Shown: positions 1 through 64,000 of the stretch, piece by piece | Position numbering within the stretch: position 1 is the stretch's first letter | Layout of the letters: each line of letters starts with the position of its first letter | NCBI GenBank assembly: GCA_002269645.1 | Contig: NIVC01000990.1 | Coordinates: 327,554 to 391,553, forward strand | Origin: Macrostomum lignano | Lineage: Eukaryota | Direction of reading: 5' to 3' | Length of the DNA stretch: 64,000 nucleotides | Made by a program: the position numbers and the translations under genes | The notes under the pieces: model-generated | Seen by the model: only the letters and a program-made list of their open reading frames with translations | The model's database searches: none | What the model was told of the DNA's origin: nothing

Positions 1-1221
1 TGTCTTATAATCTCCTTTATACAATCTCATTTAAATGATTATAGAATAAAAGTGAATATATAGGCTCTATTTTTTCGTTTTGCATGCATTAGGTGACATT
101 TTTTGCTTGATATATTGTTTGCAATAAAACAAGAAATACAATTACTATATTACATCTTTTGATAAATTATGCTGCTTTTTTCATCATTTTAATAGAGATC
201 ATAATATGAAACTGAATACAATTAGGCATTAAAAGATAAAAGAATAACAAATTTCTTATCAAAAGATCTCTTGAAGTTTAAAAAGTTGTTTATAAATTGA
301 CTATTATTCTTGGACTCAATTGCAAGAAAAGAATTATTGCACTTCATAAGTAAAAATGATTGCAATAGATCAGAAAATGATTATTTTATTAATTGAAACA
401 TTGATTATTATTGTAATAGGTAAAAAATAATTATTCAACTAGATTGAAAAAGGATTCTTGCACTGGATAAGAAAAAGATTATTGCACTAGATAAAAAACA
501 AATGATTGCACTAGAGCTCACTAGTTGAAAATGAATTATTGTACTGCCATTAGCTAAAAAATGATTATTGCAATACTTGAGAAAGGGATTATTTCACTAG
601 CTTGCTATCTAGGACATTCTTGCTATTTGGGGGGAGGGGTTTTTATCTAGGTATGCTTGCTCAAGAGGATTGCTGAGATGTCAAGGTTTATTGTATGAAA
701 TTGTTAAGACATCAAGGCTTACTCTGGGGGGGGGAATTGCTAAGAGGTCAAGGCTTATGGTGGGATTGCTTAGGTGTCAAGGTAAATAGGATTCACAAAT
801 AATTTTTGTCCCTTGCTAAAAACATCAATTTTGCAACCTTAACTATTTATACTGACTTTATTGGCTAGGTTAGTTAGCTGTTACACATGCATATCTTGAA
901 TGGTAGAAATAGGCTTCTGTGCCATTTGAATTTTATATGTTCATAGTTTTTTTAAATTGAAGGATTTTAAACATGTTTAAGTGTGTAGGCATGCCGATTG
1001 ATTTTGCCATCTATGAGCCATACATTGATCCATATTTGCTCCAGTAAGGAGTTCAACAGCAGGACATTTACCATGTGTGCAAATTGTATATACAAATTGT
1101 CAAATATTACAACAAAATTTCTCTGGGAAAAAACTCCAGAACACACTTGGGGGATCTCATAGACCCCTTTGAAAAAATATTTGCCTTTTACAACTGTACA
1201 TGTGTTCCAGCTGCCAACTCA

Positions 1222-3686
1222 ATGAACCAACAGCAGCAATTGTCTGAGCTGCCTCAGTCACCACAACTGCAGCATCAGCATCAAGACGATGAGTCTTTAT
1301 CCCACTCATCCTCTCCATCTCAAGCAATCCGAACTGCTCAATCATCGACCTCAACAAGTGGCAGATCGTCATCCAAGGGTAGCGGTGGCGGTGGCGGATT
1401 AAAAGCGCCCAAACCGCCAGACAGACCACTGATGCCCTACATGCGATATAGCCAGCGGGTTTGGGATCAGGTGAGCAAAGTTGCTTTTTTAGTATTTGAC
1501 ACTCAGATTAAAGTCAGTTTTAGTAGCACATGATTATAGTCCCAAATCTAATAGTACATGATTATAATCCCAAATTTACATATATTTATCGTAATCATAC
1601 ATGATTATTATCTCAAAACTATATATGATACATGATTATAATCCCACATGTATTAGTACATGATTATATTCCCAAATGTATTAGTACATGATTATATTCC
1701 CAAATTTATTAGTACATGATTATATTCCCAAATGTATTAGTGCATGATGGCCTTGATGGAGTGATGGAGTTGTGAGATGGCCTTGTTGAAGACAATTTAA
1801 CCACGCTACCCAGTACTGACTGTACATTCCCACACATCAGCCCAAGTCACGTGTTGACATCCTGACCTCCCTACCAACCCCTAAAACCAGGTGAAGCAGT
1901 CCAATCCTGGCCTGAAATTCTGGGAGGTCGGCCAGGTGATTGGTCGGATGTGGCGGGAACTGGACGAAGACTCCAAACAGCAGCTGGCTGCCGAATATGC
2001 TGCAGACAAGGCCGCCCACGCAGAGGCCATGGAGCGGTATCGGCAGTCGCCCGAGTACCAGGCCTGGCTGGCTGCCAAAGAGCGCGAGAAGCAACTATTC
2101 GAGCAGCAACAACAGGAGGAGCAGTTGCGGCAGCAGCAACAGCAGCGTCAATCGTTAAAAGAGATTTTAGACGCGGCGGATACTTTGCCACTGCCCAGCG
2201 GCCCGGTTAGTGTCGGATTACGAGCTAGTTATCTCGCGCTGTTTTAAATTCAAAATTGTTTATTTTTCTAGGAAACAACATGCTCTTTAATATTTAGTAA
2301 TCGCCTCTCTCTTTCAAAAAAATGTGTGTTCATTTCTTTCAAGGATTCCGTTGTACATTAATGAATCTGTGTCATCGATTTCTTGGAATAAGCTATCGAT
2401 TTCTTGGATAATCTATTGATTTCTTGAAATAAGCTATCGATTTCCTAAAATAAGCTATCGATTTCTTGGAATAAGCTATCGATTTCCTAAAATAAGCTAT
2501 CGATTTCTTGGAATAAGCTATCGATATTTTGAATAAAGCTATCGTTTTCTTGGAATAAACTATCGATTTCTTGGAATAAGCTATCATTTCTTGGAATAAG
2601 CTATCGATTTCTTGGAATAAGCTATCGATTTTTTGGGGAAAACTATCGATTTCTTGGAATTATCTGTCGATTTCTGTGAAATCATTCTTTTAATTTCTTC
2701 CTCCAGCTAAACTTAATGCAACTCGATGCTTATAATGTTACTTTCAGCCCCAGCTTCATCTGCAGCTTCCTGTTCAGCAGGCGGCGTCCGTCGCTTCTGT
2801 CGCCGAGCAGCCTCCAAAAGTCGTCGCTGACAACAAAGACCTCCTCAAACAGGAGCGCCACGTTGCCGATGGCAGCTACAAAGATTTTAACGATGATTTC
2901 GACAACAACGACGACGACGGTAGCGATGAAGCCCGCAGCATCCGACGCGAGGCGGCCAGCCGCTACCGGCGGAACCACCGCCTGCTCATGCAGCTGCTGT
3001 CGCCAGACTGTTGCCTCCCGTCGCTGCCGCCGCCGTCGCCGCAGGCTCTGCTAGCCGCAATGTCGCCGCACCGGCTTCACCAGCAGTTCCTGTTGGAGCG
3101 TCGGCTCTTGACCGCCGCGCACGAGCTGCGCCAGCTGGAGTCGGCCGGCGAGTCCCGACTGCGCCGGTTCCGCGCTCTGGCCGACGCCCACGCCGCCGCC
3201 TGGTCGGCCGTTCCTAGCGCCGTTCCTAGCGCCGATTCTGGCGCCAGCAGCGGCGGCGCCGTCCGGTTCATCGGCGAAACTGTCGGTCCGGCCAGCCCGC
3301 CGCCACCGCCGCCGCAGCCTCCGCAGCAGCCGCATCAAACCATGCCGCCGCCGCCAGCCCCGTCGTCGCAGCTGCAGTCTTCAAAAGCTTCGTCAACAAC
3401 GCCGAAGCGGCAGCCAAAAGCCAAAACTGCTGCTGCTGCTGCTGTTGCCGGAGGCGGAAGCGGCCGGGCAAAACCGGGCAGGAAGCGGGCCCAGCCTCCG
3501 CCGCCGCCGCCGCCGCCTCCGCCCCAGCCGCAGCAGCAGCAGGTGCAGCTGTCGCTGTATCGACAGGCGCCGCCGTCGGTCTCTGGCCAACTGCCGGTCG
3601 CGGCTGCTCCGGCAGCTCAGCCTCTGTTCCAGTCGGGCCAGCAGCTGTTCCAGTCCACTCAGTCTGGCGTGGTGTCTCTGGCTATT

Positions 3687-3718
<32 letters not shown>

Positions 3719-3740
3719 GCAGCATTTTCACCTACAATAG
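1222..3740 (+). CDS. SMARCE1: SMARCE1/BAF57-like HMG-box SWI/SNF subunit, divergent; exons 1222-1470, 1891-2205, 2748-3740 (about 518 aa; an upstream exon is possible because of the AG at 1209-1210)
   Basis: Spliced translation gives [23 protein letters not shown]|[24 protein letters not shown] (BAF57 HMG box). Exon 3 gives [14 protein letters not shown] (NHRLI motif) followed by a coiled-coil stretch. Donors are GTGAGC at 1471 and GTTAGT at 2206; acceptors end at 1890 and 2747; all introns are phase 0. Confidence 0.85.
1528..1748. repeat. about 28-bp minisatellite (TACATGATTATATTCCCAAATGTATTAG), about 7 copies, in SMARCE1 intron 1
   Basis: Direct tandem units are visible; the 5' copies are degenerate. 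Confidence 0.85.
2375..2665. repeat. 21-bp minisatellite (TCGATTTCTTGGAATAAGCTA), about 13 copies, in SMARCE1 intron 2
   Basis: Direct tandem units; explains the spurious YSKKSIA ORF. Confidence 0.92.
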
Positions 3741-3823
3741 TCAAAGCTTTCATATCCATACTCAGATTTTATAATTTTCTCTAGATTAATTGAAAATTCA
3801 AACCATTAGTCTATCGTAGTTTT

Positions 3824-3864
3824 TAGATAGACAGATAGATAGATAGATAGATAGATAGACAGAC

Positions 3865-3920
<56 letters not shown>

Positions 3921-3941
3921 GGAAAGATAGATAGGTAGATG

Positions 3942-3984
<43 letters not shown>

Positions 3985-3993
3985 GGATGGATG

Positions 3994-4052
<59 letters not shown>

Positions 4053-4105
4053 GGATAGATATATAGATAGATAGATAGATAGATAGATGGATAGATAGAT
4101 AGATG

Positions 4106-4152
<47 letters not shown>

Positions 4153-4197
4153 GGAAAGATAGATAGATAGGTAGATAGATAGATAGATAGATAGATG

Positions 4198-4232
<35 letters not shown>

Positions 4233-4241
4233 GGATGGATG

Positions 4242-4308
<67 letters not shown>

Positions 4309-4329
4309 GGAAAGATAGATAGATAGATG

Positions 4330-4388
<59 letters not shown>

Positions 4389-4397
4389 GGATGGATG

Positions 4398-4464
<67 letters not shown>

Positions 4465-4489
4465 GGATAGATATATAGATAGATAGATG

Positions 4490-4548
<59 letters not shown>

Positions 4549-4633
4549 GGAAAGATAGATAGATAGGTAGATAGATAGATAGATAGATAGATAGATGGAA
4601 AGATAGATAGATAGATAGATAGATGGATGGATG

Positions 4634-4671
<38 letters not shown>

Positions 4672-4746
4672 CAGACAGATAGATAGATAGATAGATAGAT
4701 AGATGGATGGATGGATGGATAGATAGATAGATAAGTAGATAGATAG
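3824..4746. repeat. (GATA)n microsatellite with GGAAA/GATG/GACA interruptions
   Basis: About 920 bp of TAGA repeats. Confidence 0.98.
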
Positions 4747-5145
4747 GTCGACAGTTAGACAGATAAATAAACTAGAATCGAACCCATTCTAATTCCATGC
4801 GTCAATACTTCCGCTTTAGTTCATTTGCGTTTATATTTTTGCTCAGTTGTTAAGATTCTCTGTTTCTATTGCCAAAGAGTTCTTTGCTATTAGTTAAAAT
4901 GCCTAATTCTAAATTTCTAGTTCTGAGGGTAAACTTTTGCGTTATCTTGTTTTGGCTAGCCAGTATCGATTTAATCGAATAAAACTCAGCTCACGTGCCA
5001 GCTAAAAATTTCACGTTTTAGATTCTGATTTTTGTAACACCTCACTGCAGTGCTAACAGTTACTCGATGTGGAGCTTCATGGTATCGAGATTTGTATCCA
5101 TGCTAACAATTCATTACATTTGCTAATTACGATGTCACTTATTTT

Positions 5146-5674
5146 CTCATCCATTGAGCATAGATTAGCAATCCATGGTATAGCTCTTCATCTATTGGGC
5201 ATAGATTAGCAATCCATGATGTACTTTCTCATCCATGGGGCATAAATTAGCAATCCATGATGTACTGCCTCATCCATTGGGCATAGATTAGCAATCCATG
5301 ATGTACTGCCTCATCCATTGGGCATAGATTAGCAATCCATGATGTACTGCCTCATCCATTGGGCATAGATTAGCAATCCATGATGTACTGCCTCATCCAT
5401 TGGGCATAGATTAGCAATCCATGATGTACTGCCTCATCCATTGGGCATAGATTAGCAATCCATGATGTACTGCCTCATCCATTGGGCATAGATTAGCAAT
5501 CCATGATGTACTGCCTCATCCATTGGGCATAGATAAGCAATCCATGATGTACTTCTTCACCCATTGGGCATAGATTAGCAATCCATGATGTACTTTCTCA
5601 TCCATTGGGCATAGATTAGCAATCCATGGTATAGCTCCTCATCTATTGAGCATAGATTAGCAATCCATGATGTA
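5146..5674. repeat. 41-bp minisatellite (GCATAGATTAGCAATCCATGATGTACTGCCTCATCCATTGG), about 13 copies
   Basis: Near-identical core copies with degenerate edge copies. Confidence 0.95.
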
Positions 5675-6220
5675 GTTGAGCAGAAACTGGTCCAGCTACA
5701 GTCACAGAGCTTCCATCAAGCAGGCTCGCTAAAATTCATCATAAATTTCATAATAAATTTAAGTGGCTTAATTCCAGAGCTTCTAGATTTTATCGATGTA
5801 TTGAGAAATTTTTGAGTAGACTATCGGTTATATGTTTACTAATTGTTTAAACTGACTAGCGCTTCCAATAGCCAAGCATTGGCCACGATTTCTTGTTTCA
5901 TTTCTCTTCACTACATTCAATATTTTGCCAATTGTTTTGTTGTCAACTTTTTGTTAGTTATTAATTAACAATTATTAGTTTGTCAGTATTTTTCATCGCT
6001 GCAATATTTTTTCATATCTCCCTAACTCTGTTTTGCCTTCCACAGAAATTTATGCATGCCAAATTTCCCTAGAATACAAAATTAAAAGCTCAGTTTAGAT
6101 TATTAAATTTCTCTAATGCTGCAACTTTGTTCTTTGATTTTGCTGATGCAGACTGTTTCTGCATCAGAGACTAAAATAGATATATTCTTTTTTGTCTTGC
6201 TTTTATTTTTCTGTTCTGCT

Positions 6221-6640
6221 TTGTGTCATCAGGATAGGAGTACTTTGTGTCATCTAAATAAGAGTACATTGTGTCATCTAAATAGAAGTAGATTGTCATC
6301 AGAATAGAAGTACATTGTGTCATCTAAATAGAAGTAGATTGTCATCAGAATAGAAGTACATTGTGTCATCTAAATAGGAGTACATTGTCATCAGAATAGA
6401 AGTACATTGTGTCATCTAAATAGGAGTAGATTGTGTCATCAGAATAGAAGTACATTGTGTCATCTAAATAGGAGTAGATTGTCATCAGAATAGAAGTACA
6501 TTGTGTCATCTAAATAGGAGTAGATTGTCATCAGAATAGAAGTACATTGTGTCATCTAAATAGGAGTAGATTGTGTCATCAGAATAGGAGTACATTGTGT
6601 CTCCTATAGGTCATCTAAATAGGAGTAGATTGTCAGAATA
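6221..6640. repeat. 46-bp dimeric minisatellite (24-bp + 22-bp GTCATC-led subunits)
   Basis: GTCATCAGAATAGAAGTACATTGT alternates with GTCATCTAAATAG(A/G)AGTAGATT; period of 46 measured from 6301 to 6347. Confidence 0.9.
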
Positions 6641-7049
6641 TAAGAGGAGCACGACTAAAGTGCTTTCGAGGCGTCCCTGGGCATCCTGCATGATCACAAG
6701 TCCAGGGCACCGGAAGGACTAGAATGATGAATAGATCGAGCTCGACTGAGTTGCTTGCTATGTCTGTCTTGAAGACAAGAGACACTAATTGCATTGCATG
6801 AGATGCATTGCTTTACTCGTAATTAGACCTGCTAGACTCGCCCCAAATTTTGTTTTGTTATTGTCCCCGGGGGCAGCAGCAGCTTCAAATATGCGAGCAA
6901 CTAGTTGGTTTGCTTAAAAGAAACCAAATTCGCAATCTACGGCTCGTACTTTTAAACAGGGCTGTTTTGCTAACCTACCATTTGTGTGCCAGTTAGTTTG
7001 CAGGGCGTCAAATAAAACTCCAACTCCGTTAGCCTTGAGCACACAGATA

Positions 7050-7195
7050 TAAGTACATGTACGCAGGCACGCTCTATCGATGGATGTACAGCCGTCCTGA
7101 CTCTCCTATCGTCAGGCAGTGTACACTCTCTATGCCTCGGGCGGGCTGGCCAACATGGAATGGAATTGTGCAACGAACCCCGGGCCAAATTATTG
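7050..7195 (-). mobile_element. Old, diverged fragment of the tRNA-derived SINE (body region)
   Basis: Aligns by eye to the reverse complement of 23800-23940 (TGTACAGC..TATCGTCAGGCA.TGTACACT..TGCCT..TGGCCA..AATTGT). Confidence 0.6.
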
Positions 7196-7524
7196 TGGCC
7201 GGGCCTGGAGAGTCGACCCTGAGTACTTCGGTACAAGTGTCAGACTTTTATGAGCCATTGGCACAGCATCACCGAGAAAGAAAGAGACAGTGAGGAGGGG
7301 GCACAGTGCGAATCTTGCGCTAACTTGAAGTGCATCTGAGAATTTTCCATTTAGAATTGTTTACCGCACTCGGAATTGGAAAATTCCACAGGCCATGCAG
7401 CCCCTTCAATTTCAATGGAATAAAAAAGTGGTCCGATGCGGATACCACAGAGAGACGCGATGCGAGATGAGTGCGGGCACAATCTGTATAAATAGGATAG
7501 AAGTTGAGAGTAGAAATGCGCCGC

Positions 7525-7621
7525 TATAAACTGGTTAAAGAACTGTTTTAAGCGGACTGCTCACTACCGGCACTGCTGCGCTGCTTTCTGCTAATCGCTG
7601 CTAACAACAGAGGAGGTAGGT
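7525..7621 (+). promoter_or_regulatory. Candidate TATA box, initiator and short non-coding exon ending at a splice donor
   Basis: TATAAA at 7525-7530, TCACT at 7561 and GAG|GTAGGT at 7615/7616, followed by a T-rich intron-like stretch. Motif evidence only. Confidence 0.3.
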
Positions 7622-7782
7622 GAAACTTTTGAATTTTTTTCTTTTTGATTATGTTTTTTTATTTCCGACTGATTTTGATCAAAATATCGGTTTATATTCT
7701 AACAAATTCGAACTTGGAAGAACTTGAAAGATGATTCATTTTTGCTGTGTAATCGCAGAGCTTCATGACCTCTGATCATGCA

Positions 7783-7945
7783 GCGACTTTGTCTCACAAC
7801 CAGCACTGAGGCAACTCTGCCCATTCCGCTGGACTCCTAAGGACATACAAGCGCGCCGATACTGTACGCAGGCACGCACTCATACACACGCTCACACAGG
7901 GTGTACAGCGGCCCTTTGACTTTCTAATCGTCAGGCTTGATGTCC
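7783..7945 (-). mobile_element. Diverged fragment of the tRNA-derived SINE (3' half)
   Basis: CAGCGACTTTGTC..CATTCCGC..CATACAAGCGCGC.GAT..CTCACACAGG.TGTACAGCGGCCC matches the reverse complement of 23870-24025. Confidence 0.7.
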
Positions 7946-7989
7946 TGCTGCCCCAGAGTCGTGGCGCCGAGAAAAGGCCTTTAGCAAAC

Positions 7990-8655
7990 AACTTACCAAA
8001 GTGCTTTGCAAATCTTCTGATGCTAGGAGTTCCTCTTGAGATTCTCGACGGCGACGCTGGAAACATCCCGTCTGCCTGGATCTCTGCTATCCTCAACAGC
8101 TGCCAGGAGCTGGTCGGTGACAAGAAGATCTACGTTATCTCCGTGCTCGGTCTGCAGAGCTCAGGCAAGTCCACTCTGCTCAACACCATGTTCGGACTGA
8201 AGTTCGCAGTGAGCGCAGGTCGCTGCACTCGAGGCGCATTTCTGCAGCTGGTTCCGGTGGAGTCGGGAATGCCGTTCGACTATGTCGCTGTGCTCGACAC
8301 CGAGGGTCTTAGAGCTCCGGAGCTGGGTCTGGACAAGCATCACCATGACAACGAGCTGGCTACACTGGTCCTCGGACTGGGCGACGTGACCATCATCAAC
8401 ATCAAAGGAGAGAACGCTGCGGAGATGAATGAGATTCTGCAGGTTGCGATTCACGCCTTCATCAGGATGAAAATGGCAAAGAAAGATCGAGATCTGCACA
8501 GACACTGCATCTTCATACACCAGAATGTAGCAGCGGCTGGAGCAAAAGAGATGATGCAGGAAGCGACATTTTGTAACTTTGTAACGCTCTACCTTTTGCT
8601 GAATATGCCCGCACTCTTTATAAAGTGTAGTTACAGTTGCAATACCATGTTTTAG
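7990..8655 (+). pseudogene. Partial VLIG paralog containing the G-domain core (8026-8570, about 96% identical to 13411-13955), open reading frame
   Basis: GLQSSGKS (P-loop), AGRCTRG, DTEG and HQNV are all present with no stop or indel. Homology ends abruptly at 8570. Confidence 0.85.
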
Positions 8656-8914
8656 TTCTGATGCCAGCTATTGAAAAGTTTATGTATCTGTTTATTTGGT
8701 TTTATTTATTTCTTCGTATTCCTTTAATTATGAATTACGTAAGGCACAGTGTATAATAGTTTTCTTGAAAGCAGTTTATTCGCTATGGATATAAATTTAT
8801 CAAAATTTAGGTAACAAAGTCCGTGTTTTAATCGATTTTGATGAACCGAAACCATCCCAATATACATTTTCCGTTCCAGCTGTTTAATAGCCTGAAACAA
8901 GTCAAAACAGACAC

Positions 8915-11900
8915 ATGGCGGAGGGGCATCCAAGATGCCCCCGGTGCAGCGAACCGATTCTCCGTGCTGACGCTCAGAACGCAGCCGGCCTGAGCTGGCA
9001 CAAACGCTGCCTGCGGTGCGGTAACGGTAAGTGAACCAACGATCGTGGCAGTCTAACCAGTTACGAGCTAGCTTTCATATCATACCGCACACTTTTGCTT
9101 ACACCTGCATATTCAATGCGCGGCACTTTATAAAAATTCTGAATCTGTAAGAGATCATTGTTTTTGTTTTTTACATTTGGATAGTTACTGACTTCGTAGT
9201 TACGAGGCCCCTATCGCAACCCCAAGGTAAAGGGTGCACTCAGCCCCCGCCAGTAGTCGGCATGTTCGCTGAGGGGGCATCGGCGATATTCATCGAGTCG
9301 GTATCTTGAACGAAGACGAAGAGATCACGGATGTCGACCAGCAAGATTGTCAGCTCGTCCATCCACTGGAGTTTGTCGAGGTGTTTGTACCGCGCCTTAT
9401 TGAAGTAAGGACAGAAGGTGACGTGATGCTCCGCGGTCTCCTCTTCTATGCCACAAAAGACGGTCGGTCTATGCCTTGAGGTCGGTTCTGCTAAGTGAGA
9501 TCAGATAATCTGCAGAGACTTTCCTGTTCTGGTTAGGCATTGTAGACCGGGTCTGCCTGTAGTCGGTGCAACTGTTCCAGTGGAGTTTGTGTTGCTGGTG
9601 GAGCCACCTGGATTTGTGGCCTAGGCTGGGTAGCCTCATCCGATGGTGGTTGCAGTCTTGGTTGCTGCCCTCTTTGGTGAGAGCATCTGCGAGCTCGTTG
9701 CCCAGGATATTGTTGTGACCGGATGTCCAGATGGTACTCGTACTGCAGACTGGCTTTAGTAGAGGTGAGAGAAGGCTTGACCACTACACAGCTTTGAGTG
9801 TCAATATATATTTAGTGATCAATATTTGTGTGGGGTGGGCTTGCGCCGCGCGGGGGGCGGCGGGAAGTCAGCTGTCGGCAGGCGCTTGAGGTTCATGATG
9901 CGGCGCATACCTGCACCTACCGCTGGAACATCAGCTCTGCAGAGGCCCTCCAGTGTTTGTGTGCGGCGTGCTACGGTAGGCCTCCAGCCAGTTTTAGAGT
10001 TGAACCAGTCGGATTTCTCAATGCTCGCGATGCTTTTTGATGGATGGTTGATGCGCTCGATGACTCAATTTGCTGCTGGCTGCTGGTGATGGGCGCTTTT
10101 GTTGCAGAGGAAGTCGTGGTAGGCTTGCGAGCTGAACGGAGGCCCGTTGTCTGAGACGAGCTGCGCTGGTCTGCCGAACGTGGAGAATAGCTTCCTTCCG
10201 TAGCTGCTTTGTGACGGCCTCGGCTGTCATGGACGACATGCGTACTACTATCTGGTAGCGGGAGAAATGGCGAGTAGATGCTTGTTTTGCACTGACCTAG
10301 TGAAGTAGGTTGTTTTTTATGAGGGCGATGGCCCTGGGGGTGTCGTTCACACAATGATACAGAGCCTGATAGCCTGGAGGCTTTCCCTTGGGGTTGTACC
10401 GCTCCTGGATGAGGTAGATGTCAACATCATTGTTGCCAAAGGTGTCTGAAAGGTTTCTAGAAGCTGCGAAAGCGAGGTTCAGGTTGATCTGAATAATGTA
10501 CAGGTAAACTGGTTACTTCGTCGCAGGCGGTTTATTTATCTGGTTGCGTGTGGCAGTGTCACCATTCGGCTGGCCTGCCCCTAGCTTGGCACAAGGTTTG
10601 GAACGGCATGACTCGTCCCCAGAGCGATCCGATCTCGCAAACTCCCCTCGGCGACGATCTCCGGCTGGGCGACGCCTGGGCAGCAGTTGAAAGACAATGC
10701 CGGTGTAGGCAGCAAAATCGCTTTTCTTCAGAGCGTCTTCCCACCCGCGGAGAAACTCTTGTACAGGCCAGGGTTTTGCCAGGGCATCTTTTGACTGAAT
10801 CTACTGAATTCTGTCCTAAGAGGTAGGTCGGGGTTCTTGCTGAGGAGCAGAGCTCGGGTCGCCCCGATGTTTCTTGAGCCACGAGGCTCAACGAGTCAAC
10901 GTTGAGAGGGGCGACTTTATTATCATTAAATATAGTTAATTTAATTTAATTCAAGTCGCTTTCTGGGAATGAAACTTAGCGACTATCTGTAGAAAGTAAA
11001 AAGTGAAAATTGCTTGAAAATTTCCACGAGTACTGTATGTTCTCAAGAAATACAATTAGAAAACAACTGCGTGAATACCTTTTCTGAGAATATACGCTCG
11101 TATCAGCGTATTTACTGCACGACTTGTGCAGAATAGATTCTTAAATTTTATACAGCATGCAAGAGACAGATATTTCCATTGACAATTTTAGATGCAGAAG
11201 TCCGTCTATCAAGTGCTGCATTGAAGGCCAAGGAAATGCTTTCGGAAAAGCATCCTGAATATGCATCCACTGCGTTTCTATACGTTATAGAGTCGTATTT
11301 AAGAAAGAAAAATATTGTTACATTGGACTCATTAGAAGCCATCGACTATGAGCTGATTAGGAAGCTCGCTGGAGATGAGGAAAGCAACCAAGTCTTGACG
11401 GATCTCTTTACTAAGCTGCATAAAATTATTAGGCCAACCAGTTCTGTCGCAGACAGAAAGAAAATGTTTGAGGCAATGACGCAACAAAATTCAAAGAAGC
11501 GATTCAGCACAATAAAGCAATCTGTTCCGGTACAGAAAGAGTTGGGTACATCGTCGACTACTCAACAATCGCTACCGCTATCCCCAAGGCCAGTGTCGAA
11601 GCTTGAACTTCCAGCGCCACCTGTTCCTACTCCTCCAAAAAGACAAGGCTCGATGCCAAATCGACCAAATGTCAACCCGCAGCCAACAACACCACGAGTT
11701 GCAGAACCGAGAAAGCCAATGAATTTTGGATCAGTTCAAGAAACTGTTGAACATCTCGGGTTGAAGTCTTATTATCCAGAGAGAATCTCGCGCAAGGATA
11801 TTCTTTTCGTCAGGAGAAGCCAAGACGAGCGCAGAAATTTGAAGGAAAATTCTGTTGCCTGGCAAGTCATCCGCGCACTCATCAGCTGCGACGCACAGGG

Positions 11901-14900
11901 GAGAAATTTGGTTCCAGAGACGACGGCACCGGCTTTACCGAAAAAAATGTCACTTTTAAACCTCGAGGACGATGATGAAGGCAGCTCTGAGAATGAGCTA
12001 AACCCGATGGATATTTTACTTGCGAGCTACCTCTGCTGTGACAAAGAGGTGCAACAGATGCTCTGCAAAGCTCTGTTTGCTTGCAAGCTGGCTTTCCCAT
12101 TCATCTATTCAACTGTTGGCAAGCCTCTGGTCATGAGCAGCTGGAGCCTGAAAGACATTGTAGTTCAGTTCATAAACGAAAATGGCCAGTACATAGAGAC
12201 CAGCCTGATGACAGATTATCATTTCCCGGTGGTATCATTTGTGAGGATCGGAGATTTGCCTGTGTCGAAGTCCAAGTTGCTGAACTCCCTACTCAATGGC
12301 AGCAGTCATGAGACGTTCTTCCACAGAGACTGCACCAACGGCCACGCGCGCAGAGTCTGCAGCAACGGACTCGTTGAGGCCACCGTGTTTCTGCCGTCCA
12401 GAAACAATAAACTGACTCGAGCCTTCTTGGCAACAAACCTCAGAGGTGACTTGCTGGATTTTCGAGACAAATATCAGGTTTTAACTTCGGCCTCCAAAGT
12501 TTTAGTTGTCTTTGTGGACGTCAGCACCCTTTCACAGCCCGAGTGCTTTAGCCAGCTTCAAAGCATGTCAAAAATGAAGGAATTGGAAGTGATAGTGGTT
12601 CTCTACAAAACTCAAACACTCGCGAATCCGTTAAGTAGCGAGTCGATGAGCATCCTTAAATCATTTTCATGCGTTGATACAAAGAAAGGAAGACCAGAGC
12701 GTGAAATAGTTGGCGAAATCCAACAAAGGCTCTCAGAGTCATTGGCAAAGGACGGTATGGAGCAGAAATCTATCGGAGAAATCAAAGTTGACTTTGATGA
12801 CGGTTCTCTCGTTTCTCAGGCAAGACAGCTTTGCAGCTTCATCTTTGCAGAGGTAACGAAATGCGGAATCATGAACTTAAAGAAGAAGCATCTTCCTCTG
12901 CAAGAAAAATGGATGGACTACAGTCGCCACTACAAAAAAGAAAACTCTTCTAAGGCAACAGATGAAGCAAAGTTAGAAGCTCAGCATCAGCGTTTTAAAG
13001 CCAGACGCCAGCAAATGGGTCTGTGCGATCAACTCAGCCCCATTATGGAGGAGTTTCTTACCACACTGACAAAGATTGCTGACAATGAGCTTCTGGTTAA
13101 GCTTTGGCTTCAGTGTATTCGATCTTTCTTCGACACTTCTAGAGAGCATTTGCCAAAGCTTCAAAAAATGCAGAAGGAATTGCGGCAGCAAAAAGAAACT
13201 GCAGATGAATCATCCCCAACCACGATAGATGATCAGCTCAAAGAACTTGGCCATCAAATACTGCTTGCTTCCATTGGCCTGGAAAACCTATTCAGAGAGG
13301 CGGGCCAAGTCTACGAGGCCAGTTCAGCAGCCTCTTTAGAAAGCACAAAGACTTTCCAAGCGCTTGACATCAATCTGTTTCCACGCGTGATGGCCAAACT
13401 CTTGCTGTGCGGAGTTCCTCTTGAGATTCTCGACGGCGACGCTGGAAACATCCCGTCTGCCTGGATCTCTGCTATCCTCAAGAGCTGCCAGGAGCTGGTC
13501 GGCGACAAGAAGATTTACGTGATCTCCGTGCTCGGTCTGCAGAGCTCAGGCAAGTCCACTCTGCTCAACACCATGTTCGGACTGAAGTTCGCAGTGAGCG
13601 CAAGTCGCTGCACTCGAGGAGCATTTCTGCAGCTGGTTCCGGTGGAGTCAGCAATGCCGTTCGACTATGTCGCTGTGCTCGACACCGAGGGCCTGAGAGC
13701 TCCGGAGTTGGGTCTAGAAAAGTATCACCATGACAACGAGCTGGCTACATTGGTCCTTGGACTTGGCGACGTGACCATCATCAACATCAAAGGAGAGAAC
13801 GCTGCGGAGATGAATGAGATTCTGCAGATTGCGATTCACGCCTTCATCAGGATGAAGATGGGAAACAAAGATCGAGATCTGCACCGACATTGCATCTTCA
13901 TACACCAGAATGTAGCAGCGGCTGGAGCAAAAGAGATGGTGCAGGAAGCGACATTCAAGATACAACAGAAACTCGACAACATGGCGAAGGAGGCGGCTGA
14001 AGAAGAAGGTCTCCATGACGTGAATCGTTTCGGAGACATTTTGCAGTTCAACAGAGACACGGATATTTTCTTTATGTCAGATCTGTTACAAGGCGACCCT
14101 CCCATGGCTCCAGTGAATCCGGGCTACTCCATGGGTGTTCAAGAGGTTAAGCAGCACCTTTTACATATTCTTGATGAAGAACAGAAGCGCTATCTGGGAT
14201 TCAGCGACTTTTCTCATCGAGTAAATGATTTGTGGAAGGCCATACTGTCTGAGGACTTTGTGTTTAGCTTTAAAAGCAGTGTCGAACTCAAAGCTTATAA
14301 CATGATGGAGAATAAATTTCTCGAAGTAAAAAATCACATTGAAGAGTTGAGCGAAGACTGGCTTCATAGATCGGCTGCGATTCCCGTTAGAAAATGCGAA
14401 ATGGTCAGTGCTGTCGCAGATGCGCAGCAGAGGGCGATAAGTGAGCTTCGTGCTATGCTTGAAACTTGGCAGCAGCAAGGTCTGAATTCCTTAAACCTAT
14501 TTTTGGATAAGAACCAGTACAGTGAGTACACCATACAATGGAAGGAGCGAAAGTTAGTGTCCCTAAGGGATTGCATCAAAAGTCTAGAACAGTCACTTCG
14601 GCAGAAACTCCAATTCTTGTGCGATGGGCAAAAAGTTGAGCTTCAGCAAGGTTCACGGACGGAGGAGTGGGAGTCTAAGATCATAAGACGGGCCACCGAA
14701 CTTGCACCCACGCTAAAGAGCAGCTCAACAGAAAAAATTCTGCAGGAATTCGAAGCTCTGTGGCAGGAGTTCGCGCAGCAGCTGCCACCTGAGAGAACAG
14801 TCGACTTCGGAAGTATCGAAAGTCAAGTGGTAGATCAACTGCGAGAGATCTACTATAATGAAAAAAATTATGTGGGCCTATTTTTGGAGCAAATTCCATT

Positions 14901-16482
14901 AAAGAGACAATCAGTGGCTCGAAGTGATAGCTTACCTGAAATACTGTTTCCTAAAGGAGACACTGTTCAGCTCATCATACCAGAACGTTCGAATATCAAA
15001 CAATTAAAAAGTTATGTTTCCAGTAAGCCAGAGAAAGAAGAGCGCAATCTAGTGGTAGACGTTGTATCTGACATTCTCAAGGCAGTTCAAAGTCTTTGTG
15101 AGGATATGAGGGGGGACTTGACAGGAGTTTCTAAGGTTCATGTTAATCGAATACAAAAATACGTGTGTGATGCAGTAAACTCGTCTATCAGAATATCGAG
15201 CAATCATATCCGCACAACGCGTGCATTCGAAATCAAGGTAGTGGTCCTCGCCCTCAGCATTGCATATCCAACATTTGAGCAGATGACGCGGAATTTTTAC
15301 GAAGCCAACAGCATCAAAACAAAGCTGGCCGATACGAAGACAAAGATGTTGAATTTATTTGAAAACATTGTCCGCCGGCAGGCCGAAGCCAAGATTGTGG
15401 CTGATTTCATTCGTGACCATCTGTACTCGGTGATGAAACAGGCTTTCCAGGAAAGAATGGCAGGTAAATTGAGAGGAGTAATGCGGAACGAGATCGGCAG
15501 GACAAAGTACCAGCTCATTGTTCGCATGCTGACCGACATAGCACAGAGACGTGACGCAGAATCGATCCTTCAATACGTGAGAGATTCCCATACTACTGCT
15601 CTGAAATGGCTAACGCAATTCATAAACCGTCAGCTGTTTCAGAGAACACCAGATGGCAATACTGTATTTTCAGGCCATCTCGAGTCATCGCTCATTGCGC
15701 CGATAATTGCGGTGACTGAAGAAGCGGCAAGAGTGGCGGCAACTCGGTGCACCTCGCTGAAAGTTTGGATCGATGAATTCTGTAAAGAAATCAAAAAAGA
15801 GTTCGTTGTGCTTCCTAGACACTTACAGCATGTCTGCACTTACGAATCTACTGTAAAAGTGGAAGACATGCTGAAGCATCTTTTAGGCGGCCTGGGCGAC
15901 CTCAAGTCCACACTAATAAAGCACTTCGCTAGTATGAACGAGTCAACAGTCAGATGGCATGGAGACTCCACTCTCTACTCCGATGTGCTTCAGAGCCTTT
16001 GGGGCTGCAACGAACGCTGCCCTTTCTGTAGCGAGCCGTGCTGCAAGTCTCAGGAAAATCACCACGAAAAAGACGGCAGCCCACATTGCTGCATTCAGCA
16101 CAGACCGCATGGAGTGAATGGTGTTTGTTATATTGGAACTGACCAGTTAAAATTTGAAAACTGCGAATGTCTTACATGTAGCGGTGACAGATTTTCATGT
16201 TGGATTTGCAAGCGAAGGGGTAAGCAGACGCCAAACTGTCGAGGAGACGACAGCGAACAAGAAGTGTATCACCCTTACAAAGAGTACAAAAAGTACTTTC
16301 CAGAGTGGGAGATTGATCCCGACGCAGGAAACGATTCGGCAAAGTTTTGGCACTGGTTCTCGTGGACATTTAAGGACAAGCTGCAGGCTAAGTATCAAAA
16401 AGGAATCGAACAGTTGCCTCCGACCTGGGAACTGGTTTCCAAGAAGGAGGCGATCGACAGCCTGCGCTTCTTGTTGGATTGA
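8915..16482 (+). CDS. Very large inducible GTPase (VLIG/GVIN1-URGCP family) with a predicted LIM-type N-terminal exon; exons 8915-9026 and 11156-16482 (about 1812 aa)
   Basis: The 1767-aa ORF has the URGCP-like SFVRIG..SKSKLLN..HETFFHR block, [37 protein letters not shown] and the Cys/His-rich tail [25 protein letters not shown]. The ORF has no proper ATG start. The acceptor TTTTATACAG at 11155 is phase-compatible with the LIM exon donor GTAAGT at 9027. The family call is high confidence; the splice is inferred. Confidence 0.85.
9250..10890 (-). mobile_element. Internally deleted RNase H-bearing non-LTR retrotransposon (LOA/R1/I-like) inside the LIM-VLIG intron
   Basis: Minus-strand translation gives the APE N-terminus [26 protein letters not shown] (about 10290-10505), RNase [22 protein letters not shown] (about 9670-9735), [10 protein letters not shown], and the C-terminal knuckle [17 protein letters not shown] (about 9410-9460). 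No RT core was seen; stops and frameshifts are present. Confidence 0.75.
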
Positions 16483-17153
16483 GTCGCTCGTTACTTGCAT
16501 TGGTCCTGAAGGCAGGAACTGTGTTTAAATGCACGCTTATCTATTGGAGCTAAAACTCGTAAATATTCAGTTTGTGCAAGTGTGCCTGTGTGTGTACAGT
16601 ATTATTTTTTAGTGTGCGCGGTACAGCAAGAAATTTTGTTTATATAAATTTGATTTTTCTTTCACGATCAGCACATAGTGAGGAAATACGAAAATGTTCA
16701 GCAAGATTCCATGCACGTGTAAGCTGGGAAGGATTTCTCAAACTCATGCAACTATTTGTTAAGAGTTTGGGCACGGACTTAGGATTGGTATATTTTTATA
16801 GCTAGCTATAGCAAGGCTGCTTTCGAGGGTGGATCGGAGCACTATATTTTGAAATTCCCTCTTAAACTTCGGTATATGTATAGCAAGCAGATCATGCATC
16901 AAGGGAGATTTCATAAATCCTTCGTTTAGGTAATTGCGATTGCATTGCAGTAGTACAAGCTGTAAACTGTTGTTTGCAAGCGCTAAACTTAACAACCGCT
17001 AAACCTTTGCAGTTGATAGATACTTTGTTGCAATGTTTCCATTAAGCATGAATGATAGCTAGCTATTTCTAAAAAAAATGTTTTCGCCTTTCGTGTTCAG
17101 CTTTCCGACAAAATTTTTCTTTGTTTCTGCAAATTTAAAATTTTAATGTCCAG

Positions 17154-17808
17154 TTCATAATGTCGATCGTCGATCGGCGAGTTTATGCTGCTAGAGTACC
17201 GGCACCGCTACTTTAATCAGCGGCCCTTCCGGTACTCCAATGTGCCAATTGGTGTCTTTACGACCACGCAGGCCCGGCTGCGCCTGTACGAGGCATTGGA
17301 GGGGCTCGGCGAACGGGCCATTTACTGCGACACTGACTCGTAAGTATTGCATTGATAAATTCTTTTAGAATTGAATAGTTGGCATGTGGAACTAATTATC
17401 TCTCTCCCCACACCCAGGGTCGTTTACCGGCATTCCGAGGGCCAATGGGAGCCGCCCCATGGCACGAGCCTCGGAATGTGGACCGACGAGGTGCCCGCAG
17501 GCAGCCGGATGACCGACTTTGTAAGTGGGGGGCCCAAACTCTACACTTACATTGTCGAGGATGCGGCCGGTGTCCGGAGCCAGGTCCTGAAATGCAAGGG
17601 CATCCGCCTGACTCCGGAGATTCGGGAGCGCAGTGACGACTTGCGCAATGCCCTGTTACACGGCGGCTCCCTGAAACTGCCGCAGTTTCAGTTCAGGCGC
17701 GACAAGGCGTCTTGTACCATACACACGATCAATATGGACAAGACGTTTCAGCGCGTCCTGACGAAGCGCGTGTACGGGGCCTGCAGCCGGCCTTATGGCT
17801 ATAAATAA
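17154..17808 (+). mobile_element. Polinton/Maverick/adintovirus protein-primed DNA polymerase B, C-terminal fragment with a 78-nt intron (17340-17417)
   Basis: NVPIGVFTTTQARLRLYEALEGLGERAIYCDTD-S|VVY..LGMWTDE..FVSGGPKLYTY..KCKGIRL..KRVY..PYGY*. GTAAGT donor and CCCAG acceptor. Probable frameshift near 17165. Confidence 0.85.
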
Positions 17809-18524
17809 TGTAATCCAATTATAACTGACGATTCAATGTACATTTCGCAATATTAAATTAGTAAAATCTATTTATTGCACATAATTTGCATTGTAATACT
17901 GCTGTATTTATCAGAATCTATTTGCTGTATATATAATTCATGTACATAGAGCATTTTTGTATTGTGTGTAGCGAAATTGCCAATGTAAAAATCTATTGTA
18001 CATATTTTGCATGTCAGACCTGTTTAAAATCATTTATGAAGAGAAAATTATTGAAAAACAATGTAAAATTTTCTGTATATTCTATTTGCTGGTGATGGTG
18101 TACATGTCTTGATTCCTGTAATATGCTACTGATTAAATGTAAATATATCTTCATTGTAAATACTTATACATGATGTGCGCTACACTGTTAGTTGACTCAT
18201 TTGGTAGTAGATGAGATTAGTAATTCTCGCCTCTGCGTACATGTAGTATTGTACATGTAATTTTGGTGCGCGCTCAGACCGTCTGGGGATGACACTGTAG
18301 ATTAATGTGAGTGTACATATAGAATTGGGGATAGACATGGACATTTGAGATATGGATTAATGTACATATCCAATTTGGGATAGATAGGGATTAATGTACA
18401 TGGAATTAATATGAGCACATGGATTATTACAACTACATATTGGCATATATCACGCTTAGGATAGCGTTTTTGTATACTACTTACTTCATTTTTCAGATAG
18501 TAGTATAATTTGCGTTTTTTGCGT

Positions 18525-21150
18525 CAAATCTGCCTAAAAACCCAGCAGTTTCTACGCGTTATGTAGTGTAAAGCATTGGCCAAGCGATGCTCCAATGGTC
18601 AAGAAAAACTCTACCAAAAGGCCAATTAATCCTCCTTCTGTTTTTAATGGAGTTCCTAGCTCGTGTTTTGTTCAGAACCAAGGTACGTAACTTAAAGATT
18701 GCTCAACACTTAGCGTCTATATCGATTTTGCCGCTCACAATTATCTTACTTTTATTTTTACTCTTATTTTAGACCAAGACAGACAGGCCGAAAAGCGCGG
18801 TGTTCTTTCTGACGCGAGGTGCAGCGACATTGATGAGATGGACGCTTTTCAGCTGCTTGATTTTTTGCCGGCATGGGAAAGTTTTCGAGCTGAGGTGAAA
18901 AATTCGGATGTCGTATCTCGACATGCACTGAACACAGCTGTTCTGAACGAGACGTTTACTTGTTTACGTTAGATAAAGATGGAGACCTGTCTGCTCGAAT
19001 TTTTGTCTCACCCAACTTTCTGATTCGTGCATTCAAACTGTATACACCGATTTCGGTTCGAGACTTGTTGGGATTTCAACCGACACTCAAGCGCTGGTCG
19101 CAACTGGATGCTGTTGTCGTGCGGTGCAAAAATTCCGACGCCAATCCCCAACGTGAAGTCGACGTGTTTGTTAGTAGAATCAGTGATGATATAGATTCTG
19201 ACTCTGATTTGGATCCGTCGCTTCAGTTTTTGATTCGACAACTTAGCCTTACATTAGTAAATCGGAACAATCGCCGCTATGACATTTCACTAGTGCGACA
19301 GTCAGCATTGCTCTACTTGATCAGTAGTTCGGCTTACTCTTACCTACGGAAGCTATTGCCATTGCCTCATCCCCGAACGCTGCAGCTGCAACTAGCAGGT
19401 ACAGGAGAAGTTGGCACAGAAACCGACGCAGCCGATGTGATCCAGTCAGTTTTTGCTAGTCTATCAGGAGCTCAGCGAAACTGCGTAATATGTTTGACGA
19501 AATGTACATACAACCGTCCGTTCGATATCGATGCCGTCACCTGGGTCGAGCCGTCGACGATCCGGACCAGGTTGCTAGGACAATTTTGGCCATAATGGTG
19601 AAGCCATTACTTGGTGGAAAACCGTTTGTAGTCCGACTATTGCCGACATACATTTTGTCTGCGGAGTTTCTGCGAAAATGCGTCAGCCAATGTATTAAAG
19701 CAATTAACAACAACGGTGGCCGTGTCGTTGCTCTCGTCAGCGACAATCACCCGACCAACCGCAAGTGTTTTGCTTTATTTAGCGATGGAAGAGAGAAGCC
19801 ATGGATTGGAACGGATGCTGCACAGGAGTCGGAATTCTTCATGCTGTTCGATTTCGTTCACATTATCAAATGCATTCGCAACAATTGGCAAATGGAAGCG
19901 AATGGAATTCTAAGCATTCAACCTCCTGGCGCTGACAGACAGATATCCGCTAAATGGTCAGACATGGTACGCCTGTACCAAATGGAGAAAGACCACGTAG
20001 TCAAGCGCACATGTCTAACTCATGAGGCCTGTTATCCCACAAGCACTCAGAAAACTAAAGTCAGTCTCGCTCTCCAAGTTCTCGATGAAAGGGTTGCCGC
20101 TGCATTGAAGTGTGATGGATACTCAGACACTGCGGAATTTATCAAAACCATAGTGAGATTCTGGAAAATTGTCAATTGTAAAAATCCTGATCTACACGCA
20201 CGACTACGGGATCCGGACAGGCGACCAGTCTATTCCGTTCAAGATGAAAGCATACAATTTCTTAGCGCGCTCGCGGATTCGTTTGATACGACACATTGTG
20301 GAAAAGGCCGAGCTCGCCATCATTCATTGACGCCCGAGACCAAGTCAGCGCTAGTAAACTCACTGCGCGGAGCCTGTGAGATGTGTGAGGTTCTTTTGTC
20401 CGACCCACGAATCAGCTACGTTCTGCTGGCTGGCTGGCGTATATCGCCAAATGAGCGGCGGCAACTACTATGTATCTGTGGAGCAAGTGCTGCTCAGTGC
20501 TCGACTCCGACGAATGAAATTATTGGCATCCCTTGAATTAGCAGACTACAAGCACGATCGGAGCAAATGTTGCAATGAACAGCTGAATGAAATTGAACTG
20601 GCGACCATTGATAATTGTGCTGCTAAATCAGAGGAGCTTTCCATTTCGGAGATGGCTTCGCTCTACTATATCGCAGGTAAGCTGGATATTAATTAAAATT
20701 TAATTCACAACGAGGTTTTACACAATCTCATAAAAACAATTCAAACCGTGCTTAATTGGAAATTGACAGGTTATACAGCGACTAAAGAAGGCAGGCATCA
20801 TAGGAACAGATTTGATATCAGAGACGAGCATTCCAGCCAGCGAATTCACTGAAGAGTTATCTCGCGGAAAGCTTTGTCATCCTCCACAATGGCTGTTAGA
20901 CTTATCCTGTCTCTGCTACAGCAGTTTTATTCTGCACTCTCGTACGTGCGCAACTCGCGTGCAGAAGCTGTTTTATGTTATTAAGGACTTTTACTTTCCA
21001 ACTAAGACACAGTTCAGCATGGACAGTGTCCCGTCGGCTAGCCAACGTTTTTTTCAAAGGACTAGTAAGACGCTCGTCAAAACTCCCACCAATACCGACG
21101 ACATCCCATGATAGAAAGCTTCGGAAGTTAGATGCTCAGTAGGTGAAGTT
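18525..21150 (+). mobile_element. THAP-domain P-element (THAP9-like) transposase relic with introns and frameshifts
   Basis: THAP remnant C.VKHWP..RPINPPSVF; SAYSYLRKLLPLPHPRTL; FDEMYI; VVALVSDNHPTNRK; LFDFVHIIKCIRNNW; KVSLALQV. Short GT-AG introns at about 18682-18771 and 20677-20770. No TIRs were found. Confidence 0.8.
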
Positions 21151-23695
21151 CCAGCGTTTCCTTTATGTACGAGCTACTGATTGTTTGTGTCGTCTTGTCC
21201 TTGGAGTTCCGTATTTGCTTCTATCTTCTTGCCGTTGGAGTTTCATCTTTGCTTTCATCTTTTATCTTCTTGCCGTTGGAGTTTTTTTGTTGATATGGCG
21301 GTTACTTTATTGTAAATACATTGTAATTATATCACTGGTTCCTATTCTTTAAATTAAATACTCGACATTGCCTCGCTTTACTATTTAATCTAACCGTTAA
21401 TGCCTGATAGCAGAGAAGACTTGAAAAAGCCATAGAACAATACTTTTAAGCGAGCCCCTCAGATTTTTTGCCATGAATTGGCTCGTTTCGCGTCCCGAGG
21501 GTTTTAGTTGTCCCTGGACGCAACCATAATTCTAGACATCTGTGCGCAATTTTCTTTTACGTTTAGGCAATAACAATATTTTAACCAATTCAGAAAGATA
21601 CAAAACCGTTATACATATAATACCAGCCGTGCTAGCATTCAAGAATCAAGTTTTGTTTTAATCACGATATCAGGCGAGCTAGTTATCAGGTCTGGGCGTT
21701 CTTCATAATGTTTGGTGTCCCTATAGAGACAATTTAAAATTTTTAGTAAACTCATTGCATTATATTTTTTGAATTTTCTAAAATAACAATCATGTAAAAA
21801 GTCTTGCTAATGTTTCGAATGTTAATTTGTGTCAAATTACGATCGTAAATTCGATTTTGCTTAGATCGCTCAGAGAGCGAAGCTATCTCTGATTGGCTTC
21901 CAGCCTTCTGACGTCACGGACGTGTTTCTAAAAACAGGATTATCACGTCTGGTCGCATTAAGGAAGATAGCGACTTAGTTTTGGGGGTTCTGCTAGATGG
22001 GTTCAGAAAACAAAATAATCAAACGAGAACAATACCGGTAGAAGCAATTATCGAGAGCAATCGAGAAGGAGAATTATGGTCTAGCACAGCCTCTTATAGG
22101 AAAAGAAAGAGCTGCAATTTCGAGTGCGATTTTCAGGAACTGAATGAATCTAAGTCTGGGGTTTTATGTGTGGAAGGCAAGTCACCTCTATTTTGTTTCT
22201 GTTTATTGGCGTTTTTCTACTTGTCACTGACCGAAAAGAACTTTCTAAGACGCTCGTAGACCTCGTAAAAAAACAGGAAATAAGAAAGGAAACAGTGCGA
22301 GAGAGACAGAGTGAGCAGGGGAGATTGCGCAATTTGGGGGGAGAGAGAAAGAGTGAAAAGTATGCACTATGTATAATTAGTATTTGATTATAGAACACTA
22401 GTAGGGGCATTACAGTAGGTGAAAGAATGACGTCAATAGTAAAAAATAGAATTACGAGCTATTATTGTCATTATTATCAGATGCGCCCGGAGAGCGGGTG
22501 CTGATTGTGAATTAATTTCTTTCGGGGATTTAAAATAAAGTCTCGTACACAAACAGAGCCAGAGTACTTGAGCCTTCTTCGGTACACCGATGAAGTCAGG
22601 GCTGCTGCATCCCTACTCGTGGCTTGTGTCACGTCTTTGACTCATCATACCTCTTTCTTCTTTGAGTCGTCCAGGTAAAAATACCTTGTCCTCATTGTTT
22701 CTCAGACCAGTTTATGGTTTGCTATTATATAGGGTGTACTTTAAATCTGGATAGAATTTTTTAGAACATGAGTAGTGTAGCTACCATTTAAAACTATAGA
22801 CAATTAGTATTGCAGAGTTCTCTACTCTTTGTCTCCGGCAGTTTTTCGTAAACTCCAATTCCAAACCAGCTTTGTGTGCGTTCTAATTGATTTCACTATT
22901 CCTTTCAGTTGTACTGCCAACCTTTCTGCAAACTGGATCCCCGGCTAGTCTCGAAGATGATGGAGTCTGGCCGATTGGCGAGTGAGGCCTCCGTGGTACT
23001 GAATAATTACTTCTCTTTTGGATATTGTATAGTAAAGGCAGTCTGCCCAGCTCTGGGCGGGCTGGCTGGCCATTACTGTCAGTATTTTAAGCTAATCAGT
23101 AGAATTGCCTTGTTAGTTGTGAATTTGGTCCTCTGGATTAGACTTCCGTCCCAGGGTTCCAGGAAACGAATTGCCTCCTAAGGCCCCAGAGGCGCGCGCT
23201 TTCAACCATGGCAGTGCAAATGAGAATCAGTTCTACTAGCATCTGAAGACAGTTGGCACGAGACTATACACGGACGGTTGCAGGCAAAAAGACGGAGATG
23301 CGGCGCGGGAGACGGCAGCGAGGCAGAAAGACGCTTATTTTGCAAAATACTGCTAGAATTGCTGCTCTTACCCAGTAGCTCTCTGTTCGGGTCTGCTCAA
23401 CCGTTAATTGACGTTACTGCCATCATCTCACTTCAGCTAAAGCATTGAGATTTATCATCTATGATAAAGGAAATTGGGATGCCATTTTGAGCTGGATTTT
23501 TTTACCTAGCCTAGCAACGAATCGATTTCAATTGTTTTTTTATTTTCTCACACTAATTCTAAATAATTCACGGCGTTGCTAACAACAAGCTTGGGAATTG
23601 GCAACTGCTGTACATGTACCGGATCAAGTCCCATTGAACATGTAGATAGTAGATTTACCCATATGCTCGTAGCTTTTCACCAATCTAACTACTAT

Positions 23696-24078
23696 GGGGC
23701 CGTAGCCCAGTGGTCTGGCGCGGCGCTCGGATGTGCCAGCGGCCCAGGCTCGATTCCAAATGCAGCTATGTTAATTATATTTGGGGCTGAATTTGAATCT
23801 CGGCTTGGCTTTGCTCGTACAATTAACGCCCTTGATGGCCAACCCCCAAGGCACAGTGAAGTGTACATGCCTAACGATAAATAAATTTTGGGCCGCTGTA
23901 CACTCCTGTGTGAGTGTGTGCCTGTGCGTCTGACTGTGTACGCATCCGCGCGCTTGTATGCCTGCTCAGGGGAGTCGGCGGAATAGGCAGTAATGCCTCT
24001 CACCGGATGTGTGACAATGTCGCTTGAAGTGCGCCGGGGTGCACACAGCACCATAAAACCTCAGCAATTTGAATTTGA
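23696..24078 (+). mobile_element. Full-length tRNA-derived SINE (about 380 bp)
   Basis: tRNA-like head GGGGCCGTAGCCCAGTGG with A box (23703-23713) and B box GGCTCGATTCC (23747-23757), a unique body and a TTTGAA-repeat tail. Three other copies occur in the window. Confidence 0.8.
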
Positions 24079-24326
24079 ACAGAGTGATTTGAATCGATCA
24101 GAAAAGTGCAGATTCCCTGTATGTAAAAAAGTAAGTGTGAGAGAAAAATCGTCGGATTCAACCAAAAGATGTTCAGGGACGGTCCCAGCGCCTTCTCCAA
24201 TATATTTAACACAAAATCGAGCCAATACAAAATCGATATTTTGCCAGTCAAGTCAAAGAATGTCAACGCATCCGCTAGGAAACAAAAAGATGGCAATCGC
24301 TGAGCCGCATAAATCCGTTGACGTCG

Positions 24327-25349
24327 TCAGCCGGTGCGGTCGAAAACCAGACGTAAGTCGGCGCTGTCCAGCTTGTTGGCCGAGACGCCCACGGCCGCGA
24401 CGACGCCGTCGAGAAAATCTGTCGGACCACCGCTGCTGCCGCTCCAGCCGATGGCCATGCAGTAGCTGGTGTCGGCATTGAGGTAGCGCCCAGTAGGCAG
24501 AGTGTTATGCGGCACCACGGTGTAGTCCACGAAGTATTTGTAATCGTAATCGCTTGGGTCGTCATGAATACTTGACCGGTTGATAGCCAATGCCAGCGTG
24601 AAGAACTGACTGTCATCATCTGGCAGGGCGGACTCACCGGTGTAGGACGTGGCGTACGGACCCAGGTCGGAAAACAGAGCTCCGTTAGGCGACGAATTCG
24701 GGGCCAGGTAGTTCTTCTCGAGGATCTCCATGATCATCACCTTGAAAGTGGCGCAGTCAGTCAGCTCAAAAAAGATATTGTTTTTTGGTCTTCTTTTCAA
24801 GCGAATCCCAAACGACAAAGTATGTGTAAGGTGGAGCAACGGTACCGGAGAGGACCACAGCCTAGAGTTGTTTGAACCGTACAGACGAGGTCCCTCGCTG
24901 GTCCAGGTGACTCCAGTTGACATTATGGTTGCATCGGTTCCGCCCGGCATGCAAGCCAGGCTTTCCATCCTTCCAGTGCCGGCGTCTCCAACCCAGATAA
25001 ATAAGAACAGTCGGCTGGCCGAGATCGCGTCATACTTGGTGCCGAGGACCGTCCTGCAGCTGGTCGGGGTGGGTTGCTCATATTGACCGGCAGCCATAAG
25101 CTGCTGGCAGACTCGCTGGTAGTTGTACAGCCAGCAAGTGTTGTCGCGGTCGTTCCACTGGGCCACGGCAAGGCCGCCCATGTCGTTGGTGCGGCTGGTC
25201 GCCACGCAGTCGATGAACGACGTGGCGGAGGAGTCGCTGCCGCGAGACTGGTCGAGGCAGTCGGTGTGGAGAATGTTGAGAGTTTTGGCGGTGGCGAGCG
25301 CCTGCAGCTGCACGAGCAGCAGAGTGGCAGTCAGTGCTCGAAGTGGCAT
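24327..25349 (-). CDS. Intronless secreted protein (about 340 aa): signal peptide, Cys-containing PAN/apple-like region and a possible ConA/LamG-like beta-sandwich
   Basis: Long GC-rich ORF. MPLRALTATLLLVQLQALATA looks like a signal peptide. The domain calls are pattern impressions only. Confidence 0.65.
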   Translation of the reverse strand: MPLRALTATLLLVQLQALATAKTLNILHTDCLDQSRGSDSSATSFIDCVATSRTNDMGGLAVAQWNDRDNTCWLYNYQRVCQQLMAAGQYEQPTPTSCRTVLGTKYDAISASRLFLFIWVGDAGTGRMESLACMPGGTDATIMSTGVTWTSEGPRLYGSNNSRLWSSPVPLLHLTHTLSFGIRLKRRPKNNIFFELTDCATFKVMIMEILEKNYLAPNSSPNGALFSDLGPYATSYTGESALPDDDSQFFTLALAINRSSIHDDPSDYDYKYFVDYTVVPHNTLPTGRYLNADTSYCMAIGWSGSSGGPTDFLDGVVAAVGVSANKLDSADLRLVFDRTG

Positions 25350-26667
25350 GCCAGGTTTTGTGCAGGTGGTGTTTCGTCGTAAGTTGCTTTTGCTGCGTCG
25401 AAATTTGAGCACATATTTATACAAGATTTAGCCTAGTGGGGCTCCCCCAATCCAGCCACAATGAATTTTTACTCCATCATCCGTATCAAAAAATAATAAT
25501 GATAGAAATCTGGGCTATAACTGTGACGAAGTCGGATCCTTGTGAATGCTTCTATTTTGCACAAAATAAAATCGATGCTTTCGCATCAATAATATGATGG
25601 AAGGAAAAAATTCATTTTCAGCAGTCTGAGCGGAAGACTCAGAATTGGGAGCGTAGCCAGGATTTTTGCCTCGAAGCCGTGTCTTCGAGGGCGGCAGCAG
25701 GGGTGCGCCGACCGAATTTTTAGTACCGTTTTTCGAGGGCGCATGGACAGACAGGCTGGCTTTGTAAATGACGAGTAATCTAAATTGTACTATTATTGTA
25801 CTATTTGTTTTGGTTTCAAGTTTCGGGGAGCCGTGTAAGGCCCTCCCCTTTTGCTAGCCACTCTACATGTAATAAAACTTCGTAGTCATTTTTATACTTT
25901 TCCTACTGCTGCTTAACTTTGTTGTGTTTTGTACTGAGCACCGGTAATTTGTTAGTATAAACTGCTATATATTTAGCTATACTTAGCTAATTTGAAATCG
26001 CCTAAGACTCGGTTCCATCAGAAATCCGCTAGACAAATACTAACAGCGACCGATACCGAAGGCCAAGGAGGGTCTTACAGGCGGCGACATCGGATTGTGG
26101 GAACAGGGGCACAGGGCAACACTAGGTCCCTTACATACATTCTATTGATGACATCAGCTAATTGTCGCCAAAGCCCAAATGTAACATTTACTTAAAATTG
26201 TTTTTGCATTTTGAGCTTGTAAGTTTTTGTGTTGCGAAAAAATCGATGGGTATCAAATTTTTAGCTTACATTATATTATGAACAGTTCCGGCTCAAATCG
26301 TCATAGGCGGGTTACGAGAAACACAATTGAATATCTAAATCGTCATCGTCTTGATCTAATGCTGAATTCACTAACTCGTCATATTGTACTGTTGCATTGG
26401 CTGCGCAAGGATATCTCTTAGGTCACTGAATTTTGAGCACTAATATGTAAATGCTTACAGCCTAATTTACATGTAACTTTGTTTAAGTTGCACATAAATG
26501 TACACGTAGCAAATTCTGAAGGTTGCTTGGAGAAGGAATTTCCAGCAATAGTGTGTAATGGAATGTGCAAAGTACTGTATCAAAGCCTATTATATTTCTT
26601 ATTTTTTCGTATTTCTTATTCTTACGAAAGAATACATAGGAAGAAATTCTTATATTCATATTTCTTC

Positions 26668-27205
26668 GTTCGATCCGGGCCGTCGTCCAGTCCGAAGCGC
26701 TGCCCGACCGCCAGAGGGCTCGGCTGTGGCAGGCGGTGGTCGAAACCGTCCTGCTCTACAACGCCGAGACGTGGACGCTGACGGCTACGCTGGATCGTGG
26801 CAGCTTGACTCGGCGCACTCAGGGTTGCTCCGTGCGGCCTTTCAAGCTGACGAGAGCGTCGGGACCGAGGCCCTGCACGATCGGGCCAAGCTGCAGCGCC
26901 CGTCCATCATCCTGCGCCGGCGGCGACTTCAACTGGCGGGCCACGTGATCCGGGCCGAGAGCTACTGCCGCCAACCTGTTCAGGACGTTCTGCTGCTCAC
27001 CTTGCAGGGTCCGCTCAGGCGGGGTCAGGCCCAAACCCGTCGATACGTGGACTGCCTGCTGTGCAACGCTGGGGCGCCCGACACTGCCAACGGGGCGGAC
27101 TTCGTCCGCTCTCAGGCTCTGGGGCGCGCCATCTGACGCGCCCTGCTCTAACTGTGGCCTTTGCTTACAGGGCTGCGTACTTTGTTGTTGTTTTGTTGTT
27201 AAGAT
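26668..27205 (+). mobile_element. 5'-truncated RTE-type LINE 3' end
   Basis: LWQAVVETVLLYNAETWTLT..(frameshift)..QLDSAHSGLLRAA..LRRRRLQLAGHVIR..RRG; stop at 27136, then a (TTG)n tail. Confidence 0.8.
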
Positions 27206-28060
27206 AAAAAATAATAACCGTCTTTTGAAGTTAAAGTTTTCAGTTTTATCGGAGCCGAGACTCCCTCAAGTGATTTCTATCGATTTACATGTACGCCACG
27301 AAGTTTCGACTGCACGGACTCTGAAAGTTTTTCTCGCAAATCGACTTGATCATTTAAACAATGTTCTGAATGAAATCAGCACGTACCACATATGTAATTC
27401 ACACATATACGAGAGCTGCAATGCATCCTGTTAGGAGGAAAAGACTGTCGGCAAATCGTATCCCGCAGGATCAAGCTTTTGTCAAGCAAGATCCACTTAA
27501 GTACTGTATAGTTACGTCTTACTTGAGTAGTCAATTGGCTTTCGTCTGACCGGGCCCTGGACACCGAAAAGTGTTTTTTCTTCAAAAATGCAGATTCATA
27601 TTTCCAGATTTGCTTTGCTAAACACTTTACGTATAGAGCACATGTTTTAGCACTATAATTAAAACATACTTCCGGTTTTCTTTAAATGTCTGGTGTTTTG
27701 CGGTAATAGTGTGCCATCTCATCCTCAGTATGTAAGGGTGTCTTTATGTGCATGTATTCAACTTATACTGTATCCCTGCAACACTGTAACAAAAGCATAC
27801 TAATTTTGAAAATCCTAGATGTTGTGTAGCTCAAATGTGAATGTACATTGGCTATGTACATTCGTCTTATTCTCATCCAATATAGTATTTCTTTTTTTTC
27901 TAGTGTACATCTTTTTAGTGTACATCTGACTAACAAATATATATTCATCGACACTTGCCAATTTCGGGGCACTAAGCTTTTCGTAGCCTACCATCTAAAC
28001 AACCTACGTATAATAACATAGCGTCGCAAGACTAAACTTTGCACTGCAATTATTTATGAA

Positions 28061-31000
28061 TTGAGGCCGTCTGAACCAATGGTTTTTTACACTAATAGGG
28101 CAGACAACTAGAGAAGGTGGAGCACTGCATTTGATTTTTTACATGAAAGCTACTAGGAGGACCAGCAAAAATGACGAAGTAAAAATTGCTACGCGCCTGA
28201 CAGCCCTAGGACCAGATGGGAAAGATGTCTACGGCACGTTTCCTACTGCAGAAGTGAAAAAGTACGAGGATTTGAGCAAGACATTTGATGACTACTGTCA
28301 GCCTCTATCAGCGAGACATTTGAACGCTATCAGCTGCGCACCATAATTCAAGGAGAAGCGGAGGACTTCGACCAGTTCGTGGGTTCTCTACGCCAGCTCG
28401 TGAAGCGCTGCAACTACAGTGAACCAGACAACAACGAAACCATCGAGAACAGCATCCTCCGAGATCATGTCGTCATCGGCGTCAGCGACCCAGCTCTGCG
28501 TGAAAGATTTCTACGGGGATCAAAGCTGACTCTGGACCGTGCAATTCAGATGGGACGAGCATCAGAGACGTCCAAGAGACAGGCGCGGGCCCTTGTCTCA
28601 ACACATACTAGCCGAGCGGCACCTGCGCCAGTACCTGTGACCGTCGACGCCCTGCAAGGCCGGGCCAAGGCACCAGCAGACCCAGCCAAGATACCTCGCA
28701 ACTGCGGCCTCGGCGGGCAGCAGCATGAGCGGCGCAAGTGCTCGGTATTCGGCAAAACTTGCAACGCCTGCGGTCGTGCAAACCACTTCTCATCTGTGTG
28801 CCGGTCCACCAAAAAGGTCAACGAGCTGGTTGAGGATGACGAGAACAACGCTTCTGACCAAGGCCCAGCAGCAGCCGTCGTGAGCGTAGAGAAGCCCGGA
28901 ACTCGGCGAGTCAAGGTGCAATCCGACAACTTGGCGATGATGGTGAGCTTGACAGTTATGGACTCCGGCAAGAAGCTGCAGTTCAAAGTGGACACTGGAG
29001 CATACGTCAACGTGATACCTCTGAGACAGCTGATTCAATTGGAGCCAACATTGAGCAGTCAGCATTGAGCCAACATCCTGGACGCTCACCACTTACAACA
29101 AGCAGCTGCTGGTCACATACCTGTGTCGCAAGAAGTCACATACCTGACGGTGTCATCACCCTGCAAGAAGGACATCAGGAGTTGCAGCTCACATGTACAG
29201 TTTTCCGTCATCAGAGCTCCTTTAGCAAGGTGAAGACGCAGCGTCCTTCAGACCTCAAGGCTGCCCAGCTGAGGGCTAGCTACCTGAGGCGTTAAACGGC
29301 GTTGGCTGTACGAAGCAACCGTATACTATTCAGCTTGCCGACAACGCAGTGCCAAAAGTACAGCCACCTCGTAAGTTTCGTTTACCGCAAATCAACCTCT
29401 GAAGTGTGAGTTGGAGCGGCTAGAGAAGGAGGGAACCATCGTCCGGGTCGATGAGCCAACGCAGTGGGTCTCAAACGTCGCCATCGTGTGGAAGAAAGAC
29501 GCGCCAATGCGGCTGTGCCTTGATCCGACCTACCTTAACAAGTTCATCGTCTGCGAGTATCATCCGATTCTGACTGCAAAAGAAGTCCAGGCAGCCACAA
29601 CCGGAGCCGTGTTGTGCTGCTTCATCGACGCCAACGAGAGATTCCACCAACTCAAGCTGGATGATGAGAGCTCCTTCATGACCACCTTTCACACAATATT
29701 TGGCCGGTACCGCTGGAAGAGCGTTTCCTACGGTCTCTCGTCGATCCCAGAGGTCTTTCAAAAGCAATGGAACAGGACGTCACCAACGATGTTAAAAACT
29801 CCAAGAACTTCTTCAACGACATCATCGTGTTGGGCTGGACACCTGAGGAGCACGACCAAGCTGGTCGAGAGCTGATGGAACAGTGCCAAAAAGCTAACGT
29901 GACCTTGAAACCCTCGAAGATGAAAGTCGGTGTCCAAGAGCTCAACTACCTCGGTGATGTTCTCAGCTCGGATGGACTGTGAGCGGATCCAATGAAAGTC
30001 AAAGCCATCAAAAATGGCCAGGGCGGATGATCTAGCAGGCACTACCGCGAAGAAGGAGCAGCGGCGGCGATTTTTTGGCTGTGTCACTTATTTGGCCGAG
30101 TTCTACCCTCATCTGTCGGCTACTGCGGAACCACTGCGTCATTTGCAAACGAAGGATGTCATCTGGAGCTGGACGCATCAGCTAAACGAGGTCTATGACG
30201 CCATAATCACATAGCTCTGTTCAAGCCGAGTCCTGGCTACGTTTGACGCTACAAAGTCGGTCACCGTATCTGTGGACGCCAGCAAGAGCGGCATCGGCGC
30301 TGTTCTCCTCAAAGAAGAACTCCCTGTGGAATTTGCATCTTCGGCTATGACAAGAGCTCAGCAAGCCTACGCGCAGATGGAAAAATAGCTGTTGGCAATT
30401 GTGTACGGCTGCAAAAAGTTCCATCACTACATCTGGGCCGCACTGTCTATGTTCAGAGGCTCAGAGCGACTACAAACCACTAGAAGCAATTTTTAAGAAA
30501 CAGCTTTGTGACACCACTCCACGGATCTAACTTCTGCTTCTGCAGCTCCAGCCCTACGACAGACCTATCAAGTACACGCCTGGAAACAAGCTGAACGTTG
30601 CCGATACGCTGAGCTGAGCTCACGGCCAGACGGACAGCTTGACGAATCTTCTGGAAGAAGCGCTGGATGGCTAGCGAGATCCTAGATATGATGAAGACCG
30701 CCACGGCCTCAGATCAGACGAGTCAGCGCCTGTGCGATGTTATCGCAGCCGGTTGGCCAGATCATCGTTCCAGACTGACGGATGACCTGATGGTATTCTC
30801 GGATCTCCGGTACGATCTGACGTACGAACGTACGAAAGACCGCATCTACATGCCCGAGGGCAGCACCAGGAATTCTATCCTCCGCAACCTGCACGCGGGG
30901 CACCCTGGCATTGTGAAGATGGACCTGAAGGTCAAGGATTACTTCTACTGGCCTGGCAGTGCGAGATCGAACAGTCAGCCAGTGCGAGGCCTGCCAGAGG

Positions 31001-31500
31001 AACATGAAGGCGCAATCAAAGGAGGCTCTGTTGTCCGTGGAGATGCCCAACTTCCCCTTCCAAATCTGCTCGACTGATCTAGTTGAGTACAGCGGTGCCG
31101 ATCCTACCTGGTGTACGTTGATGAATATAGCCGCTGGCTGAGCGTCACTCGACTGCGGTCAACAACCAGCCTGGCCGTGGTGCAAGTACTGCAGGACCAC
31201 TTCCAGAACTTCGGTGTGCCTGAGAAGCTCATCAGCGACGGTGGCCCGCAGTTCCCGGCTGGAGAGTTCAACCAACCACGATGAAGAGGTTCAAGATCGA
31301 GTACAGGACATCAAGCCCAACATATCCGCAGTAAAACGGCAGAGCAAAGCGGTACGTGCAAACTGCGAAGAATCTGATGAAGAAGTGCAAGGAGACTGGT
31401 CAAAGTCTGGAGATGGCACTTCTGCAGTACCGGAACACTCCTGTCGGCAGCGGCTTCCCAAGTCGGGCTGAAATGGTCTTCGGCCGAAGCTTCGATGTGA
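28061..31500 (+). mobile_element. Decayed Ty3/Gypsy gag-pol (internal region)
   Basis: Gag knuckle CNACGRANHFSSVC, protease FKVDTGA, RT LCLDPTYLN / IDANERFHQ / FFNDII, RNase H VSVDASKSGIGAVL, integrase LHAGHPGI and ISDGGPQF. Many stops and frameshifts; no LTR pair identified. Confidence 0.9.
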
Positions 31501-34500
31501 CCTGCCGAGAAAACTTGTCCGCGACAGCATCGAAACATTTCAGAACGAGCGGATCCGAGCAGCGCAACTGTACAACCGCGGTGCACGTCCGCTGCAGCGT
31601 CTTGATGAGGACGCACTTTTTTCCAAATCCCGCGCTAGCACATGCGCTCTAAACTTACTAGCCTACTAACAGTGGGCAATGGGCATTTTTATCCTTTTTC
31701 AGCGAATTGTCATAGAATCTATACTAGATACAATGTTTGGTCATACTAGTAGTCATAATAACATAGGCGCAGCTTTTTGGGTCAAATCATCGCTTTCGAA
31801 GCTGGTCTGACAGACCCCTGCGCCTCACTCAGTGTTGAGGCGGGCGCCAGATGGTCTGAGAGGATGCGGGTGGTAGCTTTTTTCTCATCATTTTGACAGG
31901 CCATCAAGATTTATGAAGTCAGAGCCTATTTTTCGGGTTCACTCAAGCGCGTGACAGCTTTGACAGCTATGTGTTTTACCCCTAAAAGTACTTTGGGATT
32001 AGCGATTAGCAATTTCTCTTCATTATCTTCACTTTCTATTTAATAAGAGCTTTCTAATGTATATTTTTTCATTAATTTCTGTCAATCCTACGCGAAAAGT
32101 CATAAATCATTTTGTTGCGATTTTGATTGATTTATGGCCGCACCTGTCATCTTCTTACGACCCTGTGGGAACTGATAGGATCTCCCGGTCACGTGATTCT
32201 GGGTAGCAACAAGCTTAGCCAATCAGAAAATTCGGCGCTCATTTCAACAAAACGGCTCAGCCAATCAGAATCGACGTGTCCCATTATAACAAACTACGGT
32301 CCAGTTGGCGGCTATTTAAACCGGTGTTTTTGGCCCGCTCGGACTGCATTCCGGGTGCTACCCCTGCAAACCTTCTTGCGACCGGGTGCTACCCTTGGCT
32401 CCACCGGCCAGGAATTGACCGTCATTTCTTGATCCCCGGATTGCGACTCCCCCCCCCCATCATCATCAAGGACGAATCCCCCGGTCATCAGCAGTGAATA
32501 TCAAAGTGAAGAGCATCACCTGCTAGCTATCAGCGAAGATTGTGACATCAGCATCATCCCGAGCCTACAGCTGCGAAGCATCAAGCCGATTCTGTCACTG
32601 TGGATCACCTGGTCTCCGGCTGTTGAGTTTCTGATTGGTTGGGTGAGAGGCTGCCTAGACTTGCTTGATTGGGTGATTCCCTATCTGTCCCCTGTTTCAG
32701 TAGCTGAATTAGGCGCACACTTTTGCTCTTTTTGTTCAGTAGTGCTGTTGCTGAGGCAGAAGTCATTCAATAATACTGCTAGTAGTCTAAAACTCTAATT
32801 CAATCTGAAGTGCGAAGTGATCTAAGGAGAAGGTTAAGTCTAACAGTTATTTTTATCGGTTTTATTTCTTTGTTCGCCGATGGCTCAGATGAGTAGCCAA
32901 ACTAGTAGGCACCGGTCGCAGTGGACCAATGGCAAGGCAGTTCTCAGTCGATCAAACTATCAAATCAGTGAGCAAAACTGCTAGAAGTGCAGAATCGGCG
33001 CCAGAGATGTACTCTGTGCACTCTAAGGTTAGCTAAGCGGCTCGGGTGATGAATCATGCGGTCTCTGAAGTTCGAGTTAGCCTATCATCAGCGCTAGGAG
33101 AGGCTGGTTGGCTCGTTGAAGGCCAAAAGTACATATCTTCGTATTTAGCAATGTAATAGTACATGTAGCTACCCCATAGACTCGCCACCGCAAGAATCCC
33201 CTGCACAACTCCCCTCTGTACCTGCATGGCCAATGCGATCTAGTCCCAGCAGTGTCCCTTATCATCGGCTATGACTTCGAGATTGACAGCAAAAAGACAC
33301 TAGTTGGCAGGTAAGTGCGAAGCCCCTTCTAGTCGGAAGCCCGATTTCGAGAGTCCCGGTGTGGTGAGCCAGGACGCACGGGCTGGTGGCAGCGAGTTAG
33401 CTTAGTCTGCGGATTAGCTAATTTCTACCTTCAAAATTCTCCCTGCTTGTCTCTCGCTGTCCCTCTCTTAGCTGTAGGACCTAGACTGCTCGCCACACGA
33501 TCAAGCTACCATGGGGCTGACCATCTGACAGGAGTGGGGGGCCAGGACTCTAATTGATTTATTTCTGAGACCTGAGGCCCGAAGGCTTCCCCACAAGGGG
33601 GCCGAAAGGTCGAAACCCATCAGTCTGATGGTGGGCGAGCCAGTCTGGCTTCAGCCGTGGCCGCCGCGGGACTGGGTGGTTGCTGCATGAGATCGACAGT
33701 GAAGTATGCGACTCTTCGAGATCGTACTGGGTCCGTAAGGAGACCGGTTAGCTGATGAGGCGTATTCAGCGCTACTTCGCAGGTAGGGCGATTCCTTCTT
33801 TGAAAGTGACATGGCAGACATACACGTATTATTTATTAGCTAACCTGCAGTACATGTAAAGTTGAAGTTCGAGTTCATAGCTCGTACTACAGAAATCCTG
33901 TAGATTGTGAGGTAAAGATACTGGAAATGACATCTTGTACACTACTACTGTACGTGGCTAGTGCCTCGATTTAATCGAGATTAGGAAAAATACTTCGGAC
34001 TAAAAGCCTACATGCATGTATAAATTCCCAGAGCACTTTTACTGTACAGAATCGATCGGTTCATTCAGGCATGAATAAAAACAAAATCGGCAAAGACTTT
34101 AGCAGGGTATAATTTTTTTATAATCTTCAATCATCAATCTGAGATATAAGTTGACATTTAGCCAGGATCCTTAACTGGAAGCTCTTAAATGCTGCTTCTT
34201 CCTAGTATGCCTAACAAGATAATAAAATTCGACACTTCTGAGAATCGATATTTTGGTTTCTCAAAGTTAAATTAATTATTTAGATTCCAATCTCTCTGTC
34301 GTCCCCTGTTTCTTCGTTTTTTTAATCTCATTGCCTTCTTTTCACTCCCTTCGTCTTTTGTCTGCTTTTTCCTCCCTTTTTGCTTTCCTTTTGCACCTAC
34401 ATGAATCTCATATTCTTTAGCCCATATTCAAAGCAACTGTGCGTTCTTGCAATTCGTCAATTTCATTCTCCCTTTTCAGTTATGTTATTATTATCGACTC

Positions 34501-35267
34501 TTGATTACAAATGATCAAAATGATTATACTCGCCACCCCACAGCTTACTCGTCACCGTTTAACTGGCACTTGAGTCTTCTACTCAATTACTAAGTAATTG
34601 ACAATGGACCGGCGCTTTACTTCCTTGTCTTAAACTATTTCCAATCCGACAAATTTCGCCCTTGCATTATAAACAATAATACGAATTCAGAATTTTGTTA
34701 TACAAACCTAAGTCCCAGTTCTGTTTGTTAATATTTAATTTAATACTCGTAAAAATCATATACTTACTATTATTTTTCGCGTATATTTAAAATTTAAATG
34801 TTAGCTCAATTTTAAAACAATTTCACATTAATAAATTTTCTATGGCGCCGCCGTTGCCACCCGTGCAACACCTTCGGCAATATACTTTTCTGGGAGGCGT
34901 ACTACTACGATGTCTAGTGCAACCAAACATGACATAACAAACTCACAAACTCGCCTAACTGTTTAACTTTGTTAGAATTTCGTTTAAAATTTGTTAAATT
35001 CGAAAAATAGAGGATTGCCAATATTTCTAATATAACTTTATTTACTCAGGCCATAGGGCCTAGGTCTAGCTGGGCGTTTGGCTTTAAAGTGATGGATTGT
35101 AGGCCTAATCAAATAGGCCCTACATGTATAAATTGATTATAGCTATATATACTATAGTGTATAACACTAGTTTAGTTAGACTAGGCCTAGGCTAGTATTT
35201 ATTTTAGATAGTATATAAATAATGATATTACATTTTACATAATACTAGGCAAATAATACTAGCTATA

Positions 35268-35949
35268 GGTCCATGAGAAATGCCCGCAGACAAATTGCCC
35301 GCTGAGATTTGCCCGCAGGAGATTTGCCCGTGGAGATTTGCCCGCTGAGCTTTTCCCGCGGAGATTTGCCTGCAGACTGCAGTGCATTTTGCCCGTGAGC
35401 AAATTGCCCATGGAGATTTGCTGGCCGAGAATTGCCTGCTGAGATTTGCCGCAGTGCAATTTGCCCGCAAGCTAGTTGCCCGCCGAGTTTTTTCCTGCCA
35501 AGGTTTGCCCGCAATGCTTTTTTCCTGCAGCACATTTAGCGACGCAGCAGATTTTGTTTGCATTGCCTTCCCAATGCTTAGTACGTGTTAATCTCAATAA
35601 AGAGATTTACACAATCAAAACATTTTGATAGTAACTGTATATCAAATGCATATTTTTGGGGGGCATGCAGTCAGAATCTAGCTGCCAAATGCGCTGCAGG
35701 AAAAAAGCATTGTGGGCAAACCTCGGTGGGAAAAAACTTGGCAGGCAACTCGCTCGCGGGCAAATTGCACTGTGGGCAAATCTCGGCGGGCAATTCTCGG
35801 CAGGCAAATCTCTACAGGCAATTCACTCTGGGCAAAATGCACTGCGGGCAAATCTCCGCGGGAAAAGCTTGGCGGGCAAATCTCCACGGGCAAATCTCCT
35901 GCAGGCAAATCTCGACAGGCAATTTGTTTGTGGGCATTTCTCGTGCTCC
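35268..35949. mobile_element. Foldback-type non-autonomous element: about 270-bp inverted arms built from about 14-bp GAGATTTGCCCGC subrepeats around an AT-rich spacer
   Basis: Left arm GGTCCATGAGAAATGCCCGCAGACAAATTGCC... is the reverse complement of right arm ...GGCAATTTGTTTGTGGGCATTTCTCGTGCTCC with mismatches; spacer at about 35540-35680. Confidence 0.75.
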
Positions 35950-37439
35950 CACTAGCAATACCATGCAAATAACAAGTGCTTTCTAAAGATAATATTTTAA
36001 TAGATGATATTTAATTTGATACTCTAATAGATAAGCCTTAATAAATGATTAGTTTTTTTGTATTCATTTAAAAATGCTAAAAATATTATAATTAAGAAAT
36101 AGCTTTAATTGGCCAAACAGGCACTTTGTCAAATTATCATTCTTTACTCAATGTTTATATATTTGATTTAAAATAAAATAAGATCTATAGTAAAATTTTC
36201 TATCAATTGTATACAAAGTGCTATGCAATACAAGAAAGCTTGAACCTAGCAAACAAAGAAAAGGTTATAAGTCATGCATATAAACAACAATGTGACTCAT
36301 AATAATAAGTTTAATTAACATATCATCAGAATTAAATACTATATTCTTAGCAAATGACTTAGGCCTGTAAGTAATTCAAGATATTATTATTCTAGATTTA
36401 ATTTTAACTATAGGCCTAGTCATAAAAGAAAAGCTAACAATTTTTTTTTTCAATTTCTTGTATTTAATGTTGTAAGCCAATTTACTTCTAAGATTTGAGA
36501 CTTGAGTTTAAGATAGAGCCAGATCTGCTACAATTTATATCTTATATCTAAAGCTAAGTAGATTGATTGACTGGCTAGATTTAATGCATATCTTCTCCTG
36601 ATGGCTGACAACTCAAATGTGGGACATATATATTAATATAGAATTTTCCTACATAACAAATAGGCTATTTTAATGTTGAAATTTTCAAAATTAAGTCTGA
36701 AAAAAGCAGAAAACACTTTTCTTAACCTTCTTTGGCCACGTTGCTTCTCTAGTAAAGGGTTGGCAATCTGTTTGTAAAAAAGCCACCCCAACCTTATCTG
36801 CAGGTTGCTGCAAATTGGAAGGGTAGCTGAGACATGTTGTGTATTCAATGCCTATAGAACTCCCACATTTTAGGAGTGCAATTACATTTAATGATTTACC
36901 CAAAATATGGGGGGGTTAGGCTTGGACTGAGTGTATATAGGAGTTGTACAATATAAACAGATAGATAGGACTATGTTGAAATTCAATTGGTTTTATTATT
37001 CATGCCTTTCAAAAGGCAGCCCTGTGTATTTGCTTGGCAATGAATTTCAATGCATAAAATTGCAAGTCTTACCAGCAGGCAGGTGAATATATATGCAATG
37101 CTCAATGCTTTTAATTGGGAAGTTCAAATGCTAACTATTCTCCAGTTTTAAACTTTGAAAGAAAAGACTTATATTGCTAGAAAAATCCTGCAATGCTAAA
37201 TTCTGGGATATAAGTTGTTTGCTTTAAATTTGAAATTGAAAAGCGCAACATCCAAAAACAATTTTCATGCTTCTAACTTTCTGCAAAGATTGTAGCTACT
37301 TTTGCTATAGGTCAGTTAGACATTAAGTTAGGGGGGTGTTGCATATGCACATTCTAGCCAGCTATTATTTGAGTAATTTTAGTAAGTTAGGGCGGGTGAC
37401 AAATTTCAATTTTTTTATTATTGGCGCCTCTGTCACTCA

Positions 37440-38420
<981 letters not shown>

Positions 38421-40139
38421 GAGAGTCTCAGTCTGAATGATGGCAGTAGAGAAATGGTATTTGAGAGGTTCTAAAGAGGATTTGTGGAGGATTTAGAAGA
38501 TGGAATTCAAGTCATGGGATTCAGCTAATGGATTTCAGGGAATAGAGTTCTGGCAATGGGAGTTTTATCCCATTTCTCCTCCAACAGAGGAGTTGGCCTT
38601 GTATAGTATAAAAGTAAATAGGCTTATAACATGAAATATTTTGCCTTTCGCATGCATGCATTAGATAGGCTTGTCAACACAAAAAAATTCAAGAATGCCA
38701 TTGCTAAAAACAGGTCTCTAGACACAGTTCTAGTGCATTTGGATATGCAAGGTAGCAGTAGATCATTTGTTTGATTCTTTTAGCTATTTAGTATATAGGA
38801 CACTACTCTGTTGGTTTGCCTAACTTTTTTAGGCCACAGCTGCATTGGAAAATATAGGCTGACTTGCCCAATGCTTGCATAGCATTGGTCACCTTCTACT
38901 CATCCTAGTGCTTTGCATGGAGAAATGCTAGCTTCTAGACTTTAACATGCCTATGCAGCAGTTAAAAGTCAGAGCTGAATAGCACCTCTGCACTAAAAGC
39001 CATTATTCCATCTCAAGTTATTGGTAATTAGTCAGGCTAGAAATTTTGCTGCTGACTCATTTGTATCACTTATCTCACTTTTTAAACCATTTTCTTTAAG
39101 ACCAAAGCTAGCATAGCACCCTTGCACATGAAGATGATATCATTAGGTAGCATATTTAACTATCTGAGCTCATTTGGCCCACCTTGGTCAACTTATATAA
39201 TTAGATGAGTATCTCAATCTAGAAGGTATTCACTACTCAGCCAATCAATAAAGAACCAAACCATTTCCCAACAAAAATGCAGTGGCCTTGGACCAACAGA
39301 TCTTGGCAAAGTTCAACAATCATTTTTTCATTGAATGTGGCAGGTGTTTGCATTGTGAATCTATATCAAATCTATAATTATCTTCCAGAGTAGTATGAAC
39401 TAAAAAGTTCAGTAGCCTATTTTTTGTGCACTTTGTTAGAATGTACTACTTGAAGTCTAGGTGTTTTTTGTAAAGAATTAATAAATCATCAATACTTATT
39501 TCTTTGTCAGGTCAATAGATATTCATGCAAGTGCCTTGAAAATTGTTTTAAGAATGGATGAATTTTGTTAGATAATCCAGTATAGGATCCTCAAGGCAAT
39601 CATAAAAGCAAAGAAAGCCAAGCAATTGCTTGATGCAGTCTCTAGAGAGCAGTCAGAGCACCTCAAGCTTGAAAATATGGTGTCAAATAATAGTTGTCAG
39701 TGTTCATTTATCTCAGTCTTATTGTTGCTATCCTTGTATACTATCAGGTACATGCTAATCAATTTCTTGGCTTTGTTTGTATTTTATTTTTTCCACTATA
39801 ACAAACTCAAAAAGTAGGTCATTAGCATCCAATGAGTGAATTGTTGCCTAGGCTCTATGTTTGGTCCACTTATCTAGGTCTTCAAACAATCAGATTAGAA
39901 TAAACCTAGGAACACAATTGCTATGGGCTGTAGGTTTTTTCCACTTTGCAGATTTTTTGTTTCTGTGGATATTGCTAAATAATAATTTTTCAAATAAGCT
40001 TTTCCTGTGGATTTTTCGCTAATTTAAGTTCCTTTTCATTTAGCATTCGAATTTCACTCATTTGATGCTCTACATAGAGCTATTCTATCACAGTTTATAT
40101 CAGAAAGTTGTTTTCTTTGACTAAGATAAACCTAAATAC

Positions 40140-40541
40140 TAGAGGTCGGACAAGCAGAAAATTTTGGTTGGGCGTGAAATTTCGTGAAATTTTCAAAGTT
40201 GGGCGTGATCGTGATTGTGATCGTGAATTTATATTTGCATACATGTATTTTGAGCTCGTAAGTTACAAGTGTTGAAAATAACAAAACAAGAAAAGAAATA
40301 TCTATAAATTGATAATAGCTACTCGGTAATGCTGTCAAGTCAACAAATTTAAAATTTATTACTCTTTTACACATTTGTGTTCACATATTTTGGTAAACCA
40401 AGTAGAAAAGTTATACTTCTAATAAAAATGTAATAAAGCAGAAATTCACGACTATCATGAATGGGTTTCAAGGAAATCATGATTGTGAAAAAATGGTCAT
40501 GAATTCACGAAATTGTGATCACGGGTCACGTCTGACCCCTA
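40140..40541. mobile_element. hAT-type MITE, 402 bp
   Basis: TIRs TAGAGGTCGGAC / GTCTGACCCCTA (2 mismatches in 12). Perfect 8-bp TSD CTAAATAC at 40132-40139 and 40542-40549. Subterminal (A/T)CGTGA repeats in inverted orientation. Confidence 0.85.
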
Positions 40542-41760
40542 CTAAATACAGTAGGCCTATATAAGAATAGAGACCCACATTATTTAGTTTATATTTCCAC
40601 AAAAAAGTCACTAGTGTAGTCAGATCTATATTTCTTATAATTTTTTAATCTTCATTCCAATGGTAGTGTTAGAATGCTAATTGTGGTGAAGTTTACAGGA
40701 CACAAGTCTTATGCTAGCATCTGTCATAATTATATTATAAGCCTGTAGGCATAGAACATACAAAATAGAATCTGATTTTTTTGCATATTTGCAATTGCAG
40801 AGTGTCTTTTTTTATATTTATTTATGCCTCAATAGAAGTCACCCTTACCCATAGATTAGATATTCCCTAGATACTCGTATATCACTTTGTGTACTTGGGT
40901 GCACCCATATACCCAGTGTAATTTTTTGGAAATTTTAGCAACTACTCTTTACTTATAGTTTAAGTTCAGATTTTTTGTTGAGTCACTGATACAAGCTAAT
41001 TTTTAAAAAGTGGCATAGCAACACTGCCTAGGAAAAAGGAAGTTGTGTGCTCAACATTGGCAGATGCTTTTATTCTAGGATTCGGGCTAGGTATTCTACA
41101 AAACTCAATGTCTTGCTAGATAAGCTTGTCAGTTTTAAAATACTACCACTTTGGCCAAAGCCTAGGTAGCTAGACTTATTCTAATTGAGATTTTGTTTAC
41201 TAGATATTTATTGTCTACTAATTTGTTATCTCAGTCACATAGATTGTAGTCTGTAAGGTTAAAACCAGAATAAGTAAAAAAAAGTAAAACAATGTTTAAT
41301 AGTTGTAGTTGTGACAGTTTGTTGCAATGTTTTTTAGATTGTTGATTTAGAAAAACTTTTTTTAGAAAAAAAACTGTAACAACTTCCTGATTTGTAATTA
41401 GATGCTCAAAATTATTCATTCAATGGATTGATCTAGGTTTTACGAGCGTAGAAAATAGTTTTTTGAATTTTGGTATCCCAATATCTCTACCTTTACATTG
41501 CTGAGCCTTTTGACCCTTTGGAGTTGCAGAGTTGCAGTCTAAAATTCCTGATGCCAACAGTTGAAGTTGATGTATCATGACAATAAAAAACCAAGCATAC
41601 AACTAATAGTAGTAACTTCATTTTTATTCTCTTTTTTTATCGTTCGCCCATAAAATATTGGTATAAATTTCTGCTAAACGAAAGAAAAATTCCTTGATTA
41701 AAAACACAAAATTGCAAACATCCACTTCAATACTACTAGTAAACAGTTTCTGAAGGCAGC

Positions 41761-44700
41761 ATGCAGCCAGTCTCTACCAATGCCAATGGCAGTCCAGAGC
41801 AGACCAAGCAGAAGTCGCAGCACGAGCGAGTTGCAATCCTTGACGCTGGAGCCCAATTTGGCAAAGTGATTGACAGGCGAATTAGGGAACTATGTGTCCT
41901 TAGCGAACTGTTGCCCATGGAAACCACGGTGGAGCAGCTCAAGTCTGCTGGCTATCGAGCTATTGTTATCTCTGGCGGTCCCGGATCGGTGAATGCACCG
42001 GATGCACCGGCGTATGATCAGCGTTTGTTTGACTGCGGCTTGCCAGTGCTGGGCATTTGCTATGGCATGCAGCTGCTTAATAAGTGGGTTTGCGCTGTCT
42101 GTGGCAATGGGATGGCTCTGACCTTGTTTGTCCTGTCTTCTGTCTTTTGTCATCCAGCTTCTGTGCTTCATCTGTCACCTGGTGTCTGTGCCTCATCTGT
42201 CACCCAGCCTCTGTGCTTCATCTGTCACCCAGCCTCTGTGCTTCATCTGTCACCCAGCCTCTGTGCTGCATCTGTCACCCAGCCTCTGTGCTTCATCCGT
42301 CACCTAGTGTCGGCTTCATCTATCACCTAGTGTCTGTGCTTCATCTGTCACCCAGCTTCTGTGCTTCATCTGTCACCCAGACTCTGCTTCGTCTGTCATC
42401 CAGATTCTGTGCTTCATCTGTCACCCCGCCTCAGTGCTTCATCTGTCACCCAGCCTCTGTGCTTCATCTGTCACCCAGCCTCTGTGCTTCATCCGTCACC
42501 TAGTGTCGACTTCATCTATAACCTAGTGTCTGTGCTTCATCTGTCACCCAGCTTCTGTGCTTCATCTGTCACCCAGACTCTGCTTCGTCTGTCATCCAGA
42601 TTCTGTGCTTCATCTGTCACCCCGCCTCAGTGCTTCATCTGTCACCCAGCCTCTGTGCTTCATCTGTCACCCAGCTTCTATGCTTCATCTGTCACCCAGC
42701 CTCTGTGCTTCATCTGTCACCCAGCCTCTGCTTCATCCGTCACCTAGTGTCGGCTTCATCTATCACCTAGTGTCTGTGCTTCATCTGTCACCCAGCTTCT
42801 GTGCTTCATCTGTCACCCAGCCTCTGTGCTTCATCTGTCACCCAGCCTCTGTGCTTCATCTGTCACCCAGCCTCTGTGCTGCATCTGTCACCCAGCCTCT
42901 GTGCTTCATCCGTCACCTAGTGTCGGCTTCATCTATCACCTAGTGTCTGTGCTTCATCTGTCACCCAGCTTCTGTGCTTCATCTGTCACCCAGACTCTGC
43001 TTCGTCTGTCATCCAGATTCTGTGCTTCATCTGTCACCCAGCTTCTGTGCCTCATCTGTCACCCAGCTTCTGTGCTTCATCTGTCACCCCGCCTTAGTGC
43101 TTCATCTGTCACCCAGCCTCTGTGCTTCATGTCACCTAGCTTCTCAGCGCTTCATCTGTCACCCAGCCTCTGTGCTTCATGTCACCTAGCTTCTCAGCGC
43201 TTCATCTGTCACCTAGTGTCCGTGCTTCATCTGTCACCCAGCATCAGTGCTTCATCTGTCACCCAGTGCCTGTGCCTCATCTGGCACCCAGCTTCTCAGC
43301 GCTTCTACTATCCAATGTTTAACTCTAATTTATATTTTAGGAAACAAGCTGTGATTTTTTGCATAATTAAATAGCCATAAATAATTTCGCCGCTCCATCA
43401 GACACCTTGGAGGCGAAGTGTCGCTCGCGGGCTCCCGCGAAGACGGCCAGTTCTCCGTCCAGTTGGAGACGTCCTGCCGTCTGTTCCGCGGCATGCAGGC
43501 CAGCGAAGACGCGCTGCTCACCCACGGCGATCACGTCAGCCGTGTGGCGCCCGGACTGGACGTTATCGCCCGATCCGACGGCATGGTGGTTGCCATAGCA
43601 ACTAAAGAATCGTCCGGCCGCCGGCTGTACGGCGTCCAGTTCCATCCGGAAGTGGATTTGACGCCCAATGGCGGTTGCGTGTTTCGGAATTTCCTTTTTG
43701 ACATCGCCGGGCTGAAGGGCGACTATCGAATGGCCGAGCGGGAGAGCTCCTGCCTCAGGTTGGTGCTGAAGCTTGCACACTAGGATCCCGCACTGCCTAA
43801 GCTTTTCAGGTTTTTGTTGTTATCAGAGTTGAGTTCTGTGGATTATAAGGATTGATATCTAGGAATACGAGTATTTGGGATTCTAGGAGTTATACTACAT
43901 TGAAATCCCATTTTAGGGATAGCTCATAGAAATCCCACTCTAGGGATCAGAGCCCATAAAAATCCATGCTAAGGATTATAGGCCGCTGAAAATCCCATTA
44001 TAGGGATCAAATAGCCCATGCAAATCCCACTCTAGGTATCATAGCTCATAGAAATCCCATTATAGGGATCATAGCCGGTAGATATCCCATTCTAGGGATC
44101 ATAGCCAATAAATATCCCATTCTAGGGATCAAAGCCGGTAGATATCCCATTCTAGGGATCATAGCCAATAAATATCCCATTCTAGGGATCAAAGCCGGTA
44201 GATATCCCATTCTAGGGATCATAGCCAATAAATATCCCATTCTAGGGATCAAAGCCGTTAGATATCCCATTCTGCAGGTAGTTAATTTCCTAGCCTGAAA
44301 CCCCCCAACCCACAGCTACATCCGCGAGTCCGTGCCCTCGGACTGCCGAGTCCTGATGCTCCTTAGCGGCGGCGTTGACAGCAGCACCTGCGCCGCTTTG
44401 CTGGCCAAAGCCCTCAGGCCCGACCAGATTGTTGCTGTGCACATTGACAATGGATTTATGCGCTTGCGCGAGAGCAGCCTTGTGATTAAGAGCTTAGCGG
44501 CGCTTGGATTGCAGGTCTGTTGTAGCTGGGGGGTTCTACACGCGTCTAAGGGATTGCATTGCATGTGGTTTCTTTATCATTAGCTCTTTATTCCACAGTC
44601 TTCTAGGTGCCTATGCACGCAAATAAGGGATTTTTATCCCCATCCTGAGAAATAGTCATATCATCAGTAGGGATTTTTATCCCCATCCTGAGAAATAGTC

Positions 44701-47679
44701 ATATCATCAGTAGGGATTTTTATCCCCATCCTGAGAAATAGTCATATCATCAGTAGGGATTTTTATCCCCATCCTGAGAAATAGTCATATCATCAGTAGG
44801 GATTTTTATCCCCATCCTGAGAAATAGTCATATCATCAGTAGGGATTTTTATCCCCATTCTGAGGAGCAGGCATCAATAAGGGATTTTATCCCCATTTTT
44901 AGGAGTAGCCGAGTAGGTATCAATGGAGGATTTTTATTCCCATACCGAGAAGTAGACATCAATAAGGGATTTTTATCCCTTATTAGTGTTAACGCAGCCG
45001 TAGAAAAATGTCTAACTCTAGGCATTCATAGTCCCTATAAAAATAGCAACCAACCTAGATTAAAATAATGCTACATACTACTTTTGCTTTTATAATAATT
45101 AGTGTAGTAGAATCTATCAGTTTTCTAAGATGTTTTCAATTGCTCTTCTTTCGGTTGTGAAGGTTCGCCTAATCGACGCCTCGCTGAAGTTCCTGGCCGG
45201 CTGCACTACCCAGCTGCGCCGGGTCACAGTCGGCAAGGAGACGGCCGAGCGCCGCGTCCGGCTCGGCCCCCTGTCCGGCGTCATTCACCCCGAGGAGAAG
45301 CGCCAGATTATTGGCGATCTGTTTATGCTGGTTGCCAAGGACGTTGTTGCCGAGCTGCAGCTGGACCCCGACAAGGTCTACCTGGCCCAGGGCACCCTGC
45401 GGCCCGACCTCATCGAGTCCGCCTCCACCATCGCCTCTCATCGGGCCGACGCCATCAAGACTCATCACAATGACACCGATCTGGTGCGCGAACTGCGCGC
45501 TAGAGGCCGCGTCATCGAACCGTTGAAGGATTTTCACAAGGATGAGGTGCCAGTCTTATGTAATATCCCTGATGTATTAGCCCACCTCTGTTTCACTTCT
45601 GCTAAGCATCTCTGCTTTATCTGTCGCCCAGCATCTGTGCTTCATCTATGGCCCAGCCTCTCCGTGCTTCATCTGTCGCCCAGCATCTGTGCTTCATCTA
45701 TGGCCCAGCCTCTCCGTGCTTCATCTGTCACACAGCTTCTCTGCTTCACCTGTCACACAGCTTCTCTGCTTCATCCGTCACTCAGTTTCTGTGCTTCATC
45801 TATCACACAGCCTCTCTGCTTCATTCAATCGCCCAGCCTCCCTGTGCTTCATCTGTCACATAGCTTCTCTTCTTCATCCGTCACTCAGTATCTGTGCTTC
45901 ATCTGTCACACAGCTTCTCTGCTTCATCCGTCACTCAGTATCTGTACTTTATCTGCCACGAAGATTCTCTGCTTCATCCATCGCTCAGCATCAGTGCTTC
46001 ATCCATAGCCCAGCCTCTCATATACTCGCAAACCATTCCAGGTGCGCACAATCGCCCGCGATCTGGGCCTCCCGGACGCCCTGGTGTCGCGGCACCCGTT
46101 CCCCGGGCCGGGTCTAGCAATCCGAGTCCTGTGCGCCAGGGAGCCCCACATGGACAAGGACTTCATGGAGACCGCCGCAGCGGTTCGCCTGCTGCTCGAC
46201 CTGCGCAATTCTGCGCCAGCAATCGGCGCCGGCGAACGTCAGGCGCCTCAACTGTCGCGTCTACGCCAGCTGCTCACCGCCAGTGAAATTGATCAGCTCA
46301 GTCGGCTGTCCGACATTCAGGGCCATCTGTTGCCGGTGAACACTGTGGGAGTGCAGGGCGACAGGCGCACCTATTCTTACGCTGTGGCCCTGTCCAGCTC
46401 GAGTCCCGAGCCCAATTGGCCTGATCTGTTCTACATTGCTCGCCTATTGCCCAGAGTCTGTCACAGCGTTAACCGGGTTGTGTACGCCTTTGGCCCGGCC
46501 ATACAGTATCCCGTGACCGATGTCACCCAGACTCTGCTGTCACCACCTGTGCTGGACCAGCTCAGAATAGCTGACGATAAGGCGCATTCCGTGCTTAGGG
46601 TGAGCGATTACCTGTGGGCTGGTTGGTTGGGTGATCGAATTTTCACGGGTTGATTTGGTGTGTTCACGGGTTGGATGAATGTACTCACGGTTTAGTGTGT
46701 TCACGAGTTGGTGTGTTCACGAGTTGGATAAGTGTGTTCACAGGTTGCTTTGGTGTGTTCACGGGTTGGATGAATGTGCTCACGGTTTAGTGTGTTCACG
46801 AGTTGGTGTGTTCACGGGTTGGATAAGTGTGTTCACAGGTTGATTTTGTGTGTTCACAGGTTGCTTTGGTGTGTTCACGAGTTGGATAAGTGTGTTCACG
46901 GGTTGGTGTGTTCACGGGTTGGATGAGTGTGTTCACAGGTTGCTTTGGTGTGTTCACGGGTTGGATGAATGTGTTCACGGTTTAGTGTGTTCACGAGTTG
47001 GTGTGTTCACGGGTTGGATAGGTGTGTTCACAGGTTGATTTTGTGTGTTCACAAGTTGCTCTGGTGTGTTCACTGGTTGGATAAGTGTGTTCACGGGTTG
47101 GATGGGTGTGTTCACGGGTTGGATGGGTGTGTTCACGGGTTGGATGGGTGTGTTCACGGGTTAGATGGGTGTGTTCACAGTTTGGATGGGTGTGTTCACG
47201 AGTTGGATGGTTGTGTTCACGGGTTGGATGGGTGTGTTCACGGGTTGGATGGGTATGTTCACGAATTTTCTAGAATGATTATGTGTCACGGGTTAAATGC
47301 ATGCGTTCACGCGAATTCATAAATCAGATCTTTTGCAGTCTTTCACTGGTTTACGCTAAATTTACCTGATAAATAATCCTCTCTTTGAACACAATTCCAG
47401 GAGTGCCCGAACAGCTGCATCAGCCAGATGCCGGTAGTCCTAATCCCCATTCACTTCGATCGCGATCCTCTGCTGCTGTTGCCCTCCGTACTCCGGTCAG
47501 TCGTGCTCAGGCCATTCGTCACCAACGATTTTATGACCGGCTTGGCCGCAGTTCCCGGCCGTCACCTGGCCCTGAGCACCCTGGCCAGCATGGTAGCTCA
47601 AGTGGCCAGCGTGCACGGCATCAGCCGGGTTCTGTACGACCTCACCTCCAAGCCGCCTGGCACTACTGAATGGGAGTAG
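41761..47679 (+). CDS. GMPS: GMP synthase (glutamine-hydrolysing), 6 exons: 41761-42083, 43402-43758, 44316-44514, 45163-45546, 46042-46599, 47401-47679 (699 aa)
   Basis: [87 protein letters not shown]. All introns are GT-AG with matching phases; total 2100 nt. Confidence 0.97.
42150..43300. repeat. 25-bp minisatellite (CTTCATCTGTCACCCAGCCTCTGTG) with higher-order blocks, GMPS intron 1
   Basis: Period of 25 measured; variant blocks recur at about 42383, 42580 and 42997. Confidence 0.95.
43900..44275. repeat. 30-bp minisatellite (ATCCCATTCTAGGGATCATAGCC...) with a 60-bp dimer, GMPS intron 2
   Basis: Alternating -GGTAGAT / -AATAAAT units. Confidence 0.9.
44625..44980. repeat. 43-bp minisatellite (AGGGATTTTTATCCCCATCCTGAGAAATAGTCATATCATCAGT), GMPS intron 3
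   Basis: About 5 near-perfect copies plus degenerate 3' copies. Confidence 0.92.
45580..46020. repeat. 25-bp minisatellite of the same family as in GMPS intron 1, more diverged, GMPS intron 4
   Basis: CTTCATCTGTCACACAGCTTCTCTG-type units. Confidence 0.9.
46625..47290. repeat. About 15-21-bp GTGTTCACGGGTTGG-type minisatellite, GMPS intron 5
   Basis: GTGTTCAC recurs throughout; regular 20-bp units at 47085-47265. Confidence 0.92.
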
Positions 47680-48569
47680 CTTTTCTTGACCTTTAATTGG
47701 ACAATAACTAGCGCTTTAATTATTTATTGTTTCAAAAATGCATCAGTTTGCAGGGAAGGGGAGGTTTCCAATGCTGGTTGCTCCACAGACCCCTTTTAGG
47801 GCCATAGACATTGAAGCGCAAGTATTCAGTAGGCTGATCCTCCCGGTAAGGATTACATTGCTATGCTATTTATTAGGCAAACAACTCAATTGTGTTGGCG
47901 CTTGAATTTCTACTAACTCAAGTAGACCCAATAGAGTTTTTTATAAGTGCAAAATGCGATTCTAAATCACAAATTGGTCAGTTTCATCGGTTACTAGCAA
48001 AGCTTGTTAACTACTAATTCTCCTATTGCTTGTGCTCGGACGGTGCTTACCTGCTCGTCAGCTGCGTATTTTTAAATCATGCCGTGATTACCACACGTTT
48101 AAACAAATTATAAATTCAATAATTAATTATTTGACCATAGGCGCCATGGATAGCAACTTCAATAGCTCCTAATAATAATAATATTAATATATTTCTTTTC
48201 AATTCATTTGTCGCATGCATTTCACTCAGCTGTTATGATAAATTCAAACTGTCACTTGGAGACACCCTTAATCCTAAACAATTACTATGGAAACATCAAT
48301 CTAAGTGACGTTGCTTTTGTTTGTTTGTTTGTTTATTCTTGTTGCGAGATTTCAATATAATTTAACTATTCTCTAGTTTCTATTTGGAAATTAATTTGTT
48401 TACCTGTAAGAGAATTTTTATTAGAGTTTTTTTTTGTTTATTTATTTCAAAAAAGGAAACACCTAGGCTAGATGAGTGACGAGTGACGAGTGACCCATGC
48501 TGCTAAGAACCCATTGTTTAGGTCTGTCGATATTGTTTGTACCTTTGAGATTTATGAGTGTTTTCTGCA

Positions 48570-49320
48570 ATAGTTTTAATCGGTTGACAAGCAACTTTAG
48601 TTACACCCTTGGGCTGACTAGAGACGATTGAGATCGAAGAATTTGGACAGGGGCTGACCATACAACGATGGAGGTCAAACTAGCTGGTGTGGAGCTGTAT
48701 CTTGAAACCACTGGGCCAAAGACTGCACTAAAAGCAGAATACTTGAAGTCCATTGAGAAGGATATTGATGTTGCCCATACAGCCTATATGTGTAGAGATG
48801 AGCGCAATGACGCTAGACACAATATTTGCATTAAAGAGGGCTCCTGTAGCAATTCAAGGTACATTATTGTCACTGAGGAATACAACTAGTGTGGGTCAAT
48901 TTTTGGAGTTGATGTGTCAGCTAGACAAATGCCTGCAGACAATCAGCACGTTAATATTGTCACAAATATCAACAACTTGGCAAGTAAAGTTTAAATATTT
49001 TTAGGTAAAAAATGAAAGTAAAAGTTGGTTTATAAAGAAGCCGCACTCCAAGGAAAGCATTCCGATCAGCATTACTGGAAGAATTACTGAATCAAAGGGA
49101 ATGTTCATAGAAGAATTAGAGCAGCCCATTCGATTGGATGCTGAGGCAAATTATCATGTTTATCTGAATGACTTTACAGGTTGGTCGAATGTTCCCAATG
49201 TGACCCTGGCTAATAACAAGCACTATTAAAAATGGAAAGGTGCGACAGCACAGGTGGGTTTCCATTACCGTAATCACACAGTGTGGATACTTAATACTCT
49301 CGTAATTACTTCCTGGGAAA
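48570..49320 (+). mobile_element. Degenerate Polinton/adintovirus major capsid (C-terminal part) followed by the N-terminus of a minor capsid (penton-like) protein
   Basis: TLGLTRDD*DRRIW..EVKLAGVELYL..P..LKAEYLKSIEK..VAH..C..SNSRYIIV..IFGVDVS..VNI, then QPIRLDAEANYHVYLNDFTGWSNVPNVTLANNKHY*. These match remembered adintovirus MCP/mCP patterns by eye; no HMM was run. Confidence 0.5.
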
Positions 49321-50274
49321 TTTTTTACCAAACAAAAGCATTTTGCGACACCAGATGCGGGTAAACCAGAGAAAAAGAAACTGTTCTGAAAATAACTGTG
49401 ATATTAAACAGCGAAAGTCTCTCTTGTGTTAAAAAAATTTGTCGAGTGTACGCTCGTAAGAGCTCGAAGGTTGCGACGTACGCAGAGAAAAGTGAAAAGA
49501 GAGGGCAAGAAAGGCTTGCTGGGTTGAAAAGCACGCGGAGGCAAGAAGCTTGTCTCCGGAGAAGAGGAAGAGAGATAAACTTTCTCAGTGTAGCCGACGC
49601 CGTGTGCTAAAAACAGTCGAGTGTGCGAGCTTGTACATCTTGAAAATTGATGTTTTTAGTACAATAGATGTTGATCTACGGGGTTGATTTTTTTGACCAG
49701 GGCGTTTTTGGGCCCCATTTTGCCCCAAAAGAGATTTTGCTAGATGTCGATCTAATGGGGGTTCTGCTGTCCCAGGGGTGGTGCGGGTTGACCTTTTTAG
49801 CGCCCTCAGATCGACAATTGTAAGCATTGCATTGAGTTGGTTAATTTTAGATACAAGGGCATTACGCTCATATGTATAAATAGATTTTAGTGGATGTTCA
49901 TCTCCTTTCTCAAGATATCAACTTGTCAATGCTGCCCCTACATATTATTTAGGTTTCAGAAATAGTTTTGCATCCGTCTCCTTCTTATCGGCTTATTGTC
50001 TGAAAGCAAGTGTAAACAAGTTTTGCTATTGTGCCAAGAAATTTTGTTTTTTTGCTATACCTGGTGGCGAAAACAACGCAGAGGATACAACATATTATTG
50101 TACAGATTCACGGATCTCGTCTATACTGAAAATCCTTCAAGCGAAATTAAGTCGTTATCGCGTCTGCTAGCAGTCCTTCTCTAGACCTAAGACTTTATGA
50201 GGAAAAGCTTGCAGTGTTTCCGCATCGAGAATAAAAACTGTTTAACTGTTGAATGACGATGGGGATTCAGATTA

Positions 50275-51585
50275 CGAGGGTCACTCAGAAAGTCTTTAGC
50301 CTGAGTAGGATCCACGAGACGTAGAAGCATGAAATTTGTCTATGGTAAAGACCAACTTTTAAAAGTATCGCAGCAAAAATTTCAAACAGAAGCAGCCACT
50401 TTTGAGTCCACTGCAGCGAGTTAAAGTCAGTTCACCCCCCTGAGATCTTCAATTCAACAATGAAGCTGGAAAATCGCGACTTCAGAGCAATGATGTACCT
50501 GCACTTCAAGCAAGGCAAGTCGCCGGCCGAATCGTATCAAACTTTACAGAACGTTTTCACCCATGTATGTCCTTCATACGCAACCGTCAAAAACTGGTTC
50601 GCTGAGTTTCGCCGAGGTCGAGAAAGCCTCGAAGATGAACATCGATCCGGGAGACCCTGTGACGCAGTGACTCCAGAAAATATCTGCGCTGTGTCCAGCA
50701 TGATTGCCGCTGACCGGCGAGTGACCTACCAGCAGATCCAGCAGGAGATCGGTATTGGATCGGGGAGTGTGCACGCCATTATGCACGAACACCTTGGAGT
50801 GCGGAAGCTGGCTTCCCGGTGGATCCCCCATCAGCTGTCGGACGTGCAGAAGGACACCAGGGTGGCTTGGTGCCGATTCATGCTGCAGAAATTCGAATCC
50901 GGGACCAGCCGGCGTATCTGGGACATCCTCACGGGCGATGAGACCTGGATTTATCAATACGACCCCGAAAGCAAGCGCCAGTCAGCCATGTGGACCTTTG
51001 GAGACGAGGACAGCCCCACCAAGTTTCGACGCAGCCGGAGTGTCGGCAAGCAGATGGTGGCTTGTTTCTTCATGCGCACTGGGCATGTGGCTTCCGTTTC
51101 ACTTGAAGATCGCCAGACAGTCACCACTGACTGGTACACAACGGTTTGCCTGCCCAAGGTCTTTTCTGCTGTGAGCCAGAGGCGCCCAAGGTGCGGAATG
51201 CGTGGGGTGCTTCTGCACCACGACAACGCCAGCGCGCACACGGCGGCTCAAACTCTGGAGTTTCTGGCTGACTGTGGGGTCCAGCTGATGACTCACCCTG
51301 CTTACAGTCCAGACCTGGCACCGTGCGACTTTTTTCTGTTTCCGAAGTGCAAGGAGATTCTGAAGGGCCAGGTCTTTTCTTCACCGGAAGAAGCTGTGAA
51401 TGAGTTTAAAAACATCATCGAGGAGCTCCGGGATGAGGATTGGCGGCAGTGCTTCGACAGCTGGTTTCACAGGATGCAAGCCTGTATCAATGCCGGTGGA
51501 GAGTATTTTGAGCACTTGTAGTCATTTTTTAGTTCATTTGTTGCTGTTTTCGTGTTCAAGCTAAGAACTTTCTGAGTGACCCTCG
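50275..51585 (+). mobile_element. Complete mariner (DD34D) transposon, 1311 bp
   Basis: TIRs CGAGGGTCACTCAGAAAGT (19 bp perfect, extending with mismatches); TA duplications at 50273-50274 and 51586-51587. Confidence 0.97.
50460..51521 (+). CDS. Mariner transposase, 353 aa, intact
   Basis: HTH N-terminus, WIPHQL, TGDETW, HHDNASAH and YSPDLAPCD with 34 residues between the second and third Asp. Confidence 0.97.
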   Translation: MKLENRDFRAMMYLHFKQGKSPAESYQTLQNVFTHVCPSYATVKNWFAEFRRGRESLEDEHRSGRPCDAVTPENICAVSSMIAADRRVTYQQIQQEIGIGSGSVHAIMHEHLGVRKLASRWIPHQLSDVQKDTRVAWCRFMLQKFESGTSRRIWDILTGDETWIYQYDPESKRQSAMWTFGDEDSPTKFRRSRSVGKQMVACFFMRTGHVASVSLEDRQTVTTDWYTTVCLPKVFSAVSQRRPRCGMRGVLLHHDNASAHTAAQTLEFLADCGVQLMTHPAYSPDLAPCDFFLFPKCKEILKGQVFSSPEEAVNEFKNIIEELRDEDWRQCFDSWFHRMQACINAGGEYFEHL

Positions 51586-51764
51586 TAACTGCTGACTTCA
51601 AAGTGAAAATATTTTACTATGAACGGCCACTTGCAGTACATGAGGGACACTTGCAATAGAATCTTTAGTTGCTGTGAAATCCTTAGCTGATAACCAATAC
51701 TGATAATCCATGTCTTGCGAGAACAGCCAGCATTCCCCAGCTACAGCCCCCCATCCCACTTTTC

Positions 51765-54138
51765 CTACAGCTCACTATATCCCTCAGTCCCTACAGCTCA
51801 CTATATCCCACAGTCCCTACAGCTCACTATATCCCTCAGTCCCTACAGCTGACTATAACCCACAGTCCCTACAGCTCACTAAATCCCTCAGTCCCTACAG
51901 CTCACTATATCCCACAGTCCCTACAGCTCACTAAATCCCTCAGTCCCTACAGCTCACTATATCCCTCAGTCCCTACAGCTCACTATATCCCTCAGTCCCT
52001 ACAGCTGACTATATCCCTCAGTCCCTACAGCTGACTATATCCCTCAGTCCCTACAGCTGACTAAATCCCTCAGTCCCTACAGCTGACTGGATCCCTCAGT
52101 CCCTACAGCTGACTAAATCCCTCAGTCCCTACAGCTCACTATATCCCTCAGTCCCTACAGCTGACTATATCCCTCAGTCCCTACAGCTGACTATATCCCT
52201 CAGTCCCTACAGCTGACTATATCCCTCAGTCCCTACAGCTGACTATATCCCTCAGTCCCTACAGCTGACTATATCCCTCAGTCCCTACAGCTGACTAAAT
52301 CCCTCAGTCCCTACAGCTGACTATATTCCTCAGTCCCTACAGCTGACTATATCCCTCAGTCCCTACAGCTGACTATATCCCTCAGTCCCTACAGCTGACT
52401 ATATCCCTCAGTCCCTACAGCTGACTATATCCCTCAGTCCCTACAGCTCACTATATCCCTCAGTCCCTACAGCTGACTATAACCCACAGTCCCTACAGCT
52501 TCACTGTATCCCTCAGTCCCTACAGCTCACTAAATCCCTCAGTCCCTACAGCTCACTATATCCCACAGTCCCTACAGCTCACTAAATCCCTCAGTCCCTA
52601 CAGCTCACTATATCCCTCAGTCCCTACAGCTCACTATATCCCTCAGTCCCTACAGCTGACTATATCCCTCAGTCCCTACAGCTGACTATATCCCTCAGTC
52701 CCTACAGCTGACTAAATCCCTCAGTCCCTACAGCTGACTGGATCCCTCAGTCCCTACAGCTGACTAAATCCCTCAGTCCCTACAGCTCACTATATCCCTC
52801 AGTCCCTACAGCTGACTATATCCCTCAGTCCCTACAGCTGACTATATCCCTCAGTCCCTACAGCTGACTATATCCCTCAGTCCCTACAGCTGACTATATC
52901 CCTCAGTCCCTACAGCTGACTATATTCCTCAGTCCCTACAGCTGACTAAATCCCTCAGTCCCTACAGCTGACTATATTCCTCAGTCCCTACAGCTGACTA
53001 TATCCCTCAGTCCCTACAGCTGACTATATCCCTCAGTCCCTACAGCTGACTATATCCCTCAGTCCCTACAGCTGACTATATCCCTCAGTCCCTACAGCTC
53101 ACTATATCCCTCAGTCCCTACAGCTCACTGTATCCCTCAGTCCCTACAGCTCACTAAATCCCACAGTCCCTACAGCTCACTAAATCCCACAGTCCCTACA
53201 GCTGACTATATCCCTCAGTCCCTACAGCTGACTATATCCCTCAGTCCCTACAGCTGACTATATCCCTCAGTCCCTACAGCTGACTAAATCCCTCAGTCCC
53301 TACAGCTGACTAAATCCCTCAGTCCCTACAGCTGACTATATCCCTCAGTCCCTACAGCTCACTAAATCCCTCAGTCCCTACAGCTGACTATATCCCTCAG
53401 TCCCTACAGCTGACTAAATCCCTCAGTCCCTACAGCTGACTATATTCCTCAGTCCCTACAGCTGACTATATCCCTCAGTCCCTACAGCTGACTATATCCC
53501 TCAGTCCCTACAGCTGACTATATCCCTCAGTCCCTACAGCTGACTATATCCCTCAGTCCCTACAGCTCACTATATCCCTCAGTCCCTACAGCTGACTATA
53601 TCCCTCAGTCCCTACAGCTCACTAAATCCCTCAGTCCCTACAGCTGACTATATCCCTCAGTCCCTACAGCTCACTATATCCCTCAGTCCCTACAGCTCAC
53701 TATATCCCTCAGTCCCTACAGCTCACTAAATCCCACAGTCCCTACAGCTCACTAAATCCCACAGTCCCTACAGCTCACTGTATCCCTCAGTCCCTACAGC
53801 TCACTATATCCCTCAGTCCCTACAGCTCACTATATCCCTCAGTCCCTACAGCTCACTATATCCCTCAGTCCCTACAGCTCACTAAATCCCACAGTCCCTA
53901 CAGCTCACTAAATCCCTCAGTCCCTACAGCTCACTATATCCCTCAGTCCCTACAGCTCACTGTATCCCTCAGTCCCTACAGCTCACTATATCCCTCAGTC
54001 CCTACAGCTCACTGTATCCCTCAGTCCCTACAGCTCACTAAATCCCACAGTCCCTACAGCTCACTGTATCCCTCAGTCCCTACAGCTCACTGTATCCCTC
54101 AGTCCCTACAGCTCACTAAATCCCACAGTCCCTACAGC
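51765..54138. repeat. 26-bp satellite (ATCCCTCAGTCCCTACAGCT[G/C]ACTAT), about 90 copies
   Basis: Period of 26 measured; homogeneous array. Confidence 0.98.
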
Positions 54139-54547
54139 CCCATTACTAATAAATCATTACGGATGGTATTTCAAACGCCGGACATAAAAAAATAGTATAA
54201 ACATCCTTTAGACTATTTTATTTGTTAATGACACACTCCAAATTACATCCCGTTAGTAGCTACTGTAGTAAATGCAGCTAGTAAATTTAGAAACGGATGA
54301 AAAATAACAGCCAAATCCTACATACAGACTCTTACATCATACTAAACTGCTTAATATATAAGCAAAGCCCCTCCATGCGTTATAGCTCGTATCCATTTGA
54401 ATTCTTTGCTTTTTTAGATTTCCTGCATTAACTAATAGATTCTGTTTAAATTTGTTGATTTTCATCAACACAGTTTAGCAATAATGGTTTTTGGCGGACT
54501 ATTCCTCCGGTAAGTGTCTCAAAGAATATTGTGTGAATATTGTGAGT

Positions 54548-55362
54548 GACTTGAAGAGTGACCAGTGTCTTGAAGAGTGACCAGTGGCTTGAAGAGTGAC
54601 CATGGTAGCTTGAAGAGTGATTATTGGCTTGAAGAGTGATTATTGGCTTGAAGAGTGATTATTGGCTTGAAGAGTGATTATTGGCTTGAAGAGTGACCAG
54701 TAGCTTGAAGAGTGATTATTGGCTTGAAGAGTGACCAGTAGCTTGAAGAGTGATTATTGGCTTGAAGAGTGATTATTGGCTTGAAGAGTGATTATTGGCT
54801 TGAAGAGTGATTATTGGCTTGAAGAGTGATTATTGGCTTGAAGAGTATTGGCTTGAAGAGTGGCCAGTAGCTTGAAGAGTGATTATTGGCTTGAAGAGTG
54901 ATTATTGGCTTGAAGAGTGATTATTGGCTTGAAGAGTGATTATTGGCTTGAAGAGTATTGGCTTGAAGAGTGGCCAGTAGCTTGAAGAGTGATTATTGGC
55001 TTGAAGAGTGACCAGTAGCTTGAAGAGTGATTATTGGCTTGAAGAGTGATTATTGGCTTGAAGAGTGATTATTGGCTTGAAGAGTGATTATTGGCTTGAA
55101 GAGTGATTATTGGCTTGAAGAGTGATTATTGGCTTGAAGAGTATTGGCTTGAAGAGTGGCCAGTAGCTTGAAGAGTGATTATTGGCTTGAAGAGTGACCA
55201 GTGGCTTGAAGAGTGACCAGTGGCTTGAAGAGTGACCAGTGGCTTAAAGAGTGACCAGTGGCTTGAATAGTGACCAGTGGCTTGAAGAGTGACGAGTGGC
55301 TTGAAGAGTGACCAGTGGCTTGAAGAGTGACGAGTGGCTTGAAGAGTGACCAGTGGCTTGAG
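54548..55362. repeat. 19-bp minisatellite (GGCTTGAAGAGTGATTATT / -GACCAGT), about 43 copies
   Basis: Two unit variants segregate along the array. Confidence 0.97.
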
Positions 55363-55696
55363 TACATGTGCCAACCCGCAGCTTAAAGAGGAAGCTACAG
55401 ACTAGAATGGGAAGTCGTGTTATGTCAGACAATTTTTCTCTTCTACATGTAAACCTAATTTAGCTCTGGAATGCAAAGCTGTTGTCTGTAGTGCAGACCC
55501 CTACAGTGCGCAGTTTGCCGAAGTGCGCAGTTTGCCCCCCCCCGCACAGGACCAATAAAAAAGACAAAAAACATCCCTGACTGAGTTGGTTGAATCAAAA
55601 GGAATCGAACCCCCCCCCCGTAGTCATGGCGATGTGTTCTGCTCACACATGTACTTTTCAAATCGATGCCTACTGCATTCAAGTAGTATATAACAG

Positions 55697-56817
55697 ACTC
55701 AATTGTGTCTGCCATCGGAATGGCAGGACGGACTACAGCATCCCGCAGCTGTCTTCATCTGAGCTCGAATCGCTTGCCGACCGGCTCATCGCCGAGAATT
55801 CGCCACTGTTGGTCTTCGGCTACGCCTCGGTGGTGTGGAATCAGGGATTCCCGGTCCGCGGCAGGATTGTCGGGTCGGTCGATGGGTTCAAGCGGCGGTT
55901 CTACCAGGGCAACGTGAGCCACCGGGGCAGGCCGGGCAGGGTGAGCACTGCATGTTCTCTGCATGCTACTCACAACTTTAATTCAGTAGCTAGACGAAAA
56001 TATCTATTCTTTAAATAATGCTTTGCCGATATGTATCGAAAAGATTGTTACTTACGATTGTTTTGCATTCTGAATGCAGTATATGATACTTGCAACCATT
56101 GACAGACGCTGTCGATATGTATCGAAAATAATCAAACTATATCCTTCTATATGTATCTATATATCGAAGCATATCTAGAACCGACCAAAATAGGTTTTAA
56201 GAGTTAAAGTTTGGTGCCGATATGTATCGAAACTAATTTTCTCCGGAGGCTCGACTCATGCTAGTCTCAATAAAATATTTTCTGTAATTAAGCATCGTCG
56301 CCGATATGTATCGAAACTCGCGTTACTGACGCTCGACCCGCAGCCCGGCAGGGTCGCCACGCTGGTGCCGTGCGAGGGTGCCACGGTCTGGGGCACGGCC
56401 TTCGAGGTTGTCGGCGCCGAGGCGATCCGAGCCGCCGTCGCCCACCTCACGCAGCGAGAGGTGCGGCTGGGCGGCTACGTTTGCGTCCGGGTCCGGTTTC
56501 GGCCGCTGCATTCGGCCAGCAGCCGGGAGGCCTTCGCGTTCGTCGCCCTGCCGGACAACCCGCAGTACCTCGGCAAGGAAAGCCTCGAGCGGCAGGCGCG
56601 CCAGATGGCGCTCGCCGCCGGCCCGAGTGGCGCCAATGCCGACTACCTGCGCGGCGTCGCCCAATTCATGCTCAGCGAGGTGCCCGACGCCGAGGCCCGC
56701 GACCCGCACCTGTTCCGCCTGCTGCGCCGCATGGAGGCCGAGTTGGCGAAGGCGGCTTGCACTGAGCGACATGGCCGGCCTCCAGAACTCGACACCTGGT
56801 GCACGGGAAGTGCTTGA
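55697..56817 (+). CDS. CHAC1: ChaC-family glutathione-specific gamma-glutamylcyclotransferase; exons about 55697-55940 and 56344-56817; start not resolved
   Basis: VFGYASVVW..GFKRRFYQGNVSHRGRPGR|PGRVATL..WGTAF..HLTQREVRLGGY..NPQYLG..GPSGANADYL. Donor GTGAGC at 55941, acceptor CCGCAG ending at 56343, phase 0. ChaC1 versus ChaC2 assignment is tentative. Confidence 0.9.
55985..56320. repeat. Dispersed short repeats (GCCGATATGTATCGAAA, about 5 copies) in the ChaC intron
   Basis: Copies at about 56027, 56113, 56217 and 56300, plus partial ones. Confidence 0.75.
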
Positions 56818-56974
56818 TCCCCTCCTCCTCTAACGACTGACTTTTCTCTCACTGATTGTGTGGTAATGATAAGTTTTTTTAGCTGACAGACCGGCTCTAA
56901 TAAATCTGCATTGCTACAGTACGTCTCTGTTCAAACTGATATTGATGAATTTTCAACTCGATTTATTATTATAC

Positions 56975-59445
56975 CCACAGATAGATTCTCATCCCCAACA
57001 CATCTATTCTCATCCCCCACAGATCTATTCTCATCTCACACAGATCTATTCTCATCTCACACAGATCGATTCTCATCCCCCACACATCGATTCTCATCCC
57101 CCACACATCGATTCTCATCCCCCACACATCGATTCTCATCCCCAACACATCTATTCTCATCCCCACAGATCTATTCTCATCTCACACAGATCGATTCTCA
57201 TCCCCCACACATCGATTCTCATCCCCCACACATCGATTCTCATCCCCCACACATCGATTCTCATCTCCAACACATCGATTCTCATCCCCCACAGATCGAT
57301 TCTCATCCCCTCAAATTTATTCTCATCCCCCACAAATCGATTCTCATCCCCCACACATCGATTCTCATCCCCCACACATCGATTCTCATCCCCAACACAT
57401 CTATTCTCATCCCCCACAGATCTATTCTCATCTCACACAGATCGATTCTCATCTCACACAGATCGATTCTCATCCCCCACACATCGATTCTCATCCCCAC
57501 ACATCGATTCTCATCCCCCACACATCGATTCTCATCTCCAACACATCGATTCTCATCCCCCACACATCGATTCTCATCCCCTCAAATTTATTCTCATCCC
57601 CACACATCGATTCTCATCCCCCACACATCGATTCTCATCCCCCACACATCGATTCTCATCCCCCTCAGATCTATTCTCATCCCCAACACATCGATTCTCA
57701 TCCCCTCAGATCTATTCTCATCCTCCACACATCGATTCTCATCCCCCACACATCGATTCTCATCCCCACACATCGATTCTCATCCCCAACACATCTATTC
57801 TCATCCCCACAGATCTATTCTCATCTCACACAGATCGATTCTCATCTCACACAGATCGATTCTCATCCCCACACATCGATTCTCATCCCCCACACATCGA
57901 TTCTCATCTCCAACACATCGATTCTCATCCCCCACAGATCGATTCTCATCCCCTCAAATTTATTCTCATCCCCCACACATCGATTCTCATCCCCCACAGA
58001 TCTATTCTCATCCCCCACAGATCGATTCTCATCCCCACACATCGATTCTCATCCCCCACACATCGATTCTCATCCCCCTCAGATCTATTCTCATCCCAAC
58101 ACATCGATTCTCATCCCCTCAGATCTATTCTCATCCTCCACAGATCGATTCTCATCCCCCACACATCGATTCTCATCCCCCACACATCGATTCTCATCCC
58201 CCACACATCGATTCTCATCCCCACACATCGATTCTCATCCCCCACACATCGATTCTCATCCCCCACACATCGATTCTCATCCCCCACAGATCTATTCTCA
58301 TCCCCCACAGATCGATTCTCATCCCCCACACATCGATTTTCATCCCCCACACATCGATTCTCATCCCCACAGATCGATTCTCATCCCCCACACATCGATT
58401 CTCATCCCCCACACATCGATTCTCATCCCCTCAGATCTATTCTCATCCCAACACATCGATTCTCATCCCCCTCAGATCTATTCTCATCCTCCACAGATCG
58501 ATTCTCATCCCCACACATCGATTCTCATCCCCCACACATCGATTCTCATCCCCCACACATCGATTCTCATCCCCACACATCGATTCTCATCCCCCACACA
58601 TCGATTCTCATCCCCCACACATCGATTCTCATCCCCCACAGATCTATTCTCATCTCACACAGATCGATTCTTATCCCCACACATCGATTCTCATCCCCCA
58701 CACATCGATTCTCATCCTCCACACATCGATTCTCATCCCCCACACATCGATTCTCATCCCCCACACATCGATTCTCATCCCCCACACATCGATTCTCATC
58801 CCCACACATCGATTCTCATCCCCCACACATCGATTCTCATCCCCACACATCGATTCTCATCCCCCTCAGATCTATTCTCATCCCCACAGATCGATTTCAT
58901 CCCCCACACATCGATTCTCATCCCCCACACATCGATTCTCACCCCCCACACATCGATTCTCATCCCCCTTAGATCTATTCTCAACCCCCAACATCGATTC
59001 TAATCCCCCACACATCGATTCTCATCCCCCTCAGATCTATTCTCATCCCCCACACATCGATTCTCATCCCCCACACATCGATTCTCATCCATCACACATC
59101 GATTCTCACCCCCACACATCGATTCTCATCCCCTTAGATCTATTCTCATCCCCCAAACATCGATTCTCATCCCCACACATCGATTCTCATCCCCCTCAGA
59201 TCTATTCTCATCCCCCACACATCGATTCTCATCCCCCACACATCGATTCTCATCCCCCACACATCGATTCTCATCCCCCACACATCGATTCTCATCCCCA
59301 CACATCGATTCTCATCCCCCACACATCGATTCTCATCCCCACACATCGATTCTCATCCCCCACAGATCGATTCTCACCCCACAGATCGATTCTCATCCCC
59401 CACAGATCGATTCTCACCCCCAGATCGATTCTCATCCTCATGAGT
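56975..59445. repeat. 20-21-bp satellite (CACATCGATTCTCATCCCC[C]A), about 120 copies
   Basis: Tandem array; generates the 847-aa and 676-aa repeat ORFs. Confidence 0.98.
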
Positions 59446-59789
59446 CATCGATGAGGTGTCTGGTAGGCACCGGTAGTCAGTTAGCGTCCAAGTCTCAATG
59501 CGCACCTGCTGCTGGACCGATCTGCAGGCTCAAGGCAGCTATTGGAAAGAGTCAATTACGATTATGCAGGCTCGATTTCATTTCGATTATTATGATTTTT
59601 ATGGCTACGACGATGCTAAATTTAAATCAGGATGATTCTAGGGCTGAATAAACAGTGACCGGAAATACGAGTACTTCGTAAGCTCACATCATTACCGCTG
59701 CAATACAGCCAATGAGGAGAGATGAGACAATGTAGTCTCAACAATAGACTACACTACCATAGACTATACGCTCCCATAGACTAAACTAC

Positions 59790-61163
59790 TGTGGTGACAG
59801 GGGAAATCCCGGTCTTCTCTTCCAGAGTCCGGCTCGTATACTGACCCTCGCTGTGGTCGCCAACCTACTCGCGTACGACGAGGTGCTGGTCCGGGGGGTC
59901 CTTGGGACAGGCGTACGACGCTCCGATCCCGCCTAAGCGGCCAACCCCAAAACCTCAAAGAACACGACTGAAGGCTCACGGTTACGGGTGACGTGTGGTC
60001 TATTTCTCCGGGTACACAGGGCAGCACGGCACAGTCGCAAATGAGAACGCGAATGAGTTACAAACTAGCAATCTAGTGCCCCCTTCGGGACGCCCAATAA
60101 GCAAGGAGCAAAAGTTATTCATGGAAAACAATTAAAGGGCAAATTTTCTTAGGAACCTGTTCCTTCTTCACTTTTAAAAATCACCTTATTCAAGTAAAAT
60201 TGTCACGGACAAAGATTTTTGCTGTGAATCTCTTTTTTCTAAAAATAACAAAGACGACAAAATGAAGCTTTCACAAAGGTAACAGACATTCCCCTTAAAT
60301 AGAAAACATCCCCAAGAAAGCAAGCATCCCCCCAGATAGCAAGCATCCCCCAGACAGCAAGCACCCCCAGACAGCAAGCATCCCCAGATAGCAAGCATCC
60401 CCCAGACAGCAAGCACCCCAGATAGCAAGCATCCCCCAGATAGCAAGCATCCTCAGATAGCAAGCATCCCCCAGATAGCAATTAAGCATCTCCCAGATAG
60501 CAAGCATCCCCCAGACAGCAAGCATCCCCCAGACAGCAAGCACCCCCAGATAGCAAGCATCCCCCAGATAGCAAGCATCCCAGATAGCAAGCATCCCTCA
60601 GATAGCAAGCATCCCCCAGATAGCAATTAAGCATCTCCCAGATAGCAAGCATCCCCAGACAGCAAGCACCCCCAGATAGCAAGCATCCCCAGATAGCAAG
60701 CATCCCCAGATAGCAAGCATCCCCCAGATAGCAAGCATCCCTCAGATAGCAAGCATCCCCCAGATAGCAATTAAGCATCTCCCAGATAGCAAGCATCCCA
60801 GCAGACGACGGCCGCGCGGCTTAGAGAGGCCAACCCATGCTGGATGAAGGAATACTATGGATTGCTCATCTGAAATCATATATGGTCAATAGTATTCCTT
60901 CAACTATGGGCCAACCGCCCCAAACAGCGCGAGGGAGGGGTGGCTCAGTCAATCAGACTGCATGCTTCACGGCCCAGACAACAATGTCTACCCGGCTAAA
61001 GCCAAACGCCAGGCTGTACGCAGGCTTACTCATGACAAAAGGGCAGAATTAGAGACTAAGGGTGGGCCGGTTTTCACCAGTTCGGCACGCGCGTAGAGGA
61101 GAAATAAACAAGCAGAGAGGACATTGCGTCCTTTAAATGGACTGGGGAGGTGTACTCACCACA
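59790..61163. mobile_element. Solo LTR (1374 bp) carrying an internal minisatellite
   Basis: Termini TGTGGTGA...TCACCACA (TG..CA, 8-bp perfect inverted repeat); 4-bp TSD CTAC at 59786-59789 and 61164-61167; AATAAA at about 61103. Confidence 0.8.
60312..60800. repeat. About 18-20-bp minisatellite (CCCAGATAGCAAGCATCC) inside the solo LTR
   Basis: Tandem units, with a GCAATTAAGC variant recurring three times. Confidence 0.93.
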
Positions 61164-61690
61164 CTACCATAGACTATACGCTCCATAGACTGAACTACCA
61201 TAGACTATATTCCCATAAAGTCATAGACTATACTCCCATAGACTGAACTACCATAGACTATATTCCCATAAAGTCATAGACTATACTCCCATAGACTGAA
61301 CTACCATAGACTATACTCCCATAGACTATACTCCATAGACTATACTCCATAGACTATACTCCCTAGACTATACTCCCATAGACTATACTCCCATAGACTA
61401 TACTCCCATAGACTATACTCCCATAGACTATACTCCCATAGACTATACTCCCATAGACTATACTCCCTTAGACTATAGTCACTGACTATAATCCCATAGA
61501 TTATAGTCCCATAGGCTAGTCCAATACACTAGTGCCATAGAAAATTCCCATAGACTATAGTCATAGAGATTATAGTCCCGTAGACTATGATCCCTTAAAC
61601 TAGTCCCATAGATTATATTCTCGTAGACTTATTCTCCCATAGAGTAATCCCATAGACTATAGTCTCATCAAGTAGTCCCATAGACTTCTA
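61164..61690. repeat. 15-bp minisatellite (CATAGACTATACTCC); its first unit(s) lie left of the LTR at 59745-59789
   Basis: Tandem units decay toward the 3' end. Confidence 0.92.
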
Positions 61691-62204
61691 AGCCTATTCT
61701 TATAACGGAGATTCGGAAATTATATACACTACAATAATTATTATCAGCACTACTCATAGTTATAATTCTCAACAACGATAATAATTAGATAAATAATATA
61801 TTACTGACATTCCGACTTAAAATTCACAACTGATCAATAGCAAATAAAGGCAAAGATTCAAGCAATTTTTATAATCATTATAATGAGTCGCACTTATCCA
61901 AAATCCCATTAAAAATTATAACTTATCCCATTTTAACTAAGCAGAAGATACGAGCTGGGAAATAAAGAGCAAAATGACAAATCTATCTCACTATCTATCT
62001 CAGTCTATCTCACTAAACCACAGTGGAGTGGAGTGGAGTTAAATCGTGAGTTTAAGGTCTCTGAAGCATAGCCAGAATCAGATACAGTTTACAAGCTAGA
62101 TGAACTGCGGTATTTCAAAACAAACCAACAAGTGCACAACAGAACCAGGCGAGCAAAAACGAGTTAACAGGTAGTTATAAATACCCAGCAACTTCAGAAA
62201 TGAG

Positions 62205-62320
62205 CGAAGCCTGCCTTGAACCCCATCGAGCATGTCCGGGACTTCGTAAAGCGAGGAGTTCAGCAGGGAGTCCAGCAGAATGCTGAACAGTTGCTACGGG
62301 CGGCTCTGAACGCCTGGCTT
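62205..62320 (+). mobile_element. Tc1-like transposase C-terminal fragment
   Basis: ALNPIEHVRDFVKRGV..NAEQLLRAALNAW resembles SPDLNPIEHVW..KR..L..AW. Confidence 0.5.
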
Positions 62321-62632
62321 TCAGTTTTAGTTTTAAAATAGCCATCGTTATTATGCTGTGTCCACCTAGACTGCGTGTGGGTATGACTATGGGGGGGGGG
62401 GGTTCGCAATAGACGAAGAGTTCCAGTCTCCAAGACCGCTTCTCACTCAATGTTTTTGGCACTTGAACTGGGGAATTGACGCCAATTTTCTTCCCTCATC
62501 TGAATGTGCGCTCGTGGTTGCCAAGCAGTTCTACATAAAAATCAAGTTATCAAAGCGGGCGCGAAGCCTCCCGGGATGTCAACACACGGAGCAGAAACTG
62601 CAGAATCCAAGCCAACTGCTACCAACGGCACA

Positions 62633-63660
62633 ATGCTTTCTCTGCTCATCTTCTGCGCTGTCATGGCAGCGGCTGCACGGCTGAGAAGCCCTGCTGGAGT
62701 CTCCAGCGAGGTGACCTCACCGAGTACCGGGTGCTGGCGGTGAAGCTGGCGGTCAACGACATTCACTGCGTGACTTCTGCTGAGAACGCGGAAGCCGTCC
62801 GCTTCGACGCGGCCTCGGCTCCTGCTCGCTGCTGGCGTGCGATCGGGGAGCGATGGATGCCTGCAGGAAGTGCCGGCACGCCAGCGACTCCAGCCTGCCT
62901 CAGCTGTGGGTGAGTGAGCTGGGCTTTGCTTTGCGGCTTCTGCACTTTGCAGCACGCATCAATATGCGTGCACGAAATGCAGCACCGCATCAATATGCGT
63001 GCACGAAATGCAGCACCGCATCAATATGCGTGCATGAAATGCAGCACCGCATCAATATGCGTGCACGAAATGCAGCCTGCATCAATATGCGTACACGAAA
63101 TGCAGCACCGCATCGCCCATTGTAGATGAGGAAGCCGGTGAAGTGCTGGACGACCTTCCAGCGCAGAGTCGACGGCTCCATCAGCTTTAACCGGAACTGG
63201 GCGGACACGCGAGCGGATTCGGTCAGGGCGAGAGTCTCAACTACTGGATGGGACTGGAGCAGCTCCACCAGCTCACCGCCACCGGAGTGTGGAGAGTCCG
63301 CTGGAGTTCAGCGACTGGAACGGCACCTGGTACTGGGCTGAGAATGCTCCGTTCTCTGTTGGCCAGCGAGCGACAAGTACAGGTGCTCGATGGGACCTCT
63401 GGACGCGAGCAGGTCGAGTGTCGGACAGCGGACTGAAGCGAACTTCTCGTCGAACAACTGGCAGTTCAGCACTCCGGACTCCGACAACGACAATTGGAGC
63501 GAAGAAGCTGCGCACAGGACAGGCAGGCTGGCTGGTGGTACGGCGAGTGCTCATTCACGGACCCGAACGGAGTCTACAAAGAGTATCCAATATTAACACA
63601 CGGGGGCTTTATTACTATCTTAATGAGTCTGGTGCGCACTTGTTTTGTCCTACTCGATGA
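62633..63660 (+). pseudogene. Fibrinogen-related (FReD) secreted protein gene, 2 exons (intron about 62909-63126), multiply frameshifted; pseudogene or consensus errors
   Basis: Signal peptide MLSLLIFCAVMAAA. The exon-2 pieces in successive frames read WTTFQRRVDGSISFNRNW / GFGQGESLNYWMGLEQLHQLT / EFSDWNGTWYWAE / NNWQFSTPDSDND / CAQDRQAGWWYGECSFTDPNGVY. Confidence 0.85.
62955..63115. repeat. 31-bp minisatellite (GCATCAATATGCGTGCACGAAATGCAGCACC), about 5 copies, in the FReD intron
   Basis: Direct tandem units. Confidence 0.92.
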
Positions 63661-63733
63661 AGACGTTTGAGTGCCTGCTTTTTAATTGAGATGCTTCGTG
63701 CTCAAAACTGCGATCAGCAGTAGTTTCTGATGT

Positions 63734-64000
63734 GCGCTCTGATGTGCCAGCGGCCCAGGCTCGATTCCAAGTTTAGTTTGGGCTGAATTGGATCTCGGCT
63801 TGGCTCTGCTCGTGCAATTAACGCCTTTGAGACCCAACCCCCTAAGTCATAGTGAAGTGTATATGCCTAACGATAAATAAAGTTAGGGCCGCTGTGCACT
63901 CCTGTGTGAGTGTGTGCCTGCGTATGACTGCGTACGTTTTCCGCGCGCGCTTTGTGCCTGCTTAGGGGAGTCGGCGGAATAAGCAGTAATGCCTCTCGCC
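63734..64000 (+). mobile_element. tRNA-derived SINE copy lacking the A box, running off the window end
   Basis: Clearly colinear with 23720-24000, including the B box GGCTCGATTCC. Confidence 0.85.

Follow-up and report, generated by a model that had tools for sequence, protein, structure and literature searches.

A half-LIM exon on a VLIG/GVIN-type GTPase gene of Macrostomum lignano: proposed descent from a LIM-VLIG fusion

VLIG/GVIN proteins and LIM modules

Vertebrate VLIG/GVIN proteins (mouse VLIG-1/Gvin1, human GVIN1 and URGCP) have a core formed by the domains PF25496, PF25683 and PF26772, and they have this core in common with the protein described here, from the flatworm Macrostomum lignano. 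Both are large and encoded mostly in one coding exon, and the M. lignano protein is 26-34% identical to fish, bird, frog and sea-urchin sequences termed 'interferon-induced very large GTPase 1-like'. It should be pointed out that interferons are a vertebrate innovation, which rules out interferon induction, as vertebrates have it, for this flatworm protein. The N-terminus is also unlike that of the vertebrate proteins: it consists of half a LIM domain, a helical region without a Pfam match and a PxxP linker. Human GVIN1 coats cytosolic Burkholderia and stops actin-tail formation (bioRxiv 10.1101/2025.03.24.645074).

The LIM part resembles the CRP/CRIP class (CSRP1/CRP1, CRIP1). The top match of coding exon 1 among solved structures is CRP1 LIM2, to which it aligns from the first Cys through H-x2-C-x2-C, and the full LIM of a paralog carries FC-x2-CY-x-KFG at its tail, which is characteristic of this class. 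Unlike CRP/CRIP proteins, which are small adaptors, the product has finger 1 only, is devoid of a glycine-rich repeat and is fused to a GTPase. In addition, LIM-VLIG paralogs have C-x4-C between ligands 5 and 6, whereas the CRP/CRIP class has C-x2-C.

Two other systems invite comparison. FHL ('four and a half LIM') proteins begin with one lone zinc finger derived from a LIM; it corresponds to the C-terminal, second finger and has been conserved, whereas the half-LIM considered here is the first finger and under relaxed constraint. The plant NLR CHS3/DAR4 is an immune nucleotide-binding TIR-NLR with an accessory LIM domain, but it belongs to another kingdom, is not a dynamin-like GTPase, and carries its LIM at the C-terminus rather than the N-terminus. 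An initial annotation of this DNA knew of no described LIM-VLIG architecture, and our literature search, with most subscription journals outside it, agrees: covering LIM plus VLIG as well as VLIG domain-architecture evolution, it yielded no description of this architecture, and no paper in which 'very large inducible GTPase' and 'LIM domain' occur together.

Gene layout and the VLIG body

The DNA analysed is a stretch of 64,000 nt (the window) that is 100% identical to contig NIVC01000990.1. The feature under study is the M. lignano gene BOX15_Mlig026403g5 (PAA73854.1), spanning 8915-16482 and already annotated as a VLIG/GVIN-type giant GTPase (Table 1). In GenBank the protein is deposited as hypothetical, and its annotated CDS is complete, exon 1 included. 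By exact protein look-up, exon 1 and the VLIG exon joined at 9026/11192 give a product of 1800 aa that is exactly PAA73854.1/UniRef100_A0A267FKY6; the acceptor in use in this annotated product is the TAG at 11189-11191, 36 nt downstream of a CAG at 11155. The Mlig_3_7 annotation comes from a genome-guided transcriptome (StringTie/TACO, TBONE and TransDecoder; PMC5730564). The 9026/11192 junction rests on this deposited transcriptome-derived model, and RNA-seq reads may multi-map across copies that are 88-95% identical.

The small first exon described initially, with ATG at 8915, 37 codons, phase 1 and donor GTAAGT at 9027, is present in all these particulars in both sequence and translation. 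An acceptor ending at 8879 had been placed ahead of it, but alignment shows that it is kept in neither of two related loci, termed L002 and L001. A further coding exon upstream of ATG 8915 was rejected, as this acceptor is unconserved, there is an in-frame TAG at 8888, and nothing speaks in its support. The VLIG reading frame, which was said to have no ATG of its own, has one in frame at 11236; the product starting there has no exact match in the protein collection.

Exon 2 encodes first a helical N-terminal region, for which Pfam has no match, and then, in this order, a PxxP-rich linker, URGCP, URGCP_GTPase and GVIN1_C. Both URGCP_GTPase and the preceding URGCP domain score well above their Pfam cutoffs, which bears out the initial reading of the long ORF to 16482 as a VLIG-type GTPase; these two domains, GVIN1_C and the intact G1 and G3 motifs are what is found in VLIG/GVIN proteins. 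The PxxP-rich linker noticed after the LIM part is likewise there.

Table 1. Features of the window gene, its surroundings and the full-LIM paralog (window positions unless stated)
Feature	Position	Strand	Remarks
Second VLIG GTPase domain, a dead fragment	7967..8655	+	ORF 8020-8655; URGCP_GTPase positions 154-333/396 only
Coding exon 1	8915..9026	+	ATG, 37 codons and 1 base (phase 1); start of the PAA73854.1 CDS
Intron, 2165 nt	9027..11191	+	Donor GTAAGT at 9027, acceptor TAG 11189-11191
CAG acceptor proposed earlier (11153-11155) and the 36 nt 11156-11191 (12 codons)	11153..11191	+	Most likely intronic
Coding exon 2, VLIG/GVIN body, 1762 codons and stop	11192..16482	+	Pfam; exact product match
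First in-frame ATG in VLIG exon, MLSEKHPEY...	11236..11238	+	Possible start if transcripts are without exon 1, e.g. SL trans-spliced
PxxP-rich linker	about 11575-11720	+	8 overlapping PxxP motifs, residues 166-213
URGCP domain (PF25496)	about 11998-12753	+	170.5 bits vs cutoff 27
URGCP_GTPase domain (PF25683)	about 12937-14130	+	369.5 bits vs cutoff 55; profile 8-396/396
P-loop (G1) GLQSSGKS	13534, residue 819	+	Motif intact
DxxG (G3) DTEG	13681, residue 868	+	Motif intact
Cys-rich C-terminal GVIN1_C region (PF26772)	from about 16000	+	Precomputed annotation on exact product and closest homologs
PAA61198.1 exons (L001 coordinates)	ATG 10035-10157; 10364-10513; 12310 onward		Finger 1; finger 2 and linker; VLIG body

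The LIM exon and its paralogs

Exon 1 encodes LIM zinc finger 1 (C8, C11, H29, C32) and C35, the first ligand of the absent finger 2. With the 11192 join it scores 23.5 bits against Pfam LIM (PF00412), marginally above the gathering cutoff of 22.9, and with a join at 11156 it scores 26.9 bits; the match covers only profile positions 1-30 of 58 in the one case and 1-36 of 58 in the other. The eight-ligand, two-finger LIM pattern, C-x2-C-x16-23-H-x2-C-x2-C-x2-C-x16-21-C-x2-(C/H/D), is incomplete, as profile positions 31-58 are absent. The CRP/CRIP-like LIM start proposed for exon 1 is thus confirmed by the Pfam score and the CRP1 match. Finger 1 is there as claimed, but finger 2 is not degenerate: its exon is missing altogether, and therefore the product carries half a LIM. 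No finger-2 exon was found across the 64-kb window by tblastn with human CRIP1 and CSRP1 sequences, by regexes, or by tblastn with the paralog N-terminus, and no glycine-rich CRP exon was found there. Within the window intron, paralog exon 2 gives a Smith-Waterman score of 25 vs a mean of 19.8 and a maximum of 30 for shuffles, which is not above chance. AlphaFold2 models, made from too-shallow alignments, are of low confidence, with a mean pLDDT of 48.8 for the window N-terminus and 42.0 for that of the full-LIM paralog. A word-indexed protein search with the N-terminal region alone came back blank and missed even the 93%-identical model P0001; the index is too sparse for this result to carry weight.

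The paralog PAA61198.1 (P0002; BOX15_Mlig019641g2), at locus L001 on NIVC01002061.1, has three coding exons. The middle one, of 150 nt and phase 1-1, encodes LIM finger 2 and a short linker. The LIM of this protein matches the complete Pfam profile (1-58/58, 34.3 bits) and is accompanied by URGCP/URGCP_GTPase. The central claim of the initial annotation, a LIM-type exon spliced onto a VLIG giant GTPase, is therefore upheld twice, by the exact GenBank product of the window gene and by the complete LIM in PAA61198.1. On these gene models, a LIM-VLIG fusion is present in M. lignano.

PAA61198.1 and the window protein are 85-88% identical and share the URGCP, URGCP_GTPase and GVIN1_C body. Exon 1 is homologous in the two genes, with an identical donor GTAAGTGAACC, and the PAA61198.1 model and the window product both enter the VLIG exon in phase 1 at the acceptor caattttAG. 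They differ in that the window gene is without the 150-nt finger-2 exon, and in a 34-aa segment (IIRPTSS...KQSVP) found in the window protein and not in PAA61198.1. An upstream tandem VLIG gene (g1) is intact at the PAA61198.1 locus, whereas the window has a fragment only. This fragment (7967-8655) shows 93-97% nt identity to the L001 VLIGs and, judged by that identity, is a remnant of the upstream tandem gene.

A more distant copy, the merged model P0020 (UniParc UPI0007A154EE), has both LIM fingers, and since PAA61198.1 also carries both, the full LIM would be ancestral. In a non-exhaustive architecture search for LIM-VLIG fusions beyond Macrostomum, which covered the 150 best representatives that match the paralog LIM N-terminus, only P0020 combines LIM with VLIG; in the precomputed annotation the Pfam LIM model is triggered by PAA61198.1 only. 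P0025, P0081 and P0105 gave long matches but are not VLIGs, and were rejected as LIM-VLIG candidates.

The LIM exon is only partly shared among the paralogs, on which the initial annotation had asked for a check: exon 1 occurs at all three loci, and its donor (phase-1 GTAAGT) and flanks are identical in the alignment, but the finger-2 exon is present in L001 and P0020 and absent from the window and L002. The last is a sister locus, 95% identical to the window. It has lost C35 and has an R to W change inside the CxxC, and at 13.2 bits it falls below the PF00412 cutoff. The 'partial' model P0001 from this locus omits exon 1 and has as its first codon the one that is first complete downstream of the homologous exon-2 acceptor; 5' structure may thus vary between copies or isoforms. 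In the window intron, the interior (9171-11140) is unrelated to the paralog introns (blastn vs L001), its ORFs have no Pfam match, and no further copies of it were found in the window or the compared loci.

Substitution rates show purifying selection on the VLIG body: the VLIG exon has a dN/dS of 0.28-0.33 vs two paralogs. Exon 1, with few sites, has a dN/dS of 0.73-1.0 and no sign of purifying selection; only five nonsynonymous and two synonymous substitutions separate the window from L002. Nucleotide divergence between these two loci reaches 6.3% for exon 1, compared with 2.7% for the intron and 4.0% for the VLIG exon. The comparison of exon 1 with the VLIG exon gives p=0.47 by Fisher test and p=0.01-0.1 by Poisson test, the latter varying with the reference dN. 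Exon 1 has undergone F to L, E to D and K to L changes at sites that full-LIM copies and CRP1 keep constant. Exon 1 shows no visible purifying selection, which makes it less likely that it works as a sensor, decoy or cytoskeleton-targeting module in the window gene; the half-LIM is probably vestigial and decaying.

Both half-LIM loci (window and L002) retain all four finger-1 zinc ligands (C8, C11, H29 and C32) as well as the ATG and the donor. This goes against a vestigial reading and is compatible with residual function.

Proposed history and alternatives

We consider it likely that the window gene arose from a three-coding-exon LIM-VLIG fusion by loss of the finger-2 exon, that exon 1 is now spliced in frame to 11192, and that the half-LIM is mainly vestigial. 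The ancestor would be a Macrostomum LIM-VLIG gene with one exon for finger 1, one for finger 2 and the linker, and one for the VLIG body. A stretch of roughly 2 kb with the middle exon would have been lost or replaced on the branch leading to the window locus and L002. Because the middle exon is symmetric, exon 1 is still in frame with the VLIG exon at the TAG acceptor common to the paralog. What is left of the LIM, a single C2HC zinc knuckle, may serve mainly as a vestigial leader that gives a start codon and a 5' exon. The protein presumably acts through its GTPase body as other VLIG/GVIN proteins do, i.e. by nucleotide-dependent self-assembly in cell-autonomous defence.

The initial annotation had joined 9026 to 11156, with the VLIG exon supplying the next, sixth LIM cysteine of a degenerate finger 2. 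Its CAG acceptor (ttttatacAG) exists and is conserved across the three loci; in the window it keeps the frame, and CAG is the commonest cis-acceptor motif of M. lignano (PMC8629364). The join itself is nevertheless very improbable. The resulting 1812-aa product has no exact match in the protein collection, whereas the 11192 join gives an exact GenBank protein. In the three-locus alignment the spacer between the two acceptors is 35 nt in the window vs 34 nt in both L002 and L001, so that the stretch carrying the cysteine, intronic in the annotated gene, is out of frame at the two related loci. Furthermore, the paralog transcript model enters at the downstream TAG in a near-identical context, and the genuine finger 2 of paralogs is encoded by a separate exon that has no similarity to the CKRQIF... 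stretch of the window. A nested-gene model, with exon 1 in a CRP/CRIP-like gene of its own that has its other exons elsewhere and the VLIG inside an intron, would agree with the closeness of exon 1 to CRP-family LIMs, but this is effectively refuted: both LIM exons and the VLIG exon form one CDS in the paralog, the annotated window CDS joins exon 1 to VLIG, and the 64-kb window holds no finger-2 or glycine-rich CRP exon.

Two readings question not the fusion but what exon 1 does now. The main mRNA might be without exon 1, the VLIG exon being SL trans-spliced at the TAG ending at 11191 and translated from ATG 11236, with the LIM exon as an outron relic. P0001, from a sister locus 95% identical to the window, begins right after the homologous acceptor, the TBONE step cuts transcripts wherever an SL site has been mapped (PMC5730564), and about 30% of M. 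lignano genes are affected by SL trans-splicing (PMC8629364). We regard this as possible but doubtful, since the window's own annotated CDS is complete with exon 1, and the upstream cis donor GTAAG at 9027 is of a kind that normally favours cis-splicing (PMC8629364). The SL, moreover, ends in an ATG that would be out of frame at 11192 and would start a small upstream ORF, some 11 codons long, ahead of ATG 11236. The half-LIM might instead be functional, its C2HC knuckle acting as an N-terminal targeting, interaction or regulatory module, e.g. in competition with full-LIM paralogs for a partner. The place of exon 1 in an annotated complete CDS, the retained ligands, ATG and donor, and a score that still passes the Pfam cutoff argue for this. 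It is unlikely all the same, as a LIM fold consists of two packed fingers and the second is absent here, exon-1 dN/dS is about 0.7-1.0, sites conserved in full-LIM copies and CRP1 have changed, and the sister copy has lost C35, altered its CxxC and dropped below the cutoff, with a model that leaves exon 1 out. A broader version has a decidedly low probability: a lineage-specific Macrostomum VLIG/GVIN family in which a CRP-type LIM targets actin/adhesion structures or baits a pathogen effector, the half-LIM copies being regulated or dominant-negative forms and not products of decay.

A decoy or actin-targeting role, should there be one, would fit the full-LIM paralogs better. The window gene adds little alone, being deposited in GenBank already and having a truncated, probably decaying LIM piece. 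The LIM-VLIG architecture itself lay hidden within existing database records. VLIG/GVIN proteins are the least understood class among immune dynamin-like GTPases, and the first mechanistic work on them is that on human GVIN1, which coats bacteria and blocks actin-based motility (bioRxiv 10.1101/2025.03.24.645074). As full-LIM and half-LIM paralogs occur side by side, they would make a ready-made comparison, and in a flatworm capable of transgenesis a VLIG naturally fused to a LIM adaptor of the cytoskeleton type would give a handle on VLIG targeting.

The LIM-type exon and its GTPase

The reading frame ending at 16482 encodes a VLIG/GVIN-type GTPase, with Pfam scores of 369 bits for URGCP_GTPase and 170 bits for URGCP. 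It has an intact P-loop, GLQSSGKS, an intact DTEG motif and a PxxP-rich linker. The full reading frame is closest in the protein collection to two Macrostomum lignano proteins: P0001 (PAA62763.1, from the sister locus L002, NIVC01001902.1; 93% identity) and P0002 (PAA61198.1, Mlig019641g2, from the paralogous locus L001, NIVC01002061.1; 88%). These are followed by 'interferon-induced very large GTPase 1-like' proteins of sea urchin, fish, bird and frog at 26–34%. The frame is open from a TAG at 11134 and was believed to have no ATG of its own, but one is found in frame at 11236.

Upstream is a small exon that begins with an ATG and is followed by a GTAAGT donor (Table); on translation of the window, an in-frame TAG is found at 8888. 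Its peptide has the pattern C-x2-C-x17-H-x2-C-x2-C, as the initial annotation described. In a profile search the peptide exceeds the Pfam LIM gathering score, with only the first half of the profile covered, and its best match among solved structures is the second LIM of CRP1. Joining 8915–9026 to 11192–16482 gives an exact match to GenBank PAA73854.1 (UniRef100_A0A267FKY6, 'hypothetical protein BOX15_Mlig026403g5'), and thus the proposed splicing of a LIM-type exon onto the VLIG reading frame is borne out. The locus of this record, NIVC01000990.1:326468–354035, is that of the window (identical over 26,482 compared bases), with a gene span of 8915–16482. The join has indirect transcript support because the Mlig_3_7 annotation is built from a genome-guided transcriptome, assembled with StringTie and TACO; TBONE split the assembled transcripts wherever a spliced-leader or poly(A) site had been mapped, and reading frames were obtained with TransDecoder (PMC5730564). 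The gene shows every VLIG/GVIN family property tested, and lacks the full set of eight ligands that defines a LIM domain.

Coding exons and neighbouring features in the window and at the paralogous locus L001
Feature	Locus	Position	Strand	Remarks
Truncated VLIG GTPase domain	window	7967–8655	+	URGCP_GTPase positions 154–333/396; directly upstream of the gene
Exon 1 of the gene	window	ATG 8915 to 9026	+	37 codons and one extra base, then GTAAGT donor at 9027
P-element/THAP9-like transposase ORFs	window	18960–20536	+	Tnp_P_element HTH, TNP-like RNase H N-terminal and GTP-binding insertion domains
GMP synthase-like exons	window	41761–46653	+	GATase class I from 41761, GMP_synt_C from 46042
Mariner/Mos1-type transposase	window	50460–51521	+	Uninterrupted 353-aa ORF; HTH_48, Transposase_1, DDE_3
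ChaC-like (gamma-glutamylcyclotransferase) ORF	window	56365–56817, within 56365–59454	+	Pfam domain match
P0002 exon 1	L001	ATG 10035 to 10157		Donor GTAAGTGAACC, same as that of the window
P0002 exon 2	L001	10364–10513		150 nt, phase 1-1; encodes GECNAQLQVTKLFVAQGDIFCERCYSAKFGNKIGLKRTTAADVKRVNFQA (finger 2 and linker)
P0002 exon 3	L001			VLIG exon

The second LIM finger and the tandem VLIGs

P0002 has a Pfam LIM match over the entire model (1–58/58, 34.3 bits) ahead of the same VLIG body, and is encoded on L001 by three coding exons. Both fingers are also present in a more divergent copy inside P0020, a merged model (UniParc UPI0007A154EE). Since P0002 and P0020 both have a full LIM, this is the ancestral state. 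The finger-2 exon was not found in the window or in L002, where tblastn, regular-expression and Smith-Waterman searches all scored no higher than shuffled controls. At the DNA level the window is homologous to L001 over 8686–9170 and not again until 11141; the ~2 kb separating the two stretches is unrelated sequence. The frame is kept when the middle exon is skipped because the lost exon is symmetric. As protein alignment shows, the window product has half a LIM; the second finger had been taken to be degenerate, but its exon is absent altogether from both half-LIM loci.

P0020 is a 3625-aa model that strings together an upstream VLIG, an unrelated extracellular protein and the full LIM-VLIG, with Ile in place of the initiator Met of the LIM exon (KHIEDGHPR). 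This prediction is probably over-merged, but it leads one to ask whether tandem VLIGs read through into one another. The truncated GTPase domain upstream of the window gene shows 93–97% nucleotide identity to the L001 VLIGs and is also found in L002 at 6559–7103. It is a dead leftover of g1 (P0003), the tandem VLIG that lies upstream and is intact in L001.

Within the VLIG exon, at window ~14790–15690 (codons ~1200–1500), dS is 0.11 relative to L001, lower than the 0.235 relative to L002. The rest of the exon shows the opposite, with ~0.05 between the window and L002 versus 0.17–0.20 between the window and L001. This pattern suggests gene conversion between VLIG paralogs.

Further downstream, starting at 18568, the window and L002 share 99.6% identity. 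Long tandem repeats that are open as ORFs part the GMP synthase-like exons (~42100–43400 and 45600–46000). The ChaC-like ORF is followed by a ~2.5 kb tandem repeat with two open frames (PHIDSH.../THRFSSP...) and a strong negative GC skew.

Acceptor choice and the start of the transcript

The acceptor of the deposited model is the TAG at 11189–11191. The initial annotation had joined 9026 to 11156, at the CAG ending at 11155, and had the VLIG exon supply the next LIM cysteine; an exact look-up shows the resulting 1812-aa product to be absent from the protein collection. In a three-way alignment both acceptors are kept in the window, L002 and L001, with a spacer of 35 nt in the window versus 34 nt in the other two, and because of this 1-nt insertion the CAG acceptor is in frame in the window only. 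In the annotated CDS of L001 the homologous TAG serves as the VLIG-exon acceptor, and the 5′-partial L002 model, P0001, starts at the first full codon past the conserved TAG (L002 10001, equivalent to window 11194). Given the deposited model, acceptor usage in L001 and L002 and a spacer that is out of frame in these relatives, the supposed cysteine would belong to intronic sequence that happens to stay open. Perhaps the first AG is skipped owing to a branch-point-like TTAAC, CTCAAC or CTTAAA ~11–13 nt upstream of it.

An ATG within acagcATGc (window 11157–11159; L002 ~9962; L001 ~12276) shares the frame of the VLIG ORF in L002, as well as in L001, where it reads MPIRNFHLTILDVEE..., and is shifted out of frame in the window by the 1-nt insertion. 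Translation of unspliced L002 and L001 transcripts could start there.

The start of P0001 fits the pattern expected when a spliced-leader (SL) trans-splice site sets the transcript boundary. An isoform without exon 1, SL trans-spliced at 11192 and starting at the ATG at 11236, is plausible, as this sister-locus model is without exon 1 and SL trans-splicing is prevalent. However, the terminal ATG of the M. lignano SL (CGGTCTCTTACTGCGAAGACTCAATTTATTGCATG; PMC8629364) would fall out of frame. In the deposited two-exon product, the LIM exon of the window copy would mainly supply a 5′ exon and a start codon.

Constraint, novelty and possible roles

The VLIG exon is under purifying selection (dN/dS of 0.33 relative to L002 and 0.28 relative to L001), and three comparisons of exon 1 give 0.73, 0.76 and 1.0. 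Between the window and L002, exon 1 has five replacement and two silent changes, and nucleotide divergence is higher in exon 1 (6.3%) than in the VLIG exon (4.0%) or the intron (2.7%). The L002 changes include Cys35 to Arg and an Arg to Trp within CxxC; the L002 LIM score, 13.2 bits, is below the Pfam cutoff. Half-LIM copies have also changed at positions conserved in full-LIM copies and CRP1 (F to L, E to D, K to L). Both half-LIM loci retain the ATG, the donor and all four ligands of finger 1. Exon 1 offers few substitutions to compare (Fisher p=0.47; Poisson p=0.01–0.1 by reference rate); the comparison therefore gives no evidence of constraint but does not prove decay.

Macrostomum has a small group of LIM-VLIG genes, of which the window gene, itself already annotated as a hypothetical protein, is a truncated member. 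In the literature searched, no paper brings 'LIM domain' and 'very large inducible GTPase' together, nor was the architecture found in wider literature searches on VLIGs. Among the best 150 representatives matching the P0002 LIM N-terminus, there is no VLIG besides Macrostomum-like models. On the basis of these searches the LIM-VLIG architecture is undescribed, yet it is already present in public records. A new N-terminal module on a VLIG is unsurprising in itself because other accessory domains exist: the precomputed Pfam list of P0012, an 'interferon-induced very large GTPase 1-like' protein of the bird Chiroxiphia lanceolata, includes MACPF (PF01823), which is either another such domain or a sign of a merged gene model.

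AlphaFold2 models of the half-LIM and full-LIM N-termini are of low confidence (pLDDT 49 and 42). The LIM fold requires both fingers, which makes it improbable that a lone C2HC knuckle serves as a LIM adaptor. The VLIG body would be the active part; judged by homology it is a dynamin-like GTPase, self-assembling on targets. Human GVIN1 coats Burkholderia in the cytosol and prevents actin tails from forming (bioRxiv 10.1101/2025.03.24.645074). The decoy or cytoskeleton-targeting role first proposed for the fusion is possible, by analogy, for the full-LIM paralogs.

What the first reader, a model, noticed from the sequence alone, without database searches (positions are those of the whole stretch)
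17154..17808. Spliceosomal intron splitting the catalytic DTDS motif of a Polinton/adintovirus polymerase
Seen: TAC TGC GAC ACT GAC TC | GTAAGT...78 nt, AT-rich...CCCCACACCCAG | G GTC GTT TAC. Removing the intron restores YCDTDSVVY in frame through to the stop at 17808. A further acceptor-like AG at 17152-17153 with an AT-rich upstream stretch hints at more introns. Known: pPolB genes of Polintons/Mavericks and adintoviruses are usually described as uninterrupted ORFs. Inference: either an intron-bearing, nucleus-adapted Polinton lineage or intron gain after endogenisation or domestication. The intron makes polymerase activity dependent on host splicing.
Basis: partly seen in the sequence, partly recalled or inferred. 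Interest (0 to 1): 0.7.

Follow-up and report, generated by a model that had tools for sequence, protein, structure and literature searches.

The report
Introns in a split Polinton's polymerase
A virus-like jumping element in a flatworm genome has host-type introns in all three catalytic motifs of its DNA polymerase gene and no detectable integration or capsid genes, so it likely borrows these from a separate element with the same ends, ends that are also found on 9-kb mirror-image DNAs with no recognisable genes.

Summary
The intron is real: 17340-17417, GT..AG, skipped exactly in contigs of 7 of 7 runs from 5 studies (RNA status guessed). It is present in 68 of 69 other copies examined, and none is intron-less. 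The window holds only a 3' fragment (17177-18567); the AG at 17152 is host DNA.

Longer copies are 8.5-9.9-kb elements with ACTAC..GTAGT ends and 6-bp target duplications. They encode an adintovirus-type polymerase and a PC4-like protein, but no integrase or capsid. Spliced introns also split motifs A and B, and three more are predicted upstream. All positions are shared by two families whose introns no longer align. No intron was seen in 85 outside relatives.

The same ends flank a 10.5-kb capsid-bearing element (ATPase seen, integrase not seen by me) and 8-10-kb near-perfect palindromes (21 of 34 end-pairs fetched).

Best reading: a segmented, nucleus-bound Polinton derivative whose polymerase segment gained introns once. 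The bias towards catalytic motifs is only modestly significant (p 0.015-0.08). The scan noted the three-motif introns and the split before, on other DNA; I found no note linking the palindromes to it.

The parts
17340..17417 (+). 78-nt GT-AG spliceosomal-type intron in the Ser codon of polymerase motif C (DTDS), phase 2
   Evidence: (joint 17339>17418 in 4 of 4 runs)
17177..17339 (+). 3' part of the penultimate pPolB exon; 5'-truncated, family similarity starts at 17177
17418..17808 (+). last pPolB exon (129 codons plus stop; KxY and KCKG-like motifs read directly from the sequence)
   Evidence: 121 matches in G000
17809..18567 (+). 3' non-coding region and right terminal inverted repeat of the family-A element, ending ...GTAGT at 18567; family-A subterminal motif at 18496-18525
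   Evidence: loose ends at 18568
11137..16482 (+). context: host URGCP/very-large-inducible-GTPase-like ORF (1781 codons) 695 nt upstream, possible source of read-through transcripts
   Evidence: (PF25683 E 2e-110)
16483..17176 (+). context: host sequence, shared to 17170 with a paralogous locus that lacks the element; holds the false acceptor at 17152-17153
18894..20536 (+). context: unrelated P-element-type transposase in two overlapping frames
   Evidence: PF12017, PF21787, PF21788

Best explanation
The 78-nt segment is a spliced GT-AG intron in a fragment of a multi-copy 9-kb element that encodes an intron-split protein-primed DNA polymerase but no detectable integrase or capsid, and that is likely the replication segment of a split Polinton whose separate same-ended partner would supply integration and packaging. 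SHOWN: splicing at motifs A, B and C in public contigs whose RNA status is guessed; the same intron positions in both families; end repeats and 6-bp target duplications; purifying selection on the last exon; a capsid gene and an ATPase-like gene inside the same ends elsewhere; giant palindromes with the same ends. INFERRED: the host transcribes and splices the gene in the nucleus. The polymerase copies any linear DNA that carries the ACTAC ends by protein priming. Copying goes from DNA to DNA with no reverse-transcription step, so introns gained once before families A and B split were passed to every new insertion. A retroviral-type integrase acting in trans makes the 6-bp duplications. The palindromes are satellites, and the common 8-10.5-kb size reflects packaging. 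For why three of about six introns sit in catalytic motifs, I favour differential retention, because imprecise loss is lethal there (about 40%). The rivals are descent from homing-type elements (25%), chance (25%) and masking of nuclease sites (10%).
For: Splicing: (motif C 4 of 4 and 4 of 4, motif A 3 of 4, motif B 2 of 4). Conservation in 69 loci: motif-C intron in 64 by pattern plus 4 by eye, motif B in 62, motif A in 58, none intron-less. Divergence: motif-C introns are 77% alike within A, 90% within B and 51% between families (shuffled 50%); flanking exons are 91-98% alike within families; pN/pS is 0.14 and 0.10. Ends: paired ACTAC..GTAGT ends with 6-bp duplications in 35 of 59 loci, 4 of 4 and one more. 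Gene content: no integrase, capsid, ATPase or protease hit inside the elements. Partner: B-type ends 10.5 kb apart flank a double-jelly-roll capsid ORF on C807, and single B-type ends lie 1.9 and 3.2 kb from such ORFs on C4635 and C150; an ATPase-like ORF lies inside the C150 end (E 2e-20). Palindromes: 21 of 34 end-pairs. Contrast: 6 conventional Polinton polymerases of this genome are long single ORFs of 786-1478 aa, and 8 of 12 such elements end AGTAG..CTAC(T).
Against: No run is on record as RNA, and contigs cannot assign splicing to one locus. I saw no integrase in the partner, did not read its full interior or its target duplication, and found no partner with family-A ends. Only 3 of 14 capsid ORFs of the 443-aa group lay near an end, with one end variant searched (35 of at least 254 ends). 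Among 40 + 20 + 4 stretches picked by end motifs, none was an integrase/capsid segment. Trans-activity, excision, episomes and particles are untested. The motif bias is modest on a conservation-profile test: Fisher p 0.015, 0.037 or 0.077 for 5, 6 or 7 introns. The three 5' introns are predicted only; they were not among the joints listed, where 13 joints were not shown.
Confidence: 0.7

Rival explanations
1. Helper-dependent satellite without a dedicated partner: the polymerase element is real and intron-bearing but is integrated by the abundant conventional Polintons, and the same-ended capsid loci are chance nestings or recombinants.
For: The genome holds at least 151 Polinton-type integrase matches, with 6-bp duplications seen at C114 and C2506. 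Three polymerase elements have conventional Polinton genes in their flanks (L095, L103, C1158). The elements recombine readily (L164, L212).
Against: Conventional ends read AGTAG..CTAC(T), the opposite polarity (8 of 12). Three capsid ORFs of one uncharacterised group lie inside B-type ends, one of them between a 10.5-kb pair. At C150 the end runs into its own interior with an ATPase-like ORF.
Confidence: 0.17
2. The introns are remnants of homing-type elements (group I introns or inteins) that targeted the catalytic motifs and were later replaced by spliceosomal introns. This rivals the retention model only and is compatible with the split element.
For: Three of about six introns lie in motifs A, B and C (post hoc probability 2e-5 for exactly those motifs, 1.5e-2 for 120 conserved codons). 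Inteins and group I introns prefer conserved sites and spliceosomal introns do not (PMC2814812, passages). The polymerase carries a Vsr-like nuclease insert.
Against: The introns are 65-128 nt with plain GT-AG ends and no Rfam match. No intron or long insert was seen at these motifs in 85 outside loci. Two other introns lie in poorly conserved positions (rank p 0.72 and 0.997).
Confidence: 0.25
3. Domestication or intron gain after integration: a host gene derived from a Polinton polymerase gained introns and was then duplicated with host DNA.
For: Purifying selection on the last exon; expressed and spliced; integrase and capsid absent.
Against: Dozens of dispersed copies have precise element ends and different 6-bp duplications. 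Flanks are unrelated. Many copies are truncated or frameshifted.
Confidence: 0.04
4. A random insertion mimicking GT-AG, or an assembly artefact.
For: The window's 78 nt are a multiple of three, and run kinds are guessed.
Against: Exact skips in 7 of 7 runs; present in 68 of 69 loci with lengths of 65-95 nt and fixed donor and acceptor.
Confidence: 0.01

Closest known systems
Polintons/Mavericks; Alpha adintoviruses (PMC8502044, passages; 10.1101/2023.08.22.554363, passages)
   Same: PF03175 polymerase with an N-terminal Cys/His pair aligned to the fish-adintovirus region and a Vsr-like insert; 27-37% identity to outside relatives, including a croaker adintovirus PolB; terminal inverted repeats; 6-bp duplications.
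   Different: 8.5-9.9 kb, not 13-25 kb; no integrase, capsid, ATPase or protease in the polymerase element; at least 3 spliced and about 6 predicted introns, where intact vertebrate elements have none (PMC8097293) and a nematode Maverick's core genes are intronless (10.1101/2022.07.12.499685); ends ACTAC..GTAGT rather than the AGTAG..CTAC(T) of this genome's conventional elements.
Introner-bearing maverick-polinton-like elements of dinoflagellates (10.1101/2025.03.18.643946, first third of text read)
   Same: Spliceosomal-type introns inside Polinton-like elements.
   Different: There, recent introner transposons landed mostly after integration. Here the introns are old, fixed, unlike each other (59% vs 52% shuffled; 55% vs 52%), inherited through transposition, and in an animal.
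Bidnaviruses (PMC8502044 passage; PMC4061559 search listing only)
   Same: Related polymerase type; genome segments with matching termini.
   Different: Bidnaviruses are single-stranded DNA viruses; their parvovirus-like capsid and lack of integration are recalled. Here the segments are integrated, the partner capsid is double-jelly-roll, and the polymerase gene is spliced.
[quoted passage not shown]
   Same: Insertion into the most conserved catalytic motifs of a host protein.
   Different: These are short GT-AG introns with no nuclease ORF or ribozyme fold, a class that the paper found to have no conserved-site preference.
Intron-containing DNA transposons (CACTA, PMC4158355 search listing; P element, recalled) and foldback or snap-back defective genomes (recalled)
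   Same: DNA-level mobility keeps introns; long non-coding inverted repeats are mobilised in trans.
   Different: The spliced gene is a viral-type polymerase, not a transposase. The palindromes are 8-10 kb, multi-copy, Polinton-ended and match the coding elements in size.

Membership tests
U2-type spliceosomal intron | GT..AG ends with donor consensus | tested here: met
   Motif-C introns: GTAAGT in 17 of 17 distinct A; GTAAGT or GTGAGT in 20 of 22 distinct B; CAG in all
U2-type spliceosomal intron | removed precisely from transcripts | tested here: met
   Exact skip in 7 of 7 runs; run kind is a guess; no intron-less DNA copy in 69 loci
U2-type spliceosomal intron | branch-point motif near the 3' end | tested here: inconclusive
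   YTRAY in 10 of 17 (6.6 expected) and 15 of 22 (4.3) motif-C introns, 12 of 15 (6.3) motif-B introns of A, but 1 of 29 (12.8) motif-B introns of B
Polinton/Maverick (autonomous) | protein-primed PolB | tested here: met
   PF03175 E 4e-27 on one exon; relatives; tree
Polinton/Maverick (autonomous) | retroviral-like integrase in the same element | tested here: not met
   No Pfam rve hit in 14 ORFs of 2 copies; in 69 loci only LTR-retrotransposon-like or flank hits with in-genome integrases
Polinton/Maverick (autonomous) | terminal inverted repeats and 5-8-bp target duplication | tested here: met
   35 of 59 loci, 4 of 4; 6 bp
Polinton/Maverick (autonomous) | 13-25 kb with capsid, ATPase and protease genes | tested here: not met
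   8.5-9.9 kb, none of these genes detected; capsid and ATPase-like ORFs lie in a separate same-ended element
Polinton/Maverick (autonomous) | intronless core genes (usual, not formally defining) | tested here: not met
Alpha adintovirus PolB class | N-terminal OTU domain plus pfam03175 | tested here: inconclusive
   pfam03175 met; Cys and His motifs align with fish-adintovirus PolB, but no profile or fold test of OTU was run
Introner elements | sequence-similar introns at unrelated sites | tested here: not met
   Motif-C vs motif-B introns 59% and 55% against 52% shuffled (8 copies each); no genome-wide search run
Group I/II self-splicing introns | ribozyme fold or Rfam match | tested here: not met
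   No such match at E<=0.1 in 5 loci, 3 of them polymerase elements; introns only 65-128 nt at the three motifs
Segmented Polinton (proposed) | complementary segment with same ends, capsid and ATPase | tested here: met
   C807 pair 10.5 kb apart around a capsid ORF; C150 and C4635 single ends; ATPase-like ORF in L314
Segmented Polinton (proposed) | partner carries integrase and lacks polymerase | tested here: inconclusive
   No polymerase match at those places (lower-bound lists); interior not read, integrase not seen
Segmented Polinton (proposed) | segments complement each other and are co-packaged | not testable with these tools
   needs material from worms

The most novel reading that the evidence does not exclude
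A multipartite, integrating double-jelly-roll virus lineage of an animal. It has an intron-rich polymerase segment, an intron-free capsid/integrase segment and virion-sized palindromic satellites, all joined by one reversed-polarity end sequence. Its spliceosomal introns are placed or kept in all three catalytic motifs, as inteins are, so that host splicing gates replication of the whole system.
Probability: 0.35. Interest if true: 0.88.

Novelty: new variant of a known kind. Interest (0 to 1): 0.72.

Why it matters
Polinton core genes are described as intronless and as lying in one element. A spliced, recently amplified polymerase element that lacks the rest of the genome shows a route from virus to nucleus-bound, cooperative transposon. 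Introns fixed in motifs A, B and C of a gene copied only through DNA give a natural test of whether intron position is shaped by gain or by loss. A segmented dsDNA Polinton with size-matched palindromic satellites would bear on whether Polintons make particles, and the host named by the database labels is a laboratory model. Practically, ORF-based surveys would miss or mis-call such elements as decayed.

Tried and rejected
1. AG at 17152 as an acceptor: rejected.
2. The 'no intron' calls at motif A in family B were a pattern artefact, because that intron's 5' end itself reads V-S-L-Y. Corrected.
3. The apparent third family (55-60% hits) proved to be frameshifted family-B copies.
4. Derivation from this genome's conventional Polintons: BLASTP E>=0.005 and distant in the tree (FastTree, 53 rows, midpoint root, long branches; one in-genome polymerase, C393, was left out by the motif filter).
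5. Partner hunts that failed: 40 stretches with end pairs or ends, 20 solo B ends (three look-alikes were host duplications with a short end remnant), and C1090 and C1368. A-type solo ends were not fetched.
6. PF04665 found nothing in G000 although ATPases exist there, so it is uninformative.
7. A viral-contig scan with the single exon found nothing.
8. Atlas look-up of the orphan ORF gave no usable hit. PDB search of the ATPase-like ORF gave only weak P-loop matches.
9. No protein or DNA similarity between A and B palindromes. Their Rfam hits are dinucleotide-repeat artefacts below threshold.
10. No RNA holder is listed on record.
12. The contig running from the host flank into the spliced fragment (X7 record 16) carries paralog-type variants up to 17119 and may be a chimeric unitig.
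13. Kapitonov and Jurka 2006 could not be opened; it is cited only through PMC8097293.
14. Literature searches. No listing described fixed spliceosomal introns in an animal Polinton polymerase, a split Polinton or such palindromes. Subscription papers, Repbase reports and all supplements were unseen and could hold this.

Full report
1. THE OBSERVATION. The segment is at 17340-17417 (78 nt, GTAAGT..CCCAG, 36% GC against 57% and 60% in the flanks). It interrupts the Ser codon of Y-C-D-T-D-S in phase 2, and the downstream frame is open to the stop at 17808. Unspliced, the frame stops at once. Public contigs skip exactly these bases in 4 of 4 runs laid on the window and 4 of 4 laid on a sister copy: 7 distinct runs from 5 studies. 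The runs are only guessed to be RNA, so I looked for an intron-less DNA source. Of 70 loci examined, 69 held the last exon. The intron was found in 64 by pattern and in 4 more by eye; one has a replaced donor, and none lacks it. Lengths run from 65 to 95 nt, and 38 of 64 are not multiples of three. Some loci are probably haplotype duplicates (57 copies collapse to 52 distinct). The second 'acceptor' at 17152 is wrong. Family similarity starts at 17177. A paralogous host locus without the element matches to 17170 and differs at 17152.

2. WHAT THE WINDOW HOLDS. A 5'-truncated fragment, 17177-18567, 97% like its closest copy over 971 nt. It ends in the family's right end and lies 695 nt behind a host URGCP-like GTPase ORF. 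It cannot encode a polymerase. One contig runs from the host flank into the spliced fragment, but it may be a chimera with the paralog, so splicing is shown for the family, not for this locus.

3. THE ELEMENT. The last exon matches 121 places in G000, in two families about 68% alike in protein. Database labels name the closest proteins as automated gene models of the flatworm Macrostomum lignano; outside relatives are 27-37% identical. Copies have paired ACTAC..GTAGT ends and distinct 6-bp duplications in 35 of 59 loci (33 of 8.5-9.9 kb, two internally deleted), 4 of 4 and one more; the rest are truncated or overran the stretch. They encode a PF03175 polymerase with aligned N-terminal Cys/His motifs and a Vsr-like insert. 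They also encode a PC4-like ORF (Pfam E 0.11; homologue of a conventional Polinton ORF in 35 loci), and in some copies a dUTPase or an orphan ORF. No integrase, capsid, ATPase or protease was detected inside. Conventional Polintons of the same genome have long single-ORF polymerases (786-1478 aa in 6 read), and 8 of 12 sampled end AGTAG..CTAC(T), the other 4 being unresolved. The intron-bearing polymerases form one clade (support 1.0) among adintovirus-type sequences, far from those. Its nearest outside relative, P0040, has all three motifs in one ORF.

4. THE INTRONS. Introns also split motif B (62 of 69 loci) and motif A (58 of 69), with none intron-less; both are spliced, in 2 of 4 and 3 of 4 runs. 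Three further donor or acceptor sites are shared by both families further 5'; these are predictions, and an extra small exon seen in L035 is included in the count of about six. Motif-C introns are 77% alike within A, 90% within B and 51% between families, against 50% for shuffles. Exons are 91-98% alike within families, with pN/pS 0.14 and 0.10 (the between-family ratio rests on 2 pairs and is not used). So the introns predate the family split and were carried through amplification. They do not resemble each other or any ribozyme. In 85 outside loci the motifs were contiguous in 80 of 85 (A), 68 of 73 covered (B) and 56 of 64 covered (C). The breaks were stops, frameshifts, short in-frame inserts or contig ends, and 4 checked by eye showed no intron; that set favours uninterrupted ORFs. 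Is the motif placement more than chance? The post hoc figure is 2e-5 for exactly these motifs but 1.5e-2 for 120 conserved codons. A conservation-profile test on 34 outside proteins gave ranks 0.022 (A), 0.008 (B), 0.125 (C), 0.72 and 0.997, combined p 0.015-0.077. The bias is probable, not proven. PMC2814812 (passages) found such a preference for inteins and group I introns but not for spliceosomal introns.

5. PARTNERS. End motifs occur 212 (B) and 140 (A) times, controls 0 (only the first 100 of each were listed). Many pairs enclose no polymerase. Of 40 stretches fetched, 34 had end pairs with duplications, and 21 of these are 8.1-9.9-kb near-perfect palindromes without recognisable genes. 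Different flanks, duplications and shared interiors argue against assembly artefacts. I noted a bipartite idea, but my first hunts failed. Earlier AI notes claimed a 10.5-kb partner, so I tested further. A double-jelly-roll capsid from a metagenomic relative (identified) hit a group of 14 intron-free 443-aa ORFs. B-type ends lie 10.5 kb apart around one of them (C807), and 1.9 and 3.2 kb from two others (C4635, C150). The C150 end shares about 46 nt with the polymerase elements and then leads into its own interior with a 218-aa ATPase-like ORF. I did not see the integrase, the partner's duplication, or any A-type partner.

6. HOW IT LIKELY WORKS. Shown: splicing, family-wide introns, transposition scars, gene content and same-ended elements. 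Inferred from established Polinton biology (protein-primed replication, retroviral-type integrase; 10.1101/2023.08.22.554363 passages and own knowledge): integrated copies are transcribed and spliced in the nucleus. The polymerase copies linear DNA bearing ACTAC ends. The partner supplies integrase and capsid in trans. The palindromes ride along, and the shared 8-10.5-kb size suggests packaging. With no RNA step in replication, introns persist. Those in catalytic motifs would be the hardest to lose by imprecise deletion, which is my preferred reason for their placement. Rivals and odds are given above.

7. WHAT IS KNOWN. Intact vertebrate Mavericks show no introns (PMC8097293, passages). A nematode Maverick's core genes are intronless while its cargo genes have introns (10.1101/2022.07.12.499685, passages). 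Introners occur in dinoflagellate polinton-like elements (10.1101/2025.03.18.643946, first third read), and group I introns in protist PLVs (PMC12220804, passages). Polintons lacking polB but still mobile are reported in insects (10.1101/2025.02.07.637071, passages), a partial precedent for complementation. Bidnavirus segments share termini (PMC8502044, passages). PMC6431247 and PMC5718144 (passages) added nothing on this point. Ten searches listed nothing describing this arrangement; subscription papers, Repbase and supplements were not seen. The element works like half of a Polinton but fails membership as an autonomous one (no integrase, no virion genes, too short).

8. VERDICT. The main observation is confirmed and the second acceptor rejected. 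It is a new variant of a known kind, with interest 0.72. This scan reported the three-motif introns (e1-8586750), the minimal replicon (e1-8581114) and the split (e1-8580994, e1-8581312) on other DNA of this genome. One lone 9.4-kb palindrome was noted without a second copy (e1-9898789); I could not check that it belongs to the families found here. A spliced 5' intron in a Polinton polymerase (e1-9218235) was not checked.

Noticed in passing
L152-L191 (e.g. L158 = G000:C303, L176 = G000:C903): Multi-copy 8.1-9.9-kb near-perfect palindromes (arms mostly 99% alike) with family-A or family-B ends and 6-bp duplications and no recognisable gene. A arms overlap the left part of A polymerase elements; B arms are mostly their own sequence and share repeats with the capsid element's end.
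   Followed up: partly
L095, L103, L125/L150/L151: Three family-B polymerase elements have conventional Polinton genes in their flanks, suggesting nesting.
   Followed up: no
L073:765-1220 (-): Some family-A copies carry a dUTPase ORF (PF00692 E 1e-30) and the PC4-like ORF, while others have a non-coding left arm resembling the palindromes.
   Followed up: partly
L035:8190-8272 and most family-B copies: The motif-A intron's 5' end reads V-S-L-Y in frame, the same residues that open the next exon; possibly a trace of origin by local duplication, possibly chance.
   Followed up: no
element ends: Positions 8-27 of the ends are hypervariable in blocks between copies yet usually matched at the two ends of one copy, while ACTAC and a T-run at 28-31 are fixed in both families; several copies have mismatched ends with an intact duplication.
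   Followed up: no
window 11137-16482 and 7810-8655: URGCP/very-large-inducible-GTPase-like ORF and a partial second copy. If the spliced fragment lies in its 3' UTR, the intron could affect mRNA stability (inference).
   Followed up: partly
G000:C2301:57884/68481, C3189:43161/53747, C592:151509/156682: Inverted pairs of Polinton integrase ORFs 5-10.6 kb apart: possibly palindromic or long-TIR forms of conventional Polintons.
   Followed up: no
window 50272-51588: Mariner-type transposase ORF (50406-51521) between 33-nt inverted repeats.
   Followed up: no
window 24327-25427 (-): 366-codon ORF with a signal-peptide-like start and no Pfam match.
   Followed up: no
L035:952-1006 (-): Sub-threshold twister-P1 ribozyme match (45.5 bits, E 6e-7) in host DNA outside the element.
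   Followed up: no
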